NCBI GenBank assembly: GCA_024281375.1
Contig: JAJSAD010000003.1
Coordinates: 5,514-69,513 of the forward strand
Direction of reading: 5' to 3'
Length of the DNA stretch: 64,000 bases
Source: Alphaproteobacteria bacterium
GTDB lineage: Bacteria > Pseudomonadota > Alphaproteobacteria > Caedimonadales > UBA9215
Shown: positions 1 to 64,000 of the stretch, one piece after another
Layout of the letters: the number at the start of each line of letters is the position of its first letter
Position numbering within the stretch: the stretch's first letter is position 1
Notes under the pieces: generated by a model
The model's database searches: none
What the model was told of the DNA's origin: nothing
Seen by the model: the letters and a program-made list of their open reading frames with translations, nothing else
Program-made: the position numbers and the translations under genes

Positions 1-8
1 CATAAGAC

Positions 9-842
9 CTAGCCTTTTTTTGCCCCAAAGCGATAGAGTTTTTGGCGCAATTCCGGTGTCAGTTCAAAAGTCATACGCTCCCCTGCCTGAGAGACATGAG
101 ACCCATAATAAACCAATTTTTCATTCCAAGAAGACCCATAAGCACTTTTGAAAAAGTTATAAGGATATTTGGGACCCTTCACCCGTAAATGACCAAATTG
201 ATAAGTCTTGAGAGGGTAAATATCTCCGCTTTTGTAAATTTCCTTGTAAAAAGATTTCCGGGCTCGAGGGTTAGCATGGATAATTTCACCCTTTTCTTCC
301 TTCGTTGTATACACATCAATGGTTGTAAAGCGCTCAACCTTACGGCGTACAAACCAAATGCCATCCATAATTTTAAAAGAGCGTTTCTTGGGACGCACAT
401 GGGGACCATTAAGCTTATAAACCTTGATACTGGTGCGATCTTGATACACACCAAGGCCTTCTTTTTTCAACTCATCCTGCAGAGCCAGGACTTTTTTGCC
501 ATCTTTATCATGGATGCAAATATCAACATCATCATCATAAGAAATAATAGCTTCATGACGCACAGCCCCTAGCAATGTCCCACAGGTAATCCAATAATCT
601 ATACCCTGTTTATCAAGAATAGTCGCCAAAGCCTCAAAGGTATCATACTGTATGTGTGCGGCTTCTTGAGTCATGCTAATAGCCTTTAAGGGATCTGCCT
701 TAACCTCGGCCTCACTCATTGTGGTCCCCTCAAAATAAGGAGAAGGCGCATAGGGATCGTCAAATTCAAGACGCGTTCCCACATACCATCCACTAAAAAC
801 AGCAAGACCAAGGATTGAGAGTTTTAAAATTTTTTTAAGCAT
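9..842 (-). CDS. LicD-family phosphocholine/phosphotransferase-like protein with N-terminal hydrophobic anchor
   Basis: 277-aa ORF. It has the motif 'WITCGTLLGAVRH' followed by 'DDDVDICI', typical of the LicD nucleotidyltransferase-fold family. N-terminus 'LKLSILGLAVFSGWYVG' is hydrophobic. Confidence 0.65.
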   Translation of the reverse strand: MLKKILKLSILGLAVFSGWYVGTRLEFDDPYAPSPYFEGTTMSEAEVKADPLKAISMTQEAAHIQYDTFEALATILDKQGIDYWITCGTLLGAVRHEAIISYDDDVDICIHDKDGKKVLALQDELKKEGLGVYQDRTSIKVYKLNGPHVRPKKRSFKIMDGIWFVRRKVERFTTIDVYTTKEEKGEIIHANPRARKSFYKEIYKSGDIYPLKTYQFGHLRVKGPKYPYNFFKSAYGSSWNEKLVYYGSHVSQAGERMTFELTPELRQKLYRFGAKKG

Positions 843-860
843 CGGCCTTCCTATGGTTGA

Positions 861-998
861 TTACCCTTTAAAAGTCTTCCAAAAATCTTTTAGTTTCTTA
901 GAAAATCCTTTTGATGTTGGGCTATTATCATGATCCTGAGCGATCTTATCAAATTCTTTTATAAGCTCTTTTTGTTTAGAGGTCAAATTCACAGGCGT
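861..998 (-). other. In-frame continuation of dnaJ after the TAA: conserved DnaJ C-terminal tail
   Basis: My translation of the reverse strand in the same frame gives 'TPVNLTSKQKELIKEFDKIAQDHDNSPTSKGFSKKLKDFWKTFKG*' (stop at 861-863). This matches the E. coli DnaJ tail pattern 'ETPVxLxxxQKxLLxEL'. Confidence 0.8.
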
Positions 999-2021
999 TT
1001 AAACATCCACCAAAATATAAAGATCACCCCGCCTTGATTGACGCATTATGGTCATGCCCTTATCTTTCAAGCGGAATTTCTTACCCGATTGAATCCCTTC
1101 AGGAATCTTAACCTTTGTTTTGCCCCCGTCAATTGTGGGGACTTCAACCTCACCTCCCAAAATAGCCGCACTCATGGGAACGGTTACTTGAAAGCTAAGA
1201 TGCTCACCCGCACGCTGAAAAAGCTTGTGAGGATTAACAGTCACAAAGACATAAAGATCACCCGCGGGAGCACCAAACAAACCGGCTTCTCCTTCTCCCG
1301 TCAACCGAATTCTTGTGCCATCTTCCACACCCGCAGGGACGCTCACCTTAAGCTTACGAGGCTTCATAACACGGCCTTGTCCATGACACGGCACACAAGG
1401 ATCTTTAATGATTTGACCCGTTGCCTGACAGGCAGAACAAGGTCGCTCCATAGTAAAAAAGCCTTGCTGAGTGCGTTGCACCCCAGCGCCGTGACATTGA
1501 GGACAAGTGGTTGATCCGGAGCCCTTTTTGGCCCCGCTTCCCCCACAGTCTTTACAAGAAACACTAGACCTCATGGAAACGGTTTTTTGAACGCCCGCAA
1601 AAGCCTCTTCTAAAGAAAGGTCCATATCATAACGCAGATCATTCCCTTTTTGGGCTCTAGATTTCGAGGAGGCTCGACCACCCCCCATAAAATCACCAAA
1701 CATTTCTTCAAAGATATCTCCAAATCCAGCTCCACCAGAAGCCCCAGCAGCGGCCTTGTGAAAACCAGCACCCGCACCGCCAAAACCACCAGCCCCCTCA
1801 AAAGCCCCATGTCCAAATTGGTCATAGGCTGCTTTTTTCTGAGGATCTTTTAGGGTTTCATAGGCTTCATTAAGTTCCTTGAATTTTTTTTCAGCCCCCT
1901 CATTTCCCGGATTTTGATCGGGATGATATTTCATAGCAAGCTTACGATAAGCCTTTTTCATCTCGGCGTCAGACGCGCCCTTTTGAAGGCCCAGAACCTC
2001 ATAATAATCACGTTTTGACAT
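999..2021 (-). CDS. dnaJ: Chaperone DnaJ, ended prematurely by an in-frame TAA
   Basis: J-domain 'DYYEVLGL...YHPDQN', a G/F-rich linker and four CxxCxG zinc-finger motifs. The ORF stops at TAA (999-1001) exactly where DnaJ proteins have Glu in '..V(E)TPVNL..'. Confidence 0.93.
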
Positions 2022-2034
2022 GGAAAAATCCTAT

Positions 2035-2085
2035 AAAATAAAAACCCTTGGCGCCGTTAAGTTAAAAACCATCGGCACCAAGGGG
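2035..2085 (-). terminator. dnaK-dnaJ intergenic hairpin with U-tract (attenuator/terminator-like)
   Basis: Arms cccttggcgccg (2045-2056) and cggcaccaagggg (2073-2085) are complementary with one mismatch. On the minus strand the stem is followed by tttttatttt. Confidence 0.5.
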
Positions 2086-2098
2086 TATTTAAAAAAGC

Positions 2099-4072
2099 TT
2101 ATTTGTTCGCTTTCTTTTTACTATCTGTTGTCTCATCATCATCGTCCGTAGAAGAAGACTCATCAACATCTTCATAATCAGCATCCACAACTTCAGCGTC
2201 ATCGGCACCCCCGTCAGCCTTGTCAGCAGAAGCCTCATCGGTGTTCGCTGCTTCGGCGGCTTGAGCTTCTTTGTAAATGGCTTCTCCAAGTTTCATAGAA
2301 GCTTGCATCAGAGCATCAGATTTTGTTTTCACATCTTCAACGTCAACTTCTTCTTGCGCACAGGCTTCTTTTAGAGCTTCCATAGCGTCTTCAATGGCCT
2401 TTTTATCAGCCTCTTCGACCTTATCACCATGTTCAGAAAGTTGCTTTTCCGTCGCATTCACCATGGCTTCTGCTTGGTTTTTGGCTTCAATAACTTCCCG
2501 ACGCTTTTTATCTTCTTCGGCATGGGTTTCAGCATCTTTAACCATCTGATCAATTTCAGAATCATCGAGACCTCCAGAGGCCTGAATCCGAATTTGTTGT
2601 TCTTTACCCGTGGCTTTATCCTTTGCAGATACATGAACGATACCATTGGCATCAATATCAAAAGTGACTTCGATTTGAGGCACTCCGCGAGGAGCCGGTG
2701 GCAACCCAACAAGATCAAACTGACCGAGAATCTTATTATCCGCTGCCATTTCACGTTCTCCTTGAAACACACGAATAGTCACCGCAGATTGATTATCATC
2801 AGCCGTTGAGAATGTTTGGCTTTTCTTGGCAGGGATTGTTGTATTACGATCAATCAAGCGCGTAAACACACCGCCAAGGGTCTCAATACCCAATGACAAG
2901 GGTGTGACATCAAGAAGAAGAACATCTTTAACGTCTCCCTGCAAAATACCCCCTTGAATAGCTGCTCCCATGGCAACAACTTCATCAGGATTTACGCCCC
3001 GATTAGGCTCTTTACCAAAAATTTCTTGAACGGTTTCAATAATCTTAGGCATCCGGGTCATCCCCCCAACCAAGATCACTTCATCAATTTCACTGGCTTT
3101 AAGACCCGCATCTTTCAACGCATCCTTACAAGGCTTAACGGTTTTCTTGATAAGGTTTGCAATGATGCTTTCAAGTTTTGACCTAGACAACACAATATTC
3201 AAGTGCTTTGGACCCGACGCATCTGCCGTAATAAAAGGCAAGTTCACATCAGTTTGTTGGGCACTAGAGAGCTCGATCTTTGCCTTTTCTGCCGCTTCTT
3301 TCAAACGCTGTAAGGCCATATTATCTTGACGGAGATCAACCCCTTGTTCTTTTTTGAACTCATCAGCTAGGTAATCAATGATTTGGAGGTCAAAGTCTTC
3401 TCCGCCCAAAAATGTATCACCATTAGTAGATTTCACTTCAAAAACACCGTCTCCAATTTCCAAAATAGAAACGTCAAAAGTGCCGCCACCAAGGTCATAA
3501 ACCGCAATGGTCCCTGTCTTATTTTTATCAAGGCCATAGGCAAGAGCAGCCGCAGTTGGTTCGTTAATAATACGTAGAATTTCAAGGCCGACAATTTTAC
3601 CTGCATCTTTTGTGGCTTGACGCTGAGCATCATTAAAGTGAGCCGGCACCGTCACAACAGCTTGGGTCACAGTTGTGCCAAGATAGGCTTCCGCTGTCTC
3701 TTTCATTTTTTGAAGAATAAAAGCACTAATTTGGCTCGGACTATACTCTTTGCCATGGGATTCAACCCAGGCATCATTGTTCTTTGATTTAATAATTTTA
3801 TAGGGGACAAGGCCAATATCTTTTTGCGTTGCGGGGTCATCAAAGGTGCGACCAATCAAACGCTTAATACCAAAAAGTGTATTTTCAGGATTTGTAACGG
3901 CTTGGCGTTTTGCAGCCTGACCCACAAGCTTTTCGCCATCCTTTGTAAACGCAACGAACGACGGCGTTGTGCGCATTCCCTCTGCATTTTCAATAACTTT
4001 AGATTCTTTACCATCCATGACGGAAACACATGAGTTTGTGGTTCCCAAATCGATACCAATGACTTTAGACAT
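2099..4072 (-). CDS. dnaK: Chaperone DnaK (Hsp70)
   Basis: Start '[16 protein letters not shown]', then '[10 protein letters not shown]' and '[11 protein letters not shown]', with an acidic C-terminal tail. I chose the ATG at 4072 rather than the upstream ATG at 4102. Confidence 0.97.
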
Positions 4073-4325
4073 AAGATTTATTCCTTCTTTTGCAAATTCC
4101 AAAAGCCCATCACTCAGGCGCTTTTCAAATTCCGTGTTAATTATATCTCCCCGAGCCTTTTTAACAGAAGCACCCGACGTGACAAACCAATAGAGAGATT
4201 GACTCTCTTTCTATATTATGCCAAAGAATCCATTTAAATGCAAGTTTTGAAGACTGTGTCATGAGCAGGTGATAAAAGGGGTGGTGGTTCTTAACACCCA
4301 ACAGTTTTTTTCTAAGAAGCTGTAA

Positions 4326-5160
4326 AGGGGCTTTTTCTTCTCCTCCTCCTTCTTCTCCTTCTTCTCCTCCTTCTTCTCCTTCTTCTCCTTCTCTCCCTTC
4401 CAAACCCCCTGCTCCCCGTGTATTTTTTTGACAAATAGACATTTTTTATCGATATCTTTGACTAATAGTCAAAAAATTGGCGAAATAAAGGCAGGGAAAG
4501 AGAGGGAAACAGGGAAAGAGAAGGAAACAGGGAAAGAGAAGGGAACAGGGAAAGAGAAGGGAACAGGGAAAGAGAGGGGGGCATTAAAAAGGAAAAGTAT
4601 CTTTTTTAAAAAATTTCCCCCCTTCTTTTAAACTGATGAATGGTAAGCTAGGACTACCTCATGAAAAAAAATTTAGATATTACGAACCTCTAATAATGCT
4701 TAAGAAAGAGAAGAATGCTACTTAGAATTAAGTTTTTTCCTTCCCTCACCCCACATTTTTCGACTAATAGACATATTTAAAAAATATTTTTACTATTTGT
4801 CAAAAAATTAAGCAACATGGGACGGAAGGAAAAAAAGAAAAAGGCAAGTTACCCGCCCCTTTTTATTTACTTCCTGCCTTTCCTTCCACCCCTCTCCTCC
4901 TCTTTCTTTTCCTGCCCTTAGTTTTGCCGGTTTTTTGATTAACAGTTACCAATAATGATATAAAATGCCTATTTGTCAAAAATTGGGCGGGGTATTTAAG
5001 GGAGAATGGGAGTGGGGAGGATTTGGACCCTATACCTATTCAGTTTCAAAAATGACGGGTAGTGAAAAACACCTCTTAATCCTTTTGTAAATTAATAAAT
5101 ATAAATGTCAAAAATAGAGGGGAAGGCAGGGGGGGAAAAAGAAAAATGGAAAAATTAAAG
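4326..5160. repeat. Array of four modules, each a polypyrimidine arm, an AT-rich core and a polypurine arm
   Basis: Approximate arm coordinates: CT arms 4331-4412, 4733-4755 and 4852-4917; GA arms 4486-4581, 4819-4847, 4985-5021 and 5116-5160. The cores carry TTGAC(A/T)AATAG or its complement. Confidence 0.8.
4492..4580 (+). repeat. 18-bp tandem repeat CAGGGAAAGAGAAGGGAA, about 4.5 copies
   Basis: Units read at 4492-4509, 4510-4527, 4528-4545 and 4546-4563, plus a partial unit from 4564. Units differ at 1-2 positions. Confidence 0.9.
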
Positions 5161-5162
5161 AA

Positions 5163-5269
5163 TATACCTATTCAGTTTCAAAATGTGGGTTTTAAAATCA
5201 GACTAGAGCTCCCGGAACGTCTACTTCATACGTGAGGACATTATGACTTTGGGATGTGTCGCCGTTTTG
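5163..5269 (+). repeat. Dispersed intergenic repeat family A, copy 1
   Basis: Shares 'GTGGGTTTTAAAA.CAGA..AGAGCTCCCGGA.CGT.TACTTCATACGTGAGGACA...GATGTGTCGCCGTTTTG' with the reverse complements of 16695-16796 and 7549-7641. Its first 21 nt also occur alone at 5031-5051. Confidence 0.8.
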
Positions 5270-5474
5270 CCAATAAAGAGACTTGGCCACAGGTTGAAAG
5301 AGGAGGGGTATAATCAACGCCTTGCTAAAACAAAATCACCTCTGGGTGGAACAAAAGACTTGACCCTATACACAGATGCCAAACTAAACTGAGGGATGGT
5401 AAGCGGGTGGTTCTAGTTTTGAATCATTTCTTGTGGTATTATTTTCTTAACTTCTCAATAAAAAGGAACTTAAT

Positions 5475-6386
5475 ATGGAATTTTCAACATTCGTTCTTGC
5501 CATCGTTGTTTTGGCAGCCGTTATTATCTCTATGGGTGTTAAATCGGTCCCTCAAAGTGAGGAATGGACCGTTGAGCGTTTTGGTAAATTTACAGGGCTT
5601 TTACGTCCTGGTCTCAACTTAATTATCCCTTTTGTCGATCGTATTGGCTCAAAAATTAGTGTAAGAGAGCGGGTTATTGACGTTCCTCCTCAGGATGTTA
5701 TTACAAAGGACAACGCCATGGTGCGTGTTGATGGAGTGGTCTTTTTTCAAATTCTTGATAGTGTAAAGGCAGCTTACGAGGTTGCGGGGCTTGAAAATGC
5801 TATTATTAACCTTACCATGACAAATGTAAGAACGGTTATGGGGGAGATGGTTTTGGACGGCCTTCTCTCAAACCGTGAAAAAATTAATTCTACGCTTTTG
5901 AATGTCATTGATGAAGCCACAAACCCTTGGGGTGTTAAGGTAACGCGTATTGAAATTAAAGATATTACACCGGCCAGCGATCTCGTGGAATCCATGGCCC
6001 GCCATATGAAGGCCGAGCGTGAGAAAAGAGCAACCATTCTTGAAGCCCAGGGGGTTCGGGAGGCCGCTATTCTTGAAGCTGAAGGAGAACGTCAAGCAAC
6101 GATTCTACGGGCCGAAGCCGACAAAGAAGCTGAATTTCGTAAGGCCGAGGGGCGGGAACGTGCTGCTGAAGCGGAGGCAAAAGCAACCCAAATGGTTTCA
6201 GAGGCCATTGCAAAAGGAGATATACAAGCCATTAACTACTTTGTTGCTCAAAAATATGTTGATTCCCTTAAAGACATGGCTTCTGCAGATAATAGTAAAG
6301 TGATCTTTATGCCCCTTGAATCCTCTAGTATTATTGGGGCTTTGGGTGGTGTTGCTGAGCTCACTAAAGAAGCCTTTAAGAAATAG
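5475..6386 (+). CDS. SPFH/band-7 (stomatin/QmcA-like) membrane protein
   Basis: N-terminal TM segment followed by an SPFH core ('TKDNAMVRVDGVVFFQI', 'WGVKVTRIEIKDI') and an Ala/Glu-rich coiled tail. It is followed by an NfeD gene, a classic pairing. Confidence 0.9.
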   Translation: MEFSTFVLAIVVLAAVIISMGVKSVPQSEEWTVERFGKFTGLLRPGLNLIIPFVDRIGSKISVRERVIDVPPQDVITKDNAMVRVDGVVFFQILDSVKAAYEVAGLENAIINLTMTNVRTVMGEMVLDGLLSNREKINSTLLNVIDEATNPWGVKVTRIEIKDITPASDLVESMARHMKAEREKRATILEAQGVREAAILEAEGERQATILRAEADKEAEFRKAEGRERAAEAEAKATQMVSEAIAKGDIQAINYFVAQKYVDSLKDMASADNSKVIFMPLESSSIIGALGGVAELTKEAFKK

Positions 6387-6391
6387 GATTA

Positions 6392-6844
6392 ATGTTTATG
6401 ACTCTAGAAACATTGAGCTTTGTTTACTGGCATTGGTGGCTTTTTGCCGTCCTGCTCTTTATTATTGAAATGATGGTTCCAGCGACCTTTTTTCTTTGGA
6501 TGGGGGTTTCTGCCGTTGCCGTTGGTATTCTGTCTTTTTTTGTGCCGGACCTCAGGAGTTCAACGGAGCTTATTATTTTTGCGGTGCTCTCTGTTATCAG
6601 TGTTATTGCTTGGCGGTTTTATCAAGCCAAGAATCCCTCCAAAACAGATCATCCGACGTTAAATCGTCGAGGAGAGCAGTATATTGGCCGTGTGGTCACC
6701 CTCACAAAACCTATTGGGGATGGTTTTGGCAAAGAAAAAGTTGGCTCAACCCTGTGGACCCTCCAAGGACCTGATGCTGATATTGGGACAAAAGTTAAAA
6801 TTACAGGTGTAGATAGCGCCGGTCTTTTGGTAGAGATTGCCTAA
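6392..6844 (+). CDS. NfeD-family membrane protein
   Basis: 150 aa with three to four TM segments and a C-terminal OB-like soluble domain ('GRVVTL...G.V...G..W...'). Confidence 0.8.
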   Translation: MFMTLETLSFVYWHWWLFAVLLFIIEMMVPATFFLWMGVSAVAVGILSFFVPDLRSSTELIIFAVLSVISVIAWRFYQAKNPSKTDHPTLNRRGEQYIGRVVTLTKPIGDGFGKEKVGSTLWTLQGPDADIGTKVKITGVDSAGLLVEIA

Positions 6845-6970
6845 GATTATAATTGTTGCAAAAAATTCTAGACACCACCCACCGTGCGCTCCTTAACGAT
6901 AGGGTGCTCTGTAGAAGGGGTAAAGGTGGTTTCCTTCTGAAATCTGAATAATACCATTTTTACTATAGGA

Positions 6971-7046
6971 TGGTATCCCCAAGGGGATTCGAACCCCTGT
7001 TGCCGCCGTGAAAGGGCGGTGTCCTAGGCCTCTAGACGATGGGGAC
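6971..7046 (-). tRNA. tRNA-Glu (anticodon UUC)
   Basis: Reverse complement reads GTCCCCATCGTCTAGAGGCCTAGGACACCGCCCTTTCACGGCGGCAACAGGGGTTCGAATCCCCTTGGGGATACCA. The acceptor stem pairs, the anticodon loop is CTTTCAC, a GGTTCGAATCC T-arm is present and CCA is encoded. Confidence 0.93.
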
Positions 7047-7184
7047 CCAGATAACATATCTTGATTGGAGCACGAGTTCCTTAACAAGACATTAAGATTA
7101 CTACATGTTTCCTTGTTCTGAAGCAAGGAAAAAAAGAGAAAAAAGATTTTTCCTAAGGGCCCCCAGGAACGTTTCGGAAGAAAA

Positions 7185-7523
7185 TCAGCTCCCTGCACCA
7201 GGCTTTTTTGAAAAAACAGTTTTAAGCTTATCTTTTACGCCATCCCATTTCTCAGCTTCTGGCAGAGGAGGTCTATTTTCTGTGATTTGAGGCCAGATAT
7301 TGGCATATTTTTGATTATGCTCGACCCATTTTTCAGACCCCTCTTCCGTGTCGGAAATAATAGCATTTGCAGGACACTCTGATTCACATACCCCACAATC
7401 GATGCACTCTTCAGGATTAATAACAACCATATTTTCGCCCTCATAAAAGCAATCAACGGGGCAAATTTCAATACAATCGCCGTACTTACAGTTGATGCAG
7501 TTGTCGGTCACAATATATGTCAT
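7185..7523 (-). CDS. fdxA: 7Fe ferredoxin (FdxA type)
   Basis: '[26 protein letters not shown]' and '[12 protein letters not shown]' cluster motifs. I preferred the ATG at 7523 over the 7580 extension. Confidence 0.92.
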
Positions 7524-7548
7524 AGACCTACCCTCTTTCGAGCCGTGC

Positions 7549-7641
7549 TCTTTCAAAACGGCGGGTCTTGTTGTCCTCACGTATTAGCATACGCTCCGGG
7601 AACGTCGCCCTGGTTTTAAAAGTCACGACTCTAAATAGGAT
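7549..7641 (-). repeat. Dispersed intergenic repeat family A, copy 3 (more diverged)
   Basis: Reverse complement contains 'TTTTAAAACCAG...TCCCGGAGCGTATGCTAATACGTGAGGACA...CCGCCGTTTTGAAAG'. It lies between the fabH stop and the fdxA start. Confidence 0.7.
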
Positions 7642-7649
7642 AGGTCTCA

Positions 7650-8627
7650 TTAGAATCTCAATAAGGCGGAGCCCCAAACCAATCCGCCGCCAATGGCTTC
7701 ATGGAGGATTAGGTCTCCCTCTTTAACTTTACCGGATTTCACAGCCTCATGGAGAGCAAGGGGAATAGAGGCAGCAGACGTATTGGCATGTTGGGCAACG
7801 GTCACAATGACTTTGCTTTCGTCCATATCAAGCTTGCGGCGCATGCCTTCAATAATACGGGCATTGGCCTGATGGGGAATAAGCCAATCTAGCTCATCAG
7901 GACTGACCTTATATTTTTTAAGGGTTGTTTTTGCAGATTTAGCAAGTTTTGTGACGGCATGCTTAAAAACTTCTTGCCCTGTCATGCGTAATTTACCAAC
8001 ACTTCCCGTTGAAGAAGGACCCCCGTCAGCATGTAGAATATCAAAATAACGACCGTCTGATTCAAGATCAACCCCAATCAAGCCACGATTCTGAGGGTTA
8101 TCTTTTGCTTCAGTAGCCTCTAAAACAACGGCTCCCGCCCCATCGCCAAAGAGAACACAGGTCGTGCGATCTTCCATATCTAATAAGTTCGAGATCGTTT
8201 CGGCCCCAATGACAAGAGCCCGCTTTGCTTTACCAAGGCGCAGAAAGCTATCGGCTACATTTAAGCCCAAAAGATACCCCGCACAAACAGCAGCCACATC
8301 AAAAGCAAGGCCTTTGGTATTGCCAAGCTTGTGTTGAACGCGGGTTGCGCAAGCTGGAAATGTATTGTCTGGGCTTGCTGTTGCGACAATAATCAGATCA
8401 ATATCATTGGGTTGAAGATTTGCATTTTCTAAAGCCTCTTGAGCTGCCTTGGTCGCTAAATCAGAGGTCCCTTGACCCTTTTTTGCAAAATAACGTTGAT
8501 GAATACCAGTGCGTTCAACAATCCACTCATGGGATGTATCAACGGTTTCAGCGAGTTTGTCATTACTAACAGGCGTTCCAGGAAGGTAGCTTCCTGTCCC
8601 AATAATAACGGACTTGATATCTTGCAT
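7650..8627 (-). CDS. fabH: 3-oxoacyl-ACP synthase III
   Basis: 325 aa with the Cys/His/Asn triad contexts 'AAVCAGY', 'IPHQANARI' and 'HANTSAASIP'. Confidence 0.95.
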   Translation of the reverse strand: MQDIKSVIIGTGSYLPGTPVSNDKLAETVDTSHEWIVERTGIHQRYFAKKGQGTSDLATKAAQEALENANLQPNDIDLIIVATASPDNTFPACATRVQHKLGNTKGLAFDVAAVCAGYLLGLNVADSFLRLGKAKRALVIGAETISNLLDMEDRTTCVLFGDGAGAVVLEATEAKDNPQNRGLIGVDLESDGRYFDILHADGGPSSTGSVGKLRMTGQEVFKHAVTKLAKSAKTTLKKYKVSPDELDWLIPHQANARIIEGMRRKLDMDESKVIVTVAQHANTSAASIPLALHEAVKSGKVKEGDLILHEAIGGGLVWGSALLRF

Positions 8628-8764
8628 GGGGAAATCCCTTAATCATTCAATGTATATGTAAGGTAATGAACAGGAGCCCAAAGGTCAAGTTTATAGAAGA
8701 CCCTGTGCAAGTTCATCTGAAAAAAATAAGTGCATTCTTGTAAACAAGCTGCTAGAAAAAAGGT

Positions 8765-9352
8765 ATGTTTGATCTGTCAATACTTCAAGATGCCCTGGCT
8801 TTTTTAACGCAACAATCCCTAGGATTACAGTTGCTCTTTATCTTGCTGGCCTATGCCCTTGCCCCTGTTTGTGGGGTTCCCATCACCTTTATCACCTATG
8901 TCACGGCTTTTATATTTGGCTTGAAGGTGGGGGCTCCCCTTGCTTTTATAGGGTACTGCCTGAGTCTCACTCTCCTTTTTGAAGGGGCGGCTCTCTTTAA
9001 AAATAAAAGCCTTATCAAAATCCCGTTAAGCAAGCTGCAAAACCGTTTTCCTAAACTCTCCCAACGGCTCTCTTTTCCTCTGATTGTGGGGCTGGCTTCT
9101 ATTTTGCCATACCTTCCTCTTGTTGCACTTTTGGGTCTTACACAAGAAAAACGCTTCACAACTTACAGTGCCCTTCTTTTGGGAAGTATGCCCGCTTTTA
9201 TCATTGCTCTGCAAGCCGGTGCCCTTGGTAATGGCCTTGTTATGGGCATGAGCCAAAATCGCCTCATTTTTTCCTTTATAACTTTAGGCCTAGCCCTTAT
9301 GCTTCACTTGTGGATCTTTAAAAAAGCAAAGAAAAATATCAAAAAAACATGA
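8765..9352 (+). CDS. Polytopic membrane protein, possibly TVP38/TMEM64 (DedA-superfamily)-like
   Basis: 195 aa with five to six hydrophobic segments. Its stop overlaps the start of the next gene (ATGA). Family assignment is only by general resemblance. Confidence 0.6.
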   Translation: MFDLSILQDALAFLTQQSLGLQLLFILLAYALAPVCGVPITFITYVTAFIFGLKVGAPLAFIGYCLSLTLLFEGAALFKNKSLIKIPLSKLQNRFPKLSQRLSFPLIVGLASILPYLPLVALLGLTQEKRFTTYSALLLGSMPAFIIALQAGALGNGLVMGMSQNRLIFSFITLGLALMLHLWIFKKAKKNIKKT

Positions 9353-10095
9353 CGCCTTATCTTTATTTTATCCTTCCCGTTTATAATGAATCCAAAAGCA
9401 TTTATGACTTGCTAGAGGAAATCAACACCCTTGCTAATGAGTCTCCCTCTATTATTAAGGCTTTTCCCATCAATGATGCCAGTCAAGATGACAGCGCCTC
9501 TTGGATTGGGCGTGCTCAACAAGAATTCAAAAACATCAAAATAGAAACCTTGACTCACGAAACAAATCAAGGTCTCCAGGGAGCTTTAAACACAGGACTT
9601 TCCCATATAGCTCCCCTTATTAAGGATGAGGATTATGTGGTGACAATGGACGGGGATAATACGCATCCGCCTTATCTCACCAAAACTATGATCCAAAAAC
9701 ACAAAGAAGGCGCCGACCTTGTCTTGTCTTCCCGCTATCTTGAGCAATCCGTTGTAACGGGTGTGTCTTTTTTTAGATTGTTTTTAAGTTTTGGAGCTCG
9801 GATTTTGTATCAACTTTTCTGGCGCTTTAAAGGGGTTAAAGACTACACCTGTTTATTTCGCTCCCACAAAGGGAGCCTTTTAAAGGCCTTTTTCAAAGCT
9901 CAGGAAATGCCCTATCTCACCCAACAGGGCTTTGCGTGTACAACGGAATTCTTAGCAAAATTGATGATCCACAAACCCATTACTGTTGAAGTGCCTCTTA
10001 TCTTGAATTACGGTAAAAAAGTGGGGGTTTCTAATGTGCGTATCTTTCAAACAATTTTGACATCTCTTAAAATTATGTTGAGAAAAATTTCATGA
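9349..10095 (+). CDS. Family-2 glycosyltransferase, polyprenol-phosphate sugar synthase-like (Dpm1/ArnC/GtrB type)
   Basis: 'ILPVYNES', 'NDASQDDS' and 'MDGDNTHPP' match the GT2 DxD / D-G-D-x-x-H pattern of this subgroup. Confidence 0.8.
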   Translation: MTPYLYFILPVYNESKSIYDLLEEINTLANESPSIIKAFPINDASQDDSASWIGRAQQEFKNIKIETLTHETNQGLQGALNTGLSHIAPLIKDEDYVVTMDGDNTHPPYLTKTMIQKHKEGADLVLSSRYLEQSVVTGVSFFRLFLSFGARILYQLFWRFKGVKDYTCLFRSHKGSLLKAFFKAQEMPYLTQQGFACTTEFLAKLMIHKPITVEVPLILNYGKKVGVSNVRIFQTILTSLKIMLRKIS

Positions 10096-11209
10096 AAATT
10101 ATGACTATTTTTGGGACAAGACCCGAAGCTATTAAAGTTGCGCCTTTGATCAAAGCTTTTGAAGAAGAGCCAACTATCGATCACCTTACCTGTGTTACGG
10201 CACAACATCGGGATATGCTGGATCAAGTCCTTGAAACCTTTGATATTGTGCCGGACTATGATCTTGATCTCATGAAAGAAAATCAAGACTTAGCGTCTCT
10301 TTCCGCTCAAATCTTAACAAAAATCACAGCTATCTTAAAAGAAACACAGCCAGATTTTATCCTCGTACAAGGAGACACAACAACGGTTCTGATGGCGGCG
10401 CTTGCTGCTTTTTATCAACGGATAAAAGTAGCCCACCTTGAAGCAGGCCTTCGCACAAACGATATTCTTTCCCCTTGGCCCGAAGAAGCCAATAGGCGTC
10501 TTGTTTCGACAATAACCCATGTGCATTTTGCCCCAACGCTTTATGCAAAGGAAAAACTTTGGCGGAAAATATTAACTCTCAGCGTATTCTTGTGACAGGC
10601 AATAGTGTCATTGATGCCCTTTTCAAGGCTCGTGATAAAATTGCCTCATCACCAGAAACAGTAGAACATTTTCATAAAACTTATCCCTTCTTAGAAAATA
10701 CTTCTCAAAAACTTTTGGTAACTCTTCATCGTCGGGAAAGCCATGGTGAAAAAATCTCCGGCATTTGTGAGGCTCTTAAAGAGCTTTCCCAAGAAAAAAC
10801 TAACCTTGATATTATTTTTTCCGTCCACCCCAACCCGAATGTCAAAAAAGTTGTGAAAACTATTTTAGGGGGGATTTCCAATGTACATCTTATTGCGCCA
10901 CCCCCCTATCTTGATTTTGTTCACCTCATGACTCAAGCGACTCTTATTTTAACGGATTCTGGCGGTATTCAAGAAGAAGCACCCAGTCTTAATATTCCCG
11001 TATTGGTTGCCCGTGACAAAACAGAACGCCCTGAAGGTATCCAAGCTGGTAGCAGTATTTTGGTGGGGCGGGATGGACAGGATATTAAAAAAACAATTCT
11101 CGCTTTTTTAGAGAATAAATCCTTATATAATAAGCACGCCAATATCCCTAATCCTTTTGGAGACGGCACAACAGCACAGCGCGTTCTCGACTATTTTAAG
11201 AAGGTTTAA
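10092..11209 (+). pseudogene. wecB: UDP-N-acetylglucosamine 2-epimerase, split by a 1-nt deletion near 10558-10560
   Basis: ORF 10092..10595 carries 'IFGTRPEAIKVAPL', 'QHRDMLDQV' and 'HLEAGLRT'. ORF 10559..11209 continues with 'RILVTGNSVIDAL...TDSGGIQEEAPSL'. Joining needs one extra T in 'aaactttggcg' to read 'AKEKLLAENINSQRILVTGN'. Confidence 0.88.
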
Positions 11210-11216
11210 AAAGTCC

Positions 11217-13202
11217 ATGCCCTCTTCCCTTTTAAAGCGCACGAGTACATATCTCTTTTTTATGGGGCTCCTTTTTATCACCCTTGGCATGCCTCTGGAT
11301 ACTTGGTGGACAGTAAGTGTTTTTGTTTTAGCCCTTATGATTGGTGCCCTTGCTAAAAGCCACATCAATTTAAAGAAAGGGCTCCTCGCCCTTGTGGTTT
11401 GTGGGGTAACTTTTGGTCTCAAAACCCTCCTCCCCCTTTCTTACATCGAAGAAGGTGCGAATGTCTTTGTGCCAACGGAACCTATTTTTAAAGAACTTCC
11501 TCAATCTATTTATGATCATTCAAACAAGACATTGAAAAGACTCTATCCCCAACTCCATATTTCCCCAGACCATCAACTTTACGCTTTTTCTGTAGAGCAA
11601 TTTCATCAAAAAAGTAACCTTTCGCGCAAGCGTAAAACTGTGAATTTTACGTCTCTTCATGAGGCTCGCTTTGGTTTTATGAATAAACTCAATTATAATA
11701 CCTCCCCTAGTATGACACCCAAAAGAGAGCATCTCCCCTTTTTTGTGCGTTATGAGTTACCGCAAAATCTGGCCTATCATAAAGAAACGAAAATTTGCTG
11801 GAAAGGAGATATTTTTATAAAAAATGAGGCGGGAATTTATACAAAATGGTCTGCTCCCCAAACACAATGTGTCTCAACGGTTGATGAGAAAATCAAAACA
11901 TTTTATGGGGTCTCTGTTGATCCTGAAGTTCCTTTGAGTCTTTCCATCGAAGCGCCTTTTTCGCAACGCATCTGGATCATCATTGAAATGCTTTTAAGTC
12001 TTTTCGGTGTCCTTTTAATCACAAATATCTTTTATCCTTTTAAGGCTTTTATTCAACAGCTCAAAGAAGAAAAAGAGACCCGTTTTAAGGGGATGGTGCT
12101 CTTAAGCTCTATTGTCTTCTCCTTTATTGTTGCGTTCTTTTATCGTCCGCACTTTATGTCCGGTTTTCTCCTTTTTGAAGGCGGGAATGATGCCCTGTCT
12201 TATGCCTCTAAGGCCCGGGTTGTTCTTGAAGCGTTGTTCGTTGGGGATTGGCGCACAGCCTTGATGGGAGGAGAAGCTGTCTTTGATCTCATGCCGTTGC
12301 ATCGCTATACCTATGCGCTCAACCTCTTTTTATTCGGGGAAACACATTTTGGTTATTTTATGTTGATCCTTTTTGCCCCTTTAAGTATTTACTACCTCAC
12401 CAAACATCTATTTGAATCAGCGCGTTGGGCTTTTGCTCTTGCTATGATTTTTGCTGTGGTGCCCGCCTTTGAGACTTTTGGGTTTACTCAGCTTTATATG
12501 GTGCGTTTAGGATTGAGAGGCTTTGCAGAACCTTTAAGTTATATCGCGTTTTTTACGGCCATTGCCCTCGGCCTTCCCTACCTTAAACAGTCCTTTTTAA
12601 GTACGTCTCATACACGTCCTTTCCTTGTAGGGCTTTGTCTTGCCATTGCCGTTGGGGCACGTCCTAACGTTGCTCCTGGTGCGGGGATTTTCTTGTTGTG
12701 TGTCAGCTATGGCCTTTTTAGGCACTTAAAACTGAAATATTTCCTCCAACAGGTTGCCCTGCTTTGTTTTGGTTTTCTTCCTATTCTATTGATTCCTCTT
12801 CACAATTATATATTTGGAGATGTCTTTGTCCTCTTTACCGTTGCGGGACAAAAAGTCGAAAACCTTGCGGTTTCTCTACAGGATTATGGGGCCGTTTTGA
12901 AGGGCTTGATAGAGTCAAATATCCAGCAAGAGGCGTTGAAAAAAATCACCTCTCACCTATTAACAGAAATTAAGCCTACCCAACCGTGGTTCTATCTCGT
13001 CCTGCTCCTGAACTTTTATGGCCTTTTGTCAAAGAAACTTTCCACAATGGGAAAAACAATCGCCCTCACAGGTTTGTCACAACTTTCCATTGTGTTTTTC
13101 TACAACATTGGGGGGCGTTATGGATACCTTCACTGGTCCCTTCTTTTGTTAACAGCTTTGTTGGTGTTGAAAAATCTCTTTGCAAAGAAAGGTCCCGTTT
13201 AA
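11217..13202 (+). CDS. Large polytopic membrane protein, possible GT-C-type glycosyltransferase or polymerase (function uncertain)
   Basis: About 660 aa from the ATG at 11217. It has N-terminal TM segments, a soluble segment of about 150 aa, then ten or more TM segments. It sits last in the GT2/wecB cluster. Confidence 0.7.
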   Translation: MPSSLLKRTSTYLFFMGLLFITLGMPLDTWWTVSVFVLALMIGALAKSHINLKKGLLALVVCGVTFGLKTLLPLSYIEEGANVFVPTEPIFKELPQSIYDHSNKTLKRLYPQLHISPDHQLYAFSVEQFHQKSNLSRKRKTVNFTSLHEARFGFMNKLNYNTSPSMTPKREHLPFFVRYELPQNLAYHKETKICWKGDIFIKNEAGIYTKWSAPQTQCVSTVDEKIKTFYGVSVDPEVPLSLSIEAPFSQRIWIIIEMLLSLFGVLLITNIFYPFKAFIQQLKEEKETRFKGMVLLSSIVFSFIVAFFYRPHFMSGFLLFEGGNDALSYASKARVVLEALFVGDWRTALMGGEAVFDLMPLHRYTYALNLFLFGETHFGYFMLILFAPLSIYYLTKHLFESARWAFALAMIFAVVPAFETFGFTQLYMVRLGLRGFAEPLSYIAFFTAIALGLPYLKQSFLSTSHTRPFLVGLCLAIAVGARPNVAPGAGIFLLCVSYGLFRHLKLKYFLQQVALLCFGFLPILLIPLHNYIFGDVFVLFTVAGQKVENLAVSLQDYGAVLKGLIESNIQQEALKKITSHLLTEIKPTQPWFYLVLLLNFYGLLSKKLSTMGKTIALTGLSQLSIVFFYNIGGRYGYLHWSLLLLTALLVLKNLFAKKGPV

Positions 13203-13236
13203 AACGAGGCCTTTTACAATCATAAAAAATATCTAA

Positions 13237-14730
13237 TTATTTCAGCTTAGCTTTTAATATCTCGTTAATGGCTTTGGGGTTGCCTTTGCCTTGCATGGCT
13301 TTCATGACTTGGCCCACAAAGAACCCAAAGAGCTTGTCTTTACCAGACTTATATTCGGCAACTTTATCAGTATTGTTTGCGATGATTTCATCAACAATAG
13401 CTTCAATAGCCCCATCATCACTTACCTGTTCAAGGCCATTGCTAGCCACAATATCCTCAGGACTTTCAGCAGTCTCCCACATAACGGGGAAAATTTTCTT
13501 GGCGATCTTTCCCGAAATCGTGTCGGCTACAATGAGGTCAACCATCTCGGCTAAATGAATTGCTGAAATCTTAGAGTCTTTTAAGGCAACACCTTCTTTA
13601 TTCAAAAGGCCAAACAAGTCCACTACAAGCCAATTCACGAGAACCTTAACGGTTTTTTGGTCTTTATTTTTCAGAGCATTCAAAGCCTCTTCAAAGAACG
13701 CAGACGTGTTCATATCGGCTGTCAAAACAGCCGCATCATAGCTGTTCAACTCATAATTAGCCATAAAGCGTTTTTTCTTATCATCGGGCAATTCAGGCAT
13801 GGCGTCACGAATCTGATCGACCAGTTCTTGGGGAATGACTAAGGGTGGTAAATCAGGGTCAGGAAAGTAGCGATAATCATGGGCATCTTCCTTAGAGCGC
13901 ATGGAACGTGTCACCCCTTTAACAGGATCAAACAAGCGTGTTTCTTGGGCAACACTCCCGCCATTTTCTAGAATGTCCATTTGACGGGAAATTTCATAAG
14001 CAATGGCCTGTCCCATAAAACGAATAGAGTTTACATTCTTAATTTCAGCACGGGTGCCAAGCTCGGCACCGGGGCGACGCAAGGAAATATTCACATCCGC
14101 CCGCATGCTGCCTTGCTCCATATTCCCATCGCACGTCCCAAGGCACCGCAACAAAGCCCGCAGTTTCTTCACATAAGCTTGGGCTTCTTCGATGCTTCGC
14201 ATATCAGGCTTAGAAACAATCTCCATCAAGGCCACACCAGAGCGGTTTAGATCAATATATGTCTTGCTGGGATGTTGATCGTGAATACTCTTGCCCGCAT
14301 CTTGTTCTAAATGAAGGCGCTCAATACCAATGCGGCGCTCAATGCCGCCGTCGAGTTCAATATCCAAATGACCTTCTCCCACAATAGGGAGTTCAAACTG
14401 TGAAATCTGGTAGCCTTGGGGGAGGTCAGCGTAAAAATAATTCTTACGGTCAAACAAAGATTTCAAGTTAATCTTCGCATCTAGGCCCAGACCTGTTTTA
14501 ATGGCTTGTTCTACACAAACTTTATTAATAACTGGCAACATACCTGGAAAACCCGCATCCACAAAAGAAACTTGCGCATTAGGGTCCGCCCCAAAATCCG
14601 TTGAGGCTCCTGAAAAGAGCTTGGCCTTTGAAACCACTTGTGCATGAACTTCAAGGCCAATGACAAGTTCCCAGGGACCCGTGTCGCTCTCAATCCAACG
14701 AGGGTCTTTTTCCATTACAACGTTATTCAT
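13237..14730 (-). CDS. gatB: Asp/Glu-tRNA amidotransferase subunit B
   Basis: '[13 protein letters not shown]' and 'YFPDPDLPP'. Its start overlaps the gatA stop (ATGA). Confidence 0.96.
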
Positions 14731-16211
14731 GAGGCACTCCGAATTTCTTGTGTTTTTGTAGCAAAACCAGCGGCTGTTTCAAGGAACAATCCTGCATCCA
14801 ACATCTGTGTTTCCTGAAAAGCAGGGGCCGTTAATTGCATCCCTAGGGGGAGACCTTTGCTTGAAGAACCGGCGGGTATAGACATGCTGGGTAAGCCTGC
14901 AATGTTGGCTGTGACCGTTAGAATATCATTCATGTACATGGCAATGGGGTCTTTGGGTTCTTCCCCAATGGCAAAAGCGGCGGTGGGTGTTGTGGGCGTT
15001 AAAATTAAATCCACTTTCTTATAAGCCTCGGCAAAATCATTGCAAATGAGCCGGCGAACCTTAAGGGCTTTTACGAAATACGCATCATAATATCCCGCAG
15101 AAAGCACGTAAGTCCCTGTCATAATACGACGTTTTACTTCTTCTCCAAAGCCTTCGCCACGGGTTTTTTCATAGAGCTCGGTCAAATCTTTCGGATCATC
15201 AGCGCGGTGTCCATAACGCACCCCATCATAGCGCGCTAGGTTTGAAGAGGCTTCAGCAGGGGCTAAGATATAATAAGTCGGCAACGCATATTTCGAATGA
15301 GGTAAGGAGATATCAATAATCTCTGCCCCATTTTCCTTGAACCACGTGATGGTCTCTTGCCATAAAGCCTCGATTTCAGCATCAAGTCCTCCCACTTGAT
15401 ATTCCTTGGGAATGCCAATTTTAAGACCTTTAACATCACCTTTTAAAAGGTCCTTGTAAGACGGGATCTCAACGGTTGCAGAGGTCGCATCTTTGGGATC
15501 ATGACCCGCCATAGCTTCCAGCATAATGGCAGAATCACGCACCGTCTTTGTCATAGGGCCTGCTTGATCAAGGGAGGAGGCGAAGGCCATAATGCCCCAC
15601 CTGGAACACAAACCATAAGTTGGCTTCACCCCCACAAGACCACAGAAGGCAGCCGGTTGACGAATAGAACCCCCGGTATCGGTACCCGTTGCCGCCATCA
15701 CAGATCCAGCTGCAACGGCCGCCGCAGACCCACCGGAAGAGCCCCCAGGAACATAGTCTTTGTCCTCGCCTCTCACATGCCAAGGATTCTTAACAGGTCC
15801 GTAAGCACTATTGAGGTTTGCCGATCCCATGGCAAATTCATCCATGTTCATTTTGCCCAGCATCACAGCACCCCTATTCCATAAATTTTGGGTCACCGTG
15901 GATTCATAGGGAGGTTTGAAATCGTCTAAAATTTTAGAGGCTGCCGTTGTTTTAACACCCCTTGTGCAAAATAAATCTTTAATACCAATGGGAATACCTT
16001 CCATAATGCCTGCATTCCCTGCTGCAAGGCGGGCATCGGCATTTTCTGCACCTGACAAAGCAAGATCAGGAGTCTCCGTAATAAAAGCATTCAAGTCACG
16101 GGTTTCATCCAGACGCTTAAGATGCGCTTTGGTTAACTCAACGGCTGAAAACTCTTTTTGATCAAGGCCAGCTCTCGCTTCCGTGATGGTTAATGATGTT
16201 AAATCAGTCAT
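14727..16211 (-). CDS. gatA: Glu-tRNA amidotransferase subunit A
   Basis: Amidase signature '[14 protein letters not shown]'. The ATG at 16211 sits just downstream of the gatC stop. The gene ends in TGA. Confidence 0.96.
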
Positions 16212-16215
16212 TTTT

Positions 16216-16503
16216 TTACTCCACAACCTTTGGGACGGCAAACATATTTAAATCTTTTTCAGGGGCATTTGTTAAAACACAATTGGCCTGGTCGCCCTCA
16301 TTAATGATATCGTCCCGCTCTGGCATTTGTTTGATATGAATGCTGGTTAAAGGTTCTATACCATTGGTATTCACCTCAGAAAGTTGCTCGACCCAAGACA
16401 AAATCGTCGTCAACCCGTCTTGGTATTTTGCAATTTCATCATCCTTAATTTCAATGCGCGATAGGGTGCCGATTTTACGGACCGTTTTTTCATCAATGTG
16501 CAT
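16216..16503 (-). CDS. gatC: Glu-tRNA amidotransferase subunit C
   Basis: 95 aa with '[23 protein letters not shown]'. It sits upstream of gatA and gatB. Confidence 0.92.
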
Positions 16504-16565
16504 GGTCTCTCCATTTTATAAAACGTGAGCTTAGATTATAGGGTAAAGCCCAGACTGGCAAGGGC

Positions 16566-16669
16566 ATAGTCATTCCAAAAAGGTCCCAGACGTCGTCATT
16601 CGCTCCTAAACTATAAGGCATAGTCGTCGTCCCCTCTTTCCTAGACTAGAATCTTTTTGGAATGACTAT
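16566..16669. repeat. MITE-like element (family B) with perfect 17-bp terminal inverted repeats
   Basis: atagtcattccaaaaag (16566-16582) is the exact reverse complement of ctttttggaatgactat (16653-16669). The internal 'aaaaggtcccagacgtcgtcatt' recurs at about 50630-50656. Confidence 0.75.
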
Positions 16670-16694
16670 ATACCCATCCTCTTTCAAACTGTGG

Positions 16695-16796
16695 ACTTTC
16701 AAAACGGCGACACATCGCTGTCCTCACGTATGAAGTATACGCTCCGGGAGCTCTGGTCTGGTTTTAAAACCCACACGTCGAAATTGAATAAGTATA
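16695..16796 (-). repeat. Dispersed intergenic repeat family A, copy 2
   Basis: Its reverse complement aligns along nearly its whole length with 5163-5269, apart from an internal gap of about 12 nt. Confidence 0.8.
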
Positions 16797-16805
16797 GTGC
16801 TTTTC

Positions 16806-17090
16806 CTAGCAAATAAGTTCCCCCTCAGACCCTGGAAAACAGAGACGTGCTTTCACAATATCCTGAGGGGATAAGTCCATGGTCTTGGCAAAATCTATGA
16901 GGGTGGGTTCATCCATCATCATATAATCCAAAACACCGGCTAGAAATTCAGGACTTGAAATAGCGGTTTTTAACTCTTCTGGACCAACACCCGCATGGGC
17001 CAAAAATCCTCCTAAAGTCTCAAGGTTTTGGGCCATATACTCAACGGCTTTAACAGCAATAAGTTCGGCGTAGTCTTGGGCAAGTTTCAT
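16806..17090 (-). CDS. DUF3572-family protein
   Basis: 94 aa. The pattern 'AVKAVEYMA...LGGFLAHAGVGPEELK...FLAGVLDYMMMDE..LIDFA' resembles the alphaproteobacterial DUF3572 family. Confidence 0.7.
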   Translation of the reverse strand: MKLAQDYAELIAVKAVEYMAQNLETLGGFLAHAGVGPEELKTAISSPEFLAGVLDYMMMDEPTLIDFAKTMDLSPQDIVKARLCFPGSEGELIC

Positions 17091-18199
17091 ACTTTAATAC
17101 CTTTATCCTTAAGGTGGGTTTTTAAGACCCTTAGACCTTCTTTAAACTCAGAGCTTTGAAGCATCAAGGTGGCTTTATTCATGGTAGAAACGGCCAATGC
17201 AAAGAGGCTTTTGGGAGAACCAAGTTGAACATCGCCTTGACGAATTGCCAACTGGAATTTCTTATACTCCATAACATCACCCAGTTTTGGAAGGGTTTTC
17301 TGATTCGATAAAAAGGCAAGGCGGAATCCGTGAAACGCATAACAAAAGGGGCGGATCACATGGAACTTAGCCATTTCAAGCGCTGTTGGCTTGCGCCCAT
17401 AATAGGCCTGCATAAATTGGGGCAAAAGACTTTCATCATAGACATGGAAATTCGCAAACATACAAAGGTCAATGGGATAATAATCATTGGAGGCTGTCTC
17501 CCAATCAATCAACCAGGCTTTCTTTTTATCATAAAGAACATTATGGGGGCTAATATCATGATGAACGGGACGAATATCATCAAAAAAATGAGCAAAAATA
17601 GCTTCAACTTCCGTGGCTCTTTCTGCGTAAAGGGTCGCGTCTTCCTCTTTCACAAAAGAAGAGATCAGTCCATTATTTACCAAGCGTTGTTCATCTTGAC
17701 GCAAGATATCAAAGAAGAGCCTATCCCGGTTTAAAGGCTTAGAGTCATGAAAAGCGCGTATTTTATGGGCAACCATTTTGTGAAAAGGGGCTGCACGACG
17801 GTTAATACCATTATTATTATCAATATAAGCAAGCACCAGCGTTTTGTTTTTTAAATGACTATAATAAAGCTTGGGCCCGACACCCACATCCCCTGTAATC
17901 TGGGCTGCTGTTATTTCGGTTTCAATGTCTTCTTGGGGGGAATCTTTCATAATTTTTACAATAAAATTACCTTGACGGGTTGTCACTTTAAAAAGGTCTG
18001 CCTTTGAAAATCCCCCGGCAATCATTTTGATATCATTTGCCTGTGTAAGCGTTATGCTAAGTCCCTCTTGAAAGGATTTATGGATAGTACCCCGGTGTCT
18101 TTCAAGGGCTTGTTTTTGTTTTTCAACGGGACCTAAGGTTGCTGCAAAAGCGTTGTGTGTAAAGAAAAAGGCTAAAAAAAGGCCAGCAAGATATTTCAT
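17087..18199 (-). CDS. Choline/ethanolamine-kinase-like (APH-fold) kinase with a predicted signal peptide
   Basis: 'HHDISPHNVLYD' (HxDxxxxN) and 'LIDWETASNDYYPIDL' (ChoK/LicA-type). From the ATG at 18199 the N-terminus 'MKYLAGLFLAFFFTHNAFA/A' looks like a Sec signal. Confidence 0.75.
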   Translation of the reverse strand: MKYLAGLFLAFFFTHNAFAATLGPVEKQKQALERHRGTIHKSFQEGLSITLTQANDIKMIAGGFSKADLFKVTTRQGNFIVKIMKDSPQEDIETEITAAQITGDVGVGPKLYYSHLKNKTLVLAYIDNNNGINRRAAPFHKMVAHKIRAFHDSKPLNRDRLFFDILRQDEQRLVNNGLISSFVKEEDATLYAERATEVEAIFAHFFDDIRPVHHDISPHNVLYDKKKAWLIDWETASNDYYPIDLCMFANFHVYDESLLPQFMQAYYGRKPTALEMAKFHVIRPFCYAFHGFRLAFLSNQKTLPKLGDVMEYKKFQLAIRQGDVQLGSPKSLFALAVSTMNKATLMLQSSEFKEGLRVLKTHLKDKGIKV

Positions 18200-18231
18200 A
18201 TTTTTAACGTTCCTGTTTATTAGAGTCGTTC

Positions 18232-18987
18232 CTATAGTTTTAGTCCTGAATGTATGGCTACAATACCCTGATTCATATCGCGCCATGTTACCTGTTGAAA
18301 TCCAGCTTTCGTAACCCTCTCTGCCAAGGTCTGCTGATCCGGGAAACGGGCAATGCTCTCCACCAAATATTGATAGGCTTCTTTGTCGTTGGCAATGAGC
18401 GATCCCATCTTTGGAATTATTTGAAAAGAATAAAAGTCATACAATTTTTCTAAAGAAGCAGAGGTTACTTTGGAAAATTCGAGGCAGAAAAATTGCCCCC
18501 CAGGTTTTAAAACACGGTAAGCTTCTTTGAGTGCTTTTTCCATTTTCGTTACATTGCGCAAGCCAAAAGAAATAGTGTAGGCATCAAAAGTGTTATCTGC
18601 GAAAGGAATGCTTGCCGCATCACAACAGGTCCAAGAGATATTTTCCAAAATACCTTGATTAATGGCTTTGCGTTTTCCTTCCGCCAGCATCTTGTCATTC
18701 ATGTCGCAAACGTTGACCTGTGAGGCGGGCGTGAATTTTTGAGACGCCTCTAAAAAACGAAAGGCAATATCGCCGGTCCCGCCAGCCATATCCAACAAGT
18801 GCATCCCAGAGCGCGGACGGAGCATTTGAATCAGTTCATTTTTCCAATAGCGATGCACGCCTAAGCTCATGACATCATTCATAACATCATAGCTTTTTGC
18901 GACTCGCCTAAAAATATCCGTTACACGATCGGTTTTTTCGTCGGGAGAGACATCCTTAAATCCAAAACTTGTCTTAGAATCTATCAT
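18232..18987 (-). CDS. ubiE: Ubiquinone/menaquinone C-methyltransferase
   Basis: 'YDVMNDVMSLGVHRYWK' and 'LDMAGGTGDIAF'. Confidence 0.94.
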   Translation of the reverse strand: MIDSKTSFGFKDVSPDEKTDRVTDIFRRVAKSYDVMNDVMSLGVHRYWKNELIQMLRPRSGMHLLDMAGGTGDIAFRFLEASQKFTPASQVNVCDMNDKMLAEGKRKAINQGILENISWTCCDAASIPFADNTFDAYTISFGLRNVTKMEKALKEAYRVLKPGGQFFCLEFSKVTSASLEKLYDFYSFQIIPKMGSLIANDKEAYQYLVESIARFPDQQTLAERVTKAGFQQVTWRDMNQGIVAIHSGLKL

Positions 18988-19091
18988 AGAAAGACACTTT
19001 TTTTATTTCATTCCCTCTAAAATACGCCACATTTTTAAAGACATCTAGGGGGAAAAATGTTAAAGACTATATTTTGGAAAGGAATGGACAT

Positions 19092-19745
19092 ATGATATTT
19101 TTTAAAGCCTTTATTTTAACAATTTGCCTCGTTAATAGTACCGCATATTCTATCCCCCTCAAAAACATTATTCTGAAAGAGGGGATGCGTATTGCTGTTT
19201 ATCCGGGGAGTTTTGACCCTTTTCACAAAGCCCACATGGCTATTATCGATGAGGCTTTAAAACTGGATTCTGTGGATTATGTCATTGTCTATGCCGAACA
19301 AGAATTTAAACCCAGTAAGCCCAATCGAACGTACTACCCTATCCGTCAAAAAATGTTAGAGAGTGTTTATCACGATCATCCTCAAGTTCTTTTGTCAACG
19401 GAGCGTCTCGTCGATATTATTAAAATGCTGCGGGATCATAAGGTCACTGTTATTGCTCTTGTGGGAGCCGATAATATCAGCCCTGAAACAATTATGTTCG
19501 TCGCTGATAAATGGATCGTGAACCTAAGGCCAGGGTTTCGAGAGGATAAAAATATCCTTGAGATGACAGATATTATGGGACAACCCGTCACGAAGATCAT
19601 GGCAAAAGATGGTGAGGTCAGTTCGACAAAAATTCGCCAGTTATTAATCCAATCTTTAACTGAGGCCTCAAAAGAAGCTCCGAGAACTCTTCCTGTAGCA
19701 GGGCCTGTCGAAAAAATTATTCACGAAAAAGGCCTTTATCACTAA
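19092..19745 (+). CDS. NadD-like HIGH-family nucleotidyltransferase with a signal-peptide-like N-terminus
   Basis: 'YPGSFDPFHKAHMAII' (HxxH motif) and 'VSSTKIRQLL' (ISSTxIR motif). The N-terminus is 'MIFFKAFILTICLVNSTAYS'. The ORF track starts at TTG 19074; I preferred ATG 19092. Confidence 0.7.
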   Translation: MIFFKAFILTICLVNSTAYSIPLKNIILKEGMRIAVYPGSFDPFHKAHMAIIDEALKLDSVDYVIVYAEQEFKPSKPNRTYYPIRQKMLESVYHDHPQVLLSTERLVDIIKMLRDHKVTVIALVGADNISPETIMFVADKWIVNLRPGFREDKNILEMTDIMGQPVTKIMAKDGEVSSTKIRQLLIQSLTEASKEAPRTLPVAGPVEKIIHEKGLYH

Positions 19746-20983
19746 AGGGCCTTTTCGACTTCTTTTAAGGCCTCTTTAAGAGCCCCGACAGCAAAATCTA
19801 ACTGTTCTTTTTCAATAATAAGAGGTGGGGCTAAGCGCACAATGGTGTCGTGGGTTTCTTTAGAGAGAACACCGCGGGCCATGAGGGCTTCACAGACAGC
19901 ACGGGCGGGCGCTTTTTGAGGATTGATTTCAACAGCAACCCACAAACCAGACCCTCGTATATCGGTAATGAGATCACTGTCGATCTTTTTGAGTTCGCCT
20001 TGGAGGTATGCCCCTAGGTCTGCTGATCGTTGGGCGTAGTTATCACGCTCGAGGATTTCAAGGGCTTTCAAACCAACTTTAGCAGAAAGGGGGTTCCCTC
20101 CAAAAGTTGAGCCATGGGATCCAGGACGTAAGGTCTCTAGAACTTCCCGGGAGGAGACAAAGGCTGAAATAGGTAATAACCCGCCACCCAAGGCTTTGCC
20201 CAAAATCAAGCCATCGGGGATAATGCCTTCATGCTGAAAGGCAAAGAGTTTCCCCGTGCGCCCCAGCCCCGTTTGAATTTCATCCAGAATCATCAACACG
20301 TTATGCTTATCACACAAAGTACGCACTTTTTTAAGATAGCCTTTTGGGGGAATAATAATACCGGCTTCCCCCTGCATAGGTTCTACTAAGAATGCACAGG
20401 TATTTGGTGTTATGGCTGCTTCAAGAGCCTCAATATCCCCAAAGGGGACTTCTTTGAACCCCGGGGTAAAAGGCCCAAAATGTTTTTTATAGTCCGCATC
20501 AGATGAGAAACTCACGATGGTTGTGGTACGGCCATGGAAATTGTTTGCTGCGACAATGATTTCAGCTTTATTATCTGGAATGCCTTTAATTTCGTAGCCC
20601 CAGCGGCGTGCGGCCTTAAGAGCTGTCTCAACGGCTTCAGCCCCTGTATTCATGGGCACGACCATTTCAAGACCAGATAACTCACAGATTTTCTGCAAGA
20701 AAGGTGCAAGGGTTGAGCTATAAAAAGCACGGGACGCAATGCACAATGTTTGGGCTTGTTCATGCAGTACTTGAACCAATTCAGGATGACAATGACCATG
20801 GCTCACGGCAGAATAGGCCGACATCATATCGAGGTATTTACGCCCCTCACTATCATAGAGCCACACCCCTTCGCCTCGCTCTAAAACCGCTGGAATCGGC
20901 AGGTAGTTAGGGGCGCAAACTTGGGATTCAAATTTGATATAGTCCTGAGAGGTTATTTCTATCTTTTTAGCCATGGCTGTCAT
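19742..20983 (-). CDS. rocD: Ornithine aminotransferase (class-III aminotransferase)
   Basis: 'APNYLPIPAVLERGEGVWLYDSEGRKYLDMMSAYSAVSHGHCHP' and 'DEIQTGLGRTGK' are close to the OAT pattern. Confidence 0.88.
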   Translation of the reverse strand: MTAMAKKIEITSQDYIKFESQVCAPNYLPIPAVLERGEGVWLYDSEGRKYLDMMSAYSAVSHGHCHPELVQVLHEQAQTLCIASRAFYSSTLAPFLQKICELSGLEMVVPMNTGAEAVETALKAARRWGYEIKGIPDNKAEIIVAANNFHGRTTTIVSFSSDADYKKHFGPFTPGFKEVPFGDIEALEAAITPNTCAFLVEPMQGEAGIIIPPKGYLKKVRTLCDKHNVLMILDEIQTGLGRTGKLFAFQHEGIIPDGLILGKALGGGLLPISAFVSSREVLETLRPGSHGSTFGGNPLSAKVGLKALEILERDNYAQRSADLGAYLQGELKKIDSDLITDIRGSGLWVAVEINPQKAPARAVCEALMARGVLSKETHDTIVRLAPPLIIEKEQLDFAVGALKEALKEVEKAL

Positions 20984-20992
20984 TACCGACTC

Positions 20993-21916
20993 TTATCTTT
21001 TAGGAAGGATTTCTTTGAGAATATCCTCAACAAGGAGGGCCGTCAAATCATCTCGATCCCGGTTGGGATTAAATTCTGTTATTTCCAACGCTGAGAATTG
21101 AGGATGTTCTCGCACATAATGAAGGTGGGGAGTGGTTTCTGTTGGAAGCATCCCATCAACCTCAGGACTGCCAACACCCGGCGCGAATTTCGGATCAAAC
21201 GCATCCAGATCAATACTCACCCCAAAGGCTTTTGTGTGACGCGTTACATGCTCAAGGGCTTCTTGAATCACAGTCTCAAAGCCTCGCTCATTAACCTCAT
21301 CGCAATAGAAAATCTTGACGTTTAGCTTTTGGAGCAACGCCTCTTCTTCGGGCTCAAAACTTCGAATACCAATTAAGACGAGATCTTGAGGGCGAATCTT
21401 GGGACCTTGTTGACAAAGATTAGCGAGCTGTGGTTCACCATGTCCTAAAAGAGACGCAACAGGCATACCATGGTAAGCATTGGACGGAGAGGTTTCCGGG
21501 ATATGGGAGTCCATATGGGCATCCACCCAAATGAGGCCAAAATTCTTTTGGGCATTAAGGGCTTTAATGGCGCCTGAAAACGTTCCCACAGCCATGACAT
21601 GATCTCCTCCAAGGGCACAAGGAAACTCTCCTTTTTTCATTAAATCGTCAATAGAGTCGGCGAGTTTTTCAAGGTGAGGCACGATAAAGGGGAGGGTTTC
21701 AACACCAGGAGGTAAATCCAACTCACTTGCTTTTTCATCAGGATGAATCATGGCGGTCCAATAACTAGACACATGGGAACTATGCAATACATCCGTTAGG
21801 TTGCGTTCTTGTAAAACCATAGGGCCTGCCTCTGTTTCATGAACTTGCGCCCCCCATCCAGAGGCTGATCCCACAAGTCCCGTTCGTCGCTTATCGTCTT
21901 TTTTCATAGCTTGCAT
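20993..21916 (-). CDS. Arginase-family ureohydrolase (probable arginase)
   Basis: Mn-binding motifs 'GGDHVMAVG', 'VDAHMDSH' and 'SIDLDAFDP'. Adjacent to rocD. Confidence 0.8.
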   Translation of the reverse strand: MQAMKKDDKRRTGLVGSASGWGAQVHETEAGPMVLQERNLTDVLHSSHVSSYWTAMIHPDEKASELDLPPGVETLPFIVPHLEKLADSIDDLMKKGEFPCALGGDHVMAVGTFSGAIKALNAQKNFGLIWVDAHMDSHIPETSPSNAYHGMPVASLLGHGEPQLANLCQQGPKIRPQDLVLIGIRSFEPEEEALLQKLNVKIFYCDEVNERGFETVIQEALEHVTRHTKAFGVSIDLDAFDPKFAPGVGSPEVDGMLPTETTPHLHYVREHPQFSALEITEFNPNRDRDDLTALLVEDILKEILPKR

Positions 21917-22190
21917 TAGACCTCTCTCCTCTTTTTTGATGGTCTTTAAAATTAATCCCTAAACGCTTAATATTCTCTTAAGGAAAGCGCGTCTTTTTTT
22001 ATTTTTTTATGTTTTTGATCTTTATCAAATCTTTGCAGAGTGAACACTTAGGGGGATTTTATCAAATTTTAATAAAAATGATATAAAAAATTAATTCTTT
22101 GTTAAGGAATAGGCTGAAAAATCGAAATGCTCATTAAAGAAAATGAGCTCAATCTGAAAATATTCAAGACTTAAACAAAGGAAATGAACG

Positions 22191-23039
22191 ATGACATATA
22201 CAACAAAATTTTTATCCACCTCTGCTTTGGCTTTGCTCCTCGGTATGGGCCTCTCTTATGCCTCTGATATTACTGCTGAAAAAGAAGGTGATGAAGATGT
22301 TACAGTGACACTCCCCGTTGTGGTCATTGAAGAAGCGAGTGATGAAGGTGGCGCAAGTTCTGCAGCTTCCGCAGTTTCAAAAGATGAGTTTGCTAAAGCT
22401 GTTAAAGCGTCCCATGTAAACCACAAATGGTGGGATGTTGATGGGGATGGCGATCTTGACCTTGATGATGTTAAAGCCTTTTTCAAAAAGCGTCTAAAAC
22501 ATTTAGATTTTGATGGAGATGGTGACTTTGATGTTGATGATATTATTGCAGGGGCTAAATCCCTTTGGAAAAATGTTAAAGGTATTTTTGATGCTGATAA
22601 TAATGGAACCGTAGAATTTGATGAAATTCTTATTGGAACTAATAATGCTATTGGTATTATTAATGATCTTGTTGATCGTATTTCGAATATTTCAGGTACT
22701 ATTAAGGGCAGTCCTTATTTTGACTCAATTCCTGATAGCGTTAAAGGTCCTCTCACAAATCTTCTTGCGCTTGTTGATGAAGCTGCAGGTAAAACAAAAG
22801 GAGGCCTTAATATCGGGGGAAAATATGTGAGTAAAATTGAAGATGCCCTTAAGGCTTTAAATAGCCAAATAAAAACTCTAACCAGTGGTGACCTTTCAGC
22901 AACCGACTTTATTAAAGCCAGAAAAGATATCTTTGCGTATCTTGAGATGGTTAAAGGCTGGTATAATACCGGTGATAACGCAAGTTTGATTACCAAAATC
23001 GAAAGACGTCTTGCAAAACTTAAAACACCAACAGTCTAA
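22191..23039 (+). CDS. Secreted protein with three EF-hand-type calcium-binding loops
   Basis: Signal peptide 'ALALLLGMGLSYA/SD'. Loops are 'DVDGDGDLDLDD', 'DFDGDGDFDVDD' and 'DADNNGTVEFDE' (DxDxDGxxxxxD/E). The C-terminal half has no motif I recognise. Confidence 0.75.
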   Translation: MTYTTKFLSTSALALLLGMGLSYASDITAEKEGDEDVTVTLPVVVIEEASDEGGASSAASAVSKDEFAKAVKASHVNHKWWDVDGDGDLDLDDVKAFFKKRLKHLDFDGDGDFDVDDIIAGAKSLWKNVKGIFDADNNGTVEFDEILIGTNNAIGIINDLVDRISNISGTIKGSPYFDSIPDSVKGPLTNLLALVDEAAGKTKGGLNIGGKYVSKIEDALKALNSQIKTLTSGDLSATDFIKARKDIFAYLEMVKGWYNTGDNASLITKIERRLAKLKTPTV

Positions 23040-23056
23040 AATAATCCCAACAAACA

Positions 23057-23082
23057 AAAAGCGCTCCGAGTGGGGCGCTTTT
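23057..23082 (+). terminator. Rho-independent terminator-like hairpin after the EF-hand gene
   Basis: aaaagcgc (23057-23064) and gcgctttt (23075-23082) are exact complements around a 10-nt loop. The T tail is short. Confidence 0.45.
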
Positions 23083-23863
23083 ACATCGAACGGACAGCAA
23101 TTTGTTTTTTGATTTCGCCAATAGCTTGACCAGGATTGAGGTTTTTGGGGCAGGTATTGGTACAATTCATGATGGTGTGGCAACGATATAAACGAAAGGG
23201 ATCCTCAAGGTTATCAAGGCGCGCACCGGTGTTTTCATCACGGGAATCTGCAATCCAACGGTAAGCTTGCAAAAGAGTCGCAGGGCCTAAATAGCGATCA
23301 CTATTCCACCAATAACTGGGACAACTGGTGGAGCAACTAAAACATAAGACACACTCCCAAAGACCATCCAATTTTTCACGCTCCTCGGGACTTTGAAGAC
23401 GTTCTTTATCAGGGGCAAGGGCACTATTGGCCTGTATCCAAGGCTCAATCAGTTCATATTGGGCATAGGCATGGGTTAGGTCGGGTACCAAATCCTTTAT
23501 AACGGGCAAGTGGGGGAGGGGATAGAATTTTAAATCACCGTTAAGGTCGGCCACATGTTTGGTACATGCCAAGGTATTGGTGCCATTGATATTCATAGAA
23601 CAGGACCCACAGACGCCTTCACGGCAAGAGCGTCTAAACGTAAGGGTTGGGTCCAGTTTTTCTTTAATATTGAGAAGAATATCAAGGGCCATGGTCCCAA
23701 AGGTGTCTTCATCAATGATGTAGGTATCCAAGCGTGGATTTTCATCAGGCTTTTCAGGATCCCAGCGATAAATTTGAACCTTGCGAGGCTTTTTTGGATT
23801 CTCAACGGCAAGGGTCTTTCCCTTCACAACTTTTGAGTTTTTTGGCAGTGTAAATTCAACCAT
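23081..23863 (-). CDS. sdhB: Succinate dehydrogenase iron-sulfur subunit
   Basis: '[15 protein letters not shown]', '[12 protein letters not shown]' and '[12 protein letters not shown]'. Confidence 0.97.
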
Positions 23864-23882
23864 CTGATTGACCTTTTATGTT

Positions 23883-25685
23883 CTAATAAACGCGCTTTGC
23901 AAGGGGTACTGTTTCCACTTCATCCGTAAGGGTCTTGAGTTTCACGGGGCGATATTTAATATCAACTTTCTTGAGATCCGTCGAGCCTGCAACGGTATGT
24001 TTTAACCAATGGGTATCATCGCGATCTGGATAATCATCGGTGGCATGGGCACCTCGACTTTCTTTACGATTCAAAGCAGACCCAACGGTCACAACGGATT
24101 GCCCCATAAGGTTTTCAAGCTCAAGGGCCTCGACTAAATCTGTGTTCCACACTAAGGACCTATCGGTTAATCCAATGTCTTTGAGAGTGCCAGCAACCCG
24201 CGTGATTTCAGATAGTCCCTTGGTAAGCAATTTATCCGTCCTAAAAACCGTACAGTAACTTTGCATTGTTTGTTGCATGTTACCTCGAATATCTGCTGTG
24301 GAAAGGTTGCCCTTTGAGTGACGCAAGCGATCCAAACGAGACAATGAAAAATCAGCACTATTTTTCGGGAGGGGCTTATGGGACTCACCAGGTTTTACAA
24401 CCTTTGCCGCCTGGGTAGCAGCAGCACGTCCAAAAACCACAAGGTCCAATAATGAGTTCGTTCCTAACCTATTTGCGCCATGAACAGAGACACAAGCTGC
24501 TTCTCCAATAGCCATTAATCCGGGTACCACCGCATCAGGGTTTTTATCCGTTGGGTTCACAACCTCACAATGAATCGTGGTTGGGATACCCCCCATGTTA
24601 TAATGCACCGTTGGCGCCACAGGAATAGGCTCTTTCATCACATCAACCCCCGCAAAAATACGGGAAGATTCCGCAATACCTGGTAAGCGCTTTTCAATAA
24701 TTTCAGGATCTAAGTGAGTAATGACCAAATGCACATGATCTTTGTTGGGACCAACACCTCTGCCTTCATTAATCTCAATGGTCATGGCGCGACTCACCAC
24801 ATCTCGGGACGCAAGGTCTTTGGCATTAGGCGCATAACGCTCCATAAAGCGCTCTCCTTCCGAGTTTAAGAGATACCCGCCTTCACCGCGCACACCCTCG
24901 GTGATTAAGCATCCGGCCCCATGAATGCCTGTGGGATGAAACTGAATAAATTCCATATCTTGCAAAGGTAACCCCGCACGCAAAACCATGCCGCCGCCGT
25001 CTCCGGTACAGGTATGAGCCCCCGTACAGGTTTGAAAAGCACGACCATAGCCGCCCGTTGCCAACACAACGGTCTTTGCAGAAAAGCGATGAATAATACC
25101 ATCTTCAAGACACAGAGCTGTTACTCCTCGGCAACTCCCCTCCTCATCCATAATCAAATCAAGGGCGAAATATTCAATAAAAAATGTTGTCTTATGTTTC
25201 AAGCATTGCTGATAAAGAGTGTGTAAAATCGCGTGGCCCGTACGATCTGCCGCGGCACAAGCTCTGTTCGCCATAGACTTGCCTTTATCAATAGTATGGC
25301 CCCCAAACAAGCGCTGGTAAATGGTTCCGTCATCGGTCCTGGAAAAAGGAACGCCCATATGTTCCAGCTCAATAACAGACGGAATGGCTTCGCGGCACAT
25401 GTATTCAATGGCATCCTGATCTCCTAACCAATCAGAGCCTTTGACGGTGTCATACATGTGGTGTTTCCAGTGATCGCCATCTCCCATATTCCCAAGGGCG
25501 GCACTAATGCCTCCTTGGGCGGCAACGGTATGGCTACGGGTTGGAAAAACCTTTGAAATACAAGCCGTTGAGAGGCCAGCCGCACTCATACCAAGGGCTG
25601 CTCGCAAACCAGCTCCGCCAGCACCTACAATGACAACATCATATTCATGATCAATAAGGTGATAGTTTTTAGATAAATCAGACAT
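23883..25685 (-). CDS. sdhA: Succinate dehydrogenase flavoprotein subunit
   Basis: '[15 protein letters not shown]', '[10 protein letters not shown]' and 'HPTG'. Confidence 0.97.
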
Positions 25686-26099
25686 TTAACTCATGAACTC
25701 CACGGTAGACACAGCAATGGACTGAATTTTAAGAAGGGAATAAAGAGAGGCTAATACCAAAAAAGCAAAAAGAAGTTTCATTCCCACAAGGCCAGCAAAT
25801 TTAACCCCTTCATGGTGTACATAATCTTCAATCACAACCTGCATACCCAAAAAGGCATGGTATAACCCAATGACAAGAGTCAGCGTCATGAGGGCAAAAC
25901 TAAAGGGACTCTGAAGCCAAGAGACAACTTCCTTATAATTAGAGAGATTATGGGTCAAGAGGCCATAAAAGAACCATAGCCCCAGCACCACAAGAGCAAC
26001 CGAGGTCATACGTTGCCTCATCCAATGGTGCGAGCCTTGCTGAGCTGAGCCCTCTCCCTTAGCTTGACCCAAGGCCGAGCGACGTTTCAATGGTGTCAT
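25686..26099 (-). CDS. sdhD: Succinate dehydrogenase membrane anchor subunit
   Basis: 137 aa with three TM segments, positioned between sdhC and sdhA. Confidence 0.85.
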   Translation of the reverse strand: MTPLKRRSALGQAKGEGSAQQGSHHWMRQRMTSVALVVLGLWFFYGLLTHNLSNYKEVVSWLQSPFSFALMTLTLVIGLYHAFLGMQVVIEDYVHHEGVKFAGLVGMKLLFAFLVLASLYSLLKIQSIAVSTVEFMS

Positions 26100-26103
26100 T
26101 TTA

Positions 26104-26487
26104 TTAAGTTCCTATTTTTAAGGCTAGAAAGAGAATGCTCGCGATTGCTGTGAAGAGTAAAACAGCCCATCCTCCCTTGTTCACAACAGGGATGTCAAAT
26201 CCATAGCCCGCATCCCAAACAAGATGCCGTATCCCATTAGCAAAGTGATAAAAAAAGGCCACGACCCAAGAGGCAAATAATAATTGCCCGATTATTGATC
26301 CATAAAAGGAGGCCATCGCGTCAAAGCATGCCTGCGTTGCGCCCAAGGAAATAATCCAAAGAGAAAGTGCAATAATCCCAAGGGATAAATAGGCCCCAGA
26401 AGCCCGGTGAAAAATAGAAAGAACCGAGGTAAGTTGCGGTTTATAGATTTGCAGATGTGGCGAAAGAGGACGTTGTCGGGGATCCAT
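26104..26487 (-). CDS. sdhC: Succinate dehydrogenase cytochrome b556 subunit
   Basis: 'RPLSPHLQIYKPQLTSVLSIFHRASG'. Confidence 0.9.
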   Translation of the reverse strand: MDPRQRPLSPHLQIYKPQLTSVLSIFHRASGAYLSLGIIALSLWIISLGATQACFDAMASFYGSIIGQLLFASWVVAFFYHFANGIRHLVWDAGYGFDIPVVNKGGWAVLLFTAIASILFLALKIGT

Positions 26488-26624
26488 GTTTTTAAGATCT
26501 CTTTTTTTGTTTTTATTATCTTAAAGTATAAACCATAACGGTATGGTTTTCAATCAAGACAAAAGGATAAATAGCGCAAAATAAGGCATTTGATGTATAA
26601 TAGAAAGATACTGGGGAGAATTTT

Positions 26625-27110
26625 ATGAAATACAGTATCACTATTCTTATTATGTTTTTATTTGTTTTTTCAACATCTTATGCCAACCATGGCGAAATTA
26701 TTAAGGATACAAGGTCCAATGAAGAATGGGCTAGGATTTTAACCACTGATCAATACGAAATTTTACGCAACGATGGCACAGAACCGTCTTATAGCAGCCC
26801 CCTGAATGATGAAAAGCGACAGGGTGTTTTTGCGTGTGCAGCTTGCGGGCTTGCCCTTTTTGACTCCAACACAAAATATGACAGCAAGACAGGTTGGCCT
26901 AGCTTTTGGCAACCTATCAAAGGACATATTGAGACAAAAACAGACTGGAAACTTTTTTACCCCCGCACGGAATATCACTGTGCCAGGTGTGGCAGTCACC
27001 AGGGTCATATCTTTGAGGATGGGCCCCCTGAACATGGTGGAAAACGTTATTGTAATAATGGGCTTGCCTTAAACTTTATTCCAGAACATGAAAAAAAGAA
27101 AGAAAGATAA
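26625..27110 (+). CDS. msrB: Methionine-R-sulfoxide reductase MsrB with signal peptide
   Basis: 'CAACGLALFDS..KYDSKTGWPSF' and 'CARCGSHQGHIFEDGP'. N-terminus 'ITILIMFLFVFSTSYA'. Confidence 0.9.
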   Translation: MKYSITILIMFLFVFSTSYANHGEIIKDTRSNEEWARILTTDQYEILRNDGTEPSYSSPLNDEKRQGVFACAACGLALFDSNTKYDSKTGWPSFWQPIKGHIETKTDWKLFYPRTEYHCARCGSHQGHIFEDGPPEHGGKRYCNNGLALNFIPEHEKKKER

Positions 27111-27715
27111 TGCGTCATTTTTTATCGATTTTTCTCATAAGTTTTTTACTTTTTTTAGGAACACAATCTATGTCTCAAGCAACATCAACGCCACAAAAAC
27201 AGGAAGTAGCAATTCTAGCAGGAGGTTGTTTTTGGTGTTTGGAACATCCTTTTGATTCTTTAAAGGGCGTTGAGTCGGTCATTGTAGGATACACAGGAGG
27301 GCACACAAAATCTCCTAATTATGAGGAAGTTTCCGCTGGAAAATCGGGGCATTATGAAGCCGTCAAAATTGTTTATGACCCTACAGTTATTTCTTTTCAA
27401 GAAATTTTAGACGTGCTTTGGGTTAATATTGATCCCTTTGATGCAACAGGACAATTCTGTGATAAAGGCGATCAGTACCGCGCCGCTATTTTCACCCTCA
27501 ATGAAGATCAAGAGAAAGTAGCCCAGATTTCTAAGGCTGAAAAAGAGAAAAAACTCGACCAAGAAATTGTTACAGAAATCCTTCCTGCAGGTCCCTTTTT
27601 TAAAGCAGAAGAATACCATCAACATTATTATCAAAAGAACCCTGTTCGTTATAAGTTCTATCGCTATAACTGCGGGCGAGATCAACGCTTAAAAAAAGTC
27701 TGGGGCGGAAAATAA
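27110..27715 (+). CDS. msrA: Methionine-S-sulfoxide reductase MsrA with signal peptide
   Basis: 'LAGGCFWCLEHPF' and 'GYTGG'. N-terminus 'FLSIFLISFLLFLGTQSMSQA'. Confidence 0.9.
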   Translation: MRHFLSIFLISFLLFLGTQSMSQATSTPQKQEVAILAGGCFWCLEHPFDSLKGVESVIVGYTGGHTKSPNYEEVSAGKSGHYEAVKIVYDPTVISFQEILDVLWVNIDPFDATGQFCDKGDQYRAAIFTLNEDQEKVAQISKAEKEKKLDQEIVTEILPAGPFFKAEEYHQHYYQKNPVRYKFYRYNCGRDQRLKKVWGGK

Positions 27716-27719
27716 ATTT

Positions 27720-28817
27720 CTATTTTGAGGTCTTAAGGCTAGAAATTTTACCCTGAATTCTCTTTATTAAGGAGCTCCAAAATTCTTCCTTACCAAATTG
27801 AGGCGGCATCTTCATGAATTTGACCATTTGAGATAGTTCCTCCCTATTATACCGATCTAAAACCTTATCTAATATTAAGATAGCTAGAGGTTTTACCTTA
27901 TCTTTTCCGATAGTATTATAAGGGGGAGGATAAAGAAGAGCCCCAAGTATAAAAACATAGTACTGTGGATCAAAATCATATCTTAAAGACACATTAAAAA
28001 CTTTAAGAAAAATATCATACCCATGCCTAGCTGCCTCATCCCCATACATTCTGACAAGGGCTTTTTGCAACGGTGAATGCGAAAGTCCAAGACTAAAGTT
28101 AAAAATTGTACGGTGCCGTTTAATATTTATAAGACCTGACGAACCTAAAAACTTAAACGTTGAGTTCAAATACACGAATCCCTCATATGTATCGCCAAGA
28201 TTTTTGAAAGCCTTTAACGCGTCTTTAATGTCATCCATTTCCAGTCGACGAATATTATTTCCAATATACTCAAAGAGTTCTGAAAAATATTTATACCTTT
28301 CAGCCCCGCCTGGAACAGAAAGGTAGAAACCGGGGTAAATCATATGTTCTCTTTCAGGCTTAGGTAAAGATTCTCTTTCTTTATCAGACAGATATTTAAA
28401 TGAAATTTCTTTATTTTTTTTAGCTTGAAAAATAGCGTTTATTGCTTCTTGCATAAGAGATCGTATTGTCTCCACACCCAAATTTAAATCCATAAATCGC
28501 GCTAAACGAAAGCGTAAAGCCGGATCTTTAATATTAAGAATTTTGGGTTTTAAAGCGGCCCAAATGCGTTTTACTTCTTTTGGATCTACGCCTCTATCTT
28601 CATTAAAGTGATAAATATAGTCACCTTGCTGGGGAGTCGCCTCAATATCTCCTTCTAAAAGTTTATTGATTTCTTTTAACAAATCTTCTGTCTTTATGAT
28701 GGTACGATAATAACGAGACGCGAGCGGTTGACTTGATTGAAAACGAAGAGCTTCACTAGGTAATGTGCTGACTCCGAAAAAAAGACAACTCATGATGATC
28801 ATAAAAAAAGGTTTCAT
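27720..28817 (-). CDS. Hypothetical secreted protein (365 aa)
   Basis: A long ORF with signal-like 'MIIMSCLFFGVSTLPSEA'. I recognise no family motif. Confidence 0.7.
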   Translation of the reverse strand: MKPFFMIIMSCLFFGVSTLPSEALRFQSSQPLASRYYRTIIKTEDLLKEINKLLEGDIEATPQQGDYIYHFNEDRGVDPKEVKRIWAALKPKILNIKDPALRFRLARFMDLNLGVETIRSLMQEAINAIFQAKKNKEISFKYLSDKERESLPKPEREHMIYPGFYLSVPGGAERYKYFSELFEYIGNNIRRLEMDDIKDALKAFKNLGDTYEGFVYLNSTFKFLGSSGLINIKRHRTIFNFSLGLSHSPLQKALVRMYGDEAARHGYDIFLKVFNVSLRYDFDPQYYVFILGALLYPPPYNTIGKDKVKPLAILILDKVLDRYNREELSQMVKFMKMPPQFGKEEFWSSLIKRIQGKISSLKTSK

Positions 28818-28959
28818 TGAAAAATTTCCAACAATATATACATTTCCTATATTAGCCTACTTGTGTTACAAATCATTTAATTTTTATTAAATAAACCTCT
28901 CTTTTTAAAAGCAGGTGCGCTACATTAAGACTATAATTCACCGACCCCAAACCAAGTAA

Positions 28960-30524
28960 ATGAGCAACAATATACCAATCCTTGATATGAACGAGAGCTT
29001 TAAAAAAGCCTTGCGCTTGATGGATGGCTCGTCCAAGAATCTCTTTATTACGGGTAAGGCGGGGACGGGGAAATCAACACTCCTGCAATACTTCAGAGAT
29101 CACACTCAAAAACAAATAGCTATCCTAGCCCCAACGGGGGTTGCGGCGGTAAATGTGAAGGGCCAAACCATTCACTCCTTTTTTAAATTTAAGCCCGATG
29201 TCACCTTGGAGGGCATCAAGAAAAAGCGCGCCTCTAAAAGCGGTAAGAAGAATATTTATCAACGTCTTGATGCTATCATTATTGATGAAATTTCTATGGT
29301 AAGAGCCGATCTTATGGATTGTATGGACCGCTTTTTACGCTTAAATGGCCGAGAGGGCACAAAACCCTTTGGCGGGGTGCAGGTTATTTTCTTTGGCGAT
29401 CTTTATCAGTTAGCCCCGGTGATTTCACGCCAAGAGCGTGAGATTTTTGAAACCCATTACGAAAGCCCTTATTTTTTTAGCGCCAATGTCATTGATTAAA
29501 TTGATCTTGAAATCCTTGAACTAGAGCAAATCTATCGTCAAAAAGACAAAGCCTTTATTGAAATTCTCAATGCCATTCGTAATAACACCATTACGCCAGA
29601 TCAATTAACCCTGTTGAATACGCGTCATACCCCCGATATTAAACCCACAAAAGAGGCTTTATCTGTTTTTTAACCCCGACCAATAGAGCTGCCAACGTTA
29701 TTAATGAGGAGCAGTTAGAGTGTCTCGAGGGAAAATATCACTTTTTTGAAGGAAGGACCTCGGGCAGTTTTGGCAAAGGTCATTTACCAGCTCCTGAAGA
29801 TCTTCAAATTAAAATCGGTGCCCAGGTTATGATGTTGAATAATGACCCCAAACAGCGTTGGATTAATGGGACCATGGCACGGGTGTTGCGTATTTTCCAA
29901 GATGATGAGGATTATGAAACCATCATTAGCGTCGAACTTGAAGATGGCAAGAAGGCTAATGTCGCGCCCCATACCTGGGAGCTTTATAAGTACAAGCTCG
30001 ACAGCGATAAAATTGTTTCTGAAATCGCGGGAAGTTTTACGCAATATCCTTTAAACCTCGCTTGGGGCATTACCATTCACAAAAGCCAAGGCAAAACCTT
30101 TGATCAAGCTATTATCGATCTTGGCAGTAATGTGTTTTCTTCGGGTCAAACCTATGTGGCTTTGAGTCGTTGCACAACCCTTGAAGGTCTCAGTTTGCGC
30201 AAAAAAATTCTTTCTAAACATATCTGGACTGATCAGAGGGTTGTGGACTTTCTCACCACCCATCAGTATAAATTGGCTGATAAATTGATGAGTGTGAACG
30301 ATAAACTTTATGTATTAGGGCAAGCCATGGAAGACGAGCGTCCCCTTAAAATCACGTATCTCAGGGCAAATGGCACAAAAAGTGAGCGTATTATCGAACC
30401 CCTTGAGGTGGGAGAAATGACCTATCAAGACACACCTTTTCAAGGAGTCAAAGCCTATTGTCAATTGGCTGAGAAAAACATGACCTTTCAAGTTCGTCAA
30501 ATCCTAGAGATTCAGGGGGCTTGA
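28960..30524 (+). pseudogene. PIF1/RecD-like helicase with a C-terminal WYL-like domain, disrupted by an in-frame TAA and a -1 frameshift
   Basis: Walker A 'GKAGTGKST', 'IIIDEISMV', 'GDLYQLAPV', 'QIYRQKD', 'GAQVMMLNND', 'ITIHKSQGKTF' and 'YVALSRC'. Lesions are TAA at 29497-29499 and a T6 run at 29666-29671 that needs one more T to read 'VFLTPTNRAANVIN'. The tail 'ITYLRANGTKSERIIEPLEV...VKAYCQLAEKNMTFQVRQILEI' resembles a WYL domain. Confidence 0.85.
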
Positions 30525-30955
30525 TCTGTACATACATCGCCTCGTTCAGCCCGACGAGCACTCTGAAATTGAAGCAAAAAAGCATAGTTGGCTGCTCTAT
30601 ATTCGGGGCTTGTGTCTCTTCCACGGTAAAGTTTTCTGCCACGTAAACGAGCACTTTCTCGTTTTAGCCTGCGTGCCATTGCTGCTTGTCGCATTTTATA
30701 TTTTTTAAGACCTTTTCCTCTGAAATCTTCTTGGTGGGCAGCTTTAAAAATTCCTTTTAAGAAATTGCCTTGGGCTCCGTACATAGCTTGATCCAAAGGC
30801 CTTTTTTCTGAAAAGGAGCGGGTACGTTTAAGGGAAAAGCGGGGAGCAGCTTCTAGCTGAGATTCCCCGTTAGCAAGACCATTTGAGCCTTGCACATTTC
30901 CAGAAAGTAGGGTGCTTAATAAGAAACAAATTATGGGTAAAGTAATGTTTTTCAT
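30512..30955 (-). CDS. Hypothetical small basic secreted protein
   Basis: 147 aa with signal 'LPIICFLLSTLLSGNVQG' and an Arg/Lys-rich body. No recognised family. Confidence 0.55.
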   Translation of the reverse strand: MKNITLPIICFLLSTLLSGNVQGSNGLANGESQLEAAPRFSLKRTRSFSEKRPLDQAMYGAQGNFLKGIFKAAHQEDFRGKGLKKYKMRQAAMARRLKRESARLRGRKLYRGRDTSPEYRAANYAFLLQFQSARRAERGDVCTDQAP

Positions 30956-31113
30956 ATCATATTCCTAAAAATTATCTTGAATTTCATTCATAAAACATTG
31001 AGTGTAATTTGGCAAATTAATTTTAATTAAAAACTCCTTGGAAATCGACCTTGAACCCTGCCTAAAATTCTTTATACTTTGTGTTAAGAAAACCAATAAA
31101 CAGGGAAAATATC

Positions 31114-31800
31114 ATGATCCGCTACAATAAATACTTAGCATCTGTCCTTATAATGTCGACTTTTTTTCTCTCCGCTCCAAACGTTCGTGGCGTTGCTCAT
31201 AATCTTTCTGGGGTTTGGATGGGTGTTGCTGTGGGATCTGCTACCTCCGGTAGTACAAGCTATAAGGCTACCCTCAATAATGATACAGTTCTTAAAAATG
31301 ATACTCCGTTAAAAGGGTTTCTTGGAGAGATTCTTGCGGGTGTTCAAAAAGATTTCGGAAAAGTTGTTGTGGGTGGTGAGCTGGTTATTGGGTTTGGAAC
31401 CGCTAAAACCAGTAAAAAATTAGAACCTCCCCAAGAATATAAGGCTGATCAAAAAGCTGTGCTAGAGATCGCAGCACGTCTTGGTTTTAAGGTAAGCGAT
31501 ACTGTTCAAGTTTATGCTCGTGCTGGAGGAGCCATGACAAATTTTGAACGACAAATTCCTGTGGATGAAGGATTAACGGCCGTAAAGATCAAACAAAAAT
31601 CAAAATTATTTGGTGTTGTTCTTGGTTTTGGTGTTGAAGCTAAAATTATGGAACAATTTCTTGTGGGCCTTGAGGTTAAACAGACAAGCTATAAAGAAGA
31701 TACGACAAATCAGGCAGGAGAATTTGGCGATACAGTTAAGGATACTTTCAAGCCTAAGGTTGTTGCCGTCATGTTCCGCTTTAGTTATAAAATTACTTAA
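31114..31800 (+). CDS. Outer-membrane beta-barrel protein (Omp25/OmpA-like porin family)
   Basis: A signal peptide followed by alternating beta-strand pattern with Gly/aromatic-rich strands. Similar overall to the ORF at 58870. Confidence 0.65.
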   Translation: MIRYNKYLASVLIMSTFFLSAPNVRGVAHNLSGVWMGVAVGSATSGSTSYKATLNNDTVLKNDTPLKGFLGEILAGVQKDFGKVVVGGELVIGFGTAKTSKKLEPPQEYKADQKAVLEIAARLGFKVSDTVQVYARAGGAMTNFERQIPVDEGLTAVKIKQKSKLFGVVLGFGVEAKIMEQFLVGLEVKQTSYKEDTTNQAGEFGDTVKDTFKPKVVAVMFRFSYKIT

Positions 31801-31879
31801 CTATATCCACACTTTGAAAGAGGATGAGTATATATTTCTTTAATTTTTTTGGAATGATCATAGAAAAAAGTGATTCATC

Positions 31880-32461
31880 ATGATCCTAAAAACAATACAG
31901 TTCAAACATGAAACACATAAAGATACAGCCCTCAAATTTATAGCCCTCTTGGGTGTTTTAGGGGGTTATTTTGCTTATATGACATGGCTATATGATTCGT
32001 CAACGGGCGCGAGTTTAACCCTTCTGTCCTGGAGCTTCTTTGTTGTGTGCACCCCCGTTGCAGATGGGGGTTTTATTCTTGCTTTTCCCATTCGACTGCT
32101 CTTTGGAACACGTATGGTTACCACGCAAATTTTTGTCTGGTTTGTTGCCGTTGGTATTAATATTTTTATGCTTATTTACAACCCTAAAACCTATGACATA
32201 ACATTCCTAACAGCTCTTTTAAAGCGTATCTTAACGGAGCCTTATCCCTATTGGAGTATCCTTATTATCAGTGCTATTGGAACATTTTTATCAATTTATT
32301 TTGGGGATGAGATGATGGATGTGACGGCACATAAATGCTGTGAAAAATATCACAAACATGGTTTTACACACCGTGTGATTATTGTTGTAGGATTGGGATT
32401 AGTGACAGTTCTAGCCTATTATCACTTATTAAGGAGTCTTGGTATTGAAATTCCTGAATAA
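31880..32461 (+). CDS. Hypothetical integral membrane protein
   Basis: 193 aa with five to six TM segments. No recognised motif. Confidence 0.6.
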   Translation: MILKTIQFKHETHKDTALKFIALLGVLGGYFAYMTWLYDSSTGASLTLLSWSFFVVCTPVADGGFILAFPIRLLFGTRMVTTQIFVWFVAVGINIFMLIYNPKTYDITFLTALLKRILTEPYPYWSILIISAIGTFLSIYFGDEMMDVTAHKCCEKYHKHGFTHRVIIVVGLGLVTVLAYYHLLRSLGIEIPE

Positions 32462-32471
32462 GAAAAGAAAT

Positions 32472-32546
32472 TGGAGCGGGCGAAGGGACTTGAACCCTCG
32501 ACCCCAACCTTGGCAAGGTTGTGCTCTACCACTGAGCTACGCCCGC
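32472..32546 (-). tRNA. tRNA-Gly (anticodon GCC)
   Basis: Reverse complement reads GCGGGCGTAGCTCAGTGGTAGAGCACAACCTTGCCAAGGTTGGGGTCGAGGGTTCAAGTCCCTTCGCCCGCTCCA. It has a cloverleaf, the anticodon loop TTGCCAA and an encoded CCA. Confidence 0.93.
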
Positions 32547-32705
32547 TGAAGCGTTAATAAAGGGACTATAGCGTACCGTCTTGATTTTTCAAGAGGGAAT
32601 TTGTTATTTGCCGGCCATTCTATAGAAAATACCATTAACCTTGTAATTTCTGCCTATAAAAAGTATTCTATCTTTGAAATTTCTAACTAAAGGACGTGTT
32701 TTTTT

Positions 32706-33854
32706 ATGGAAATCGCTCAACAAGCTTATGTTGGTTTCTGCCAAATTTTTGATTTAACCCTCAATAAAATGATTATTATTGTGGGGCTTATTTCCATTGG
32801 TATTTTGGCGAGAAATCTTTTTTCAAAAGCCGTTATGGTTCTTATCAAGAAATTTTCTCAAAACAACCAAGGCTCCCTTAAAGAAGAGTATCTGGTCGGT
32901 CTTTTGCAGCCCATTAGCTTAACCTTTGTGATTGGTGCTTTTTATCTAGCGGGTGTTGTTGCTGAACTCCCTCTCCTTTTTGCGATTTTTTATCAAAATC
33001 TTTTAAAAACCCTGATCACCTTTGCTTTTTTCTGGGGTGTATTTTCCGTTATTAAACCTCTTTCTCATATTACAAAGAAAGCAAAAAAAGGGGATATTAA
33101 TGATGAAATGAGAACTCTTCTTTCCAAGCTCCTTGAAATTATTGTTGTGATTTTAGGGGTTCTGTCGATTATGGAAGTGTGGGGCGTTGATGTTGCTGCT
33201 TTTCTTGCGGGTCTTGGTATTTTGGGTATGGCTATTGGTTTTGCGGCCCAAGATACCATCAAAAATTTCTTTGGCTGCCTTGCTCTTTTGATGGATAAAA
33301 CCTTTCAAAAAGGCCACTGGATTAAAACCTCTCTTGTGGAAGGAACTGTTGAGCATATTGGATTTAGAACAACAGCCATTCGTCAATTTGATAAAGCATT
33401 GGTTCATATTCCCAACGCAAAATTAGCTGATACGGCTGTGATTAATTTTGCCAAACGCACAAACCGTCGTGTGCGTTGGACAATCGGCCTCACCTATAAT
33501 ACACCTTCCGATGCTCTTGAGCGCATTACAAAGCGTATCCGTGACTATCTTGAACACCATCCTGGTATTGAAACCGACCCCAAGAAAGTGACAACTCTTA
33601 TTAACTTAGATCAATTTAGTGATTCATCCATTGATCTTTTTTGTTACTTTTTCACGCGGACTATTAATTGGAAAGAGTACATGGACATTAAAGAAGAGTG
33701 TGTTCTTGCTATTAAACGTATCGTTGAGGAAGAAGGCAGCAGTTTTGCCTTTCCAACAAAAAGTATTCATATTGAATCCGTGAATATGAATGAAGAGTAT
33801 CCCCAACATATTCTCAATAAAGGGGTGCAAAAAAAATCTCCTCAAAAAACCTAG
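32706..33854 (+). CDS. Small-conductance mechanosensitive channel (MscS family)
   Basis: TM segments followed by 'LGILGMAIGFAAQDTIKNFFG' and a beta-domain 'GTVEHIGFRTTAIRQFD...HIPNAKL'. Confidence 0.85.
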   Translation: MEIAQQAYVGFCQIFDLTLNKMIIIVGLISIGILARNLFSKAVMVLIKKFSQNNQGSLKEEYLVGLLQPISLTFVIGAFYLAGVVAELPLLFAIFYQNLLKTLITFAFFWGVFSVIKPLSHITKKAKKGDINDEMRTLLSKLLEIIVVILGVLSIMEVWGVDVAAFLAGLGILGMAIGFAAQDTIKNFFGCLALLMDKTFQKGHWIKTSLVEGTVEHIGFRTTAIRQFDKALVHIPNAKLADTAVINFAKRTNRRVRWTIGLTYNTPSDALERITKRIRDYLEHHPGIETDPKKVTTLINLDQFSDSSIDLFCYFFTRTINWKEYMDIKEECVLAIKRIVEEEGSSFAFPTKSIHIESVNMNEEYPQHILNKGVQKKSPQKT

Positions 33855-33898
33855 ATTTGTTTTATACTAAAAGAGAACGAGGGAAGAAGTATTAAAAT

Positions 33899-35644
33899 AT
33901 GTCTGGCATTGCCGGTATCCTAACAACAGATGGCACGGAGCCCCCCGAAGACCTTTTGCATGCCTTAAGTGCAAAACTAAAGAAACGGGGCCAAGATGAT
34001 CAAGGTATTACGATTCAAAATGGTCTGGGCCTTGTCCATCAACGTCTCTCTATTGCGCCTTTAGATGCCGGCCATCAACCTCTATGCAATGAATCAAAGC
34101 TTACCCTTGTGACGGATTGCCGTCTTTTGAAAACTCAAGAAACAAAAGAACGTTTTGCAGATACCTATAAATTTGTCACGACCCTTGATAGTGAAACGAT
34201 TTTTCCTCTCTATGAAAAATATGGGGCCGAGTTTACCCATCACCTCTCTGTAATGTATGCTATTGCTCTTTATGATGGGCATGCCGATGAGTTGATTCTA
34301 ACGAGGGACCCCGCGGGCATTAAACCGTTGTTTTATTTTAGCAATGATCTCTATTTTGTCTTTGCCTCAGAACTTAAAGTCCTTTTAGATTTAGACATTA
34401 TTCCTCCTCATATTGATCAAACAGCCCGGAAAGAATCCTTGCAATATGGGGCTACTTTAGGGGGAAAAACCCTTATTCATAACGTTAAAACCGTGTTACC
34501 TGGCCAAACACTTATTGTGCAAGAAGGACGTATTTTAAAGACATTTCAAGACCGTCCTTTTGATGATTTAAAATCCAGCAAGCTTAATTTAAAGCGCTCC
34601 TTTGAAGAAGTACCCGCTCAACTATGTGAAGCCCTTGCGGATCTTGATGAGCCGTCTCAAAATATTGCCTGTTTTCTAGAGCGCCCCGGGGATTACTTCT
34701 TAGCCGAAACATTAAATACCTGTTATCAAGAACGTACCTATTGTTTTTCCCTTTTATTAGATGGTGAAAATGAAGAACAAGGGTATCAACTACAAGTTAA
34801 GAATTTAAAAGAACTCCCGTTTAATGAGCAGGATTTATGGCGCACGCTCCCCTTTATGGCGGCAGCTCTTGATGAACCTTGCAATATTCCAGAACGTGCC
34901 TTAACGTATCATCTTGCAAAAGAAGTCTCAAAAGAATTTTCCGTCCTTTTTTCAGCCCTTGGCACCAAAGTCCTTATCGCAGACCTCATTCATTTCAAGA
35001 AAGCAAAGCGCCTTAAGTTTTTAGGGGGACGATTATTACCAAGGCAAGGTATTTTTCAACACTTACGAGACACGCCGTTGTTTTTGAATAATTGGTATGA
35101 AACACTAAACCAGTTTATCGAAGAAATAGACAAGCATAGTGAACTTTCAAGACTCCAAAAATCTCAGGTTCTTGAATATGAAAACCGTTTTGTGTTTCAA
35201 AATCTTGCGAGCTTTGAGCGCCTTTCAACATGTCATGGTCTTGAACCTCGATTTCCGTTTCTAGACCCCAAAATACGTTATGAACTCATGGGTATGGGAG
35301 ATTCTTTAAAGATTTATCACGGTCAAACAGGCTATGCTTTTTATGAACTTCTCCGTCACAAGTTCCCTGGTATTGATCTCTCGCGGCTTTGTCATTTTAA
35401 ACGCTCGAAACTAAATCAATGGCTTCGCAATAAAGCCTCAAGACTGGCAGCTCTTGTGGCTCATCAAGAAGAAATTGAAGCTATTTTTTCACGGGATTTT
35501 GTCCGGGATGCCTTTTCCTGTAAAGATGAGCGTCATACCCAAGCTGCTTGGACACTCCTGATGTTTGCCCTCTGGCACCAAGCTCATATCAAGGGCATTA
35601 AGCCTATTCCAGATACTCTCAGCTTTCTGTCAGTTAAGGGGTGA
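33899..35644 (+). CDS. Asparagine-synthase-(AsnB)-like protein with degenerate catalytic motifs
   Basis: The N-terminal Ntn-amidotransferase pattern is clear ('GLVHQRLSI', 'HQPL', 'LTRDPAGIKPLFY', 'FASELK'). However, residue 2 is Ser, not Cys ('MSGIAG'). I also cannot find the SGGxDS PP-loop. Confidence 0.75.
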   Translation: MSGIAGILTTDGTEPPEDLLHALSAKLKKRGQDDQGITIQNGLGLVHQRLSIAPLDAGHQPLCNESKLTLVTDCRLLKTQETKERFADTYKFVTTLDSETIFPLYEKYGAEFTHHLSVMYAIALYDGHADELILTRDPAGIKPLFYFSNDLYFVFASELKVLLDLDIIPPHIDQTARKESLQYGATLGGKTLIHNVKTVLPGQTLIVQEGRILKTFQDRPFDDLKSSKLNLKRSFEEVPAQLCEALADLDEPSQNIACFLERPGDYFLAETLNTCYQERTYCFSLLLDGENEEQGYQLQVKNLKELPFNEQDLWRTLPFMAAALDEPCNIPERALTYHLAKEVSKEFSVLFSALGTKVLIADLIHFKKAKRLKFLGGRLLPRQGIFQHLRDTPLFLNNWYETLNQFIEEIDKHSELSRLQKSQVLEYENRFVFQNLASFERLSTCHGLEPRFPFLDPKIRYELMGMGDSLKIYHGQTGYAFYELLRHKFPGIDLSRLCHFKRSKLNQWLRNKASRLAALVAHQEEIEAIFSRDFVRDAFSCKDERHTQAAWTLLMFALWHQAHIKGIKPIPDTLSFLSVKG

Positions 35645-36157
35645 GGAATCTTTTACAAACATCACAGTACTCTTAATAATCGTAAAACCAAATTTTTTGA
35701 TCCTCAAAAAATGAAGGGCATGGGTCTCATCAATTTGATATTGCCAATGGATAACTGCCATGGTTTTAAAAGAACTTTTTGATTTTTTTGTTGGAATTTT
35801 TAACGTATATTTTAAAAGACCGGCGCATCCTTTAGTTTGAGCTTTAATATCCCCGAAGATGTCAGCTCCCTTTCCCGTAAATTGTGTGCCTTCTGGATTA
35901 TCTTGGGTTAACTCCCACTGACGGTTAAAGGTTCGACCATCATCGTAGGTAAAAAATTCGTTGAGAATAAGTTTGTCGCCTTCTTGAGACCCTTTGATAT
36001 CAGCTGTAAACCGTCGAAGAACCTTCCCAAAAAGAGTGCGAGCAACGCCGTGGGCTTTTAAGGTTCCCGTATAAAACTCTTTCAAATTAAGAATGGGCTG
36101 AGTTTCCCTAAAGTTTTCTAATTTCGGACCTAATAATCTTTCCAGTAAATTAAACAT
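35630..36157 (-). CDS. DUF3833-family protein
   Basis: 'LKEFYTGTLKAHGV..TLFGKVLRRFTADIKG...LILNEFFTYDDG....RQWEL' resembles the DUF3833 pattern. Confidence 0.6.
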   Translation of the reverse strand: MFNLLERLLGPKLENFRETQPILNLKEFYTGTLKAHGVARTLFGKVLRRFTADIKGSQEGDKLILNEFFTYDDGRTFNRQWELTQDNPEGTQFTGKGADIFGDIKAQTKGCAGLLKYTLKIPTKKSKSSFKTMAVIHWQYQIDETHALHFLRIKKFGFTIIKSTVMFVKDSSPLN

Positions 36158-36215
36158 TTTTATTATTCCTATTTTTTTTATTTACTTTTGTTTTTAATTG
36201 TATTATTTTAAAAAA

Positions 36216-36521
36216 ATGATTATATTAAACAAGATACTTATTGTATTATTTTTTTCTATCAGTTTAGCAAAAACATCTCTTGTGAATGAAGGGGAAACCT
36301 ACGAAATTAGAGATGCTTTCGTTATGAATTATATGTGTTACATTCAAGTTCAGAGAAAAAATCTTCAAGAGAAAGGTCTTTTACTAAGAGTGCCTTGCAA
36401 AACATATCTAAAAAGATATTTTTCTAAGTCTCTGCGACAGCAAGCTTTATGCAATTCTCTTTATAGTGCTTTGCTTAAACGCACCATCCTTAGGTTGCTG
36501 GGCAATAGACAAGAAGATTAA
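36216..36521 (+). CDS. Possible small secreted protein (weak call)
   Basis: An ORF with signal-like 'MIILNKILIVLFFSISLAKT'. It is AT-rich, has no homology I recognise, and is convergent with tadC. Confidence 0.3.
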   Translation: MIILNKILIVLFFSISLAKTSLVNEGETYEIRDAFVMNYMCYIQVQRKNLQEKGLLLRVPCKTYLKRYFSKSLRQQALCNSLYSALLKRTILRLLGNRQED

Positions 36522-37453
36522 TTTCCAAAAAGATCACTTTCCATCACAGCTGCAATTGTTGGCCCCAGAATAATAATTAAAATAGCCGGCAAACTAAGCA
36601 ACACAACGGGAACGGTTAATTTTGAGGGAAGCTTTGCAGCCTTTCGCTCGATCATCATTAGTTTTTGCTTCGAGGTTTCTTGGGATAAAAACATTAATGT
36701 TTTGCCAATGGCAACGCCCTGTTCCTCCGATTGGATGAGACTTGTAGTCAATATATGGATAATGTCAGAGTCAACGCGTCTTGCAAGGTTTGCATAAGCA
36801 AGTTTGCGTTCCGGTAGAATCCCAAGTTCAGCGGATGTAATAGTCAATTCCCGTGCAAGTTCTGGGTTCGTATGGATGACTTCTTGAGAAATACGATCGA
36901 GAGCCTTATCAAAGGAGAGACCCCCTCGGACACACACGACCAATAAATCTATGGCCATTGGAATATCTTTAATAATCATATCTCGTCGATGTGCTATTTT
37001 AAAATCCGTTAAATAATCAAAACTCCGATAGCCAATGAAAAGCATGAGCGCTAAAATAACATATTTTACAAAAGGTTCTAAAACGGTAAAATTTTCTGAC
37101 AAATTATTCAGAAAAAAGAAGAGGAAAAAAAATAAGAGAACCGAAAATATTTTATAAGCAGGGACGAAAATGGCGGCAGAATAGGGGTCCCAACCACAAC
37201 GTTCAAATCGCACCCGAAAATCAGCAACTGTTTGTTTGTTTTTCTTTTTAAACTTTTCAACGATGCTTGACGTCAACGATGTCTTTTTTTGTTTTGTGTC
37301 ATCTGCTGCTAGAGCCCCCGTACCATGACTTGTTTTTTGAGAAAAACGAAGACGGTGGCGTAAAAGTGAACGTTTCTGTATCTTTGATAAAATCCAATAA
37401 GCGCCTATCATCACAAAGAAAGCAACGGCTGGTAGAATAAATGAATTTGTCAT
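36518..37453 (-). CDS. tadC: Tad pilus inner-membrane platform protein TadC
   Basis: 311 aa with the T2SSF-like pattern ('DIPMAIDLLVVCVRGGLSFDKAL') and terminal TM segments. It is last in the cpa/tad operon. Confidence 0.85.
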   Translation of the reverse strand: MTNSFILPAVAFFVMIGAYWILSKIQKRSLLRHRLRFSQKTSHGTGALAADDTKQKKTSLTSSIVEKFKKKNKQTVADFRVRFERCGWDPYSAAIFVPAYKIFSVLLFFFLFFFLNNLSENFTVLEPFVKYVILALMLFIGYRSFDYLTDFKIAHRRDMIIKDIPMAIDLLVVCVRGGLSFDKALDRISQEVIHTNPELARELTITSAELGILPERKLAYANLARRVDSDIIHILTTSLIQSEEQGVAIGKTLMFLSQETSKQKLMMIERKAAKLPSKLTVPVVLLSLPAILIIILGPTIAAVMESDLFGN

Positions 37454-37462
37454 ATATACCTC

Positions 37463-38446
37463 TTATTCAACTTTTATATTCGTGAGCCATTTAATAACTA
37501 AAGCTTCCAAAACGAGCAAACCAATAACCACTTTCAACAAAAAAGCCCCCATTGTGTCATAGAGGAAAAAATCCATATATTCTGGTTTGACCACCATAAT
37601 AATAAACCAAATCACAAGGGGCACAGAGCCAAGAATAATGCCCGTCGATTTGGCCTCCGCGGAAAGGGAAAGAGTTTTCAAACGAATTTCATGGCGACGA
37701 TGGAGAAGGAAAAGAATATTTTCAAGGGTCTCTGATAAACTTCCGCCGGTTTGTCGCTGAATAATAAGGGCGTTAATAAGAAAATAAAAATCGCTCGTAT
37801 GAACGCGTTCTGAGGCCAAGTGGAGGGCATCCTCATAGGACACACCGATATTCATTTGTTGAACAACTTGTTTGAATTCCCCTCCAACAGAGGGGTGCAT
37901 TTCTTTAGCAACAACCACAAAGGTTTTTTCAATAGAATATCCAGACTTTAAAGATCTGAGAATCAAATCAATGGCCGTTGGTAAATATTTAATCGTCAGT
38001 TTTTGACGGCGATCCTTTAAAAAGGAGAGGAGAAACCAGGTGAGAAAAAAAACGATTAAAATACTGATGAAAAAACTCACAAATAAGCCTGCAAAATCAA
38101 AAGAAATGCTTATATAGGTTAATACGATCACCAAAGAAATAAGAGCAATAACACCATTGATCAAAGAAAAAGACAGGCCGCTTCGATAAAGCTGTAACTG
38201 AAACCAATTTTCACTTTTAAAATGACTTAAATAGCCATGTAATTTTTTTTCAATAAGGCCACTGCGTTTTTTTTGAAAAAGTTTTACTTTGTCTTTAAAG
38301 AGAGCTCCTTTGGGTGATAAAGTTGACAAACGCTCTGCAAGCAGGCTTTTTTTTCGATAGAGTGTCATAAAATAATCAAGGGTAAGGTAGGCTACTAAGA
38401 AAGCGACAAAACAAGAAAAAGTAATTAAAAAAGCGCTCTCGACCAT
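37463..38446 (-). CDS. tadB: Tad pilus inner-membrane platform protein TadB
   Basis: 327 aa with the T2SSF-like 'LPTAIDLILRSLKSGYSIEKTF'. Confidence 0.85.
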   Translation of the reverse strand: MVESAFLITFSCFVAFLVAYLTLDYFMTLYRKKSLLAERLSTLSPKGALFKDKVKLFQKKRSGLIEKKLHGYLSHFKSENWFQLQLYRSGLSFSLINGVIALISLVIVLTYISISFDFAGLFVSFFISILIVFFLTWFLLSFLKDRRQKLTIKYLPTAIDLILRSLKSGYSIEKTFVVVAKEMHPSVGGEFKQVVQQMNIGVSYEDALHLASERVHTSDFYFLINALIIQRQTGGSLSETLENILFLLHRRHEIRLKTLSLSAEAKSTGIILGSVPLVIWFIIMVVKPEYMDFFLYDTMGAFLLKVVIGLLVLEALVIKWLTNIKVE

Positions 38447-38449
38447 CTC

Positions 38450-39862
38450 TTAAGAAGACCTCAATGATTTCATAAGGTCGTCCTCAAACTTAAAGGTCCT
38501 GGCAATTTCTACAAAGGAATCAGGCTTGTTCAGATTTTTAAATTCTCCTTGAATAATGCCCTCTTCGTCATCATGAGTATAGTGGAAACGGAAGATATCT
38601 TGGTGTTGAATCACACCTTTTTTCACACCGTTGATTTCCGTTATTTGTGTCAGGCGACGACGACCATCTCGCATACGATCCACATGGACAATTAAGTTAA
38701 TAGAATCTCCAATATAACTTTTTAAAACTTGAGAAGGAAAGTCATGCCCTGTCATAAGTAACATATTTTCAAGGCGTGAGAGGGCCTCAACAGAACTGTT
38801 AGCATGAACCGTTGACATAGAACCATCGTGCCCCGTGTTCATGGCTTGAAGCATATCAAAAGCCTCAGCCCCCCGGCACTCTCCAACGATGATACGGTCA
38901 GGGCGCATCCGTAAAGCATTTTTTAAAAGGTCGGCAATTTTGATGGTTCCTTCTCCCTCAACATTGGGGGGCCTTGATTCCAAACGCACCACATGGGGCT
39001 GGGCCAGTTGAAGTTCTGCAGAATCTTCAAGGGTAACAATGCGTTCATTGGGACTAATTAATTGAGACAGAGCATTTAAAAGGGTTGTTTTACCAGCACC
39101 TGTTCCCCCTGAAACAATAATATTCAAACGACATTGTGCGGCAACCTTTAAAAAATCAGCCATATGTTGCGAGAGACTGCCTGTTTTGACCATTTGATCG
39201 AGTGTAATTGTTTTATTAGAAAATTTACGAATAGAGATAGAAATGCCATCGAGGGCAACGGGTGGAATAATAATATTCACTCGGCTTCCATCTGCTAAAC
39301 GTGCGTCAACCATTGGACTAGATTCATCAATACGTCGACCAATCATGTTGGCAATGCGTTGGGAAATTTGCATAACATGACGAGGACTTCGAAACACGAC
39401 ATCCGTTAAATAGAGTTTGCCTTGGCGTTCGACAAAAATCGTATTGTAGGCATTAACCATAATATCATTGATTAAAGGGTCAGCTAGTAAAATCTCAAGG
39501 GGGCCTAACCCGATCATGTCATTAATAATATCTTCAGCGATTTGTTGCTGTTCGTGATAGGTGATTCGCGCTTGATTCTCTTCAGTATACTCAGTGATAA
39601 AGCGCTCAATTTCTTGATGGAGCTCATCTTTTTTCATCTTCGAAACTGTTGCTAAATCAATTTCATTGATTAATCGATCAAAAATTTGGTTTCGAAAGGA
39701 AGAAACAGCCTCAGAGAAATGAACGCTTTTTGTTTCAAGTTTTGCAAGGTCAAAGGGATTCAAATCCGTTGAATTTTTTTCAACGATCCTAACATCTTCA
39801 CTATCTTTTTCTTGAAAAGAATCCCCGGGGGGGGCAGAAGGTTTTTGACCAAAAGGAGGCAT
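38450..39862 (-). CDS. cpaF: Tad pilus secretion ATPase CpaF/TadA
   Basis: Walker A 'SGGTGAGKTTLLNAL', 'IVTLEDSAEL' and 'RPDRIIVGECRGAEAFDMLQAMNTGHDGS'. Confidence 0.95.
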   Translation of the reverse strand: MPPFGQKPSAPPGDSFQEKDSEDVRIVEKNSTDLNPFDLAKLETKSVHFSEAVSSFRNQIFDRLINEIDLATVSKMKKDELHQEIERFITEYTEENQARITYHEQQQIAEDIINDMIGLGPLEILLADPLINDIMVNAYNTIFVERQGKLYLTDVVFRSPRHVMQISQRIANMIGRRIDESSPMVDARLADGSRVNIIIPPVALDGISISIRKFSNKTITLDQMVKTGSLSQHMADFLKVAAQCRLNIIVSGGTGAGKTTLLNALSQLISPNERIVTLEDSAELQLAQPHVVRLESRPPNVEGEGTIKIADLLKNALRMRPDRIIVGECRGAEAFDMLQAMNTGHDGSMSTVHANSSVEALSRLENMLLMTGHDFPSQVLKSYIGDSINLIVHVDRMRDGRRRLTQITEINGVKKGVIQHQDIFRFHYTHDDEEGIIQGEFKNLNKPDSFVEIARTFKFEDDLMKSLRSS

Positions 39863-39886
39863 TTTTCTTTTTTTCTCCCTAACTAT

Positions 39887-41095
39887 TTAGGCTGTAAATA
39901 GGTTTTTTAAAAATGATTTTTCTTTATGTTCTAAGGGTTTTCCAACAAGGTGAGCGGCAAATTCTTTTATTTCAAGAGAGAGCTGACTACTTTCCTTTAT
40001 AAGAGGTGAGGCATTATTTAAACATTCAAGGGGTATTTTTCTATCAAAGCGGGTCATGAAAGTAATAGGATGGTCAATGGCCACCTCAAAATCACTCTGA
40101 GAAATTTCACCTTCATTATACAAACCGACTTTGTTTGCAAGAATAAGTATATTTTGTTCAATACTGGCTCTTTCTTGAAAATAACGAATAAGCCTCGATG
40201 TTTCCCGAACAGATGAAAATGTTAAATCACATACCAAAACGATGGTATCAGAGAATTTAAACACAAGTTCTTTAAAGGAAACAGGTGCGCCATGGGAACA
40301 ATCCACAAGAGTGTAATTATAATTCTGTGCCAAAAGACTTAATATAATTTTCATACCAGCAGCACATTGATTATAAGGTGTTAAAAGTTCTGTTTCGGAA
40401 CTGAGAATATCCAAACGATTTCCGTAGGGCACAATCATCTTATCAAGAAGAGTTTGGTCAATCTGATTGGATCGTTTCAATAAATCGATCAGCCCGGCAT
40501 TAATGGGGATATCTAAAGCGTGGGCAAGGGGGGCCGATGTCAAATTAAAATCCACAAGACTCATATGCTTATTATGATCTTCTGCCATAGAAATAGCACA
40601 ATTGGCTGTCAGCATTGATGTACCAACACCTCCACAGACCCCTAAAAACGAAATAATATGACCGCTATAAGAAAAGCCAGAGGTCTCAGAAACATCCGTG
40701 CCTTTTTTCAAAACATCCTTTAAGCGATTCAAGACTAAACTGGTATTAAGGGGCTTTACAAGATAATCACTAACCCCCAAAGCCAATAATTGCCTAAAAA
40801 TACTGACATCATTATCCTTGCCAAGGGCAATGACGTGAATGCTCGGTTCACATACACCTGATATTTTTTCCATTTCTGTAATGGGGAGAGCCGCTTCTGA
40901 GAGGTCAACAATGAGAAGGCTCGGCGAATCATTTTTTTTTAAATAATTAAAGGCAAATTTTGAATTTCCCCGTAAAATTTTTGCCGCAATACCAAGTTCC
41001 TTGAAAGGAATTTCTTTTAGAACGGCTTCAGTCTCACTATCTGTCACAAGAGCAAGCAATGTCATTTCAGAAGTATAAGATGTTTTCTTTTCCAT
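39887..41095 (-). CDS. cpaE: CpaE/TadZ: receiver-like N-domain plus atypical ParA/MinD ATPase
   Basis: The N-terminal receiver-like fold is followed by 'ISFLGVCGGVGTSMLTAN', a deviant Walker A. Its position is between cpaD and cpaF. Confidence 0.85.
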   Translation of the reverse strand: MEKKTSYTSEMTLLALVTDSETEAVLKEIPFKELGIAAKILRGNSKFAFNYLKKNDSPSLLIVDLSEAALPITEMEKISGVCEPSIHVIALGKDNDVSIFRQLLALGVSDYLVKPLNTSLVLNRLKDVLKKGTDVSETSGFSYSGHIISFLGVCGGVGTSMLTANCAISMAEDHNKHMSLVDFNLTSAPLAHALDIPINAGLIDLLKRSNQIDQTLLDKMIVPYGNRLDILSSETELLTPYNQCAAGMKIILSLLAQNYNYTLVDCSHGAPVSFKELVFKFSDTIVLVCDLTFSSVRETSRLIRYFQERASIEQNILILANKVGLYNEGEISQSDFEVAIDHPITFMTRFDRKIPLECLNNASPLIKESSQLSLEIKEFAAHLVGKPLEHKEKSFLKNLFTA

Positions 41096-41110
41096 ATTTA
41101 CCCAATATTC

Positions 41111-41821
41111 TTATTCGGATGAAGCACCAAGGTTCGCAAGATCTTGGATGCTCCCCGCATCAAAGCCTGACTCTGATTCATTGTCTGTTGTGGCACGAGC
41201 ACGATATTTTTCAATCACAGCCGCATTGTAAGGACCGTCAGGGTTTGCAAGGGGTTGGGCTTCATAAAGGTCCCGTGGCTCTGCCAGCATTTGTGCAAAA
41301 TTTCGTTCTGTCACACAACCAAATTGAGATTCTCCCTGCGGCAAGGTCTTCTCTCCCATGATATCCCATCCCGGACACTGTGGCAAACTCACCTCATATT
41401 GATCAATAACAACAGTGATCATGTTTTTATTTTTCCGTGATATTGTGGCTACCTTGTGAGGCGCTAAATAGGTTACCCTCACACGATGGGGCTCAATGCC
41501 ATAAAGCCTAAAATGTCTCGAACAGTGACGAATTCGTTCCGTTTGTAAAGAGTCATGGGCCCGCGTTTTGGGTACATTCATCAGCAAACGAGCATAAACA
41601 GGTGTGTCTATGGTTGCCCTTGATATTAAGTTTCGAAGAACTTTATGTTGTGCTGAATTCATATGGGTTTGAGACGATGTGAAGTAGAAATTTTCAAAAT
41701 GAGAGTAGCGCTCGACCTTTGTTTCCCAAGGCTTTCTTTCAAGTTCTTTTCCATCATGCTGACAGGCAGAGACAAATAAGAACGATAAAACACAAAGAGC
41801 AATTCTTTTAAAGGTATCCAT
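41111..41821 (-). CDS. cpaD: Pilus assembly lipoprotein CpaD
   Basis: Lipobox 'FVSAC' and the CpaD pattern 'CPGWD....FGCVTERNFAQMLAEPRDL...YR'. Confidence 0.8.
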   Translation of the reverse strand: MDTFKRIALCVLSFLFVSACQHDGKELERKPWETKVERYSHFENFYFTSSQTHMNSAQHKVLRNLISRATIDTPVYARLLMNVPKTRAHDSLQTERIRHCSRHFRLYGIEPHRVRVTYLAPHKVATISRKNKNMITVVIDQYEVSLPQCPGWDIMGEKTLPQGESQFGCVTERNFAQMLAEPRDLYEAQPLANPDGPYNAAVIEKYRARATTDNESESGFDAGSIQDLANLGASSE

Positions 41822-41833
41822 TAGTCAACTATC

Positions 41834-43201
41834 CTATTCTGTATGAAAACCAGCAACGGTCTGAAGACGCGCTGTCGTTTTAGTGTTTAAACGTTTTGAG
41901 AACAACATTTCCATTGTCGAGCTATGCTGTATACCCGTTGTCGGTATCTCTAGATTTTTGGGCATCGTTGGATTGACAATATAAGGTGTGACAATAATAA
42001 CGAGCTCTGTTTCATTGCGAATAAATTCCGTTGATCTAAATAACGCCCCCAAAATGGGGATACTGGCAAGACCTGGAAATTCTTTAATAGTGTTTGCAAT
42101 ATTATGAGACAAAAGACCTGCGATTGCAAAACTCTGACCACTCGACAGCTCGACAGATGTTTCAGCCCTGCGTGTTTTGATGGCAGGGATTGTCAGACTT
42201 TGCCCGCCAATATTTACAATAGAAGCTTTTGATTCATCAAGCTCACTCACTTCTGGGCTCACTCTGAAATTAATGCGATCAGGTCCTATAACTCGTGGTG
42301 TAAACTCGAGCCCAATACCAAAGGGCTTGAATTCAATGGTAATATTAAGATTGTTTTGGGGAACGGTAAAAGGAAATTCTCCTCCCACCAAAAAGCTAGC
42401 CTTCTCGCCAGATACAGCCACCAAATTAGGCTCCGCTAAAATGGTTGCTAAGTTCTCTTTATCTAACATATCCAGCAACACTGCATAATCACTGACCCTA
42501 TCCGTAAAACGAAAACCTCCGCTCCCTGAGGGTGCATTTGTTAAGGAAGATGGTCGACTAAAAAGAGCCCCTGCAAGAGGCTCCCGGCCCGTTAAAGCCC
42601 CATAGGAAAAGTGCTCATGAGCATTGGTTACAGCAAGACCCCAATTTGGATCTATTTTCGTTAGAACACTTCGACTAACCTCAGCGATCTTAACTTTTAA
42701 ATACACTTGTGTGGACGTTGATAAGGTGAGATTGTTAACAACAACTTCTTCTTTTCCAAGGAATTGAGCCGTTACATTTTCAGCATCTTTTAAAATTTTT
42801 GAGGTAGATACTGTTCCCAATAAAACAATCCCATTGGGAGAAGAAACTGTTTGGATGTCTTCATGGGGAAAAGCCCGCCTTAACGTTGCATTTAATTGTG
42901 CAAGACTCTGAGTGACTTCCAAAGTAATTTCTGTATTTTTTCCATCTGCCGTTGTGACAAAAACAGATGTTGTTCCAGCCGACTTACCATACACATAAAT
43001 ACCATATGGCTGATTGGGTTGCACATCAGCAATAGAAGGATTGGCCACGAAAACGTCAGAAATACCTCCTGGCAGGTTAATAAGTTGTGCCTTGTTGATT
43101 TCGACATGGACAAGTTGCGTGGCATTAAGAGAAAAACCTAACAAGCTTCCCACAACAAAAAAGAGGAACGCTTTAAAATAAAAATTTTGAATCTTTGGCA
43201 C
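41834..43201 (-). CDS. cpaC: Tad pilus secretin CpaC/RcpA
   Basis: Signal peptide, BON-like N-domain, and secretin C-domain 'FAIAGLL....FPGLASIPILGALFRS......ETELVIIVTPYIV'. Confidence 0.93.
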   Translation of the reverse strand: MPKIQNFYFKAFLFFVVGSLLGFSLNATQLVHVEINKAQLINLPGGISDVFVANPSIADVQPNQPYGIYVYGKSAGTTSVFVTTADGKNTEITLEVTQSLAQLNATLRRAFPHEDIQTVSSPNGIVLLGTVSTSKILKDAENVTAQFLGKEEVVVNNLTLSTSTQVYLKVKIAEVSRSVLTKIDPNWGLAVTNAHEHFSYGALTGREPLAGALFSRPSSLTNAPSGSGGFRFTDRVSDYAVLLDMLDKENLATILAEPNLVAVSGEKASFLVGGEFPFTVPQNNLNITIEFKPFGIGLEFTPRVIGPDRINFRVSPEVSELDESKASIVNIGGQSLTIPAIKTRRAETSVELSSGQSFAIAGLLSHNIANTIKEFPGLASIPILGALFRSTEFIRNETELVIIVTPYIVNPTMPKNLEIPTTGIQHSSTMEMLFSKRLNTKTTARLQTVAGFHTE

Positions 43202-43229
43202 TATCTTTTTCCCTGTTTATTTCATTTGA

Positions 43230-43979
43230 TTAATCAAAATTGCCACGATTAACTTTGATTTTTCTAGATTTTACAAGTTTTTTGACACCACTTTTCGCCT
43301 CTAATTTAGGCGTATAGGCACTATTATAGCTAATCACAATGCCGCCATGGGCAATAGAAAGTGCTAAGGCTTCGGCTTGTTCTGTTGTGACCTCTAAGGT
43401 AATGTTCTTTGCAATGGTGTTTGGTGTGTCACCGTCAGGAATAAAAAAATTATCATCCACAGCAATGACTTTAATGGCATTTAAAATCGTATCTACGGAT
43501 TGGGTTTGTCCTTTTCGTTGGGGAAGAATAATATCGATATAATCACTGGGTGTTACATGAACACCCGCATTGGCAACTTTTTTCAACGGGACAGACACAG
43601 CTTTCATATTCGGGCTGATAAAAGCTGATAAGATGCTTTTTGTATCTCCTCCTACCAAGTCCGCTTTTTTGAGGGGCTCTCCCTCTAAAATTTCGTAACG
43701 CACGACCATCCCGTGAATGCCTTTCAGTGCTTTAACTTCCTGCTCAGTATAGTAGTCATCTTGTATAGAGCCGTCGGGCCATCCAACCCATTTAAACCTA
43801 TCAATATTGATACGTTCTCCTGGCTTTAAATCAAACTTTGCGACAAGAATTTTGGTGAGGTCTTTATCTTTATCCTCAGAAATGACAACAGGCCTGCTTT
43901 GCAAAAAGTACACAACCCCTGCGACACCAAGTGCCAAAATAAAGGCAATAAACATATTTGAAAAACGACTTGTTTTCAT
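43230..43979 (-). CDS. cpaB: Flp pilus assembly protein CpaB/RcpC
   Basis: An N-terminal TM segment, a SAF-like domain ('LVAKFDLKPGERI') and an RcpC-like C-terminus. Confidence 0.85.
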   Translation of the reverse strand: MKTSRFSNMFIAFILALGVAGVVYFLQSRPVVISEDKDKDLTKILVAKFDLKPGERINIDRFKWVGWPDGSIQDDYYTEQEVKALKGIHGMVVRYEILEGEPLKKADLVGGDTKSILSAFISPNMKAVSVPLKKVANAGVHVTPSDYIDIILPQRKGQTQSVDTILNAIKVIAVDDNFFIPDGDTPNTIAKNITLEVTTEQAEALALSIAHGGIVISYNSAYTPKLEAKSGVKKLVKSRKIKVNRGNFD

Positions 43980-44035
43980 AAAAAATCCGGGTTAATAATC
44001 TAATAGTTTAAGCTATATAAAATTTTAACATATTT

Positions 44036-44569
44036 TTAATAAAAGTTTAACATCAAAAGAACACCGGCAAAAACAGCAACTCCATAAGGAATCGTAATCT
44101 TTGATAAACTTTTTAAGTGTCTTGTTGGTGTTTTTTTCTTTTCAGTCAAATAGCCCTCTAGAAATTTAAGTGCCGACAGCTTTTTTATTAAAAAAAAGCG
44201 TATTCTTTCAATAAAGGGATCGGCTTTAAGGTATATCAAACCCAAGATACCTCCAGCTAATGCCATAAAAATAAAAAAGAGGAGAGCGTTGTAATCCACT
44301 ACCCATAAAGAAACAACAGCAATAAATTTTGCATCTCCAGCCCCCAACATTTTTATAGCATAAAGAACAAAACAAACAAAAAAGGTCACACCAAAAACCA
44401 TCAAAGGTGTTTTCATAACGCTCCAGTCAAAACCGGATTCCAAAAGTACTTTTGTGAAAAAGAGGGCAAACAAAAAAACGATAACTTCATTGGGAATTTT
44501 ATAAATAAGAAAATCGACGAGGGCCACAAAGGCGCAAACAACAAGGAAAACAATGAAAAAAAGATCCAT
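44036..44569 (-). CDS. cpaA: Prepilin peptidase CpaA/TadV (A24 family)
   Basis: 177 aa and polytopic. It has 'VDFLIYKIPN' (first Asp) and 'LGAGDAKF' (GxGD). Confidence 0.85.
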   Translation of the reverse strand: MDLFFIVFLVVCAFVALVDFLIYKIPNEVIVFLFALFFTKVLLESGFDWSVMKTPLMVFGVTFFVCFVLYAIKMLGAGDAKFIAVVSLWVVDYNALLFFIFMALAGGILGLIYLKADPFIERIRFFLIKKLSALKFLEGYLTEKKKTPTRHLKSLSKITIPYGVAVFAGVLLMLNFY

Positions 44570-44644
44570 ATGTTAGAATACCATTTTTTTATTTTGTATT
44601 TGTGTTAAATTTTAACTCAGATAAACCTATTTAACAAATGATTA

Positions 44645-45709
44645 ATGGTGGCCAAAATCAATTATTTATTACCTTTTTCCCTCTGTATTTTGCTTTTAAG
44701 CCAAACAAGTTGCACCCGTACCGATAACTCTAAATCTATCAATTCTCTTTTAAATATTGCAGACCATATGCGCGCCCAAGGTAATGAAAAAACATCTAGC
44801 AGTTTTTATCAACAGGTCTTAGACAAAGATCCAAAAAACCTAAAAGCTCATATTGGCATAGGAAAAATGCTTCGCGGTAATAAAGAATATGATGCGGCCC
44901 TTAAACAATTTCAAATAGCTTTGATGCATCATCCTGATACTCAAGATGTTCAGGCTGAAATTGTTAAAACATATATCATGATGAACCAAGGAAAAAGTGC
45001 CGCCCTTGAGACTCGTTCCTTAACACAAAAAGACCCTCAAAACCCTTCTTTCCATAACCTTTTTGGAATTTCCTTAGATCTTCAGGGCAAACACCTTGAG
45101 GCTCAAAAGTTCTACCGCCAATCTTTAAAATTACAGACTGATCAACCCCGTGTCCAATCAAACCTAGGTCTTTCTCTTGCTTTATCGGGAAATTACCAGG
45201 AGGCGATTACGCTCTTGGAGCAAGTGACGCGTCATTCTCTGTCAACACCCAAAGATCGTCACAATCTCGCTATTGCTTATGCTGTATCTGGAGATCTTGA
45301 GAAGGCCGAATCAACTTTTAGAATTGACCTTGATGAAATAAAGGCCCAAGAAAATGTTCGTTATCTTTCAGAGTTAGATGTAAAAAAAGAAGGATTGAAA
45401 AGTTTATCTGGGCTATCAAACAAGTCTCCCTCGAAAAATTTAAATGATCTCTATTTACAGGTGGGCATTTATAAATCTCAAGAAAATTCTTTGAAAATTC
45501 TTAAAAAACTTAAAGGCACTATAAACATAAGTAGTATCCAAGAAAAATTTAAAACCTCAACAGGAAAACAGTATTATCGTGTTCTTGTGGGCTCCTTGGA
45601 TAATCGAGAAAAAGGAACAAAGACTTTAAAAGCTCTTAAATCTCTGGGATTTAAAGATTCTTTCTTTATCACTCGCAAGAAAGTAAAAAAATCCCCTCAT
45701 GATAAATAA
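44645..45709 (+). CDS. TPR-repeat (TadD-like) protein fused to a C-terminal SPOR domain
   Basis: Signal-like 'LLPFSLCILLLSQTSC', then several TPR units ('AHIGIGKMLRGNKEYDAALKQFQIAL' and others). The C-terminus 'LYLQVGIYKSQENSLKILKKLKG...YYRVLVGSLDNREKGTKTLKALKSLGFKDSFFI' matches the SPOR pattern. Confidence 0.75.
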   Translation: MVAKINYLLPFSLCILLLSQTSCTRTDNSKSINSLLNIADHMRAQGNEKTSSSFYQQVLDKDPKNLKAHIGIGKMLRGNKEYDAALKQFQIALMHHPDTQDVQAEIVKTYIMMNQGKSAALETRSLTQKDPQNPSFHNLFGISLDLQGKHLEAQKFYRQSLKLQTDQPRVQSNLGLSLALSGNYQEAITLLEQVTRHSLSTPKDRHNLAIAYAVSGDLEKAESTFRIDLDEIKAQENVRYLSELDVKKEGLKSLSGLSNKSPSKNLNDLYLQVGIYKSQENSLKILKKLKGTINISSIQEKFKTSTGKQYYRVLVGSLDNREKGTKTLKALKSLGFKDSFFITRKKVKKSPHDK

Positions 45710-46265
45710 CTTGAAAATAGCGCTCTTTTCTTTTCTGGGTTTATCGTTGGTGTACGCGGATGAAAGCCTACAGGAAACCTTACAAACCTATAACAATTTT
45801 AGCGAAATTCGCCTGGGCGTTCTTGCCCATGATTTGAAATTTCCTCTTAAGCAAAGCCATGAGCGTGGCGTCAGCTTGAACGGGGAATATATGTTTACAA
45901 GTCCTCAAAATGGCTTTTTTCAAGCTATTTTTTCTCCCCATCCCCATTGTGGTGTTTCCATTAATAGTCGTTCTGGAACAAGTATGGCCTATATTGGGTT
46001 GACGTGGGAAATTCCTTTTCCTGCTCATTGGTTTGGAGATATTATATTGGGAGGGGCTATTCATAATGGACATACAAAGAAAGATACAAAACATCGGAAA
46101 AATTATGGATGTCGTCTTTTGTTTCACTCTGGTCTTGCTCTTGGATATATTTTCCAAGAACATCATACTCTTTCTCTTATGGTAGATCATATTTCGAACG
46201 CAAGAATCTATACCCCTAACCCTGGTTTTACGGACCTTGGTCTGCGTTATGGGTATAGATTTTAA
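45699..46265 (+). CDS. Acyloxyacyl hydrolase / lipid A deacylase (PagL-like) outer-membrane protein
   Basis: Signal peptide, 'EIRLGVLAHD', a His-Ser motif 'DHISNA', and the terminal 'GLRYGYRF'. Confidence 0.7.
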   Translation: MINNLKIALFSFLGLSLVYADESLQETLQTYNNFSEIRLGVLAHDLKFPLKQSHERGVSLNGEYMFTSPQNGFFQAIFSPHPHCGVSINSRSGTSMAYIGLTWEIPFPAHWFGDIILGGAIHNGHTKKDTKHRKNYGCRLLFHSGLALGYIFQEHHTLSLMVDHISNARIYTPNPGFTDLGLRYGYRF

Positions 46266-46269
46266 AGAT

Positions 46270-46998
46270 TTATAAAAGATGTTTAAATTTTTTTGCAGGA
46301 ATTTCTTCAGCCTCAGCAATGTCAAGGTTGCCTAATTCAAAGGGACCGTAGGAAACCCTAACCAAGCGATTAACACGCGCGCCAAGGTGATCCACGATTT
46401 TGCGAATTTCACGATTTTTACCCTCATGGAGTGTCATTTCAATCCATTGGTTGAGGCCTTTTTTTGGGCCAAATTTCCATTGAATAGGGCCGTAATCTAC
46501 GCCGTTAACAGAGATACCCATTGCCAATTTTTTGAGTTCTTTTGAGTCCATTTCTCCATAAACGCGTACGTGATAGGTGCGGGGGATATGACTGCTGGGG
46601 TGCTCGAGCTTCCGAGCGAGCTCTCCATTATTGGTTAACAGGATTAAGCCCTCACTCATCAAATCCAAGCGACCTACGGAAATAATATGCTTGGGTAAAC
46701 CCCGGGGAAGAATGTCAAAGAGGGTCTCTCGACCTTCCGGATCATCGTGGGTCGTGACAATGCCCCGGGGTTTATGAAAGGCCCAAAGCCGTGTTGGCTC
46801 TTGTTGCGGCAGAGTTTTGCCATCAATGTCGATTTTATCCGTGGGGAGAACGGTAGTAGCAGGGGTCTCTAGAACCGTCCCATTTAAAGAAACACGTCCC
46901 TCCTGAATCCAGCGTTCTGCTTCTCGCCTCGAACACACGCCTGCGCGAGCAATGATTTTTGCAATACGTTCTGGTTTTGGGACGTGTTGATTTACCAT
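46270..46998 (-). CDS. rRNA pseudouridine synthase, RsuA/RluB family
   Basis: S4 domain 'RIAKIIARAGVCSRREAERWIQEGRVSLNG' and catalytic 'GRLDLMSEGLILLTN'. Confidence 0.88.
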   Translation of the reverse strand: MVNQHVPKPERIAKIIARAGVCSRREAERWIQEGRVSLNGTVLETPATTVLPTDKIDIDGKTLPQQEPTRLWAFHKPRGIVTTHDDPEGRETLFDILPRGLPKHIISVGRLDLMSEGLILLTNNGELARKLEHPSSHIPRTYHVRVYGEMDSKELKKLAMGISVNGVDYGPIQWKFGPKKGLNQWIEMTLHEGKNREIRKIVDHLGARVNRLVRVSYGPFELGNLDIAEAEEIPAKKFKHLL

Positions 46999-47880
46999 TT
47001 ATGAATGAATAATCGCTTTTGGTTCTGGAGATATCTCTCCTGTAGAAAACTCTTTCATTTCCCCAGCAATATCTAAAATAAGACCACCGTCCTTATTAAT
47101 GGATCTAAAAAGCCCTTCTGTTCTTTTCTCTCCATCATAAATTTCCACCTCTTCCTCTAAATAAAGTAATTTGTTTTTATAGGGAATCCATGGATCATAA
47201 GAACCATTCATAAACTCCCTCAACTTTGGTACTAGATTTTGAGTTAAAATATCTAGGACCGCATCTCTTTCTGGTGTTTCCCCTAATAAATGACGAAGGG
47301 ATGTTGCCGCTTGATCTATACCATTCACAACATCATCAGATAAATCCACATTAATACCAATACCGATTTTCATAATGTTTCCCTTAATGTCAACAATGCT
47401 CCCAGCTATTTTTTGTCCTTCAACCAGCACATTATTAATCCAACGAAGGCCTATCTGTTTCTTATCAACACCAAGGGCCTCTAGAGTATCACAAATAGAA
47501 AGACCAACCACAGCAGGTAAAAGAGAAATGCGTGGCATGATTTTCGGATCAAAAGGCACACAAAATGTTGCAAACAGGTTGCCCTCAGGAGACACCCATT
47601 CTCGTCCCCAATACCCACGCCCTTTTCTTTGAGAGTCTGAGGTAACAACAATCCATTTTGTTTTTGAAACTTCTGATAAGTGATCGTTAGCAGTCGTTTG
47701 GGTAGATTCTATATCTCCATAATGAGAACGTGTCACAGAAATAAGTCTGACTCTTTGAGTGCTTAAGAGCTCAAGTTCCTCATGTTCTATGGGCAGCCCT
47801 GCCCCTGAACCCCATGCAAAAGAGGGATACCAACATAAAAGTAAAGCCCCTAAAATAAAATTTTTCATCATCATAATCAC
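46999..47880 (-). CDS. Biotin-protein-ligase (BirA-like, no HTH) with a signal-peptide-like N-terminus
   Basis: BPL motif 'QRKGRGYWGREWVSPEGNLFATF' and 'KWINNVLVEGQKIAGSIV'. N-terminus 'MKNFILGALLLCWYPSFAWG'. Confidence 0.72.
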   Translation of the reverse strand: MIMMMKNFILGALLLCWYPSFAWGSGAGLPIEHEELELLSTQRVRLISVTRSHYGDIESTQTTANDHLSEVSKTKWIVVTSDSQRKGRGYWGREWVSPEGNLFATFCVPFDPKIMPRISLLPAVVGLSICDTLEALGVDKKQIGLRWINNVLVEGQKIAGSIVDIKGNIMKIGIGINVDLSDDVVNGIDQAATSLRHLLGETPERDAVLDILTQNLVPKLREFMNGSYDPWIPYKNKLLYLEEEVEIYDGEKRTEGLFRSINKDGGLILDIAGEMKEFSTGEISPEPKAIIHS

Positions 47881-47889
47881 ATTCCTTTT

Positions 47890-48768
47890 TTATAAATTTT
47901 TTAAGTCCAAAGCCCGCTGATTAAGCTGTTTTTTAGGCAAGCCCGTTAGGGTCACAACATCTTGCACAGCACTTTTAACACCTTGAGTTTTAAGGGCTCT
48001 TACCAGATGAGCATCGATCTCTTCTAGTGTCAATGTTCTCTCTTTTGTACGGATAATGAGGACCATTTCGCCTTTGAGAGGAAAGGTTCCTAGGTTTTTT
48101 ATTATCTCTTGTGGGGTTCCTCGAATCACTTGTTCAAAATTTTTGGTGAGTTCCCTTGCGATAGATAGGGTGTCAATGATTGGTGCTTCTTTTAGATAAT
48201 AGAGTGTTTTTTTAAGACGTTTTGGAGACTCATAAAAGATAAAGGTTTGATTGTCTGAAAGCCCCTCTATCATTTTCAAAGCTTCTTTTTCCTTTCGAGG
48301 GAAAAAGCCTTTAAATTCAAAAGAATCACTGGGAATACCCGATAAGAGGAGGGCCGATAAACCAGCGGAGGCGCCGGGAATACACGTCAGGTAAATATCT
48401 TGGGCAATGACTTGTTGCACTAATTTATAACCCGGATCAGAAATAAGGGGCATCCCCGCATCACTGACCAAAACCACGCGTCTTCTGTCTTTAAGGTGAG
48501 CCATAATTTGTCCGCCCCTTTGGTCTCCTTTAGCATCATTATAAATCAACAAGGGTTTATGAATGCCATAATGGGACAAGAGTTTTTTGGTCACACGTGT
48601 GTCTTCACAGGCAATAAAATCAGCTTTTTCTAATGTTGCAAGGGCTCGTAATGTGATATCTTCTAGATTACCAATGGGCGTCGCCACAAGGTAAAGCCCT
48701 GGGGGATATTTACATTTGGACCCACCCGCGATAAAATTCTCAATAGACACTTTATTAAAGGATGACAT
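47890..48768 (-). CDS. rsmI: 16S rRNA (cytidine1402-2'-O)-methyltransferase
   Basis: 'LYLVATPIGNLEDITLRAL' and 'IACEDTRVTKKLL'. I chose the ATG at 48768 because the 48798 start would overlap the divergent neighbour. The start is uncertain. Confidence 0.9.
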   Translation of the reverse strand: MSSFNKVSIENFIAGGSKCKYPPGLYLVATPIGNLEDITLRALATLEKADFIACEDTRVTKKLLSHYGIHKPLLIYNDAKGDQRGGQIMAHLKDRRRVVLVSDAGMPLISDPGYKLVQQVIAQDIYLTCIPGASAGLSALLLSGIPSDSFEFKGFFPRKEKEALKMIEGLSDNQTFIFYESPKRLKKTLYYLKEAPIIDTLSIARELTKNFEQVIRGTPQEIIKNLGTFPLKGEMVLIIRTKERTLTLEEIDAHLVRALKTQGVKSAVQDVVTLTGLPKKQLNQRALDLKNL

Positions 48769-48774
48769 ACAATA

Positions 48775-49965
48775 ATGACTCACTCTTTTTCTTTTCAAAA
48801 ATACGCAAGAGAAGCCCTTTTGGCAAGTTCTCTTAAAATAGTCCTTGTCAGTGCCTTGGTGGGTCTTCTCTTTTTAAGTGCCTGTTCTCAGAAACAACCA
48901 ACCTCCTTTGTGCCCATTGTTGATGAGCCATTGCCTTCAAAAGTCCAAGAAGAAGTTAAAAAATCCGACAAAGTTGCTTTGCTTTTACCGCTTTCTGGAC
49001 AACATAGTGACCTTGGGCAATCTCTGCAAAAAGCAGCGGAAATGAGCTTGTTTGATCATGGCGGAGATAAATTAAACGTTGCTATGTACGATACAAAAAG
49101 CTCTGCTTCTGGGGCGATGAGTGCAGCTCAACAAGCCGTTCAAGAAGGATCAGGACTTATCCTGGGGCCGATTTTTTCAAACCATGTCCAATCTGTAGCC
49201 CAAGTTGCACGGCGCGCTGGTATTAATGTTATTTCCTTTTCTAATAATAAAAATATCGCCAGCAGTGGTGTCTTTGCCCTTGGGTTTTCTCCCGAAGAAC
49301 AAGTGCGTCAGATCATCGCTTATGCTTCAAGCCATGGAAAGCAATCTTTTGGTGTCTTGGTTCCACGTAATGCTTATGGTTCTTTGGTGGAAAACGAGAT
49401 CCAACACCTTCGTCAACAGTACAATTTTGATGTGGAATTTATTCCCTATGACGTGAATTCCAAAAATTTATCCCATGATCTTAACCCTCTGAAGACCCTT
49501 AAGATTGATGCTCTCTTTATCCCAGAGGGGGGGCGTTCTCTCTCCCGTCTTATCTCTGCTATTTTGTATCAAGAAATTTCCTTAGAAGACATTCAACTTT
49601 TGGGAACAGGTCAATGGGATGACTCGAAAACCTTTGAAAATCATACGTTGCTCGGTGCCTGGATTGCCGCGCCCAACCCCCAAGAACGCCTCTCCTTTAA
49701 CGGAAAATATCAACAAGCTTATGGAGAAAGCCCTAACCGCCTGGCAACTTTAGCTTATGATGCTATTTCCATGCTCGCTGTTCTTCGTCGTCACCCAGGA
49801 GAACAAGCGTTTGGTTTTGCCGCTTTGACGCAAAGCCGTGGATTTGATGGTGTCGATGGTGTTTTTCGTCTCCAACAAAATGGTATAACAGACCGGAAAC
49901 TTTCTATTTTGATAGTGACTCAACAAGGGCTACAACCCCTCCAAATGGCAAGCTCCTCTTTTTAA
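48775..49965 (+). CDS. LpoA/LppC-like periplasmic-binding-fold lipoprotein (penicillin-binding protein activator-like)
   Basis: Lipobox 'LFLSAC' and a type-1 PBP fold pattern. It is divergent from rsmI, as yraL-yraM (rsmI-lpoA) are in E. coli. Confidence 0.6.
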   Translation: MTHSFSFQKYAREALLASSLKIVLVSALVGLLFLSACSQKQPTSFVPIVDEPLPSKVQEEVKKSDKVALLLPLSGQHSDLGQSLQKAAEMSLFDHGGDKLNVAMYDTKSSASGAMSAAQQAVQEGSGLILGPIFSNHVQSVAQVARRAGINVISFSNNKNIASSGVFALGFSPEEQVRQIIAYASSHGKQSFGVLVPRNAYGSLVENEIQHLRQQYNFDVEFIPYDVNSKNLSHDLNPLKTLKIDALFIPEGGRSLSRLISAILYQEISLEDIQLLGTGQWDDSKTFENHTLLGAWIAAPNPQERLSFNGKYQQAYGESPNRLATLAYDAISMLAVLRRHPGEQAFGFAALTQSRGFDGVDGVFRLQQNGITDRKLSILIVTQQGLQPLQMASSSF

Positions 49966-49977
49966 GGTATAGTGTTT

Positions 49978-50622
49978 ATGACACAGGTTCAAATTTCTCC
50001 TTCTATTTTATCGGCTAACTTCGCCAATCTTGGTGATGACGTTGAAAAACTTGAAAAAGCAGGGGCCGACCGCATTCACTTAGATGTTATGGATGGGCAT
50101 TTTGTGCCTAATATTACCTTTGGTCCGGCTCTTATTCGGGACCTACGATCCCGCACAAAATTGCCTTTTGAAGCACACCTTATGATTGCGCCTTGTGACT
50201 CCTATATTGAAGCGTTCGCCAAGGCTGGTGCTGATATTATCCTCGTTCACCCAGAGTCAGGGGCTCATCTTCACCGCACCATTCAACTCATTAAGGCCCA
50301 AGGGGTCAAAGCGGGTGTTGTTCTTAATCCCACCACTAACATTGAGTTTCTTGATTACGTTATTGATATTATTGATCAAGTTCTTGTGATGTCTGTTAAT
50401 CCTGGTTTTGGAGGGCAAAAGTTCATCCAATCTCAATTGCCAAAGATCAAAGAAGTTAAGGCTCTTATCAAAGACCGTCCGATTGATATCGAAGTTGATG
50501 GTGGTGTTACACCAGAAACAGCGCCTGCCTGTATTGAAGCCGGTGCTAACATCCTTGTAGCTGGAACATCTGTCTTTAAAACGCCGGATTATAAAGCGAA
50601 CATTGATGCCCTAAAAGTATAA
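49978..50622 (+). CDS. rpe: Ribulose-phosphate 3-epimerase
   Basis: 'ISPSILSANFANLG', 'HLDVMDGHFVPN' and 'MSVNPGFGGQKF'. Confidence 0.95.
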   Translation: MTQVQISPSILSANFANLGDDVEKLEKAGADRIHLDVMDGHFVPNITFGPALIRDLRSRTKLPFEAHLMIAPCDSYIEAFAKAGADIILVHPESGAHLHRTIQLIKAQGVKAGVVLNPTTNIEFLDYVIDIIDQVLVMSVNPGFGGQKFIQSQLPKIKEVKALIKDRPIDIEVDGGVTPETAPACIEAGANILVAGTSVFKTPDYKANIDALKV

Positions 50623-50726
50623 TCATGTCAAAAAAGTCCCAGACGTCGTTATTGGGTCGGGGCTAAAGCGTAATTTTTTCTATTTTAAATTCACATCTCT
50701 TTTATAAACGTTTATCATGAAAGATA

Positions 50727-52490
50727 ATGGAATTTTTAATGAGTTGTTTAAAGATGGGATTACTCCTACAAAAGCTGAAAAACGTTGACATAAGGGGACA
50801 TTTTTCTGTCGCTCATTGGGATCGGCGCGTGCTGATTTTCTGTCATGATATTATAGCTCTTTTTGCCGCTATGCAGCTTTCTATGTGGCTTGTTCTCCGG
50901 GATGAATTGTCGTTGCTTGACCCTGGTTTTGTGATCAAAGAGTCACTCATTTTCGCCTTGATCTCCAGTGGCTTTTTCTTATGGTTTCAAACCTACAAAG
51001 GGGTGTGGCGTTATGTCTCATGGCGTCAATCTGCTTTAATTGCGGGTGTTCTGGGATTCGCCTCTCTTATCTTTTTTCCTCTTTTAACGAAAGCCCATAT
51101 GCAACCCATCTCTATTCCTGCTGTGACCGTTTTGGTTAATTGGGGTGTTGCAAGCACTTTTTTGATCGGATCACGGGTGTTCTTTAAGGTGTTTCATGAG
51201 CGTTGGTCTGTTGCTGATGAAAGTCTTTTAACGGATATTCCCCTGGCGAGAGTCATTTTAGTAGGAGCGGGCCCTGGAGCAAAAGCTTTTTTAAAGCACC
51301 TTAATCGTCAAAAAATACAACTCTATGATGTTTTGGGGTATGTGGAAACCAACCCAAAATTGGATACAACCCTTGAAGGAATTGATGGGTTGGGTAGCCT
51401 GGCAGACTTACCTGATTTGATTGAAAATTTTAATTCTGAGGGACTACACCCTCATCATATTGTCTTTACAGATTCTGATTATTTTGGGTCCAAGGCACAG
51501 GCACTTTTAAAGAATCTTGCTCCTTTTAAGGTTGGATTTATGGCCCTCCAAAAAGGAAGAAGAACCTTAAGTCCCTTGACCATAGAAGATGTTTTTTATA
51601 AAAAAACGGGTGAGGGTTTTGCAAAGGCATTTGCAGATAAAAATGTTTTAATTTATGGGGCAACATGTGCACTTGGACAGAAATTGTCTAAAATTTTTGT
51701 AAACAGTTCCTGTTCGACAGTTGTTTTGTGGGATCAAAATGCGTCGGCTTTAGTTGATTTGAAGAAGGGGTTTGCCTCAAAAAAAGTCGTGTTTTTTTCA
51801 AAGTCAAATTGTGCTAAGGCTCAGTTGGTTTCCTACCTAAAAGAGCATAAAATTGATTTGGTGGTGAACTTAAAGTCTTTTGCAGCTTTGGAAGTAGAAC
51901 CTTATGATCCCTCTTTATCTTTTGAAGTTTATGTTGAGGAAAATGAACAGTTTGCTATGGCTTGTGAAAAGGCAGGGGTGGGGAATTATTATTTTATAAC
52001 CCAAGAGGCCCCCCATGGCCCCCTTGCAAGGCAACTTTCTCCTGTTGCGAATCATGTTTTAAAGGGTCACTCTAAATCCTCTGATAAAATATCTAAGTCC
52101 GTTTATGCGGTCATTAATTTGCCTTATGTGCTTTCTCAAAAGGATTGTTTTTTTCAAGGTTCTTCTCATTTCATGATCACAAAAAATGAGCTTCCCGTTG
52201 TGTCTCCTGCTTATGGGGCTTATATGTTAGGGCGTATTATATCAGATATTTTAACGAACACATCTTGGACGGGGAGAGATAAATTCCAGATGGACACCCG
52301 TGCTTATAGCGATATTGCAATACTTTATTCACGTCTAAACCATAATGCCCCTAAGCCGGCTTATTCTCTTAAAGAGACAACACCTCAATCTATAAAGTGG
52401 AATGAAGAATACTATAAAGTTGTGCAACGTTGTTTGAAGAACATGGATTATAAAGGGGCCGTTGAAACGCTGAATTCTCTCTATGCATAG
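50727..52490 (+). CDS. CapD/WbpM/PglF-like membrane-anchored polysaccharide biosynthesis protein with a degenerate catalytic domain
   Basis: Four N-terminal TM segments, 'VILVGAGPGAKAF..', 'VLGYVE', 'IEDVFYKK' and 'VLIYGATCALGQKL'. In the expected positions I cannot find the 'STDKA' or 'MG.SK' catalytic motifs. Confidence 0.65.
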   Translation: MEFLMSCLKMGLLLQKLKNVDIRGHFSVAHWDRRVLIFCHDIIALFAAMQLSMWLVLRDELSLLDPGFVIKESLIFALISSGFFLWFQTYKGVWRYVSWRQSALIAGVLGFASLIFFPLLTKAHMQPISIPAVTVLVNWGVASTFLIGSRVFFKVFHERWSVADESLLTDIPLARVILVGAGPGAKAFLKHLNRQKIQLYDVLGYVETNPKLDTTLEGIDGLGSLADLPDLIENFNSEGLHPHHIVFTDSDYFGSKAQALLKNLAPFKVGFMALQKGRRTLSPLTIEDVFYKKTGEGFAKAFADKNVLIYGATCALGQKLSKIFVNSSCSTVVLWDQNASALVDLKKGFASKKVVFFSKSNCAKAQLVSYLKEHKIDLVVNLKSFAALEVEPYDPSLSFEVYVEENEQFAMACEKAGVGNYYFITQEAPHGPLARQLSPVANHVLKGHSKSSDKISKSVYAVINLPYVLSQKDCFFQGSSHFMITKNELPVVSPAYGAYMLGRIISDILTNTSWTGRDKFQMDTRAYSDIAILYSRLNHNAPKPAYSLKETTPQSIKWNEEYYKVVQRCLKNMDYKGAVETLNSLYA

Positions 52491-52721
52491 GATTCCTTAA
52501 GTCTTTTGATTTTACTATGAAAAGGCTCTGAACTCACCAAAGAAGAGTGGCAAAAAAACCTTACTTATTAACTCCTTACGCAACCTTTCTTAACGAAAAA
52601 TTAATTATTTCAATGAAATCATAGGGTAAGGGGAAATAAAACAGGAAGATTGCCGCCCCTCATTATAAAAAAACAGACAAAAGGGAGAAAAATAATCTTG
52701 TAAGTGTAGGAGTATTTTGAC

Positions 52722-53162
52722 ATGGTTTTAGAAAAAACAAATGTTCTTTTCGTAGAAAATAATGATATGGACTTTGAATTGGCTAAGCGTGCTTTCAGGC
52801 TTGCGAAACTTAATACGCGCATTATTCGCCATTCTACAGGGCAGGCTGTTCTTGATATGCTTGAGAAAAATACATCGGGAGAGTTGAAACCCAAAGAATA
52901 TCCCCACCTTATTTTCCTAGATCTGAGTATGCCAGATATTATAGGACAAGATATTTTGACACTTATTCGGCAAGATCCAAAGATGAAAGATGTTCCTGTT
53001 ATTATTTTGTCAGAGCATACAGATCAAGAAATTATCAATGAACTGTATGGACTTGGAGCCAATAGTTTTATGGTGAAGCCTATGAACTTTGATGACTTAA
53101 CCTCTTTTTTTCAATTAATCCGAGAATATTGGCTTAATGTGATGAAGCTCCCTCTACATTAA
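52722..53162 (+). CDS. Stand-alone response-regulator receiver protein
   Basis: 'VLFVENNDMD', 'LIFLDLSMPDIIG', 'PVIILS' and 'GANSFMVKP'. Confidence 0.88.
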   Translation: MVLEKTNVLFVENNDMDFELAKRAFRLAKLNTRIIRHSTGQAVLDMLEKNTSGELKPKEYPHLIFLDLSMPDIIGQDILTLIRQDPKMKDVPVIILSEHTDQEIINELYGLGANSFMVKPMNFDDLTSFFQLIREYWLNVMKLPLH

Positions 53163-53168
53163 AAGTGA

Positions 53169-53729
53169 CTATCCTGTTACGACATAATCTAGGACGACAT
53201 CATGGGATTCAGTAGGAATTTGATCAACCCGCTGGCATGGGTAGGCCCAGCCGATTTTAAGGGCCTTGGGTTGAGTCGAGAGGTAGCGATCATAGTGCCC
53301 TTTTCCATACCCCAAACGATGGTTGGCCGGATCAAAAGCCAATAAAGGAACAATATAAACTGTTGGTTTAACCACAGCCACAGCCGCTAAAGGTTCTCTC
53401 ACCCCCAAAGGAGATTTAACCAATTCATCCCCCAAAGAATAGGCCTGGAATACAAGTCCCTCTTCACTCATTATCCGAGGAAGCGCTAGGGAAATACCAT
53501 TTTTATGAAGAGTTTCCATGAGAAAAATTGTTGAGGCTTCGCTTTTTAAAGGATGATACAGCCCAACTCGAGCGCCTTCTTTGAGAGCCTTTTGCACAGT
53601 TTCAAGTTCAAAGAGTTGTTCTGTACGTTGCCACTCGAGCTCTTGTAAGTCTTCGGGAGAACAAGATTCAACAAAGGCGTGTCTCTGTTCTATTGCTGTT
53701 TCCCGCATTCTTTGTTTTGTTGACGCCAT
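53169..53729 (-). CDS. 5-formyltetrahydrofolate cyclo-ligase
   Basis: 'KQRMRETAIEQR', 'VYIVPLLAFD' and 'RLGYGKGHYDRYL'. The ATG at 53729 avoids overlap with sucD. Confidence 0.82.
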   Translation of the reverse strand: MASTKQRMRETAIEQRHAFVESCSPEDLQELEWQRTEQLFELETVQKALKEGARVGLYHPLKSEASTIFLMETLHKNGISLALPRIMSEEGLVFQAYSLGDELVKSPLGVREPLAAVAVVKPTVYIVPLLAFDPANHRLGYGKGHYDRYLSTQPKALKIGWAYPCQRVDQIPTESHDVVLDYVVTG

Positions 53730-53749
53730 GCTCAATCCCCTTGACCCTT

Positions 53750-54646
53750 TCAAGAAGCCTTGGTGTGGGTACACTTCTCCATCACTTCAAACATCACCCG
53801 ACCAATGTCTGCGGGAGAATCTGCCATAATAATACCAGCGGCTTTCATGGCGGAAATTTTACCTTGAGCCGTCCCTTCACCCCCAGAAACAATAGCGCCG
53901 GCATGACCCATGCGGCGCCCTTCAGGAGCCGTTACCCCGGCAATAAATCCTACAACGGGTTTCTTAATGGCATGAACTTTAATGAGGTCTGCGGCGGCTT
54001 CCTCAGCACTGCCCCCGATCTCCCCAATCATGACAATACCCTCAGTTTCAGGATCATTCAAAAACATCTCAATACAATCTACAAAGGTTGTCCCCGGAAT
54101 GGGATCGCCCCCAATACCAATGCAGGTTGTTTGACCAAGGCCGACCTGAGTTGTTTGCCACACGGCTTCATAGGTTAATGTACCAGACCTAGAGACAATA
54201 CCGATATTACCGGGCTTATGAATGTGTCCCGGCATAATACCAATCTTACAGTCACCTGGGGTAATGACCCCAGGACAGTTAGGCCCAATAAGCCGTGAAC
54301 TAGAATTTTCTAGAGCCGCTTTAACGGCAACCATATCTTGAATGGGAATCCCTTCTGTAATACAGATAATAAGAGCAATGTGGGCATCAATAGCCTCAAG
54401 AATAGCATCGGCCGCAAAGGCCGGTGGGACGTAAATCACCGTTGCTTCAGCGCCGGTTTCTTGCACGGCTTCTTTCACCGTATTAAAAACGGGCAGCCCC
54501 AAATGAGTTGTGCCGCCTTTACCAGGAGTCACGCCGCCAACCATATTGGTGCCGTACTCGATGGCTTGTTCTGAGTGAAAAGTACCTTGGGCCCCTGTAA
54601 AGCCCTGACAAATAACTTTTGTTGATTTATTAATAAGCACACTCAT
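53750..54646 (-). CDS. sucD: Succinyl-CoA synthetase alpha subunit
   Basis: '[23 protein letters not shown]', 'GPNCPG' and 'RRMGHAGAI'. Confidence 0.96.
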
Positions 54647-54647
54647 G

Positions 54648-55817
54648 TTACGCAGCCTCCTTGACCGATTGAACAATTTGCTTTGCCGCATCACCGAGAT
54701 CATCAGCCGCAATAATGGGGAGACCAGAATTCTTTAAAATCTCTTTACCTTGGGTCACATTGGTTCCTTCCAAACGCACCACAAGAGGCACATTAATGCC
54801 AACGTCTTTCGCCGCAGACACAATACCTTCTGCAATAATATCGCAGCGCATAATGCCCCCAAAAATATTCACTAAAATTCCTTCAACATTAGAATCACGC
54901 AAGATCAATTTAAACGCCGTTGTTACCCGCTCGCGAGGCGCTCCGCCCCCAACATCCAGAAAGTTCGCAGGCTCTCCCCCAAAGAGCTTAATAACATCCA
55001 TGGTCGCCATAGCAAGGCCCGCCCCATTAACCATGCACCCAATATTTCCATCAAGCTTGATATAACTAAGGTCATGTTTGTTAGCCTCATGTTCTGAGGG
55101 GTCTTCTTCATCCAAATCACGAAGTTCCTCGATATCAGGATGACGATACAAAGCATTATCATCAAAATCCATCTTTGCATCAAGGGCGATGCAGTCACCG
55201 TCTTCTGTAATGGCGAGAGGGTTAATTTCAACAAGGCTTGCATCATAATGGCAATAGGTTTCAAAAACACCTTTGATTAAATTAGCTGTTTTGAGAGCTG
55301 TTTTCCCTTCAAGCCCAAGAGCAAAAGCCAAGTCACGACCTTGATACGCTTGAAATCCGAGAGCTGGATCAATGGTCACTTTCTTGATTTTTTCGGGGGT
55401 TTCAGCCGCAACGGCTTCGATGTTCATCCCACCGGCTTCTGAGGCTACAAAGGTTAAACGACCTGAGGCTCGATCCAATAAAACACTGAGATAAAGTTCT
55501 TGAGCAATGGCACAGCCTTTTTCAATATAAACACGATTCACCTTTTGACCCTCAGCCCCGGTTTGAGGAGTGACTAACGTCATGCCAATAATTTTTTCTG
55601 CATGTTCTTTGACTTCTGCCAAAGACTTGGCGATTTTTACACCACCGCCCTTACCGCGCCCCCCTGCATGGATTTGAGCTTTTACGGCCCACACATTGCC
55701 CCCTAATTCTTTAGCAGCTTCCTCAGCTTCTTGGGCTGTATAAGCGACCTTACCAGGGCTAATGGGTACGCCAAATTTACTCAAAAGTTGTTTGGCTTGG
55801 TACTCATGAATTTTCAT
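54648..55817 (-). CDS. sucC: Succinyl-CoA synthetase beta subunit
   Basis: '[12 protein letters not shown]', '[14 protein letters not shown]' and '[10 protein letters not shown]'. Confidence 0.96.
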
Positions 55818-55856
55818 GGATTAAGATCCTTATTTTTAAATTAGGTCAGCTTTTTC

Positions 55857-56819
<963 letters not shown>

Positions 56820-56859
56820 TTATTGTATCTCCACTGTAACTTTTTTTCTCACAATTATG

Positions 56860-57498
56860 CTAGTTTAACACTTCCTTTAAGAAGACACCACCGGCCTTAA
56901 AGCCTTCTTCACTAATTTCATGACCAACACGCGCAGACGTGATAAGTCGGCTATCACATCCAAGCGCTTCTAAGTCTTTTTGGCCTTGAACGCTGAAATT
57001 TACAGGCACCACATCATCAGCTTCTCCATGGCAAAGTAATGCAGCTGGTGTATTAAGAACTGTCAAACCATCATCTTTGGTAAATCCGCCTGAATATCCC
57101 AAAACTCCTGCACACTCTTCAATACCATAAACACTCTGGTGAATGGCCAACATAGACCCTTGAGAAAACCCCACCAAAGCAACATTTTCAAGAGACACAC
57201 CATAGTGCTGAGCCTGCCCCTTAATATAAGAGGACACAACCTCAGAGATTCCTCTCAGACGCTCTTGTACCAACGCCGGTGTTTTTTCTTTCAAAGAGAA
57301 CCATTGGTATCCAAACCCCATTTTGCAAGGATTTAAACCATTAGGGGCCACAAAAGCTGTATTGGGTAAAAGCGATGACCATCCTTGAGCAAGACCGATC
57401 AGATTGTCTCCATCAGCTCCATAACCATGAAAGATAATCACGAGATGCTCGATATCACCTTGTGGCGGTTCAAAAGTGGGGCCCGATAACGTCGTCAT
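56860..57498 (-). CDS. Phospholipase/carboxylesterase-family alpha/beta hydrolase
   Basis: 'LVIIFHGYGADGDNL', the nucleophile elbow 'GFSQGSM' and 'HGEADDVVP'. Confidence 0.82.
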   Translation of the reverse strand: MTTLSGPTFEPPQGDIEHLVIIFHGYGADGDNLIGLAQGWSSLLPNTAFVAPNGLNPCKMGFGYQWFSLKEKTPALVQERLRGISEVVSSYIKGQAQHYGVSLENVALVGFSQGSMLAIHQSVYGIEECAGVLGYSGGFTKDDGLTVLNTPAALLCHGEADDVVPVNFSVQGQKDLEALGCDSRLITSARVGHEISEEGFKAGGVFLKEVLN

Positions 57499-57591
57499 AA
57501 ATTAAGTCCTTTTAAGTGAGATTTATAATACCCGACTTAGCAACACAAGACTATAGGCGAAACTCAATGCCGGCACAAAAGGAACAGATTT

Positions 57592-57942
57592 TTAACGTAA
57601 AATTCCTGATATTATAATGCCTAAAATACCAGCGCTAATGAGAAAAAGAGGAAGTTCTTGCAAATGAATCGAGAGAAGAAGCGGCAGCAATAAAACAAGA
57701 TCTCCATTACCCATCACGCTTTTCCCAAAGCTTAAAAAAGCAATGAATTTTGTCATAACTAACAATCCTAAAATCCCCAAAACCATCTCGTAGTTGATGG
57801 GAAAATCTAAAAGGATTAACCCGGGGAGTGTGATTCCCATTAACCCTAAAAGTCCCAACACAGAAATCCGTTTTGTACGCCAATCTTGGTAAGAGAGATG
57901 TGCTAAAAAGAGAAATTGTATAGGGTAAAACAATAAAATCAT
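57592..57942 (-). CDS. Minimal A24-type prepilin-peptidase-like membrane protein
   Basis: 116 aa with four TM segments. It has 'SYQDWRTKRIS' and 'MGNGDLVLL' (GxGD-like). It is unlinked to the cpa locus. Confidence 0.6.
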   Translation of the reverse strand: MILLFYPIQFLFLAHLSYQDWRTKRISVLGLLGLMGITLPGLILLDFPINYEMVLGILGLLVMTKFIAFLSFGKSVMGNGDLVLLLPLLLSIHLQELPLFLISAGILGIIISGILR

Positions 57943-58265
57943 ATCAATCCCAACGATTTGAATTTCTCTAAAAGAACCTCAGCATTGCAGTCGATTTCAA
58001 ACAACTTTGAGCGTGAAAGCTCCCCCCGCACAATATGAAAAGCAGACTTTGGGAGTTTTAAGGATTTTGACAAAAGTTTTAATAACGCTTTGTTCGCCAG
58101 GCCTTTTTCAGGAATTGCCGTTACCATAGCCTTTAAAATGACATCCCCTAATAAGTCTGCTTCAAGGCTTATCAGCTTATTAGAAGAGGCTCCTGGGGTG
58201 AGCCTTACCAATAAACGCGTTTTCCCATGGTGGTCTTGCTTGGTAGCCTTGAAAGTGCATTGCAT
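57939..58265 (-). CDS. DUF167 (YggU) family protein
   Basis: 'LLVRLTPGASSNKL', 'VTAIPEKGLANKALLKLLSKSL' and 'IVRGELSRSKLFEI'. I chose the ATG at 58265. Confidence 0.8.
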   Translation of the reverse strand: MQCTFKATKQDHHGKTRLLVRLTPGASSNKLISLEADLLGDVILKAMVTAIPEKGLANKALLKLLSKSLKLPKSAFHIVRGELSRSKLFEIDCNAEVLLEKFKSLGLI

Positions 58266-58335
58266 TGCTTTACTTTTAGTTAGGAATAGCCTAAGAAAAT
58301 ATAGGACTTCCCTTAACAGAAGACAAGACTCTGAT

Positions 58336-58731
58336 ATGTTCACTTTCCGCCCTCATCATTTCTTTTGCACCCTTGGTTTTCAAGGGAAAGGCTATTCTAA
58401 AGGATTCGTTGACAATTTTAGCCAGATTAAAAATGATCTAACCGAGGAAACCCTTATCACCGTTACATCAAAAACAGATGATATTTGTTCTCCTTGCCCC
58501 CATCGTTGTAGTGACGTGTGCGCGACGCAACAAAAGATTGAGAAACTAGATCAAGCTCATGCTAAGGCCTTAGATTTAAAGGAAGGGGGTAGAGTAACCT
58601 GGAGAGAAGCTCAAAAACGCCTCGCGCAGCTTACCCTTCAAGATCACAAAAATATTTGCCAAGAATGCCAGTGGTTAAACCTGGGATTATGCTCTGATTC
58701 TTTAGAAAAATTAAAGAACTCTCTTCTTTAA
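58336..58731 (+). CDS. DUF1284 family protein
   Basis: 'FRPHHFFCTLGFQGKGYSKGFVDNF' and a Cys-rich 'CSPCPHRCSDVC'. I chose the ATG at 58336; the upstream extension overlaps DUF167 antisense. Confidence 0.78.
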   Translation: MFTFRPHHFFCTLGFQGKGYSKGFVDNFSQIKNDLTEETLITVTSKTDDICSPCPHRCSDVCATQQKIEKLDQAHAKALDLKEGGRVTWREAQKRLAQLTLQDHKNICQECQWLNLGLCSDSLEKLKNSLL

Positions 58732-58869
58732 AATACCACCTGTTGCTTTTTTGCAACATTCCAAATAGAAATACATCCAATATGTCAAAATTAATTGTCC
58801 TCATAGGCAAAATTTTCTATAAGAAGACCAAGCGGGTTAACCCGTCAATAAAAATAAAGGATTATAAAA

Positions 58870-59514
58870 ATGACTTTTAAAACAATGATTGCTACCTCTG
58901 CTGTAGCCCTTGCCCTTGCAACATCTGCAATGGCTGACTCAAACTTCACTGGCGCTTATGTTGGTGGTAACTTTGGTTATGGTGCTGGTAAATCAAAATT
59001 TGACAATAATGAAGGTGCTGCGAATACAACTCAAAAAACTGACTTTGGCCTATCTGGTGCTGTTGGTGGACTTCATGGGGGTTATCAACATCAATTTGGG
59101 ATGCTTGTTGCCGGTATCGAAGGTGCTTTTAATCTTAGCAACACAGACGCTACAACAACAGTTGGTAATGTTAAAACCTCAATCAAGCGTAAGCATGCTT
59201 ATGGTCTTGCTGCGCGCTTTGGTGCCGTGATCAACAATTGGATGGCTTATACAAAGCTTGGTTGGGAACGCGCTCGTTTCGATTTTAAAATTTCCGGATC
59301 AGCAGATTCTAATGACGATTTTTCTAAAAAGAAAAATCTAAATGCTTTTGTTGCTGGGCTTGGTTTTGAAACCCTTGTAGCTGAGCATGTTATGCTTGGT
59401 GCTGAGTGGACAACCTCTTTCTACAAGAAAACATCTATAAGCTCTGAGAGCAATCCAGATACATACAAAACACATATCTCAGACTTCAAAGTGCGTCTTG
59501 GATACAAGTTCTAA
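58870..59514 (+). CDS. Outer-membrane beta-barrel protein (Omp25/porin family)
   Basis: Signal 'AVALALATSAMA', the pattern 'FTGAYVGGNFGYG' and terminal 'RLGYKF'. Confidence 0.8.
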   Translation: MTFKTMIATSAVALALATSAMADSNFTGAYVGGNFGYGAGKSKFDNNEGAANTTQKTDFGLSGAVGGLHGGYQHQFGMLVAGIEGAFNLSNTDATTTVGNVKTSIKRKHAYGLAARFGAVINNWMAYTKLGWERARFDFKISGSADSNDDFSKKKNLNAFVAGLGFETLVAEHVMLGAEWTTSFYKKTSISSESNPDTYKTHISDFKVRLGYKF

Positions 59515-59535
59515 TTTTGATTCCTTGAATACGAC

Positions 59536-59567
59536 AAAAACCGCGGCTCATCCCCGCGGTTTTTTTT
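59536..59567. terminator. Bidirectional rho-independent terminator
   Basis: aaaaaccgcgg (59536-59546) is an exact complement of ccgcggttttt, with a 7-nt loop. Eight T follow on the plus strand and five A precede. It lies between the convergent omp and lepA genes. Confidence 0.85.
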
Positions 59568-59587
59568 ATGTGTAATATAGCCTTATA

Positions 59588-61399
59588 TTAATCATCGCCT
59601 GTCTTAAGGGCGGCAAGGAACGCGCTTTGAGGAATCTCGACGTTCCCAAACTGACGCATTCTCTTTTTACCCTTCTTTTGCTTTTCTAAAAGCTTTTTCT
59701 TACGGCTAATGTCTCCTCCATAACATTTGGAGGTCACGTCTTTTCGCATGGCAGAAATGGTCTCACGGGCAATGAATTTACCGCCGATGGCTGCTTGAAT
59801 GGGAATTTTAAACAACTGTCTTGGGATAAGACCCTTTAACCGTGCACACATTTGGCGTCCTCTGGCTTCCGATTGAGAGCGATGAGAAATATAAGACAAC
59901 GCATCAACGGGCTCGGAATTCACGAGGATAGAAACCCGCACTAAATCCCCTGGGCGATAATCGGTCACTTCATAATCAAAGCTCGCATAGCCTTTTGAGA
60001 TGGATTTTAAACGATCATAAAAATCAAAGACAATTTCGCTTAACGGAATATTATATACAACCATGGCCCGAGACCCAACATAGGTTAAATCTACTTGCTC
60101 CCCGCGGCGCTCTGTACACAATCCCAACACCCCCCCAAGGTAATCATCGGGGACCAAGATTGTTGCTTTAATCCAAGGCTCTTGGATTTCTTTGATCTTT
60201 ACGACATCGGGAAAATCTGCCGGATTATGCAGTTCGATCTCATCACCATTGGTGAGGTTGATCTTATAAATAACACTAGGCGCTGTTGTGATGAGATCAA
60301 GATTATATTCGCGTTCTAAGCGTTCTTGGATAATTTCAAGATGCAATAGCCCTAAGAATCCACATCGGAAACCAAGCCCAAGAGCTGCAGATGTTTCCGC
60401 TTCAAAAGAAAAACTCGCGTCGTTTAAACGCAGCTTAGCCAAGCTATCACGCAAGTCATCAAAATCAGCAGCATCCGTTGGAAAAAGGCCACAAAACACA
60501 ACAGGAATGCTGGGCTTAAATCCGTCAAGAGCTACGGCGGCTTTCCGTTTTTCTTCCGTAATGGTATCCCCCACATTACAGTCTGCAACATGTTTGATAC
60601 CCGCCGTGATAAAACCAACTTCACCGGGGCCAAGGGTCTCAACATTAACGCGCTCTGGCGTAAAATAGCCAACTTGCTCAATCTGGTACTTCGCTCCAGA
60701 AGCCATCATTTCAACTTGCTGACCTCTCTTTAAGTAACCATCAAAAACCCGCACGAGAATCATAACACCCAAATAAGGATCATACCAACTATCCACCAAC
60801 AAAGCCTTTAAAGGCGCATCGGGGTTCCCTTTAGGGGCTGGGAGATCGCTCACGATACGCTCTAGGATTTCTTCCACACCTACACCTGTCTTTGCAGAAG
60901 CGAGAACAGCTTCACTAGCATCAATACCAATCACGTCTTCAATTTGTGCTTTAATGCGTTCGGGCTCTGCGGCGGGCAAATCAATCTTATTGAGAACCGG
61001 AATAAGCTCGTGATTGTTTTCAATGGCTTTATAAACGTTCGCAAGGGTTTGAGCTTCAACCCCTTGGCTGGCATCCACCACCAACAATGATCCTTCACAA
61101 GCCGCTAGGGAGCGACTCACTTCATAAGCAAAGTCCACATGTCCCGGTGTATCCATGAGGTTAAGTTGATATTCCTCACCATTTTTGGCCTTATAGTTCA
61201 AGCGCACAGTCTGAGATTTAATGGTGATCCCCCGCTCGCGCTCGATATCCATAGAATCCAGCAATTGGTTTTTCATATCGCGCTCTTTCACAGCCCCGCA
61301 GTATTGAATGAGACGGTCAGCAAAGGTCGATTTACCGTGATCAATATGAGCCACAATAGAAAAATTATGGATATGGTCTAAAGATTTTGAGTCGCTCAT
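59588..61399 (-). CDS. lepA: Elongation factor 4
   Basis: '[16 protein letters not shown]'-type G1 motif ('[19 protein letters not shown]'), 'DTPGHVDF' and 'NKIDL'. Confidence 0.97.
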
Positions 61400-63810
61400 G
61401 TGCGCAACTCTCCACCCGCTTCACTGCCAACGGCAATGATAATTTTGTCCATCAGTTTATTAATCTCATCATCGGTTAAAGTATTTTCAAAGGGTTCGAA
61501 GGTAACCGTTAATGCTATAGATTTTTTTCCTTCCGGAATGCCCTTCCCGTCATAAATATCAAAAATATGAGCATCCGTAATCAACGCTTTATCCACCTTC
61601 ATGGCGGCTCGAATCATTTTATCCACTGGTGTTCCTTTTTCTAGAAGAAAGGCAAAATCCCGATGAATAGGCTGTAAAGATGATACTTTTAAAAGCTTTT
61701 TCTTGTTGGTCTTTTTTGTTTTCGGTAAACGATCCAAATACATCTCAAACCCAACAACGATGGCATCCACTTCAATGTCTTGTAAGATTTTAGGATGAAG
61801 TTCTCCAAAAACACCTAAGATATTTTTAGGACCCTGATAAATCGTGGCGGAACGACCCGGATGAAAAAACGACGGGGCTTTTGCTTTGATTTGAATAGTG
61901 TCCGTCTTCACACCGCAAGCTTCTAACGCAACGAGCAAGTCAGCTTTGACATCATACATATCTACAGGACGTTCTTTATTCAGCCAATGGCGCGGCGCAT
62001 GAGAATCACTGCGCACCCCTGCGATTCGCATTTCTTGGTTTTGGGGGAAGGTTGAATGATAGGCGGCTCCCACCTCAAATAAGGCACTATTCTCAAGGCC
62101 ACGATCTTTATTACGACCGGCCCCTGCTACAAGATTTGCCAATAAAGAAGGTCGCATCATCTCAAATTCTCGACTCAGGGGATTTGTGAGTGTCAAAGAT
62201 TTCTCCCCCCCGCCAAAGAGCGTCGCTCTCTTTTCATCCAAGAAAGACCACGTATTACATTCACACAGACCTCGCGAGGCAAGGGCTCGTCTGACAATAT
62301 GGCGACGGTCTTGATTTTGCAAAGAACCGGGAGTGCTTTCATAAAATTCATCCAGGGTGGGGTGGGGTAAACCTTCTTCTTCAATATGATCATACCCAAC
62401 CACACGACACACTTCCTCAACCAATGATTCAGGACAATCTATATCAAAACGCCACGGGGGCACTGAAACCATGAAACCAGCACTATCTTCATTCACGCCA
62501 AATCCAAGAGCCGTTAAAATGGCTTCTATCTTTCCACGAGACACCGTCATCCCCCCTCGGGTTTTGATCGTCTTTGGATCAAAATGAAGGCTCTGGGAAA
62601 AATCAGGAACATCACCCGCAACAACAGGTTCACTTGCGCTTCCCCCACAAAGGTCAAGGATCATTTGCGTCGCAATATCAAGACAGTCTTGAATGATTGT
62701 GGGGTCAACTCCTCGCTCGAAACGAAAACGAGAATCACTATGAATACCTAAACGACGGCCCGTTAGAGCTGTCACGATGGGATCAAAAAAAGCAGATTCC
62801 AAAAACACATCTGTTGTCTTTGCATCACAGCCGGTGGTCTCCCCCCCCATAATACCCGCCAGAGAAATAGGACCACTTTCATCGGCAATCACTGTCATTT
62901 GATCCGTCAAATTATATTCTTTTTCATCCAGGGCCAACATTTTTTCACCCAGTTTTGCTGAGCGTAAGGTCAGGGTCTCGCCAGACAATTTTGAAAGGTC
63001 AAAAACATGCATAGGGCGACAATGGGTAAAAGTCATGTAGTTCGTAATATCTACGAGAGCTGAGATCGGACGCACCCCAACGGCCAGTAATTTACGTTGC
63101 AACCACTCAGGACTGGGACCATTTTTAACACCGCTGATCACGCGTCCTGTAAATAACGGACAGGCGTGCTTTGTATCCTCAGTAAACTCTAAGTCGACTT
63201 TAACAGGGCACTGACCTGTTTGAATGAAATCAGAGGCATTAAAAGTCTTTAACTGACCAATACCCGTTGCCGCAAGATCTCTTGCAATCCCTCGAATGCC
63301 AAGGCAATCTCCTCGGTTTGGCGTAATTTCAAGGTCAAAAACCGGATCATTTAAACCAGCATAAAGGGCATAAGGCTCCCCGATAGGGGCCTCAGCATCC
63401 AAGTCCATAATCCCCTCAGACGTATCTTCCAAACTCAATTCTTGGGCTGAACACATCATGCCATTGCTTTCCACACCCCGAATTTTCGTGGGTTTCAGTT
63501 TCATCCCATTGCTTGGAATAGTCGTACCAGATTTCGCCAGCACCACCTTCATATCAGTCCTTGCATTAGAGGCCCCACAGACAATTTGCAAGGTCTCAGA
63601 CCCTGTTCACACCTGACACACTTTTAGCTTATCAGCATTAGGATGTTGTTCCGCACTAACCACATGGGCAATAACAAAGTCCTTAAGGTTTTCTGCAGGA
63701 TTCTCGACGGTATCCACTTCTAAGCCGAGGCTTGTGAGTTTTGTTGAAATTTCTTCAACGGAGGCTGTTGTCTCGAGGTGCTCTTTGAGCCAAGAAAAAG
63801 TAAATTTCAT
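61396..63810 (-). CDS. pheT: Phenylalanyl-tRNA synthetase beta subunit, interrupted by an in-frame TGA at 63607-63609
   Basis: ORF 63607..63810 '[12 protein letters not shown]...[12 protein letters not shown]' and ORF 61396..63591 '(L)[10 protein letters not shown]...' are in the same frame. My translation across the join is '[19 protein letters not shown]'. Confidence 0.93.
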
Positions 63811-64000
63811 TATTTTGCACCTCCCATTAAGGCTTCAAAGGCTGAAAAGCCATAATGGCGAAGCCAACGGTTATCCGTATCATAAAAAGATCGTAAATCT
63901 GGAATACCATATTTCAACATTGCCATACGCTCAATGCCAAGGCCAAAAGCAAATCCTTGATATTCACTGGAATCAATACCACAATTTTCCAAGACTTTCG
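63810..64000 (-). CDS. pheS: Phenylalanyl-tRNA synthetase alpha subunit, C-terminal part only (runs off the window)
   Basis: '[29 protein letters not shown]'. The stop overlaps the pheT ATG. Confidence 0.93.

Follow-up and report, generated by a model that had tools for sequence, protein, structure and literature searches.

An array of diverged quasi-palindromic modules with purine/pyrimidine arms upstream of dnaK in an alphaproteobacterial genome

Introduction

The REP/BIME sequences of enterobacteria, the Rickettsia palindromic elements and the Correia elements of Neisseria are dispersed through their genomes in tens to hundreds of copies and form stable hairpins; Correia elements also carry promoter boxes. 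In Mycoplasma gallisepticum, phase-variable (GAA)n tracts lie upstream of the vlhA genes, next to their promoters. Among RNAs, CsrB, RsmX, RsmY and RsmZ titrate CsrA/RsmA by means of repeated GGA motifs, and CrcZ titrates Hfq by means of A-rich A-R-N motifs. Bacterial bidirectional promoters have divergent start sites 7–25 bp apart, most commonly 18 bp, with further peaks at 23 and 29 bp (bioRxiv 10.1101/2020.01.31.928960). Another report ties intrastrand triplex motifs to genome instability in bacteria (PMC4666352).

Here we describe an intergenic array that resembles each of these systems in part. It lies between dnaK and an SPFH gene in a 64-kb window, by which we mean the whole stretch of DNA that was analysed, and consists of three and a half diverged, lineage-specific copies of one quasi-palindromic unit. 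Like the REP/BIME, Rickettsia palindromic and Correia elements, it packs imperfect palindromes in direct and inverted orientation into one intergenic region, but it occurs at a single locus, has no outer terminal repeats and forms weak core hairpins (−3 to −7 kcal/mol). With the vlhA tracts it shares slippage-prone purine repeats of 3-nt period beside a promoter-like core; in contrast to vlhA, it has no dependent surface-protein gene, its repeats flank the core on either side, and tandem arrays make up a minority of its arms. The RNAs predicted here would have in common with the CsrB/Rsm and CrcZ sponge RNAs that they are short, multi-copy and repeat-built, contain numerous GGA or A-R-N motifs and have a terminator, whereas the array has no Rfam match, its GGA motifs are not enriched, its motifs do not lie in hairpin loops and it has no GacA-type upstream box. 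Most likely the gap either is a source of short purine-rich transcripts that run outwards in both directions or consists of repeat debris; a hairpin, an H-DNA structure or a mobile-element family is less probable.

Results

About 1.4 kb separate dnaK from the SPFH gene, the largest intergenic gap of the window. The original prediction described this gap as gene-free and as a series of four modules, each with a pyrimidine arm, an A+T-rich core and a purine arm on the plus strand, and both descriptions hold. The only sizeable ORF, of 93 aa (4161–4442, minus strand), has no homologue and matches only itself among 5.8 billion proteins; we rejected it as a coding sequence. Tract purity, measured at the module boundaries originally proposed, bears out the layout: left arm, core and right arm are 95% pyrimidine, 71% A+T and 94% purine in module A, 87%, 83% and 93% in module B, and 91%, 75% and 81% in module C. 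Module D has a core of 90% A+T and a right arm of 91% purine; its left side, which had already been called weak, is 58% pyrimidine and is no real arm. The cores, at 71–90% A+T, stand between arms of ~50% G+C.

All 36 of the sampled 60-nt segments with at least 85% purine or pyrimidine purity lie between positions 4300 and 5200. In 1.72 Mb of comparison DNA from other loci, 50-nt segments of at least 90% purity occurred in none of 100 bacterial loci and were found in four viral contigs only; long tracts of such purity are very rare in bacterial DNA. The gap contains purine or pyrimidine runs of 71, 25 and 21 nt and five of 17 nt, and the longest such run in mononucleotide shuffles of the window was 21 nt. 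Positions 4331–4401 form the 71-nt run, of C and T without interruption, and 4493–4581 holds the five 17-nt A/G runs, with one C between neighbours. Two stretches are tandemly repeated: an 18-bp unit, CAGGGAAAGAGAAGGAAA, is present in 4.7 copies at 4492–4575 (96% matches), and units of 9, 12 and 21 bp fill 4335–4396. Near-perfect tandem copies of this kind imply ongoing length change. The periods of 9, 12, 18 and 21 bp are all multiples of 3.

Modules A, B and C are paralogues, with 72–73% identity over ~100 nt and with C inverted. Module A on the plus strand (4425–4527) aligns with module C on the minus strand (4982–4879) at 73% identity over 104 nt (E = 5e-15), and A aligns with B in the same orientation at 72% over 95 nt. 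Module D duplicates only the right half of C, and the right sides of the two are 66% identical over 80 nt. That the modules are mutual paralogues, that C is inverted and that D is a half module are points beyond the original prediction. The matches of a profile built from A, B and C were confined to the gap's own modules, which it also matched in reverse orientation (E = 1.6e-7, 1.5e-4 and 6e-3), and a comparison of module B with its reverse complement gives an alignment of 106 nt at 66% identity. The idea that each module is one large imperfect inverted repeat holds for the core and ~25 nt of each arm, but not for the distal arms, whose complementarity is no better than that of shuffled tracts. 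The complementary inner arm ends CCCTGC/GCAGGG are real in module A, while the match cited for module C is only partial. The statement that no described element class was known for this architecture stands, since none was matched in Rfam, plasmids, viral contigs or JGI metagenomes.

The array is limited on the left by the dnaK promoter (CTTGCAT-N16-GGCATAATA) and its conserved leader (4073–4250, minus strand), which lie outside it. The arms are of two types. The left, type-2 arm of module A (4331–4412, minus strand) is purine-rich on the minus strand and has a G-clustered inner end, ACGGGGAGCAGGGGGTTTGGAAGGG; it comprises the 9-, 12- and 21-bp tandem units and 20 consecutive A-R-N triplets, a number reached in none of 500 shuffles. 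Core A (4421–4478) has inverted boxes, TTTTTTGACAAATAG (4424–4438) and CTAATAGTCAAAAAA (4462–4476), around an A+T-rich centre. The right, type-1 arm of module A (4486–4581, plus strand) carries the 18-bp tandem, with five ACAGGGA units 18 nt apart, and is followed by a terminator-like hairpin (4568–4629, plus strand), GGGGGG...CCCCCC followed by UUCUUUU. The adjoining segment TAAACTGATGAATGGTAAGC (4629–4648, plus strand) is a 90% copy of 5385–5404 in the leader of the SPFH gene, which points to a segmental duplication within the gap.

Module B has a short type-2 left arm (4733–4755, minus strand), a core with TTTTTCGACTAATAG ... CTATTTGTCAAAAAA (4756–4809) and a type-1 right arm (4819–4847, plus strand). 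A hairpin common to this arm and the left arm of C (4819–4883) has T-runs on both flanks and looks like a terminator whichever strand is read, and the terminator scan placed the minus-strand terminator at 4862–4838. In module C, the type-1 left arm (4852–4917, minus strand) is the inverted homologue of the right arm of A, core C spans 4931–4985, and the type-2 right arm (4985–5021, plus strand) is the one place in the window with a canonical G-quadruplex motif (4985–5010). Core D (5084–5115) is truncated, with an intact right box, TGTCAAAAAT, a left box degraded to TTTTGTAAAT and a centre that lacks ~19 bp. The type-2 right arm of D (5116–5160, plus strand) has a G4Hunter score of +1.96. A 3' box, TATACCTATTCAGTTTCAAAA, follows the right arm of C (5031–5051, plus strand) and recurs after the right arm of D (5163–5183, plus strand) with 21/21 identical positions.

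Each core has two inverted TTTTTTGACAAATAG boxes ~45 bp apart. The pattern TTTTYGAYWAWYAG-N(10–40)-CTRWTWRTCRAAAA has three matches, all within the gap, and none in shuffles, and the window has 36 TTGACA hexamers, 4 of which fall within 700 bp. An exact 14-mer, TTTTTGACAAATAG, is kept in three cores of ~70% overall identity. The right arms of C and D have the same start, TGTCAAAAAT, and the same 21-nt 3' box, and the purine body between the two is about half identical.

The two best promoter matches lie in core C, TTAACA-N16-TAAAAT on the plus strand (4939–4966) and TTGACA-N16-CATTAT on the minus strand (4979–4952), and score 10/12 on each strand, as a match to consensus only. Core B scores 9/12 and core A reads TTGACA-N19-TATCTT, with a weak −10 match in each. 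A promoter scan returned 5 promoter-like sites, compared with 2.5 ± 1.4 in shuffles. Most −10 candidates are weak and require spacers of 18–19 bp, and A+T-rich DNA yields such hexamers by chance. Canonical elements are found in both tRNA promoters of the genome, TTGAAA-N17-TATAGT in one and TTGCTT-N17-TAGTAA in the other. The hairpin after the right arm of A has a predicted energy of −23.6 kcal/mol (z = −1.96), and the hairpin common to B and C has −17.8 kcal/mol on the plus strand (z = −1.41) and −24.9 kcal/mol on the minus strand (z = −2.15). In the left arms of A and B, candidate terminators were no better than shuffles. Divergent transcription units are the best supported of the three ideas originally put forward: inverted TTGACA boxes, −10-like hexamers and terminator-like hairpins speak for them, whereas most −10 elements are weak and a convincing terminator-like hairpin is found in only three of the seven proposed units.

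Small ORFs in the modules lack ribosome-binding sites, differ in length and have at most six residues in common between modules, and a leaderless start is ruled out by the box spacing; a coding reading of these ORFs was rejected as well. The type-2 half-sites open with ATG, and their translations begin MSICQK or MPICQK. Searches of both strands against Rfam 15 gave nothing at gathering thresholds and, with E up to 10, only spurious microRNA/snoRNA matches far below gathering scores. GGA counts equal the expectation from composition-matched shuffles in all seven arms, and in the predicted RNAs the purine bodies stay mostly single-stranded. No match to CsrA, FliW or Hfq was found within the 64-kb window.

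Arm-to-arm duplex energies, compared with composition-matched shuffles, gave z = +1.2 (A), −2.2 (B), −0.6 (C) and −1.1 (D), and module A folded as DNA gave z = 0.16. With both measures at shuffle level, we rejected a long hairpin or cruciform. H-DNA was likewise rejected: a homopurine/homopyrimidine tract is present, but in the six tracts tested mirror symmetry never exceeds that of shuffles (best mirror arms 6–10 nt, shuffle means 7.3–11.5 nt). A hairpin or H-DNA structure, as first suggested, thus finds complementarity and mirror symmetry at or below the level of composition, with core hairpins of only −3 to −7 kcal/mol. The array shares long homopurine/homopyrimidine tracts, an intergenic position and a rearranged region with H-DNA mirror repeats and with the bacterial intrastrand triplex motifs treated in PMC4666352; mirror symmetry in the array, however, does not exceed chance. 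The most extreme G4Hunter score of the 64-kb window, −2.00, falls at 4390–4424, and 5 of the 27 segments with scores of at least 1.5 lie within 1.3% of the window's length.

No modules were found upstream of dnaK in five genomes whose DnaK is 86–92% identical (L099, L082, L085 and L083 among them), nor upstream of the SPFH gene in L087 and L001, whose SPFH protein is 86–92% identical. The array is absent from every relative with a readable flank, and conservation therefore lends function no support. L083 ends 26 nt from a TTTTGACAAAT motif and a short purine run; these matches of 11–16 nt (E = 0.06–0.2) are not significant. The gap is a synteny breakpoint: a PIF1-type helicase gene lies directly upstream of dnaK in L099 and 25 kb away here. 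Split genes occur in the same genome (an epimerase gene at 10092–11209 and PIF1 at 28966–30515). A tblastn search with the dnaK- or SPFH-flanking genes of the relatives revealed no gene relics in the gap.

The original prediction had proposed a search for copies elsewhere, and no copy turned up in the remaining 62 kb of the window, in the 100 bacterial loci or in metagenome, viral and plasmid collections. The profile built from A, B and C found no further copy in the rest of the window or in the other 123 loci, the half-site pattern was absent from the first 100 loci, and blastn against plasmids gave no match. The pattern of the palindromic core had nine metagenome (JGI) and two viral matches, all ordinary hairpins without arms, and the half-site pattern had 23 viral matches, about chance level; both sets were rejected. 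The three of these 23 that we inspected lie in a giant-virus gene, in which the reverse-strand translation MSICQKLYEGGYITYMRTDS, as we read it, looks topoisomerase-like. Among the sequences searched, the array is restricted to one genome.

Membership in a class of the MITE, REP or Rickettsia palindromic type was rejected for want of dispersed copies in the 64 kb of this genome and the other 123 loci searched. A replication origin was also rejected: the gap contains no DnaA box with up to one mismatch, GC skew does not change sign at 4–5 kb, and a scan of the flanking genes gave no rep gene; the 18-bp tandem resembles iterons only in its form.

Discussion

We tentatively read the cores as symmetric bidirectional sigma-70-type promoters, with purine-rich RNA either way, in an array that would have arisen by duplication and slippage; we hold this to be plausible, at somewhat less than an even chance. 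The two inverted TTGACA(AATAG) boxes, ~45 bp apart, would be the −35 elements of opposed promoters, with −10-like hexamers back to back in the centre of the core. Transcription would run outwards from predicted start sites ~26–28 bp apart, as estimated from box positions, a spacing within the published range for bidirectional promoters (bioRxiv 10.1101/2020.01.31.928960). Because of the inverted symmetry of the unit, the RNA would start ...UUUGUCAAAAAAUU in either direction and continue into a G-cluster-led purine-rich tract. Some units would stop at a hairpin and U-tract, namely at the right arm of A and at the hairpin formed jointly by the adjacent arms of B and C. The array could in this way yield up to seven short (~80–180 nt), largely unstructured GA-rich non-coding RNAs, the leftmost directed towards dnaK and the rightmost towards the SPFH gene. 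Its history may have begun with an old inverted duplication, suggested by the consistent difference between the two sides of every module, and continued with duplications of modules and recent slippage in the arms of A.

The bidirectional sigma-70 promoters described by Warman, Forrest, Wade and Grainger (bioRxiv 10.1101/2020.01.31.928960; also PMC12825309) likewise have an A+T-rich pseudo-symmetric core with elements on both strands and divergent starts (predicted here) separated by a few tens of bp, and known examples are enriched in recently acquired or non-genic DNA. In contrast to these, the symmetry here resides in 15-nt boxes with −35 hexamers and not in overlapping −10 elements, and the unit is repeated 3.5 times with a near-pure purine tract on each side.

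We infer that the cores may fire. Candidate roles for their transcripts would be a CsrB- or CrcZ-like protein sponge, or the formation of R-loops or G-quadruplexes beside a promoter; a selected function for these transcripts is, in our estimate, rather unlikely. We regard as still bolder, and quite improbable, the proposal that the modules are an undescribed kind of gene, in which a symmetric bidirectional promoter would fire outwards into G-clustered polypurine tracts and yield unstructured GA-rich RNAs that titrate an RNA-binding protein or form R-loops or G-quadruplexes, the array being kept next to the heat-shock gene dnaK in a Holosporales-like lineage.

The strongest rival to the promoter reading is that the array is functionless debris, a microsatellite-like purine/pyrimidine tract and an A+T stretch copied in inverted and direct orientation at a rearrangement junction and now decaying, with transcription incidental. 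We consider this possible, though on the unlikely side. The array is conserved in no relative and has no copies elsewhere, and it sits at a synteny breakpoint, with the PIF1-type helicase gene displaced by 25 kb relative to L099, in a genome with split genes (epimerase, PIF1). The youngest tandem arrays (96% matches) are the purest arms, older arms are less pure and the left half of D has been lost; by our estimate, the 5–19% impurity of the older arms is close to neutral decay from pure tracts at the divergence of the cores. Composition alone accounts for the degree of arm pairing, mirror symmetry and GGA content. Debris would not lead one to expect the uneven conservation, with exact 14-mer boxes and a 21/21 3' box beside ~50%-identical bodies, nor terminator-like hairpins where transcripts would stop. 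Tracts this pure are moreover absent from 100 bacterial loci in 1.7 Mb, so that the starting material itself would be unusual. The array might instead act at the DNA level, adopting non-B structures under supercoiling (G-quadruplex, R-loop, triplex, cruciform) that affect recombination or the dnaK and SPFH promoters. The cores, of 71–90% A+T between arms of ~50% G+C, are flanked by the two most extreme G4Hunter scores of the window and by its single canonical G-quadruplex motif, the locus is a synteny breakpoint, and PMC4666352 links bacterial genome instability to intrastrand triplex motifs. Set against this, mirror repeats at or below shuffle level in six tracts, arm complementarity at composition level, the z of 0.16 for the DNA fold of module A and the weak core hairpins make such a structural element improbable.

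An assembly artefact, whether from collapsed low-complexity or chimeric reads or from a wrong contig join at a low-complexity tract, has to be weighed because the source is a 76.6-kb NCBI contig, the closest named relatives are metagenome bins, the gap coincides with the synteny break and the contigs of four relatives stop at most 462 nt upstream of dnaK. The modules are, however, 66–75% identical and not nearly identical, so collapse or amplification chimeras are no explanation; paralogous pieces lie on either side of any join (A and C; 4629–4648 and 5385–5404), and the one point truly exposed to such an error is how many copies the two tandem arrays contain. We judge an artefact very unlikely. 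Every module is a quasi-palindrome, and inverted matches connect 4421–4438 with 4793–4810 (17/18, 354 bp apart) and, exactly, 4425–4438 with 4969–4982 (530 bp apart), as might be expected of a miniature mobile element (MITE, Rickettsia palindromic element or Correia-like) or of an invertible phase-variation switch using the inverted boxes. Such an element is nonetheless highly improbable: every copy lies in the same gap, the remaining 62 kb and the 100 bacterial loci have none, the conserved inverted boxes are internal rather than terminal, target-site duplications are absent, and no transposase, integrase or invertase was found among the 60 ORFs scanned. The nested mobile-element family first entertained for this gap is likewise unsupported, with no further copies, no outer terminal repeats and no transposase or recombinase in the window.

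As a single locus in a single assembly, the array is of limited general significance. If the cores are silent, the locus still shows inverted duplication and slippage building a 1.4-kb structured repeat at a rearrangement junction. If they fire, as the promoter reading supposes, the array would be a natural case of bidirectional promoters duplicated along with the sequence that they transcribe, and a possible birthplace of small RNAs.

The dnaK-SPFH gap and its composition

The 1.4-kb gap between dnaK and the SPFH gene is the longest stretch without genes in the window. To its left lie the minus-strand genes for LicD (9-842), DnaJ (999-2021) and DnaK (2099-4072), and to its right the plus-strand SPFH/paraslipin (5475-6386) and NfeD (6392-6844) genes. 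The source organism is an alphaproteobacterium close to Holosporales; SPFH homologues at 86-87% identity bear the names Alphaproteobacteria or Holosporales bacterium. Farther along, the minus strand carries a Tad/Flp pilus cluster (36518-44569) with two TadB/C-like genes, an ATPase, CpaD, a secretin, RcpC/CpaB and a prepilin peptidase.

The original prediction described four modules (A-D) in the gap, each with a plus-strand pyrimidine-rich left arm, an A+T-rich core and a purine-rich right arm. When arm purity and core A+T content were recomputed over the boundaries it proposed, this description proved accurate. The left arms of A, B and C are 95%, 87% and 91% pyrimidine, the right arms of A to D are 94%, 93%, 81% and 91% purine, and the cores are 71-90% A+T; module D, as already recognized, has no real left arm (58% pyrimidine). 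The C/T run at 4331-4401 continues without interruption for 71 nt, against a longest run of 21 nt in shuffles of the window. All sampled 60-nt windows that were at least 85% pure fall inside the gap, and 50-nt windows of at least 90% purity, sought in a further 1.72 Mb of comparison DNA, came from four viral contigs only, with none in a bacterial locus. The arms of module A contain near-perfect tandem arrays, with 4.7 copies of an 18-bp unit and further units of 9, 12 and 21 bp. The array is a real, statistically extreme sequence feature, and it is apparently unique. Outside the gap, positions 7125-7146 form a run of 22 purines (pyrimidines on the sense strand) directly upstream of the tRNA-Glu promoter's -35 box, which resembles the pyrimidine arm upstream of each core box.

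The modules share one plan

Judged by self-comparison, the modules are paralogues built on one plan. Module A (plus strand) matches C (minus strand) at 73% identity over 104 nt (E = 5e-15) and B at 72% over 95 nt (E = 2.0e-9), B matches its own reverse complement at 66% over 106 nt (E = 3.9e-8), and the right sides of C and D match at 66% over 80 nt (E = 1.1e-4). Across the window and 123 other loci, a profile of A, B and C matched these three modules only; it also matched them reversed (E = 1.6e-7, 1.5e-4 and 6e-3). A pair of inverted boxes (consensus TTTTTTGACAAATAG) lies in each core, spanning about 45 bp between their outer edges, and a degenerate palindromic pattern found three matches, all within the gap, and none in shuffles.

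The unit is imperfectly symmetric, with two types of side. Type 1, CTATTTGTCAAAAAATTGGCGAAATAAAGGCAGGGAAAG, occurs in A-right, B-right and C-left; type 2, ATG(T/C)CTATTTGTCAAAAA followed by G-clusters, occurs in A-left, B-left, C-right and D-right. Along the gap, modules A and B are therefore forward, C is reversed and D is a reversed half. C-right and D-right have the same start and the same 21-nt box, TATACCTATTCAGTTTCAAAA, at 5031 and 5163, while the purine body in between has only about 50% identity. A 20-nt stretch of the SPFH leader, the DNA just upstream of that gene (5385-5404), has a second copy at 4629-4648, which reads as a further sign of segmental duplication within the gap.

DNA structure

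Neither with their own partner nor with an arm of another module did left and right arms pair better than composition-matched shuffles. The hairpins originally proposed thus found no support: arm complementarity is at shuffle level, and the DNA fold of module A has z = 0.16. Hairpins in the cores are weak, at -3 to -7 kcal/mol. Divergence among the half-sites is independent, tends towards one consensus and lacks compensating changes, a pattern that fits recognition of the DNA sequence rather than a hairpin. H-DNA, also suggested originally, fared no better: mirror repeats in the six tracts tested never exceeded shuffle level. One structural signal stands out: the starts of type-2 arms hold both the sole canonical G-quadruplex motif of the 64 kb (4985-5010) and its two most extreme G4Hunter scores (4390-4424 and 5109-5145). 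Overall, we consider a DNA-structure role for the array quite improbable. The gap has no DnaA boxes and no skew switch, and a replication origin was rejected.

Predicted bidirectional promoters

The reading we tentatively favor, at somewhat less than an even chance, is that the modules are bidirectional promoters, the cores being predicted symmetric promoters from their consensus matches. Core C agrees with the sigma-70 consensus in 10 of 12 positions on each strand, with TTAACA-N16-TAAAAT on the plus strand (alternatively an extended -10, TGATATAAA) and TTGACA-N16-CATTAT on the minus strand. In cores A and B the -35 boxes are exact or nearly so, and weaker -10 hexamers follow at 18-19-bp spacing; the tRNA promoters of the source genome are canonical. 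Predicted divergent start sites are ~26-28 bp apart, a spacing that falls in the range published for bidirectional promoters in bacteria (bioRxiv 10.1101/2020.01.31.928960).

Because of the inverted symmetry of the unit, the predicted transcripts would be purine-rich both ways (53-75% purine overall, with arms 81-95% pure). A terminator-like hairpin follows A-right (-23.6 kcal/mol, z = -1.96), and another is common to B-right and C-left (plus strand -17.8 kcal/mol, z = -1.41; minus strand -24.9 kcal/mol, z = -2.15). In the fold test, hairpins at A-left and B-left were not convincing as terminators. Of the original ideas, divergent transcription units is the best supported, with the consensus boxes and the A-right and B/C hairpins speaking for it. 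Given promoter-like cores, purine-rich exits and terminator-like hairpins, the array could comprise up to seven short divergent non-coding units.

A-left contains 20 consecutive A-R-N triplets, a number reached in 0 of 500 shuffles, and A-right has five ACAGGGA units at 18-nt spacing. These features resemble Hfq- and CsrA-binding motifs, and binding of Hfq or CsrA would be a candidate role for the predicted RNAs. The GGA content of the arms is not enriched, and no gene for either protein was found within the 64 kb. That the array is under a selected function seems improbable.

Related loci

The modules were absent from all six readable flanking regions of relatives. Conservation is limited to the promoter and leader of dnaK itself. 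Upstream DNA differs in L082, L085 and L083 (DnaK at 86%, 89% and 92% identity, respectively). The gap upstream of the SPFH gene is 188 bp in L087 (SPFH 92%), and in L001 (SPFH 86%) an upstream ORF stops 4 bp before the SPFH start. The Tara scaffold L099, whose DnaK belongs to the 90% cluster of the 92% match, has the same DnaK-DnaJ-LicD order and a 394-bp gap to a PIF1-type helicase gene. Since this gene lies directly upstream of dnaK there (region 6042-8000, compared with window 4072 and 28960) and is 25 kb away, and split, in the window, the array lies at a synteny breakpoint. The split helicase (28966-30515; ORFs 28966-29670 and 29655-30515) and a split UDP-GlcNAc 2-epimerase (10092-11209; ORFs 10092-10595 and 10559-11209) are either frameshift pseudogenes or sequencing errors.

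The dnaK leader itself (~130 nt) follows a heat-shock-type promoter, CTTGCAT-N16-GGCATAATA (4073-4250, minus strand), and is conserved in seven related contigs. Its consensus fold has two hairpins, of which the second (AAAAGCGCC...GGGCUUUU) immediately precedes the ribosome-binding site, and compensatory change is seen in four pairs. It has no Rfam match and may be an unannotated regulatory leader. Four independent metagenomic contigs from close relatives (L083, L084, L086 and L100) have 5' ends 91-462 nt upstream of dnaK, and DNA there may be hard to assemble; in L083 the end lies 26 nt from a TTTTGACAAAT motif with a short purine run after it, a similarity that is not significant. The top-scoring DnaK match, P0001 (939 aa), lies at 300-3119 of the G+C-rich contig L081 and has two HSP70 domain entries in Pfam; it appears to be a DnaK with a partial duplication or fusion, with no relation to the window.

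The three half-site motif matches that were read in viral contigs (L104, L107 and L115, two from giant-virus MAGs) sit in one conserved gene. We read its opposite-strand translation, MSICQKLYEGGYITYMRTDS, as topoisomerase-like, with a lysine/glutamate-rich linker ~150 nt away, and take the matches as a chance resemblance to the MSICQK start of spurious gap ORFs. No element of such architecture was found in JGI metagenomes, viral contigs or plasmids. That the array is a mobile or invertible element is very unlikely.

Debris, assembly and classification

The main rival, that the array is functionless debris, is on balance unlikely, and much is consistent with it. There is no sign of selection on the array. 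It is missing from relatives, is limited to one locus and occupies a rearrangement junction, and the genome around it contains split genes. Purity is highest in the youngest tandem arrays, and by our estimate the older arms are about as impure as neutral decay would make them. Against this, the boxes and the 3' box are unevenly conserved, and the terminator-like hairpins are placed as described. An assembly problem is very unlikely: tandem copy numbers could be wrong, but collapse would hardly explain modules that differ by 25-34%.

So far known from a single locus in a single assembly, the array is best filed not as a new class of element but as a combination of putative bidirectional promoters and purine/pyrimidine tracts prone to slippage, multiplied through both inverted and direct duplication.

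Follow-up and report, generated by a model that had tools for sequence, protein, structure and literature searches.

In a Holosporales-like alphaproteobacterium, a 64-kb stretch of DNA (hereafter the window, 64,000 nucleotides analysed as a whole) carries a choline-kinase-like kinase and a nucleotidyltransferase that both begin with a hydrophobic segment, and the reading that we favour, by a modest preference, is that these are two unrelated, envelope-targeted enzymes with separate histories and no common pathway. The kinase, probably co-transcribed with ubiE and a DUF3572 gene as a fixed trait of its clade, would carry a cleavable Sec signal and, once mature, would work in the periplasm or beyond; the hydrophobic N-terminus of the transferase, apparently translated, would serve either export or tethering to the inner membrane. 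The preliminary description of this DNA had given the coordinates, the quoted peptides and the ChoK/LicA-type family of the kinase, as well as the coordinates, the motifs GSFDPFHKAH and SSTKIR and the family of the transferase, and on all of these points it agrees with the ORF calls and with Pfam (for the transferase, CTP_transf_like at 3.6e-12).

The kinase, its N-terminal signal and its locus

16806..17090, minus strand: DUF3572 protein (Pfam PF12096, 5.8e-24), its start overlapping the kinase stop by 4 nt
17087..18199, minus strand: ChoK/APH-fold small-molecule kinase, 370 aa from MKYLAG (Pfam, homologues, Foldseek)
17540..17563, minus strand: catalytic loop HHDISPHN, Brenner-type HxDxxxxN, residues 213-220, invariant in 12/12 family members
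18143..18199, minus strand: kinase residues 1-19 (MKYLAGLFLAFFFTHNAFA, then A), a predicted cleavable Sec signal peptide with n-h-c anatomy in homologues
18232..18987, minus strand: ubiE, demethylmenaquinone/ubiquinol C-methyltransferase (Pfam Ubie_methyltran 2.5e-87, NCBIfam UbiE 3.2e-104), 32 nt upstream of the kinase

Pfam, NCBIfam and fold matches are concordant on the identity of the kinase. The protein matches both APH (PF01636, 2.8e-12, 47.4 bits, threshold 23.2) and Choline_kinase (PF01633, 6.6e-10, 39.2 bits, threshold 29), a double match found in 12/12 members of its family, and reaches no equivalog model in NCBIfam. Its homologues are 51-73% identical, the 11 full-length ones covering 51-68% and the one at 73% being a 250-aa fragment; a longer 399-aa ORF from 18286 overlaps ubiE and is matched by no homologue. 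In the 12-member family alignment H213, H214, D215, N220, D232 and E234 are invariant, as is the metal-binding LIDWE (IDxE) downstream of the catalytic loop, and D215, N220 and D232 are kept in 98-100% of 142 wider-family kinases. To judge from these residues, the core is intact and the ChoK/APH-fold enzyme should be catalytically competent. The top Foldseek matches are the M. loti ChoK-family protein 3dxq, LicA 4r7b and human ChoK (AlphaFold model pLDDT 70); since both AlphaFold models, this one and that of the transferase (pLDDT 53), are poor, the fold matches confirm the family only. The Pfam families, HxDxxxxN, IDxE and the best structural matches are thus those of choline/ethanolamine kinases (LicA 4r7b, 3dxq, human ChoK-alpha), whereas sequence identity to these three is just 14-17% and the ChoK substrate motif is kept in part only. 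Unlike cytosolic ChoK enzymes, the kinase has a conserved cleavable-type signal peptide, and unlike LicA it is encoded in a ubiE operon rather than in a lic operon; its neighbours at all loci are ubiE, DUF3572 and gatCAB, with no lic or Kennedy context of the kind expected for a choline kinase proper (LicA/ChoK). The kinase most likely acts on an alcohol or amine of small size, or on an envelope headgroup, with choline as one candidate among others. A Cys246/Cys286 pair, invariant in the Holosporales clade only, could form a disulfide.

The signal was judged heuristically in the 11 homologues, on a positive n-region, a hydrophobic core of 7-15 residues and small residues at -3/-1. An n-h-c signal is present in 11/11 full-length homologues, with an n-region charge of +1 to +3 in ten of them (10/11), an h-region of ~10-14 residues, a small residue (Ala, Ser or Gly) at -1 of the predicted cleavage site in 9/11, by aligned column, and a net charge of -4 to +1 over the first 15 mature residues. 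Positive charge before the core, an acidic or neutral stretch after it, a short core and a small -1 residue together are what one expects of a cleaved signal, in orientation as in anatomy, and the features of a type I (SPase I) Sec signal are all found in the kinase, less clearly in the transferase. Identity is 19% in the signal region vs 63% in the kinase domain. The internal Met58 is Leu or Gln in 4/11 homologues and, not being conserved, offers no alternative start, and the distance from the ubiE stop to the kinase start is 14-32 nt across loci (32 nt in the window). Export of the kinase had been considered in the preliminary description: the n-region charge, the length of the h-region, the small -1 residue and the acidic or neutral early mature part fit the cleavable Sec signal on which that idea stood, and from this signal we infer cleavage and export themselves.

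The order ubiE, kinase, DUF3572 is kept in six distinct relatives (L001, L002/L004, L003, L005, L011 and L012), whose other flanks differ, and DUF3572 follows the kinase at every related locus. Further downstream, gatC comes after DUF3572 in L005, L011 and L012, is unreadable in one relative (contig end) and is absent from the most distant. The closest named kinase locus is that of "Holosporales bacterium UBA9215"; a genome scan with the kinase returned just two loci, a metagenome scan with DUF3572 only two close relatives, and the cluster names for the kinase are uninformative, the sole name being "phosphotransferase [Chitinophaga sp.]". An Rfam search of 15000-22500 gave nothing credible, and promoter and terminator scans stayed at background level.

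The nucleotidyltransferase and its insertion between rocD and ubiE

19045..19057, plus strand: remnant of a second rocD 3' end (CTAGGGGGAAAAA), edge of the transferase insertion
19092..19745, plus strand: NadD/PPAT-like nucleotidyltransferase, 217 aa from MIFFKAF
19092..19151, plus strand: hydrophobic N-terminus of the transferase, MIFFKAFILTICLVNSTAYS, signal peptide or N-terminal anchor, kept in homologue P0014 (MILLKNILAAIFLMLSAAPA)
19185..19187, plus strand: internal Met32 (MRIAVYPGSFDPFHKAH), would-be canonical NadD/PPAT start, conserved in P0014
19224-19235, plus strand: HxxH motif FHKAH
19620-19637, plus strand: SSTKIR motif
19742..20983, minus strand: rocD-like gene for ornithine aminotransferase, convergent to the transferase gene with a 4-nt overlap (its orthologues in L006 and L012 match Aminotran_3)

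Like NadD (B. subtilis 1kaq) and PPAT-CoaD (1vlh), the transferase has a CTP_transf_like fold, HxxH, SSTxxR and a core of ~187 residues, and it aligns with a NadD model over its full length. The NadD/NMNAT motifs HxGH and ISSTxxR are represented by FHKAH (Gly -> Ala) and VSSTKIR, and H45, H48, S177, S178 and R182 are invariant in a 3-sequence alignment. Unlike these enzymes, it lies far under every equivalog cut-off, bears an extra 30-residue hydrophobic N-terminus, is encoded in an insertion between rocD and ubiE and has one close homologue, P0014, among 5.8 billion proteins. In particular, it scores 37 bits against the NCBIfam NadD model (cut-off 150), which together with the absence of the insertion from L012 speaks against a housekeeping NadD, and 35.5 bits against CoaD TIGR01510 (cut-off 103.3), in the N-terminal half only, with a core longer than the ~160 aa expected of a PPAT. 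A PDB sequence search gave PPAT at 4e-4 and NadD at 6e-3, and in Foldseek, run on the low-confidence model, NadD came first and CCT (3hl4) only 46th (probability 0.21); Pfam and NCBIfam gave no match to a CCT or LicC model. By its sequence, the protein resembles a divergent NadD/PPAT-type adenylyltransferase, not a phosphocholine cytidylyltransferase.

Over the first 93 nt the transferase and P0014 differ at 44 positions (47%), with no indel and with both the ATG and the hydrophobicity kept, and in a neutral simulation all three features were retained in 1.3% of trials (p ~0.013). The N-terminus is, on this comparison, evidently translated and selected as a hydrophobic peptide. Its flank charges are balanced and its uncharged stretch spans 18-23 residues, so that an inward-facing anchor is possible; the signal peptide of the preliminary description therefore stands as a real, translated hydrophobic N-terminus of ambiguous topology. 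A second, cytosolic isoform might also start from Met32, where a GAGG lies only ~2 nt from the ATG, a poor spacing.

The origin of the gene is visible from rocD, which is 86-90% identical among three lineages (window, L006, L012). In the sister lineage L012, rocD reads TCCCTCTAG/ATGTCTTTAAAAA with no transferase, and ubiE-kinase is kept; in L006, TTCCCTCTAG stands on either side of the transferase gene, and the copy in the window has diverged. These aligned junctions show the transferase gene as a lineage-specific insertion of ~0.7 kb between rocD and ubiE, with the 3' end of rocD duplicated at its flanks. At this locus the gene is an accessory one and not an ancestral housekeeping NadD. No terminal inverted repeats of the insertion were found, and in GC and GC3 the kinase, transferase and LicD genes are at the mean of the window, with no compositional sign of recent transfer.

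Hydrophobic N-termini in the window and in the wider kinase family

A screen for hydrophobic N-termini (N-terminal region with a best 10-residue Kyte-Doolittle window >=2.2) picks out 26 of the 67 ORFs of the window. DnaK, DnaJ, GatABC, UbiE, RocD, arginase, SdhAB, SucCD, Mdh, LepA and PheT are unflagged, and the sole recognisable cytosolic housekeeping protein flagged is a biotin-protein ligase (46999-47880; TIGR00121, 115 bits, cut-off 83). This confirms that hydrophobic N-termini are no general artefact in the window. Since biotin ligase should act in the cytoplasm, its signal-peptide-like N-terminus means that such N-termini may not always indicate export in this genome.

A wider search of the kinase family returned 1445 matches. 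A signal-peptide-like N-terminus is found in 51/142 full-length wider-family kinases, with a median add-on of ~23 residues, and the median number of residues before the Gly loop is 57 in the signal-bearing kinases vs 34 in the others; seven of the 142 have lipoprotein boxes. All of the nearest outgroup kinases (7/7) start with a hydrophobic, signal-like segment, five passing the 2.2 cut-off and two reaching 1.79 and 1.91. Furthermore, F-box fusions occur among the kinase relatives, in bacterial gene context, and show that some of these relatives are made for action in eukaryotic cells. A literature search on DUF3572, periplasmic kinases, signal-peptide Holosporales kinases and secreted choline kinases yielded no relevant work.

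ATP is normally missing from the periplasm, and ATP-dependent enzymes are unexpected there in bacteria. If the bacterium lives in the host cytoplasm, host ATP may pass the outer-membrane porins to a periplasmic kinase, and the ATP need of the kinase would be no paradox because ATP of the host cytoplasm could cross these porins. Holosporales are obligate intracellular symbionts, several of which are thought to import host ATP via tlc translocases (PMC9992710); no tlc gene lies within the 64-kb window. It had been argued beforehand that export would make sense only for action outside the bacterium, or else that the segments are inward-facing anchors: the kinase, with its fit to a cleaved Sec signal, leans to export, and the segment of the transferase may be an anchor.

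LicD and the alternative readings

9..842, minus strand: LicD-family protein, 277 aa (Pfam LicD PF04991, 1.4e-13, 51.9 bits, threshold 22.6, model positions 3-56 only)
774-842, minus strand: N-terminal hydrophobic segment of LicD, MLKKILKLSILGLAVFSGWYVGT

The LicD homologue with a hydrophobic N-terminus reported in the preliminary description is real, and its domain and DxD region resemble those of the LicD family and FKRP (6kaj), type II-anchored transferases using CDP-activated donors: it matches the FKRP DxD region at 4.7e-5, with DDDVD aligned to FKRP DYDVD. Eukaryotic LicD-family members have N-in/C-out topology, and the predicted N-in/C-out anchor of the window protein is like theirs. 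Unlike LicD and FKRP, it aligns with just the first quarter of the Pfam model, and it scores 59.7 bits against the NCBIfam Mf1 cholinephosphotransferase (cut-off 225). A strong AGGAAGG precedes Met1, and Met42 and Met57 are alternative possible starts.

Whether the hydrophobic segments exist and where they place the enzymes can be read in three other ways. Were they annotation artefacts, AT-rich leaders with the real starts downstream, then Met32 of the transferase and Met42 or Met57 of LicD would give canonical family N-termini, and the segment of the window transferase is indeed T-rich; this is highly improbable, given that in 11 lineages the kinase reads as an open, hydrophobic frame with no conserved internal start and tiny gaps to ubiE, that the ATG, frame and hydrophobicity of the transferase survive 47% nucleotide divergence including codon changes of 2-3 nt, that the P0014 segment lacks this T bias, that only 1.3% of neutral trials keep all three features and that the other frames are stop-filled, and that a good AAGGAA or AGGAAGG lies upstream of Met1 in transferase and LicD. 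The start-codon reassignment named beforehand as a way to undo the case thus fails, the hydrophobic N-termini of both kinase and transferase being in all appearance translated and Met58 of the kinase not conserved. Uncleaved membrane tethers, with the catalytic domains facing the cytoplasm, where ATP is available, would make the ATP problem disappear and would suit the balanced flanks and 18-23-residue uncharged stretch of the transferase, as well as the similar N-terminus of the window's biotin ligase, which acts on cytosolic AccB; we regard this as unlikely, if worth keeping in view, against the charge orientation of the kinase, its ~10-14-residue cores, the small -1 in 9/11 that marks a cleaved signal, and the existence of lipoprotein-box relatives. 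Plain tethers would make the segments a modest lineage-specific curiosity. A broader and equally speculative idea, to which we give a low probability, is that nucleotide-dependent chemistry takes place outside the cytoplasm, in which kinase, adenylyltransferase, LicD-type transferase and perhaps biotin ligase, periplasmic or released into the host, would draw host ATP, NTPs or CDP-donors through porins and modify host metabolites before uptake or the bacterial surface. If so, signal-peptide, lipoprotein and F-box kinases would together be a class, so far unrecognised, of small-molecule kinases that act outside the cytoplasm or on the host. The ChoK/APH clade with export signals and its lipoprotein and F-box relatives would point to envelope kinases fuelled by host nucleotides in intracellular bacteria, or to secreted host-modifying enzymes, and annotators would have to expect that labels such as "phosphotransferase" and "NadD-like" can conceal non-cytosolic proteins.

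Two further readings give the enzymes partners that our preferred reading, of unrelated proteins with separate histories, does not. The preliminary description had sketched a three-step CDP-choline/phosphocholine route, with phosphocholine made by the kinase and turned into CDP-choline by the transferase, and with LicD decorating a surface or host target with phosphocholine. All three enzyme classes do occur within 64 kb, all three proteins have hydrophobic N-termini, and the nearest solved structures of the kinase are choline kinases including LicA; such a route is nonetheless very unlikely. The transferase scores as NadD/PPAT, its SSTKIR is not a CCT-type motif and CCT comes far down the Foldseek ranking; bacterial LicC belongs to a separate family, NTP_transferase, which the transferase does not match; the transferase insertion is missing from L012, which retains the kinase, and the kinase loci of relatives are without transferase or LicD homologue. 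The kinase has ubiE and DUF3572 as partners, not lic genes, and LicD lies 16 kb away, behind dnaJ, so that the caution attached to the route, that the genes are not one operon, was well placed: kinase, transferase and LicD form three separate transcription units.

Ubiquinone synthesis has an atypical kinase, UbiB, whose fold is protein-kinase-like and whose gene usually adjoins ubiE, as in the E. coli ubiE-ubiJ-ubiB operon, and the kinase of the window could be a membrane-anchored, non-orthologous stand-in for UbiB, working with UbiE. With UbiB/COQ8 (ABC1) the window kinase shares a kinase-like fold and a place beside ubiE, directly downstream in six distinct loci, and the six-frame translation of the window is without the UbiB catalytic motif (HxDxHxGN). 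We consider this role quite improbable: no ABC1 similarity was detected, 0/12 kinase family proteins matching ABC1/UbiB (PF03109) in Pfam at a limit as loose as E<=10; the kinase departs from UbiB in N-terminus and in topology, the predicted topology placing the kinase domain outside the cytoplasm; distant kinase relatives have no ubi gene context; and the usual neighbours of DUF3572 are unrelated to quinones. In three distant alphaproteobacterial loci, in fact, DUF3572 lies beside divK-pleD-like response-regulator genes with no ubi genes, and two of the three also have dinB, downstream in the one and close by in the other; with these neighbours, the idea of DUF3572 as a normal follower of ubiB was rejected.

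The kinase and its predicted signal peptide

The genes considered here, taken from the ORF table together with their Pfam matches, are the following.

17087-18199, minus strand: kinase, 370 aa, start MKYLAG; APH, E = 2.8e-12, and Choline_kinase, E = 6.6e-10
18232-18987, minus strand: ubiE; Ubie_methyltran, E = 2.5e-87
19092-19745, plus strand: transferase, 217 aa, start MIFFKAF; CTP_transf_like, E = 3.6e-12
9-842, minus strand: LicD-family protein, 277 aa; LicD, E = 1.4e-13

All of the peptides cited in the preliminary description were found in the ORF translations. Extended to 399 aa, the kinase ORF runs into ubiE, and no homologue matches this longer version. The kinase belongs to a family of 12 proteins sharing 51–73% identity, recovered among 5.8 billion proteins searched; the homologue with 73% identity is a 250-aa fragment, and the full-length homologues number 11. 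The catalytic loop HHDISPHN, the metal-binding motif LIDWE and the Gly-rich loop AGGFSKADL are invariant or nearly so and the catalytic core is, judged by its sequence, intact; the best solved-structure matches of the model (pLDDT 70, moderate quality) are choline/ethanolamine kinases and LicA.

A signal-peptide-like N-terminus is present in all 11 full-length kinases. It opens with one to three Lys/Arg residues (10/11), followed by a hydrophobic core of about 10–14 residues; where the predicted cleavage site falls in the alignment, position –1 is a small residue (Ala, Ser, Gly) in 9/11, and the first 15 residues of the predicted mature proteins are neutral or acidic (net charge –4 to +1). The kinases share 19% pairwise identity in the signal segment versus 63% in the domain; signal peptides are under selection for physical character rather than sequence, so that low identity is usual in them. 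The hydrophobic N-terminus noticed in the preliminary description holds against start-codon reassignment: the start is not movable downstream, since Met58, the sole internal Met of the window kinase, is replaced by Leu or Gln in four homologues and the start lies 14–32 nt past the ubiE stop. A simple N-terminal hydrophobicity screen flagged 26 of the 67 window ORFs; among the recognisable housekeeping proteins of the cytosol it picked out a biotin ligase and no other, so the 42% GC composition does not account for the hydrophobic N-termini. Export of the kinase is, in our judgement, fairly likely. Two cysteines, C246 and C286 (window about 17342-17464), never vary within the kinase clade of the Holosporales but do so in the wider family; a putative disulfide between them would fit a periplasmic kinase.

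Searched with a profile, 1.84 billion representatives yielded 1445 relatives, and N-termini and motifs were surveyed in 142 full-length members. Of these, 98–100% conserve the catalytic Asp, Asn and Asp; a signal-like N-terminus occurs in 51 and a lipoprotein box in 7; the median number of residues ahead of the Gly loop is 57 in signal-like members versus 34 in the others, an add-on of about 23. The closest outgroup kinases all have a hydrophobic, signal-like start (7/7), five above the 2.2 hydrophobicity cut-off and two slightly under it. In 8 of 10 long relatives, F-box domains are joined to tandem kinase domains. These proteins (P0025-P0051, P0133, P0029) reach approximately 800–1100 aa, with two or three [F-box + kinase] units, and resemble proteins that intracellular bacteria direct at their hosts; at the one locus inspected (L016, 1233-3689) the gene adjoins fabD in a dense bacterial gene context.

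The related loci L001, L002/L004, L003, L005, L011 and L012 all keep ubiE > kinase > DUF3572 in this order, and their outer flanks vary from locus to locus; within this clade ubiE thus has the kinase as a fixed operon partner. The DUF3572 start and the kinase stop share 4 nt, and gatC comes next in L005, L011 and L012. The neighbours of distant kinase relatives are unrelated genes. In three more distant alphaproteobacteria DUF3572 adjoins genes resembling divK/pleD; in two of these bacteria dinB is also present, downstream or nearby, and no quinone genes were found around DUF3572 in the three loci. The kinase was also considered as a displacer of ubiB, which is improbable: it shows no ABC1 similarity even at E ≤ 10.

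The transferase as an inserted accessory gene

The motifs HxxH (FHKAH) and SSTKIR of the transferase are those of the NadD/NMNAT group. Its scores are, at the sequence level, weak and divided between NadD and PPAT/CoaD: 37 bits for the NCBIfam NadD model (cut-off 150) and 35.5 bits for CoaD (PPAT; cut-off 103), with best PDB sequence matches at 6e-3 for NadD and 4e-4 for PPAT/CoaD. Foldseek, run on a poor model (pLDDT 53), places NadD top, PPAT second and mammalian phosphocholine cytidylyltransferase at rank 46 (probability 0.21).

The single close homologue (69% identity) retains the hydrophobic N-terminus MILLKNILAAIFLMLSAAPA. Over the first 31 codons, 44 of 93 nt differ between the two genes, without any indel; the substitutions are hydrophobic-for-hydrophobic, many requiring two or three base changes, and in a neutral simulation open frame, start codon and hydrophobicity jointly survive in 1.3% of trials. 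The remaining two frames are full of stops. The retention of ATG, frame and hydrophobicity despite so many changes indicates that the segment is translated. Its flank charges are balanced around an uncharged stretch of 18–23 residues, and the conserved Met32 (MRIAVYPGSFDP) would serve as a textbook start. What this hydrophobic N-terminus means is harder to tell than in the kinase, export and an inward tether being close to evenly matched.

In L012, a sister lineage lacking the transferase, the ubiE leader directly follows rocD (...AAATCCCTCTAG|ATGTCTTTAAAAA), and this rocD is 86% identical to that of the window and 90% to that of L006. In L006 the transferase gene interrupts the rocD|ubiE junction, with TTCCCTCTAG on either side, and the window holds a diverged second copy of the rocD-end repeat at 19045-19057. 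The intact junction of L012 and these flanking repeats indicate that the transferase entered an ancestral rocD|ubiE junction, with a duplication of about 9–10 nt. In L012 it was either never present or lost via recombination between the repeats; under both histories it is an accessory gene, untied to the kinase. The gene has a native GC content, and a search for terminal inverted repeats of the insertion found none. A terminator-like hairpin of 11 pairs (19727-19755) spans the overlapping stops of the convergent transferase and rocD, and a 16-nt inverted repeat links their 3' regions (19662-19677 and 19759-19774, respectively). Upstream of ubiE, the block TACGCCACATTTTTAAAGACAT is conserved in three lineages (window 19020-19057, L006 55-90, L012 4084-4125); the promoter or leader of ubiE probably lies within it, and the L006 gene call takes it as the beginning of an extended ubiE N-terminus.

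Pathway, location and ATP supply

The preliminary description had, as speculation, joined kinase, transferase and LicD protein in a CDP-choline/phosphocholine route. The LicD domain call is sound, although the alignment to the Pfam model does not reach beyond its first quarter, and the DxD region matches human FKRP; a strong AGGAAGG lies ahead of Met1, and Met42 or Met57 would yield a canonical LicD N-terminus. The gene lies 16 kb from the kinase, with dnaJ and dnaK in between. The route finds no support, since the transferase is a NadD/PPAT-like accessory gene and no LicD homologue was found in any of the kinase loci; kinase and transferase are best read as two independent, predicted envelope-targeted enzymes.

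The closest related loci are labelled as Holosporales bacterium UBA9215 and uncultured Alphaproteobacteria bacterium, and the window encodes a member of the alphaproteobacterial family DUF3572 and a probable tad pilus cluster. The Holosporales are an order of obligate intracellular symbionts of eukaryotes, several of which are thought to draw host ATP via tlc translocases (PMC9992710). We infer an intracellular lifestyle for this bacterium too. Residence in the host cytoplasm would soften the paradox, raised earlier, of ATP-dependent enzymes outside the cytosol: host ATP (~0.5 kDa) might enter the periplasm through porins, from the same pool that relatives with translocases are believed to tap.

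The biotin-protein ligase (46999-47880, minus strand; TIGR00121, 115 bits versus a cut-off of 83; domain from residue ~37-54) calls for caution, its N-terminus MMMKNFILGALLLCWYPSFAWG|SGAG being equally signal-like. AAGGA stands upstream, no internal Met precedes the domain, and GTG at codon 49 is a possible alternative start. A housekeeping BirA is expected in the cytosol. Either signal-like N-termini in this genome do not in every case direct export, or the phenomenon extends beyond the present finding; together with the kinase and the transferase, the ligase makes three ATP-dependent 'cytosolic' enzymes with a start of this type.

Other genes of the window

MsrB (SelR; 26625-27110, plus strand) adjoins MsrA (PMSR; 27110-27715, plus strand), and signal-like N-termini on both suggest periplasmic methionine sulfoxide reductases. 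A 282-aa protein (22191-23039, plus strand) has a signal-like N-terminus, contains EF-hand motifs and gives a lanmodulin-like match that is weak (2.7e-6); the GC3 of its gene is unusually low (0.24). In dnaJ (minus strand), an in-frame TAA at 999-1001 replaces the expected Glu codon GAA (...LVDV*TPVNLTSKQKELIKEF...) and removes the final 46 residues of DnaJ; it could reflect pseudogenisation, a sequencing error or read-through. A gene resembling, by eye, a UDP-GlcNAc 2-epimerase (wecB-type) consists of two overlapping ORFs (10092-10595 and 10559-11209, plus strand), probably split by a frameshift, and lies in a small glycan cluster with a family-2 glycosyltransferase (9349-10095) and a 681-aa family-less protein (11157-13202). 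The stretch at 36518-44569 (minus strand), going by a visual check of the order and lengths of its ORFs, looks like a complete tad/flp pilus cluster, with two TadB/C-like proteins, a CpaF-like ATPase, CpaE-, CpaD-, CpaC- and CpaB-like proteins and a prepilin peptidase.

Follow-up and report, generated by a model that had tools for sequence, protein, structure and literature searches.

How can the gene for an essential subunit of an aminoacyl-tRNA synthetase carry a stop codon inside its own reading frame? The question is raised by pheT, encoding the beta subunit of phenylalanine-tRNA ligase (PheRS), on the 64-kb stretch of DNA analysed here (the window). Three explanations put forward in an initial annotation of this DNA, namely sequencing error, readthrough and a second copy of the gene, remain the right ones to consider. 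Our analysis indicates that the stop is one of several lesions of evolutionary age zero and most likely an error of the consensus sequence; failing that, it would be a fresh nonsense mutation of the ordinary kind. It is not a signal for recoding.

An in-frame TGA splits pheT inside the B2 domain

The pheT gene occupies 61396..63810 on the minus strand. Translation from 63810 to 61396 gives one frame of 804 sense codons, codon 68 being bridged, with a single internal stop. This stop is a TGA at codon 68 (63607..63609, minus strand; TCA on the plus strand) and is followed by an A. The uninterrupted frame by which a bacterial PheT is recognised is thus broken in the window at this one codon. The initial annotation had placed the TGA at the same position, and translation across the junction reads exactly as given there. 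It had further described both flanks as conserved PheT sequence in the same frame. In agreement with this, the bridged protein matches the TIGR00472 profile (pheT_bact) from end to end (protein 1-803, profile 1-798 of 798) with 760 bits for a cut-off of 402.65, and its alignment with Escherichia coli PheT runs straight across the stop, opposite Asn68 of the E. coli protein. The stop lies within the PF01588-type tRNA-binding OB-fold (B2, approximately residues 39-128), confirming that it splits this domain. In the public record, pheT appears as two products of 67 and 718 amino acids. The first corresponds to an N-terminal ORF of 67 amino acids plus stop (63607..63810, minus strand), which covers B1 and reaches to the second strand of the B2 OB-fold; these 67 codons ahead of the stop show 94% identity to the nearest relative.

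The surroundings of the gene are those of an ancestral locus. The C-terminus of pheS is encoded at 63810..63992 and its TAA overlaps the pheT ATG by one base (TAATG), while the natural TGA of pheT (61398..61396, minus strand) overlaps the start codon of lepA as ATGA. The order pheS-pheT-lepA is common to the window and two relatives (L002 and L003), and the stop-start overlaps between the three genes are identical in relatives.

The stop is a private change of recent origin

A search of 5.8 billion proteins returned the 718-amino-acid product of the source itself (P0001, which starts at Met87) and otherwise uninterrupted PheT of ∼804 residues. The nearest relatives show 83%, 78% and 77% identity, and the nearest named ones include Holosporales metagenome-assembled genomes (MAGs). 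None is split: all PheT relatives found are uninterrupted and ∼804 amino acids long. Nor does the gene resemble a PheT that is naturally split or devoid of B2 as a trait of its lineage, for its B2 coding sequence is present in full, with conservation both before and after the stop. A literature search for natural pheT nonsense alleles gave nothing relevant.

The six closest relatives (73-83% identity, ∼804 amino acids) all carry Ser at residue 68. Ser was read in the five closest proteins and in a further metagenome contig, L027, and the next-closest proteins carry Phe, Tyr or Asp. Where the DNA was read, the Ser codons were TCC, TCC, TCT and TCT; TGA is one change away from another Ser codon, TCA. 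Over 119 homologues the column is variable (56 Asp, 23 Ser, 18 Asn and 10 Phe, plus others). The expectation of Asp, Asn or Arg in orthologues therefore needs amending: Asp and Asn are frequent in the wider set and Ser is the residue of the closest proteins. The TGA is a private change, absent from all relatives.

The rest of the gene bears no mark of decay. Over residues 1-85 we counted three changes specific to the window against three specific to the sister lineage (P0002), and no relaxed selection was detected upstream of the codons at which translation might restart. No excess of change was found at conserved PheT columns, with none at invariant columns and one conservative replacement, L246V, at the 97% level. 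Private substitutions in PheT are conservative and the same holds for LepA; radical private substitutions, a sign of random error, were absent from both proteins in what is a low-power test (∼3 expected). We conclude that the pheT lesion is either of approximately zero evolutionary age or located in a region that is still translated.

Four other lesions break genes of the window

At least five isolated lesions that break genes, the pheT stop among them, are present in the 64 kb and strike four of ∼62 genes: pheT, dnaJ, wecB and, twice, a gene for a PIF1-like helicase. In dnaJ (861-2021, minus strand), a TAA stands at codon 341 (999..1001) and is followed by 45 more DnaJ codons in frame up to the stop at 863..861. 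The bridged product matches NF008035 over positions 1-372 of 374, and its alignment with PDB 6jzb continues past the stop; in the public record the product is 340 amino acids long. The wecB gene (UDP-GlcNAc 2-epimerase; 10092-11209, plus strand) has lost one base in a short A or T run at 10552..10560 and is split into ORFs 10092..10595 and 10559..11209, which match positions 1-159 and 158-362 of the 366 of TIGR00236. The helicase gene (28960-30524, plus strand), whose product bears a C-terminal WYL domain, contains an in-frame TAA (29497..29499) and a one-base loss at 29666..29671, a T6 where T7 restores the frame (restored reading SVFLTPTNRAAN).

The remaining ∼57 genes appear whole by Pfam coverage. 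Of the four broken genes, pheT and dnaJ belong to the core housekeeping set; lesions apart, all four frames are clean and conserved. No old, eroded pseudogene showed up in the ORF lists and Pfam scans of the window, and the gaps between genes are short. The initial annotation had missed the four lesions outside pheT, and they change the weight of the pheT finding. Since at least four others accompany it, the pheT lesion speaks less for a peculiarity of pheT than for a feature of the sequence at large, be it error or a recent load of mutations. Should the lesion be an error, then, with roughly one gene-breaking defect per 13 kb, neither the apparent pseudogenes of this contig nor its 718-amino-acid 'PheT' call should be taken at face value.

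Several other features of the window were recorded. A 1.37-kb stretch between dnaK and a SPFH/Band-7 gene contains no clear gene and harbours purine/pyrimidine-rich tandem repeats at 4335-4396 and 4492-4575: a 9-12-nt unit, TTCTTCTCC, in ∼7 copies and an 18-nt unit, CAGGGAAAGAGAAGGAAA, in ∼4.7 copies. Five consecutive tad/cpa pilus genes (36518-41821, minus strand), encoding CpaD, an unassigned protein, a CpaF-like ATPase and two TadB/C-like proteins, share one reading frame with single TAA stops between them, and three more genes at 46270-48798 (minus strand) likewise share a frame; both runs probably reflect coincidence or tight packing. Finally, the window encodes a LicD-family protein (9-842, minus strand) and a choline/aminoglycoside-kinase-like protein (17087-18286, minus strand), which together give a hint of surface glycans decorated with phosphocholine and of life in association with a host.

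A consensus error is the most economical reading

We give about an even chance to the TGA being a sequencing or assembly error of the consensus, and we infer the same origin, rather than real mutation, for the other lesions. A sense codon, probably the Ser codon TCA, would have been turned into TGA in the record of an otherwise intact pheT under purifying selection. The deposited consensus would then be imperfect, retaining uncorrected errors in a metagenome-derived contig sampled once, and the organism would make a normal, full-length PheT with no special decoding. An imperfect consensus is the most economical reading of the data.

Several lines of evidence argue for it. The five lesions hit four of ∼62 genes while the others look whole, and housekeeping genes were not spared relative to accessory ones, the pattern expected of random errors. 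All lesions look fresh, next to short inter-gene gaps and no old pseudogenes, and pheT itself shows no relaxation, as judged from the balance of private changes over its first 85 residues. Both frameshifts are single-base homopolymer losses, a classic signature of error. The provenance of the contig is also suggestive. Both pheT products and nine of ten further window proteins are singletons at 90% identity among ∼15 billion proteins (the exception being the highly conserved SdhB), and these singletons occur on one NCBI contig only. The source genome is absent from a set of species-representative genomes scanned with the pattern GYDHIEEE, present in its pheT. Both facts fit a one-off assembly of marginal quality. 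Exact-protein look-ups for P0001, LepA and the 67-amino-acid peptide found no independent copy, and when metagenome contigs were scanned with a degenerate pattern, the only match was a more distant relative.

Other observations weigh against error. Stops are created by 3.8% of random substitutions in pheT. At ∼4%, the three nonsense lesions imply ∼60 substitution errors in 58 kb (∼1e-3), a rate implausibly high for a short-read consensus. A noisy long-read assembly, on the other hand, should have produced far more than two frameshifts, given the ∼75 homopolymers of at least 7 bases, and the run affected in wecB comprises just 4-6 bases. The lack of radical private substitutions in PheT and LepA also runs counter to random error, within the low power of that test. 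Finally, all four affected genes could tolerate their lesion, as selection acting on real mutations would leave them: the dnaJ stop affects the C-terminal tail, that of pheT comes early with restart codons just downstream, and wecB and the helicase gene are accessory. Should the TGA nonetheless be an error, the pheT lesion is a quality flag only.

A possible alternative: a real, recent nonsense allele

The main alternative, to which we attach a substantial but clearly smaller than even probability, is that the TGA is a real and recent nonsense mutation in a lineage that is accumulating inactivating mutations, possibly in the setting of a small effective population or a host-associated lifestyle. 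PheRS would be kept active by one of two routes. Restart of translation at TTG74 or ATG87 would give a beta subunit lacking B1 and some of B2, which the 67-amino-acid peptide might complement in trans. Alternatively, occasional readthrough of the UGA by tRNA-Trp may yield a full-length PheT with Trp68.

The spectrum of lesions is in favour of real mutation: with nonsense and frameshift lesions at 3:2, and frameshifts so rare in the presence of many homopolymers, it fits natural mutation better than long-read error, and every lesion sits at a tolerable site. Kinship with Holosporales MAGs and the pair formed by the LicD and choline-kinase-like proteins also hint at host association. Against this, a window with short spacers and no old pseudogenes is unlike a genome in decay, and a real allele is not supported by residues 1-85 either, where selection appears unrelaxed.

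The first route depends on the codons that follow the stop. The first possible in-frame restart is TTG at codon 74 (63589..63591, minus strand), five codons past the stop and the start of a 731-amino-acid ORF; SD-like pairing upstream of it is weak (-3.3 kcal/mol). The ATG at codon 87 (63550..63552, minus strand) lies 18 codons past the stop and is the start of P0001 on the public contig. Five nucleotides upstream of it stands a Shine-Dalgarno-like AAGGA (63558..63562, minus strand), whose pairing energy, -5.1 kcal/mol, is better than the -4.0 median of the real starts in this DNA. This motif is private to the lineage, relatives having CGT GCT, CGC TCT or CGA GAA. We considered whether it might be a compensatory Shine-Dalgarno and rejected the idea: although the exact 5-mer precedes only 1.1% of internal ATGs, 15% of them are matched with an equal or better pairing energy, and the motif was found post hoc. 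The site is therefore permissive and provides no evidence of adaptation.

We located these codons in the fold with the AlphaFold model of the 83%-identical relative, a protein of equal length and numbering (pLDDT ∼92 in this region). In the model, strand 63-68 ends with residue 68, beside the hairpin turn 69-72; the next strand, 73-78, starts at TTG74, and Met87 lies ahead of strand 88-93. The stop would thus adjoin a hairpin turn with a potential start at the opening of the next strand, a geometry which, as modelled, could make the lesion tolerable. On the other hand, a protein restarted at 74 or 87 would keep a broken OB-fold rather than undergo a clean domain deletion.

Published work on PheT bears on how well such a lesion could be tolerated. 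The B2 domain of E. coli PheRS is described as dispensable in the title of Roy & Ibba 2006 (Biochemistry 45:9156), as cited in PMC12494982, and B2 is missing from many PheT proteins of CPR bacteria (PMC5370408). In Mycoplasma pneumoniae, cells are viable with PheT made as two polypeptides split at the B1/B3 linker. Disruption was tolerated there only in this 34-bp linker, which follows B1-B2-B1; other pheT insertions, including inside B2, were not tolerated (PMC12494982). The codon-68 stop of the window falls in the most dispensable part of the gene. The initial annotation had considered two independently functional polypeptides unlikely on the ground that the stop splits the OB-fold. The split stands but the conclusion drawn from it is weaker than stated: the stop is at the edge of a hairpin turn, restart codons are near, B2 is reported to be dispensable and PheT can be split, if only at another site.

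Regarding the second route, Trp should be acceptable at residue 68, a highly variable column in which Phe and Tyr occur. However, the UGA-A context of the stop is not notably leaky, A being the commonest base after the ordinary TGA terminators of the window (five of 12).

We consider it unlikely, though worth stating, that the TGA is both real and fixed, so that this PheRS beta subunit is cut at a beta-hairpin turn of its OB-fold and exists either truncated (from TTG74 or ATG87) or as two reassembling polypeptides (1-67 plus 74/87-804). If true, the engineered split PheT would have an equivalent in nature. More generally, a real allele would mean that an essential aminoacyl-tRNA synthetase subunit tolerates a nonsense codon in a dispensable RNA-binding module. 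This would modestly extend the published deletion and split-protein experiments and would involve no new decoding mechanism.

Improbable readings: a second copy or recoding

The window gene could also be a dispensable pseudogene, the genome having an intact second pheT or a replacement PheRS elsewhere. We regard this as highly improbable. The window holds the ancestral locus, as judged from the pheS-pheT-lepA synteny and from stop and start codons that overlap as in relatives, and beyond a single lesion its pheT shows no decay and is normal in its pattern of substitution. Moreover, duplicate pheT genes are uncommon in bacteria.

Recoding of the TGA was suggested by the role of UGA as the codon of selenocysteine and of known reassignments, and by a small hairpin that begins one base past the stop (63589..63605, minus strand; 7 bp, 3-nt loop). 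Global reassignment is ruled out because TGA terminates many genes and Trp is always TGG. TGA terminates 12 of 59 curated genes, several of them in ATGA overlaps with the next gene and pheT itself included, as well as 8 of the 47 long open frames of the window. The two genes cited by the initial annotation as ending in TGA, gatA (14727..16241) and a GT2 gene (9349..10095), are among those confirmed. All 159 Trp codons in window genes are TGG, and the TGA at codon 68 is the sole in-frame TGA found in any conserved gene of the window. The rejection of code 4 (TGA as Trp) on these grounds was sound, and code 25 (Gly) fails too.

Local recoding fares no better. Neither Cys, Trp nor a stop is found at column 68 in ∼120 scored homologues or in L027, and the closest relatives have Ser TCY. 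Their uninterrupted frames and TCC or TCT codons rule out a conserved readthrough site, and selenocysteine insertion was rejected on the lack of Cys or stop in relatives and of any SECIS-like signal. No SECIS stem-loop was found downstream of the UGA, just the 7-bp triloop hairpin, which has no Rfam match. The fold of the 121-nt region containing this hairpin lacks significance (z = -1.15) and is for the most part a consequence of the coding sequence. An Rfam scan of the window identified two tRNAs (Glu and Gly) and no other family at the gathering threshold. The initial annotation had also proposed inspecting the sequence 3′ of the TGA for readthrough contexts; between the common UGA-A and the insignificant hairpin, none emerged. 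The variability of column 68, the lack of an Rfam signal and the insignificant hairpin make selenocysteine or programmed readthrough very unlikely. Moreover, both further in-frame stops of the window are TAA, and frameshifts occur as well, so that no single recoding rule covers all lesions. Programmed recoding, whether by selenocysteine, reassigned TGA or regulated readthrough, is thus close to refuted and the least probable of all readings.

Comparison with known systems

UGA is the leakiest stop codon, and the near-cognate tRNA-Trp causes leaky termination at it in bacteria. The pheT stop has in common with such cases that it is a UGA at a position which would tolerate Trp. It differs in having neither a specially leaky context nor a stimulatory structure, and background readthrough is expected to give a low yield for an essential synthetase.

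The engineered split PheT of M. pneumoniae (PMC12494982) offers another parallel. There too an essential PheRS beta subunit has a premature stop, and cells are viable with re-expression from an internal Met. However, that split is at about residue 207, leaves B1-B2-B1 intact and is served by an inserted promoter, whereas in the window the stop interrupts B2 itself, at residue 68, and a restart would be natural and is putative. The E. coli PheRS deleted for B2, as far as its cited title conveys, and the CPR PheT proteins (PMC12494982, PMC5370408) indicate that the domain struck by the stop is not strictly required. They represent a clean absence of the domain, in contrast to the full and conserved B2 coding sequence of the window, and truncation at 74 or 87 would leave half an OB-fold.

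A likeness also exists with the internal stops and frameshifts of draft or metagenome-assembled genomes, which annotation records as 'internal stop' or 'frameshifted' pseudogenes. The window shares with them isolated single-base lesions in conserved ORFs, several lesions per contig, single-base losses in homopolymers and the absence of all of these from relatives. It departs from them in one respect, a ratio of nonsense to frameshift lesions above that expected of indel-dominated long-read error.
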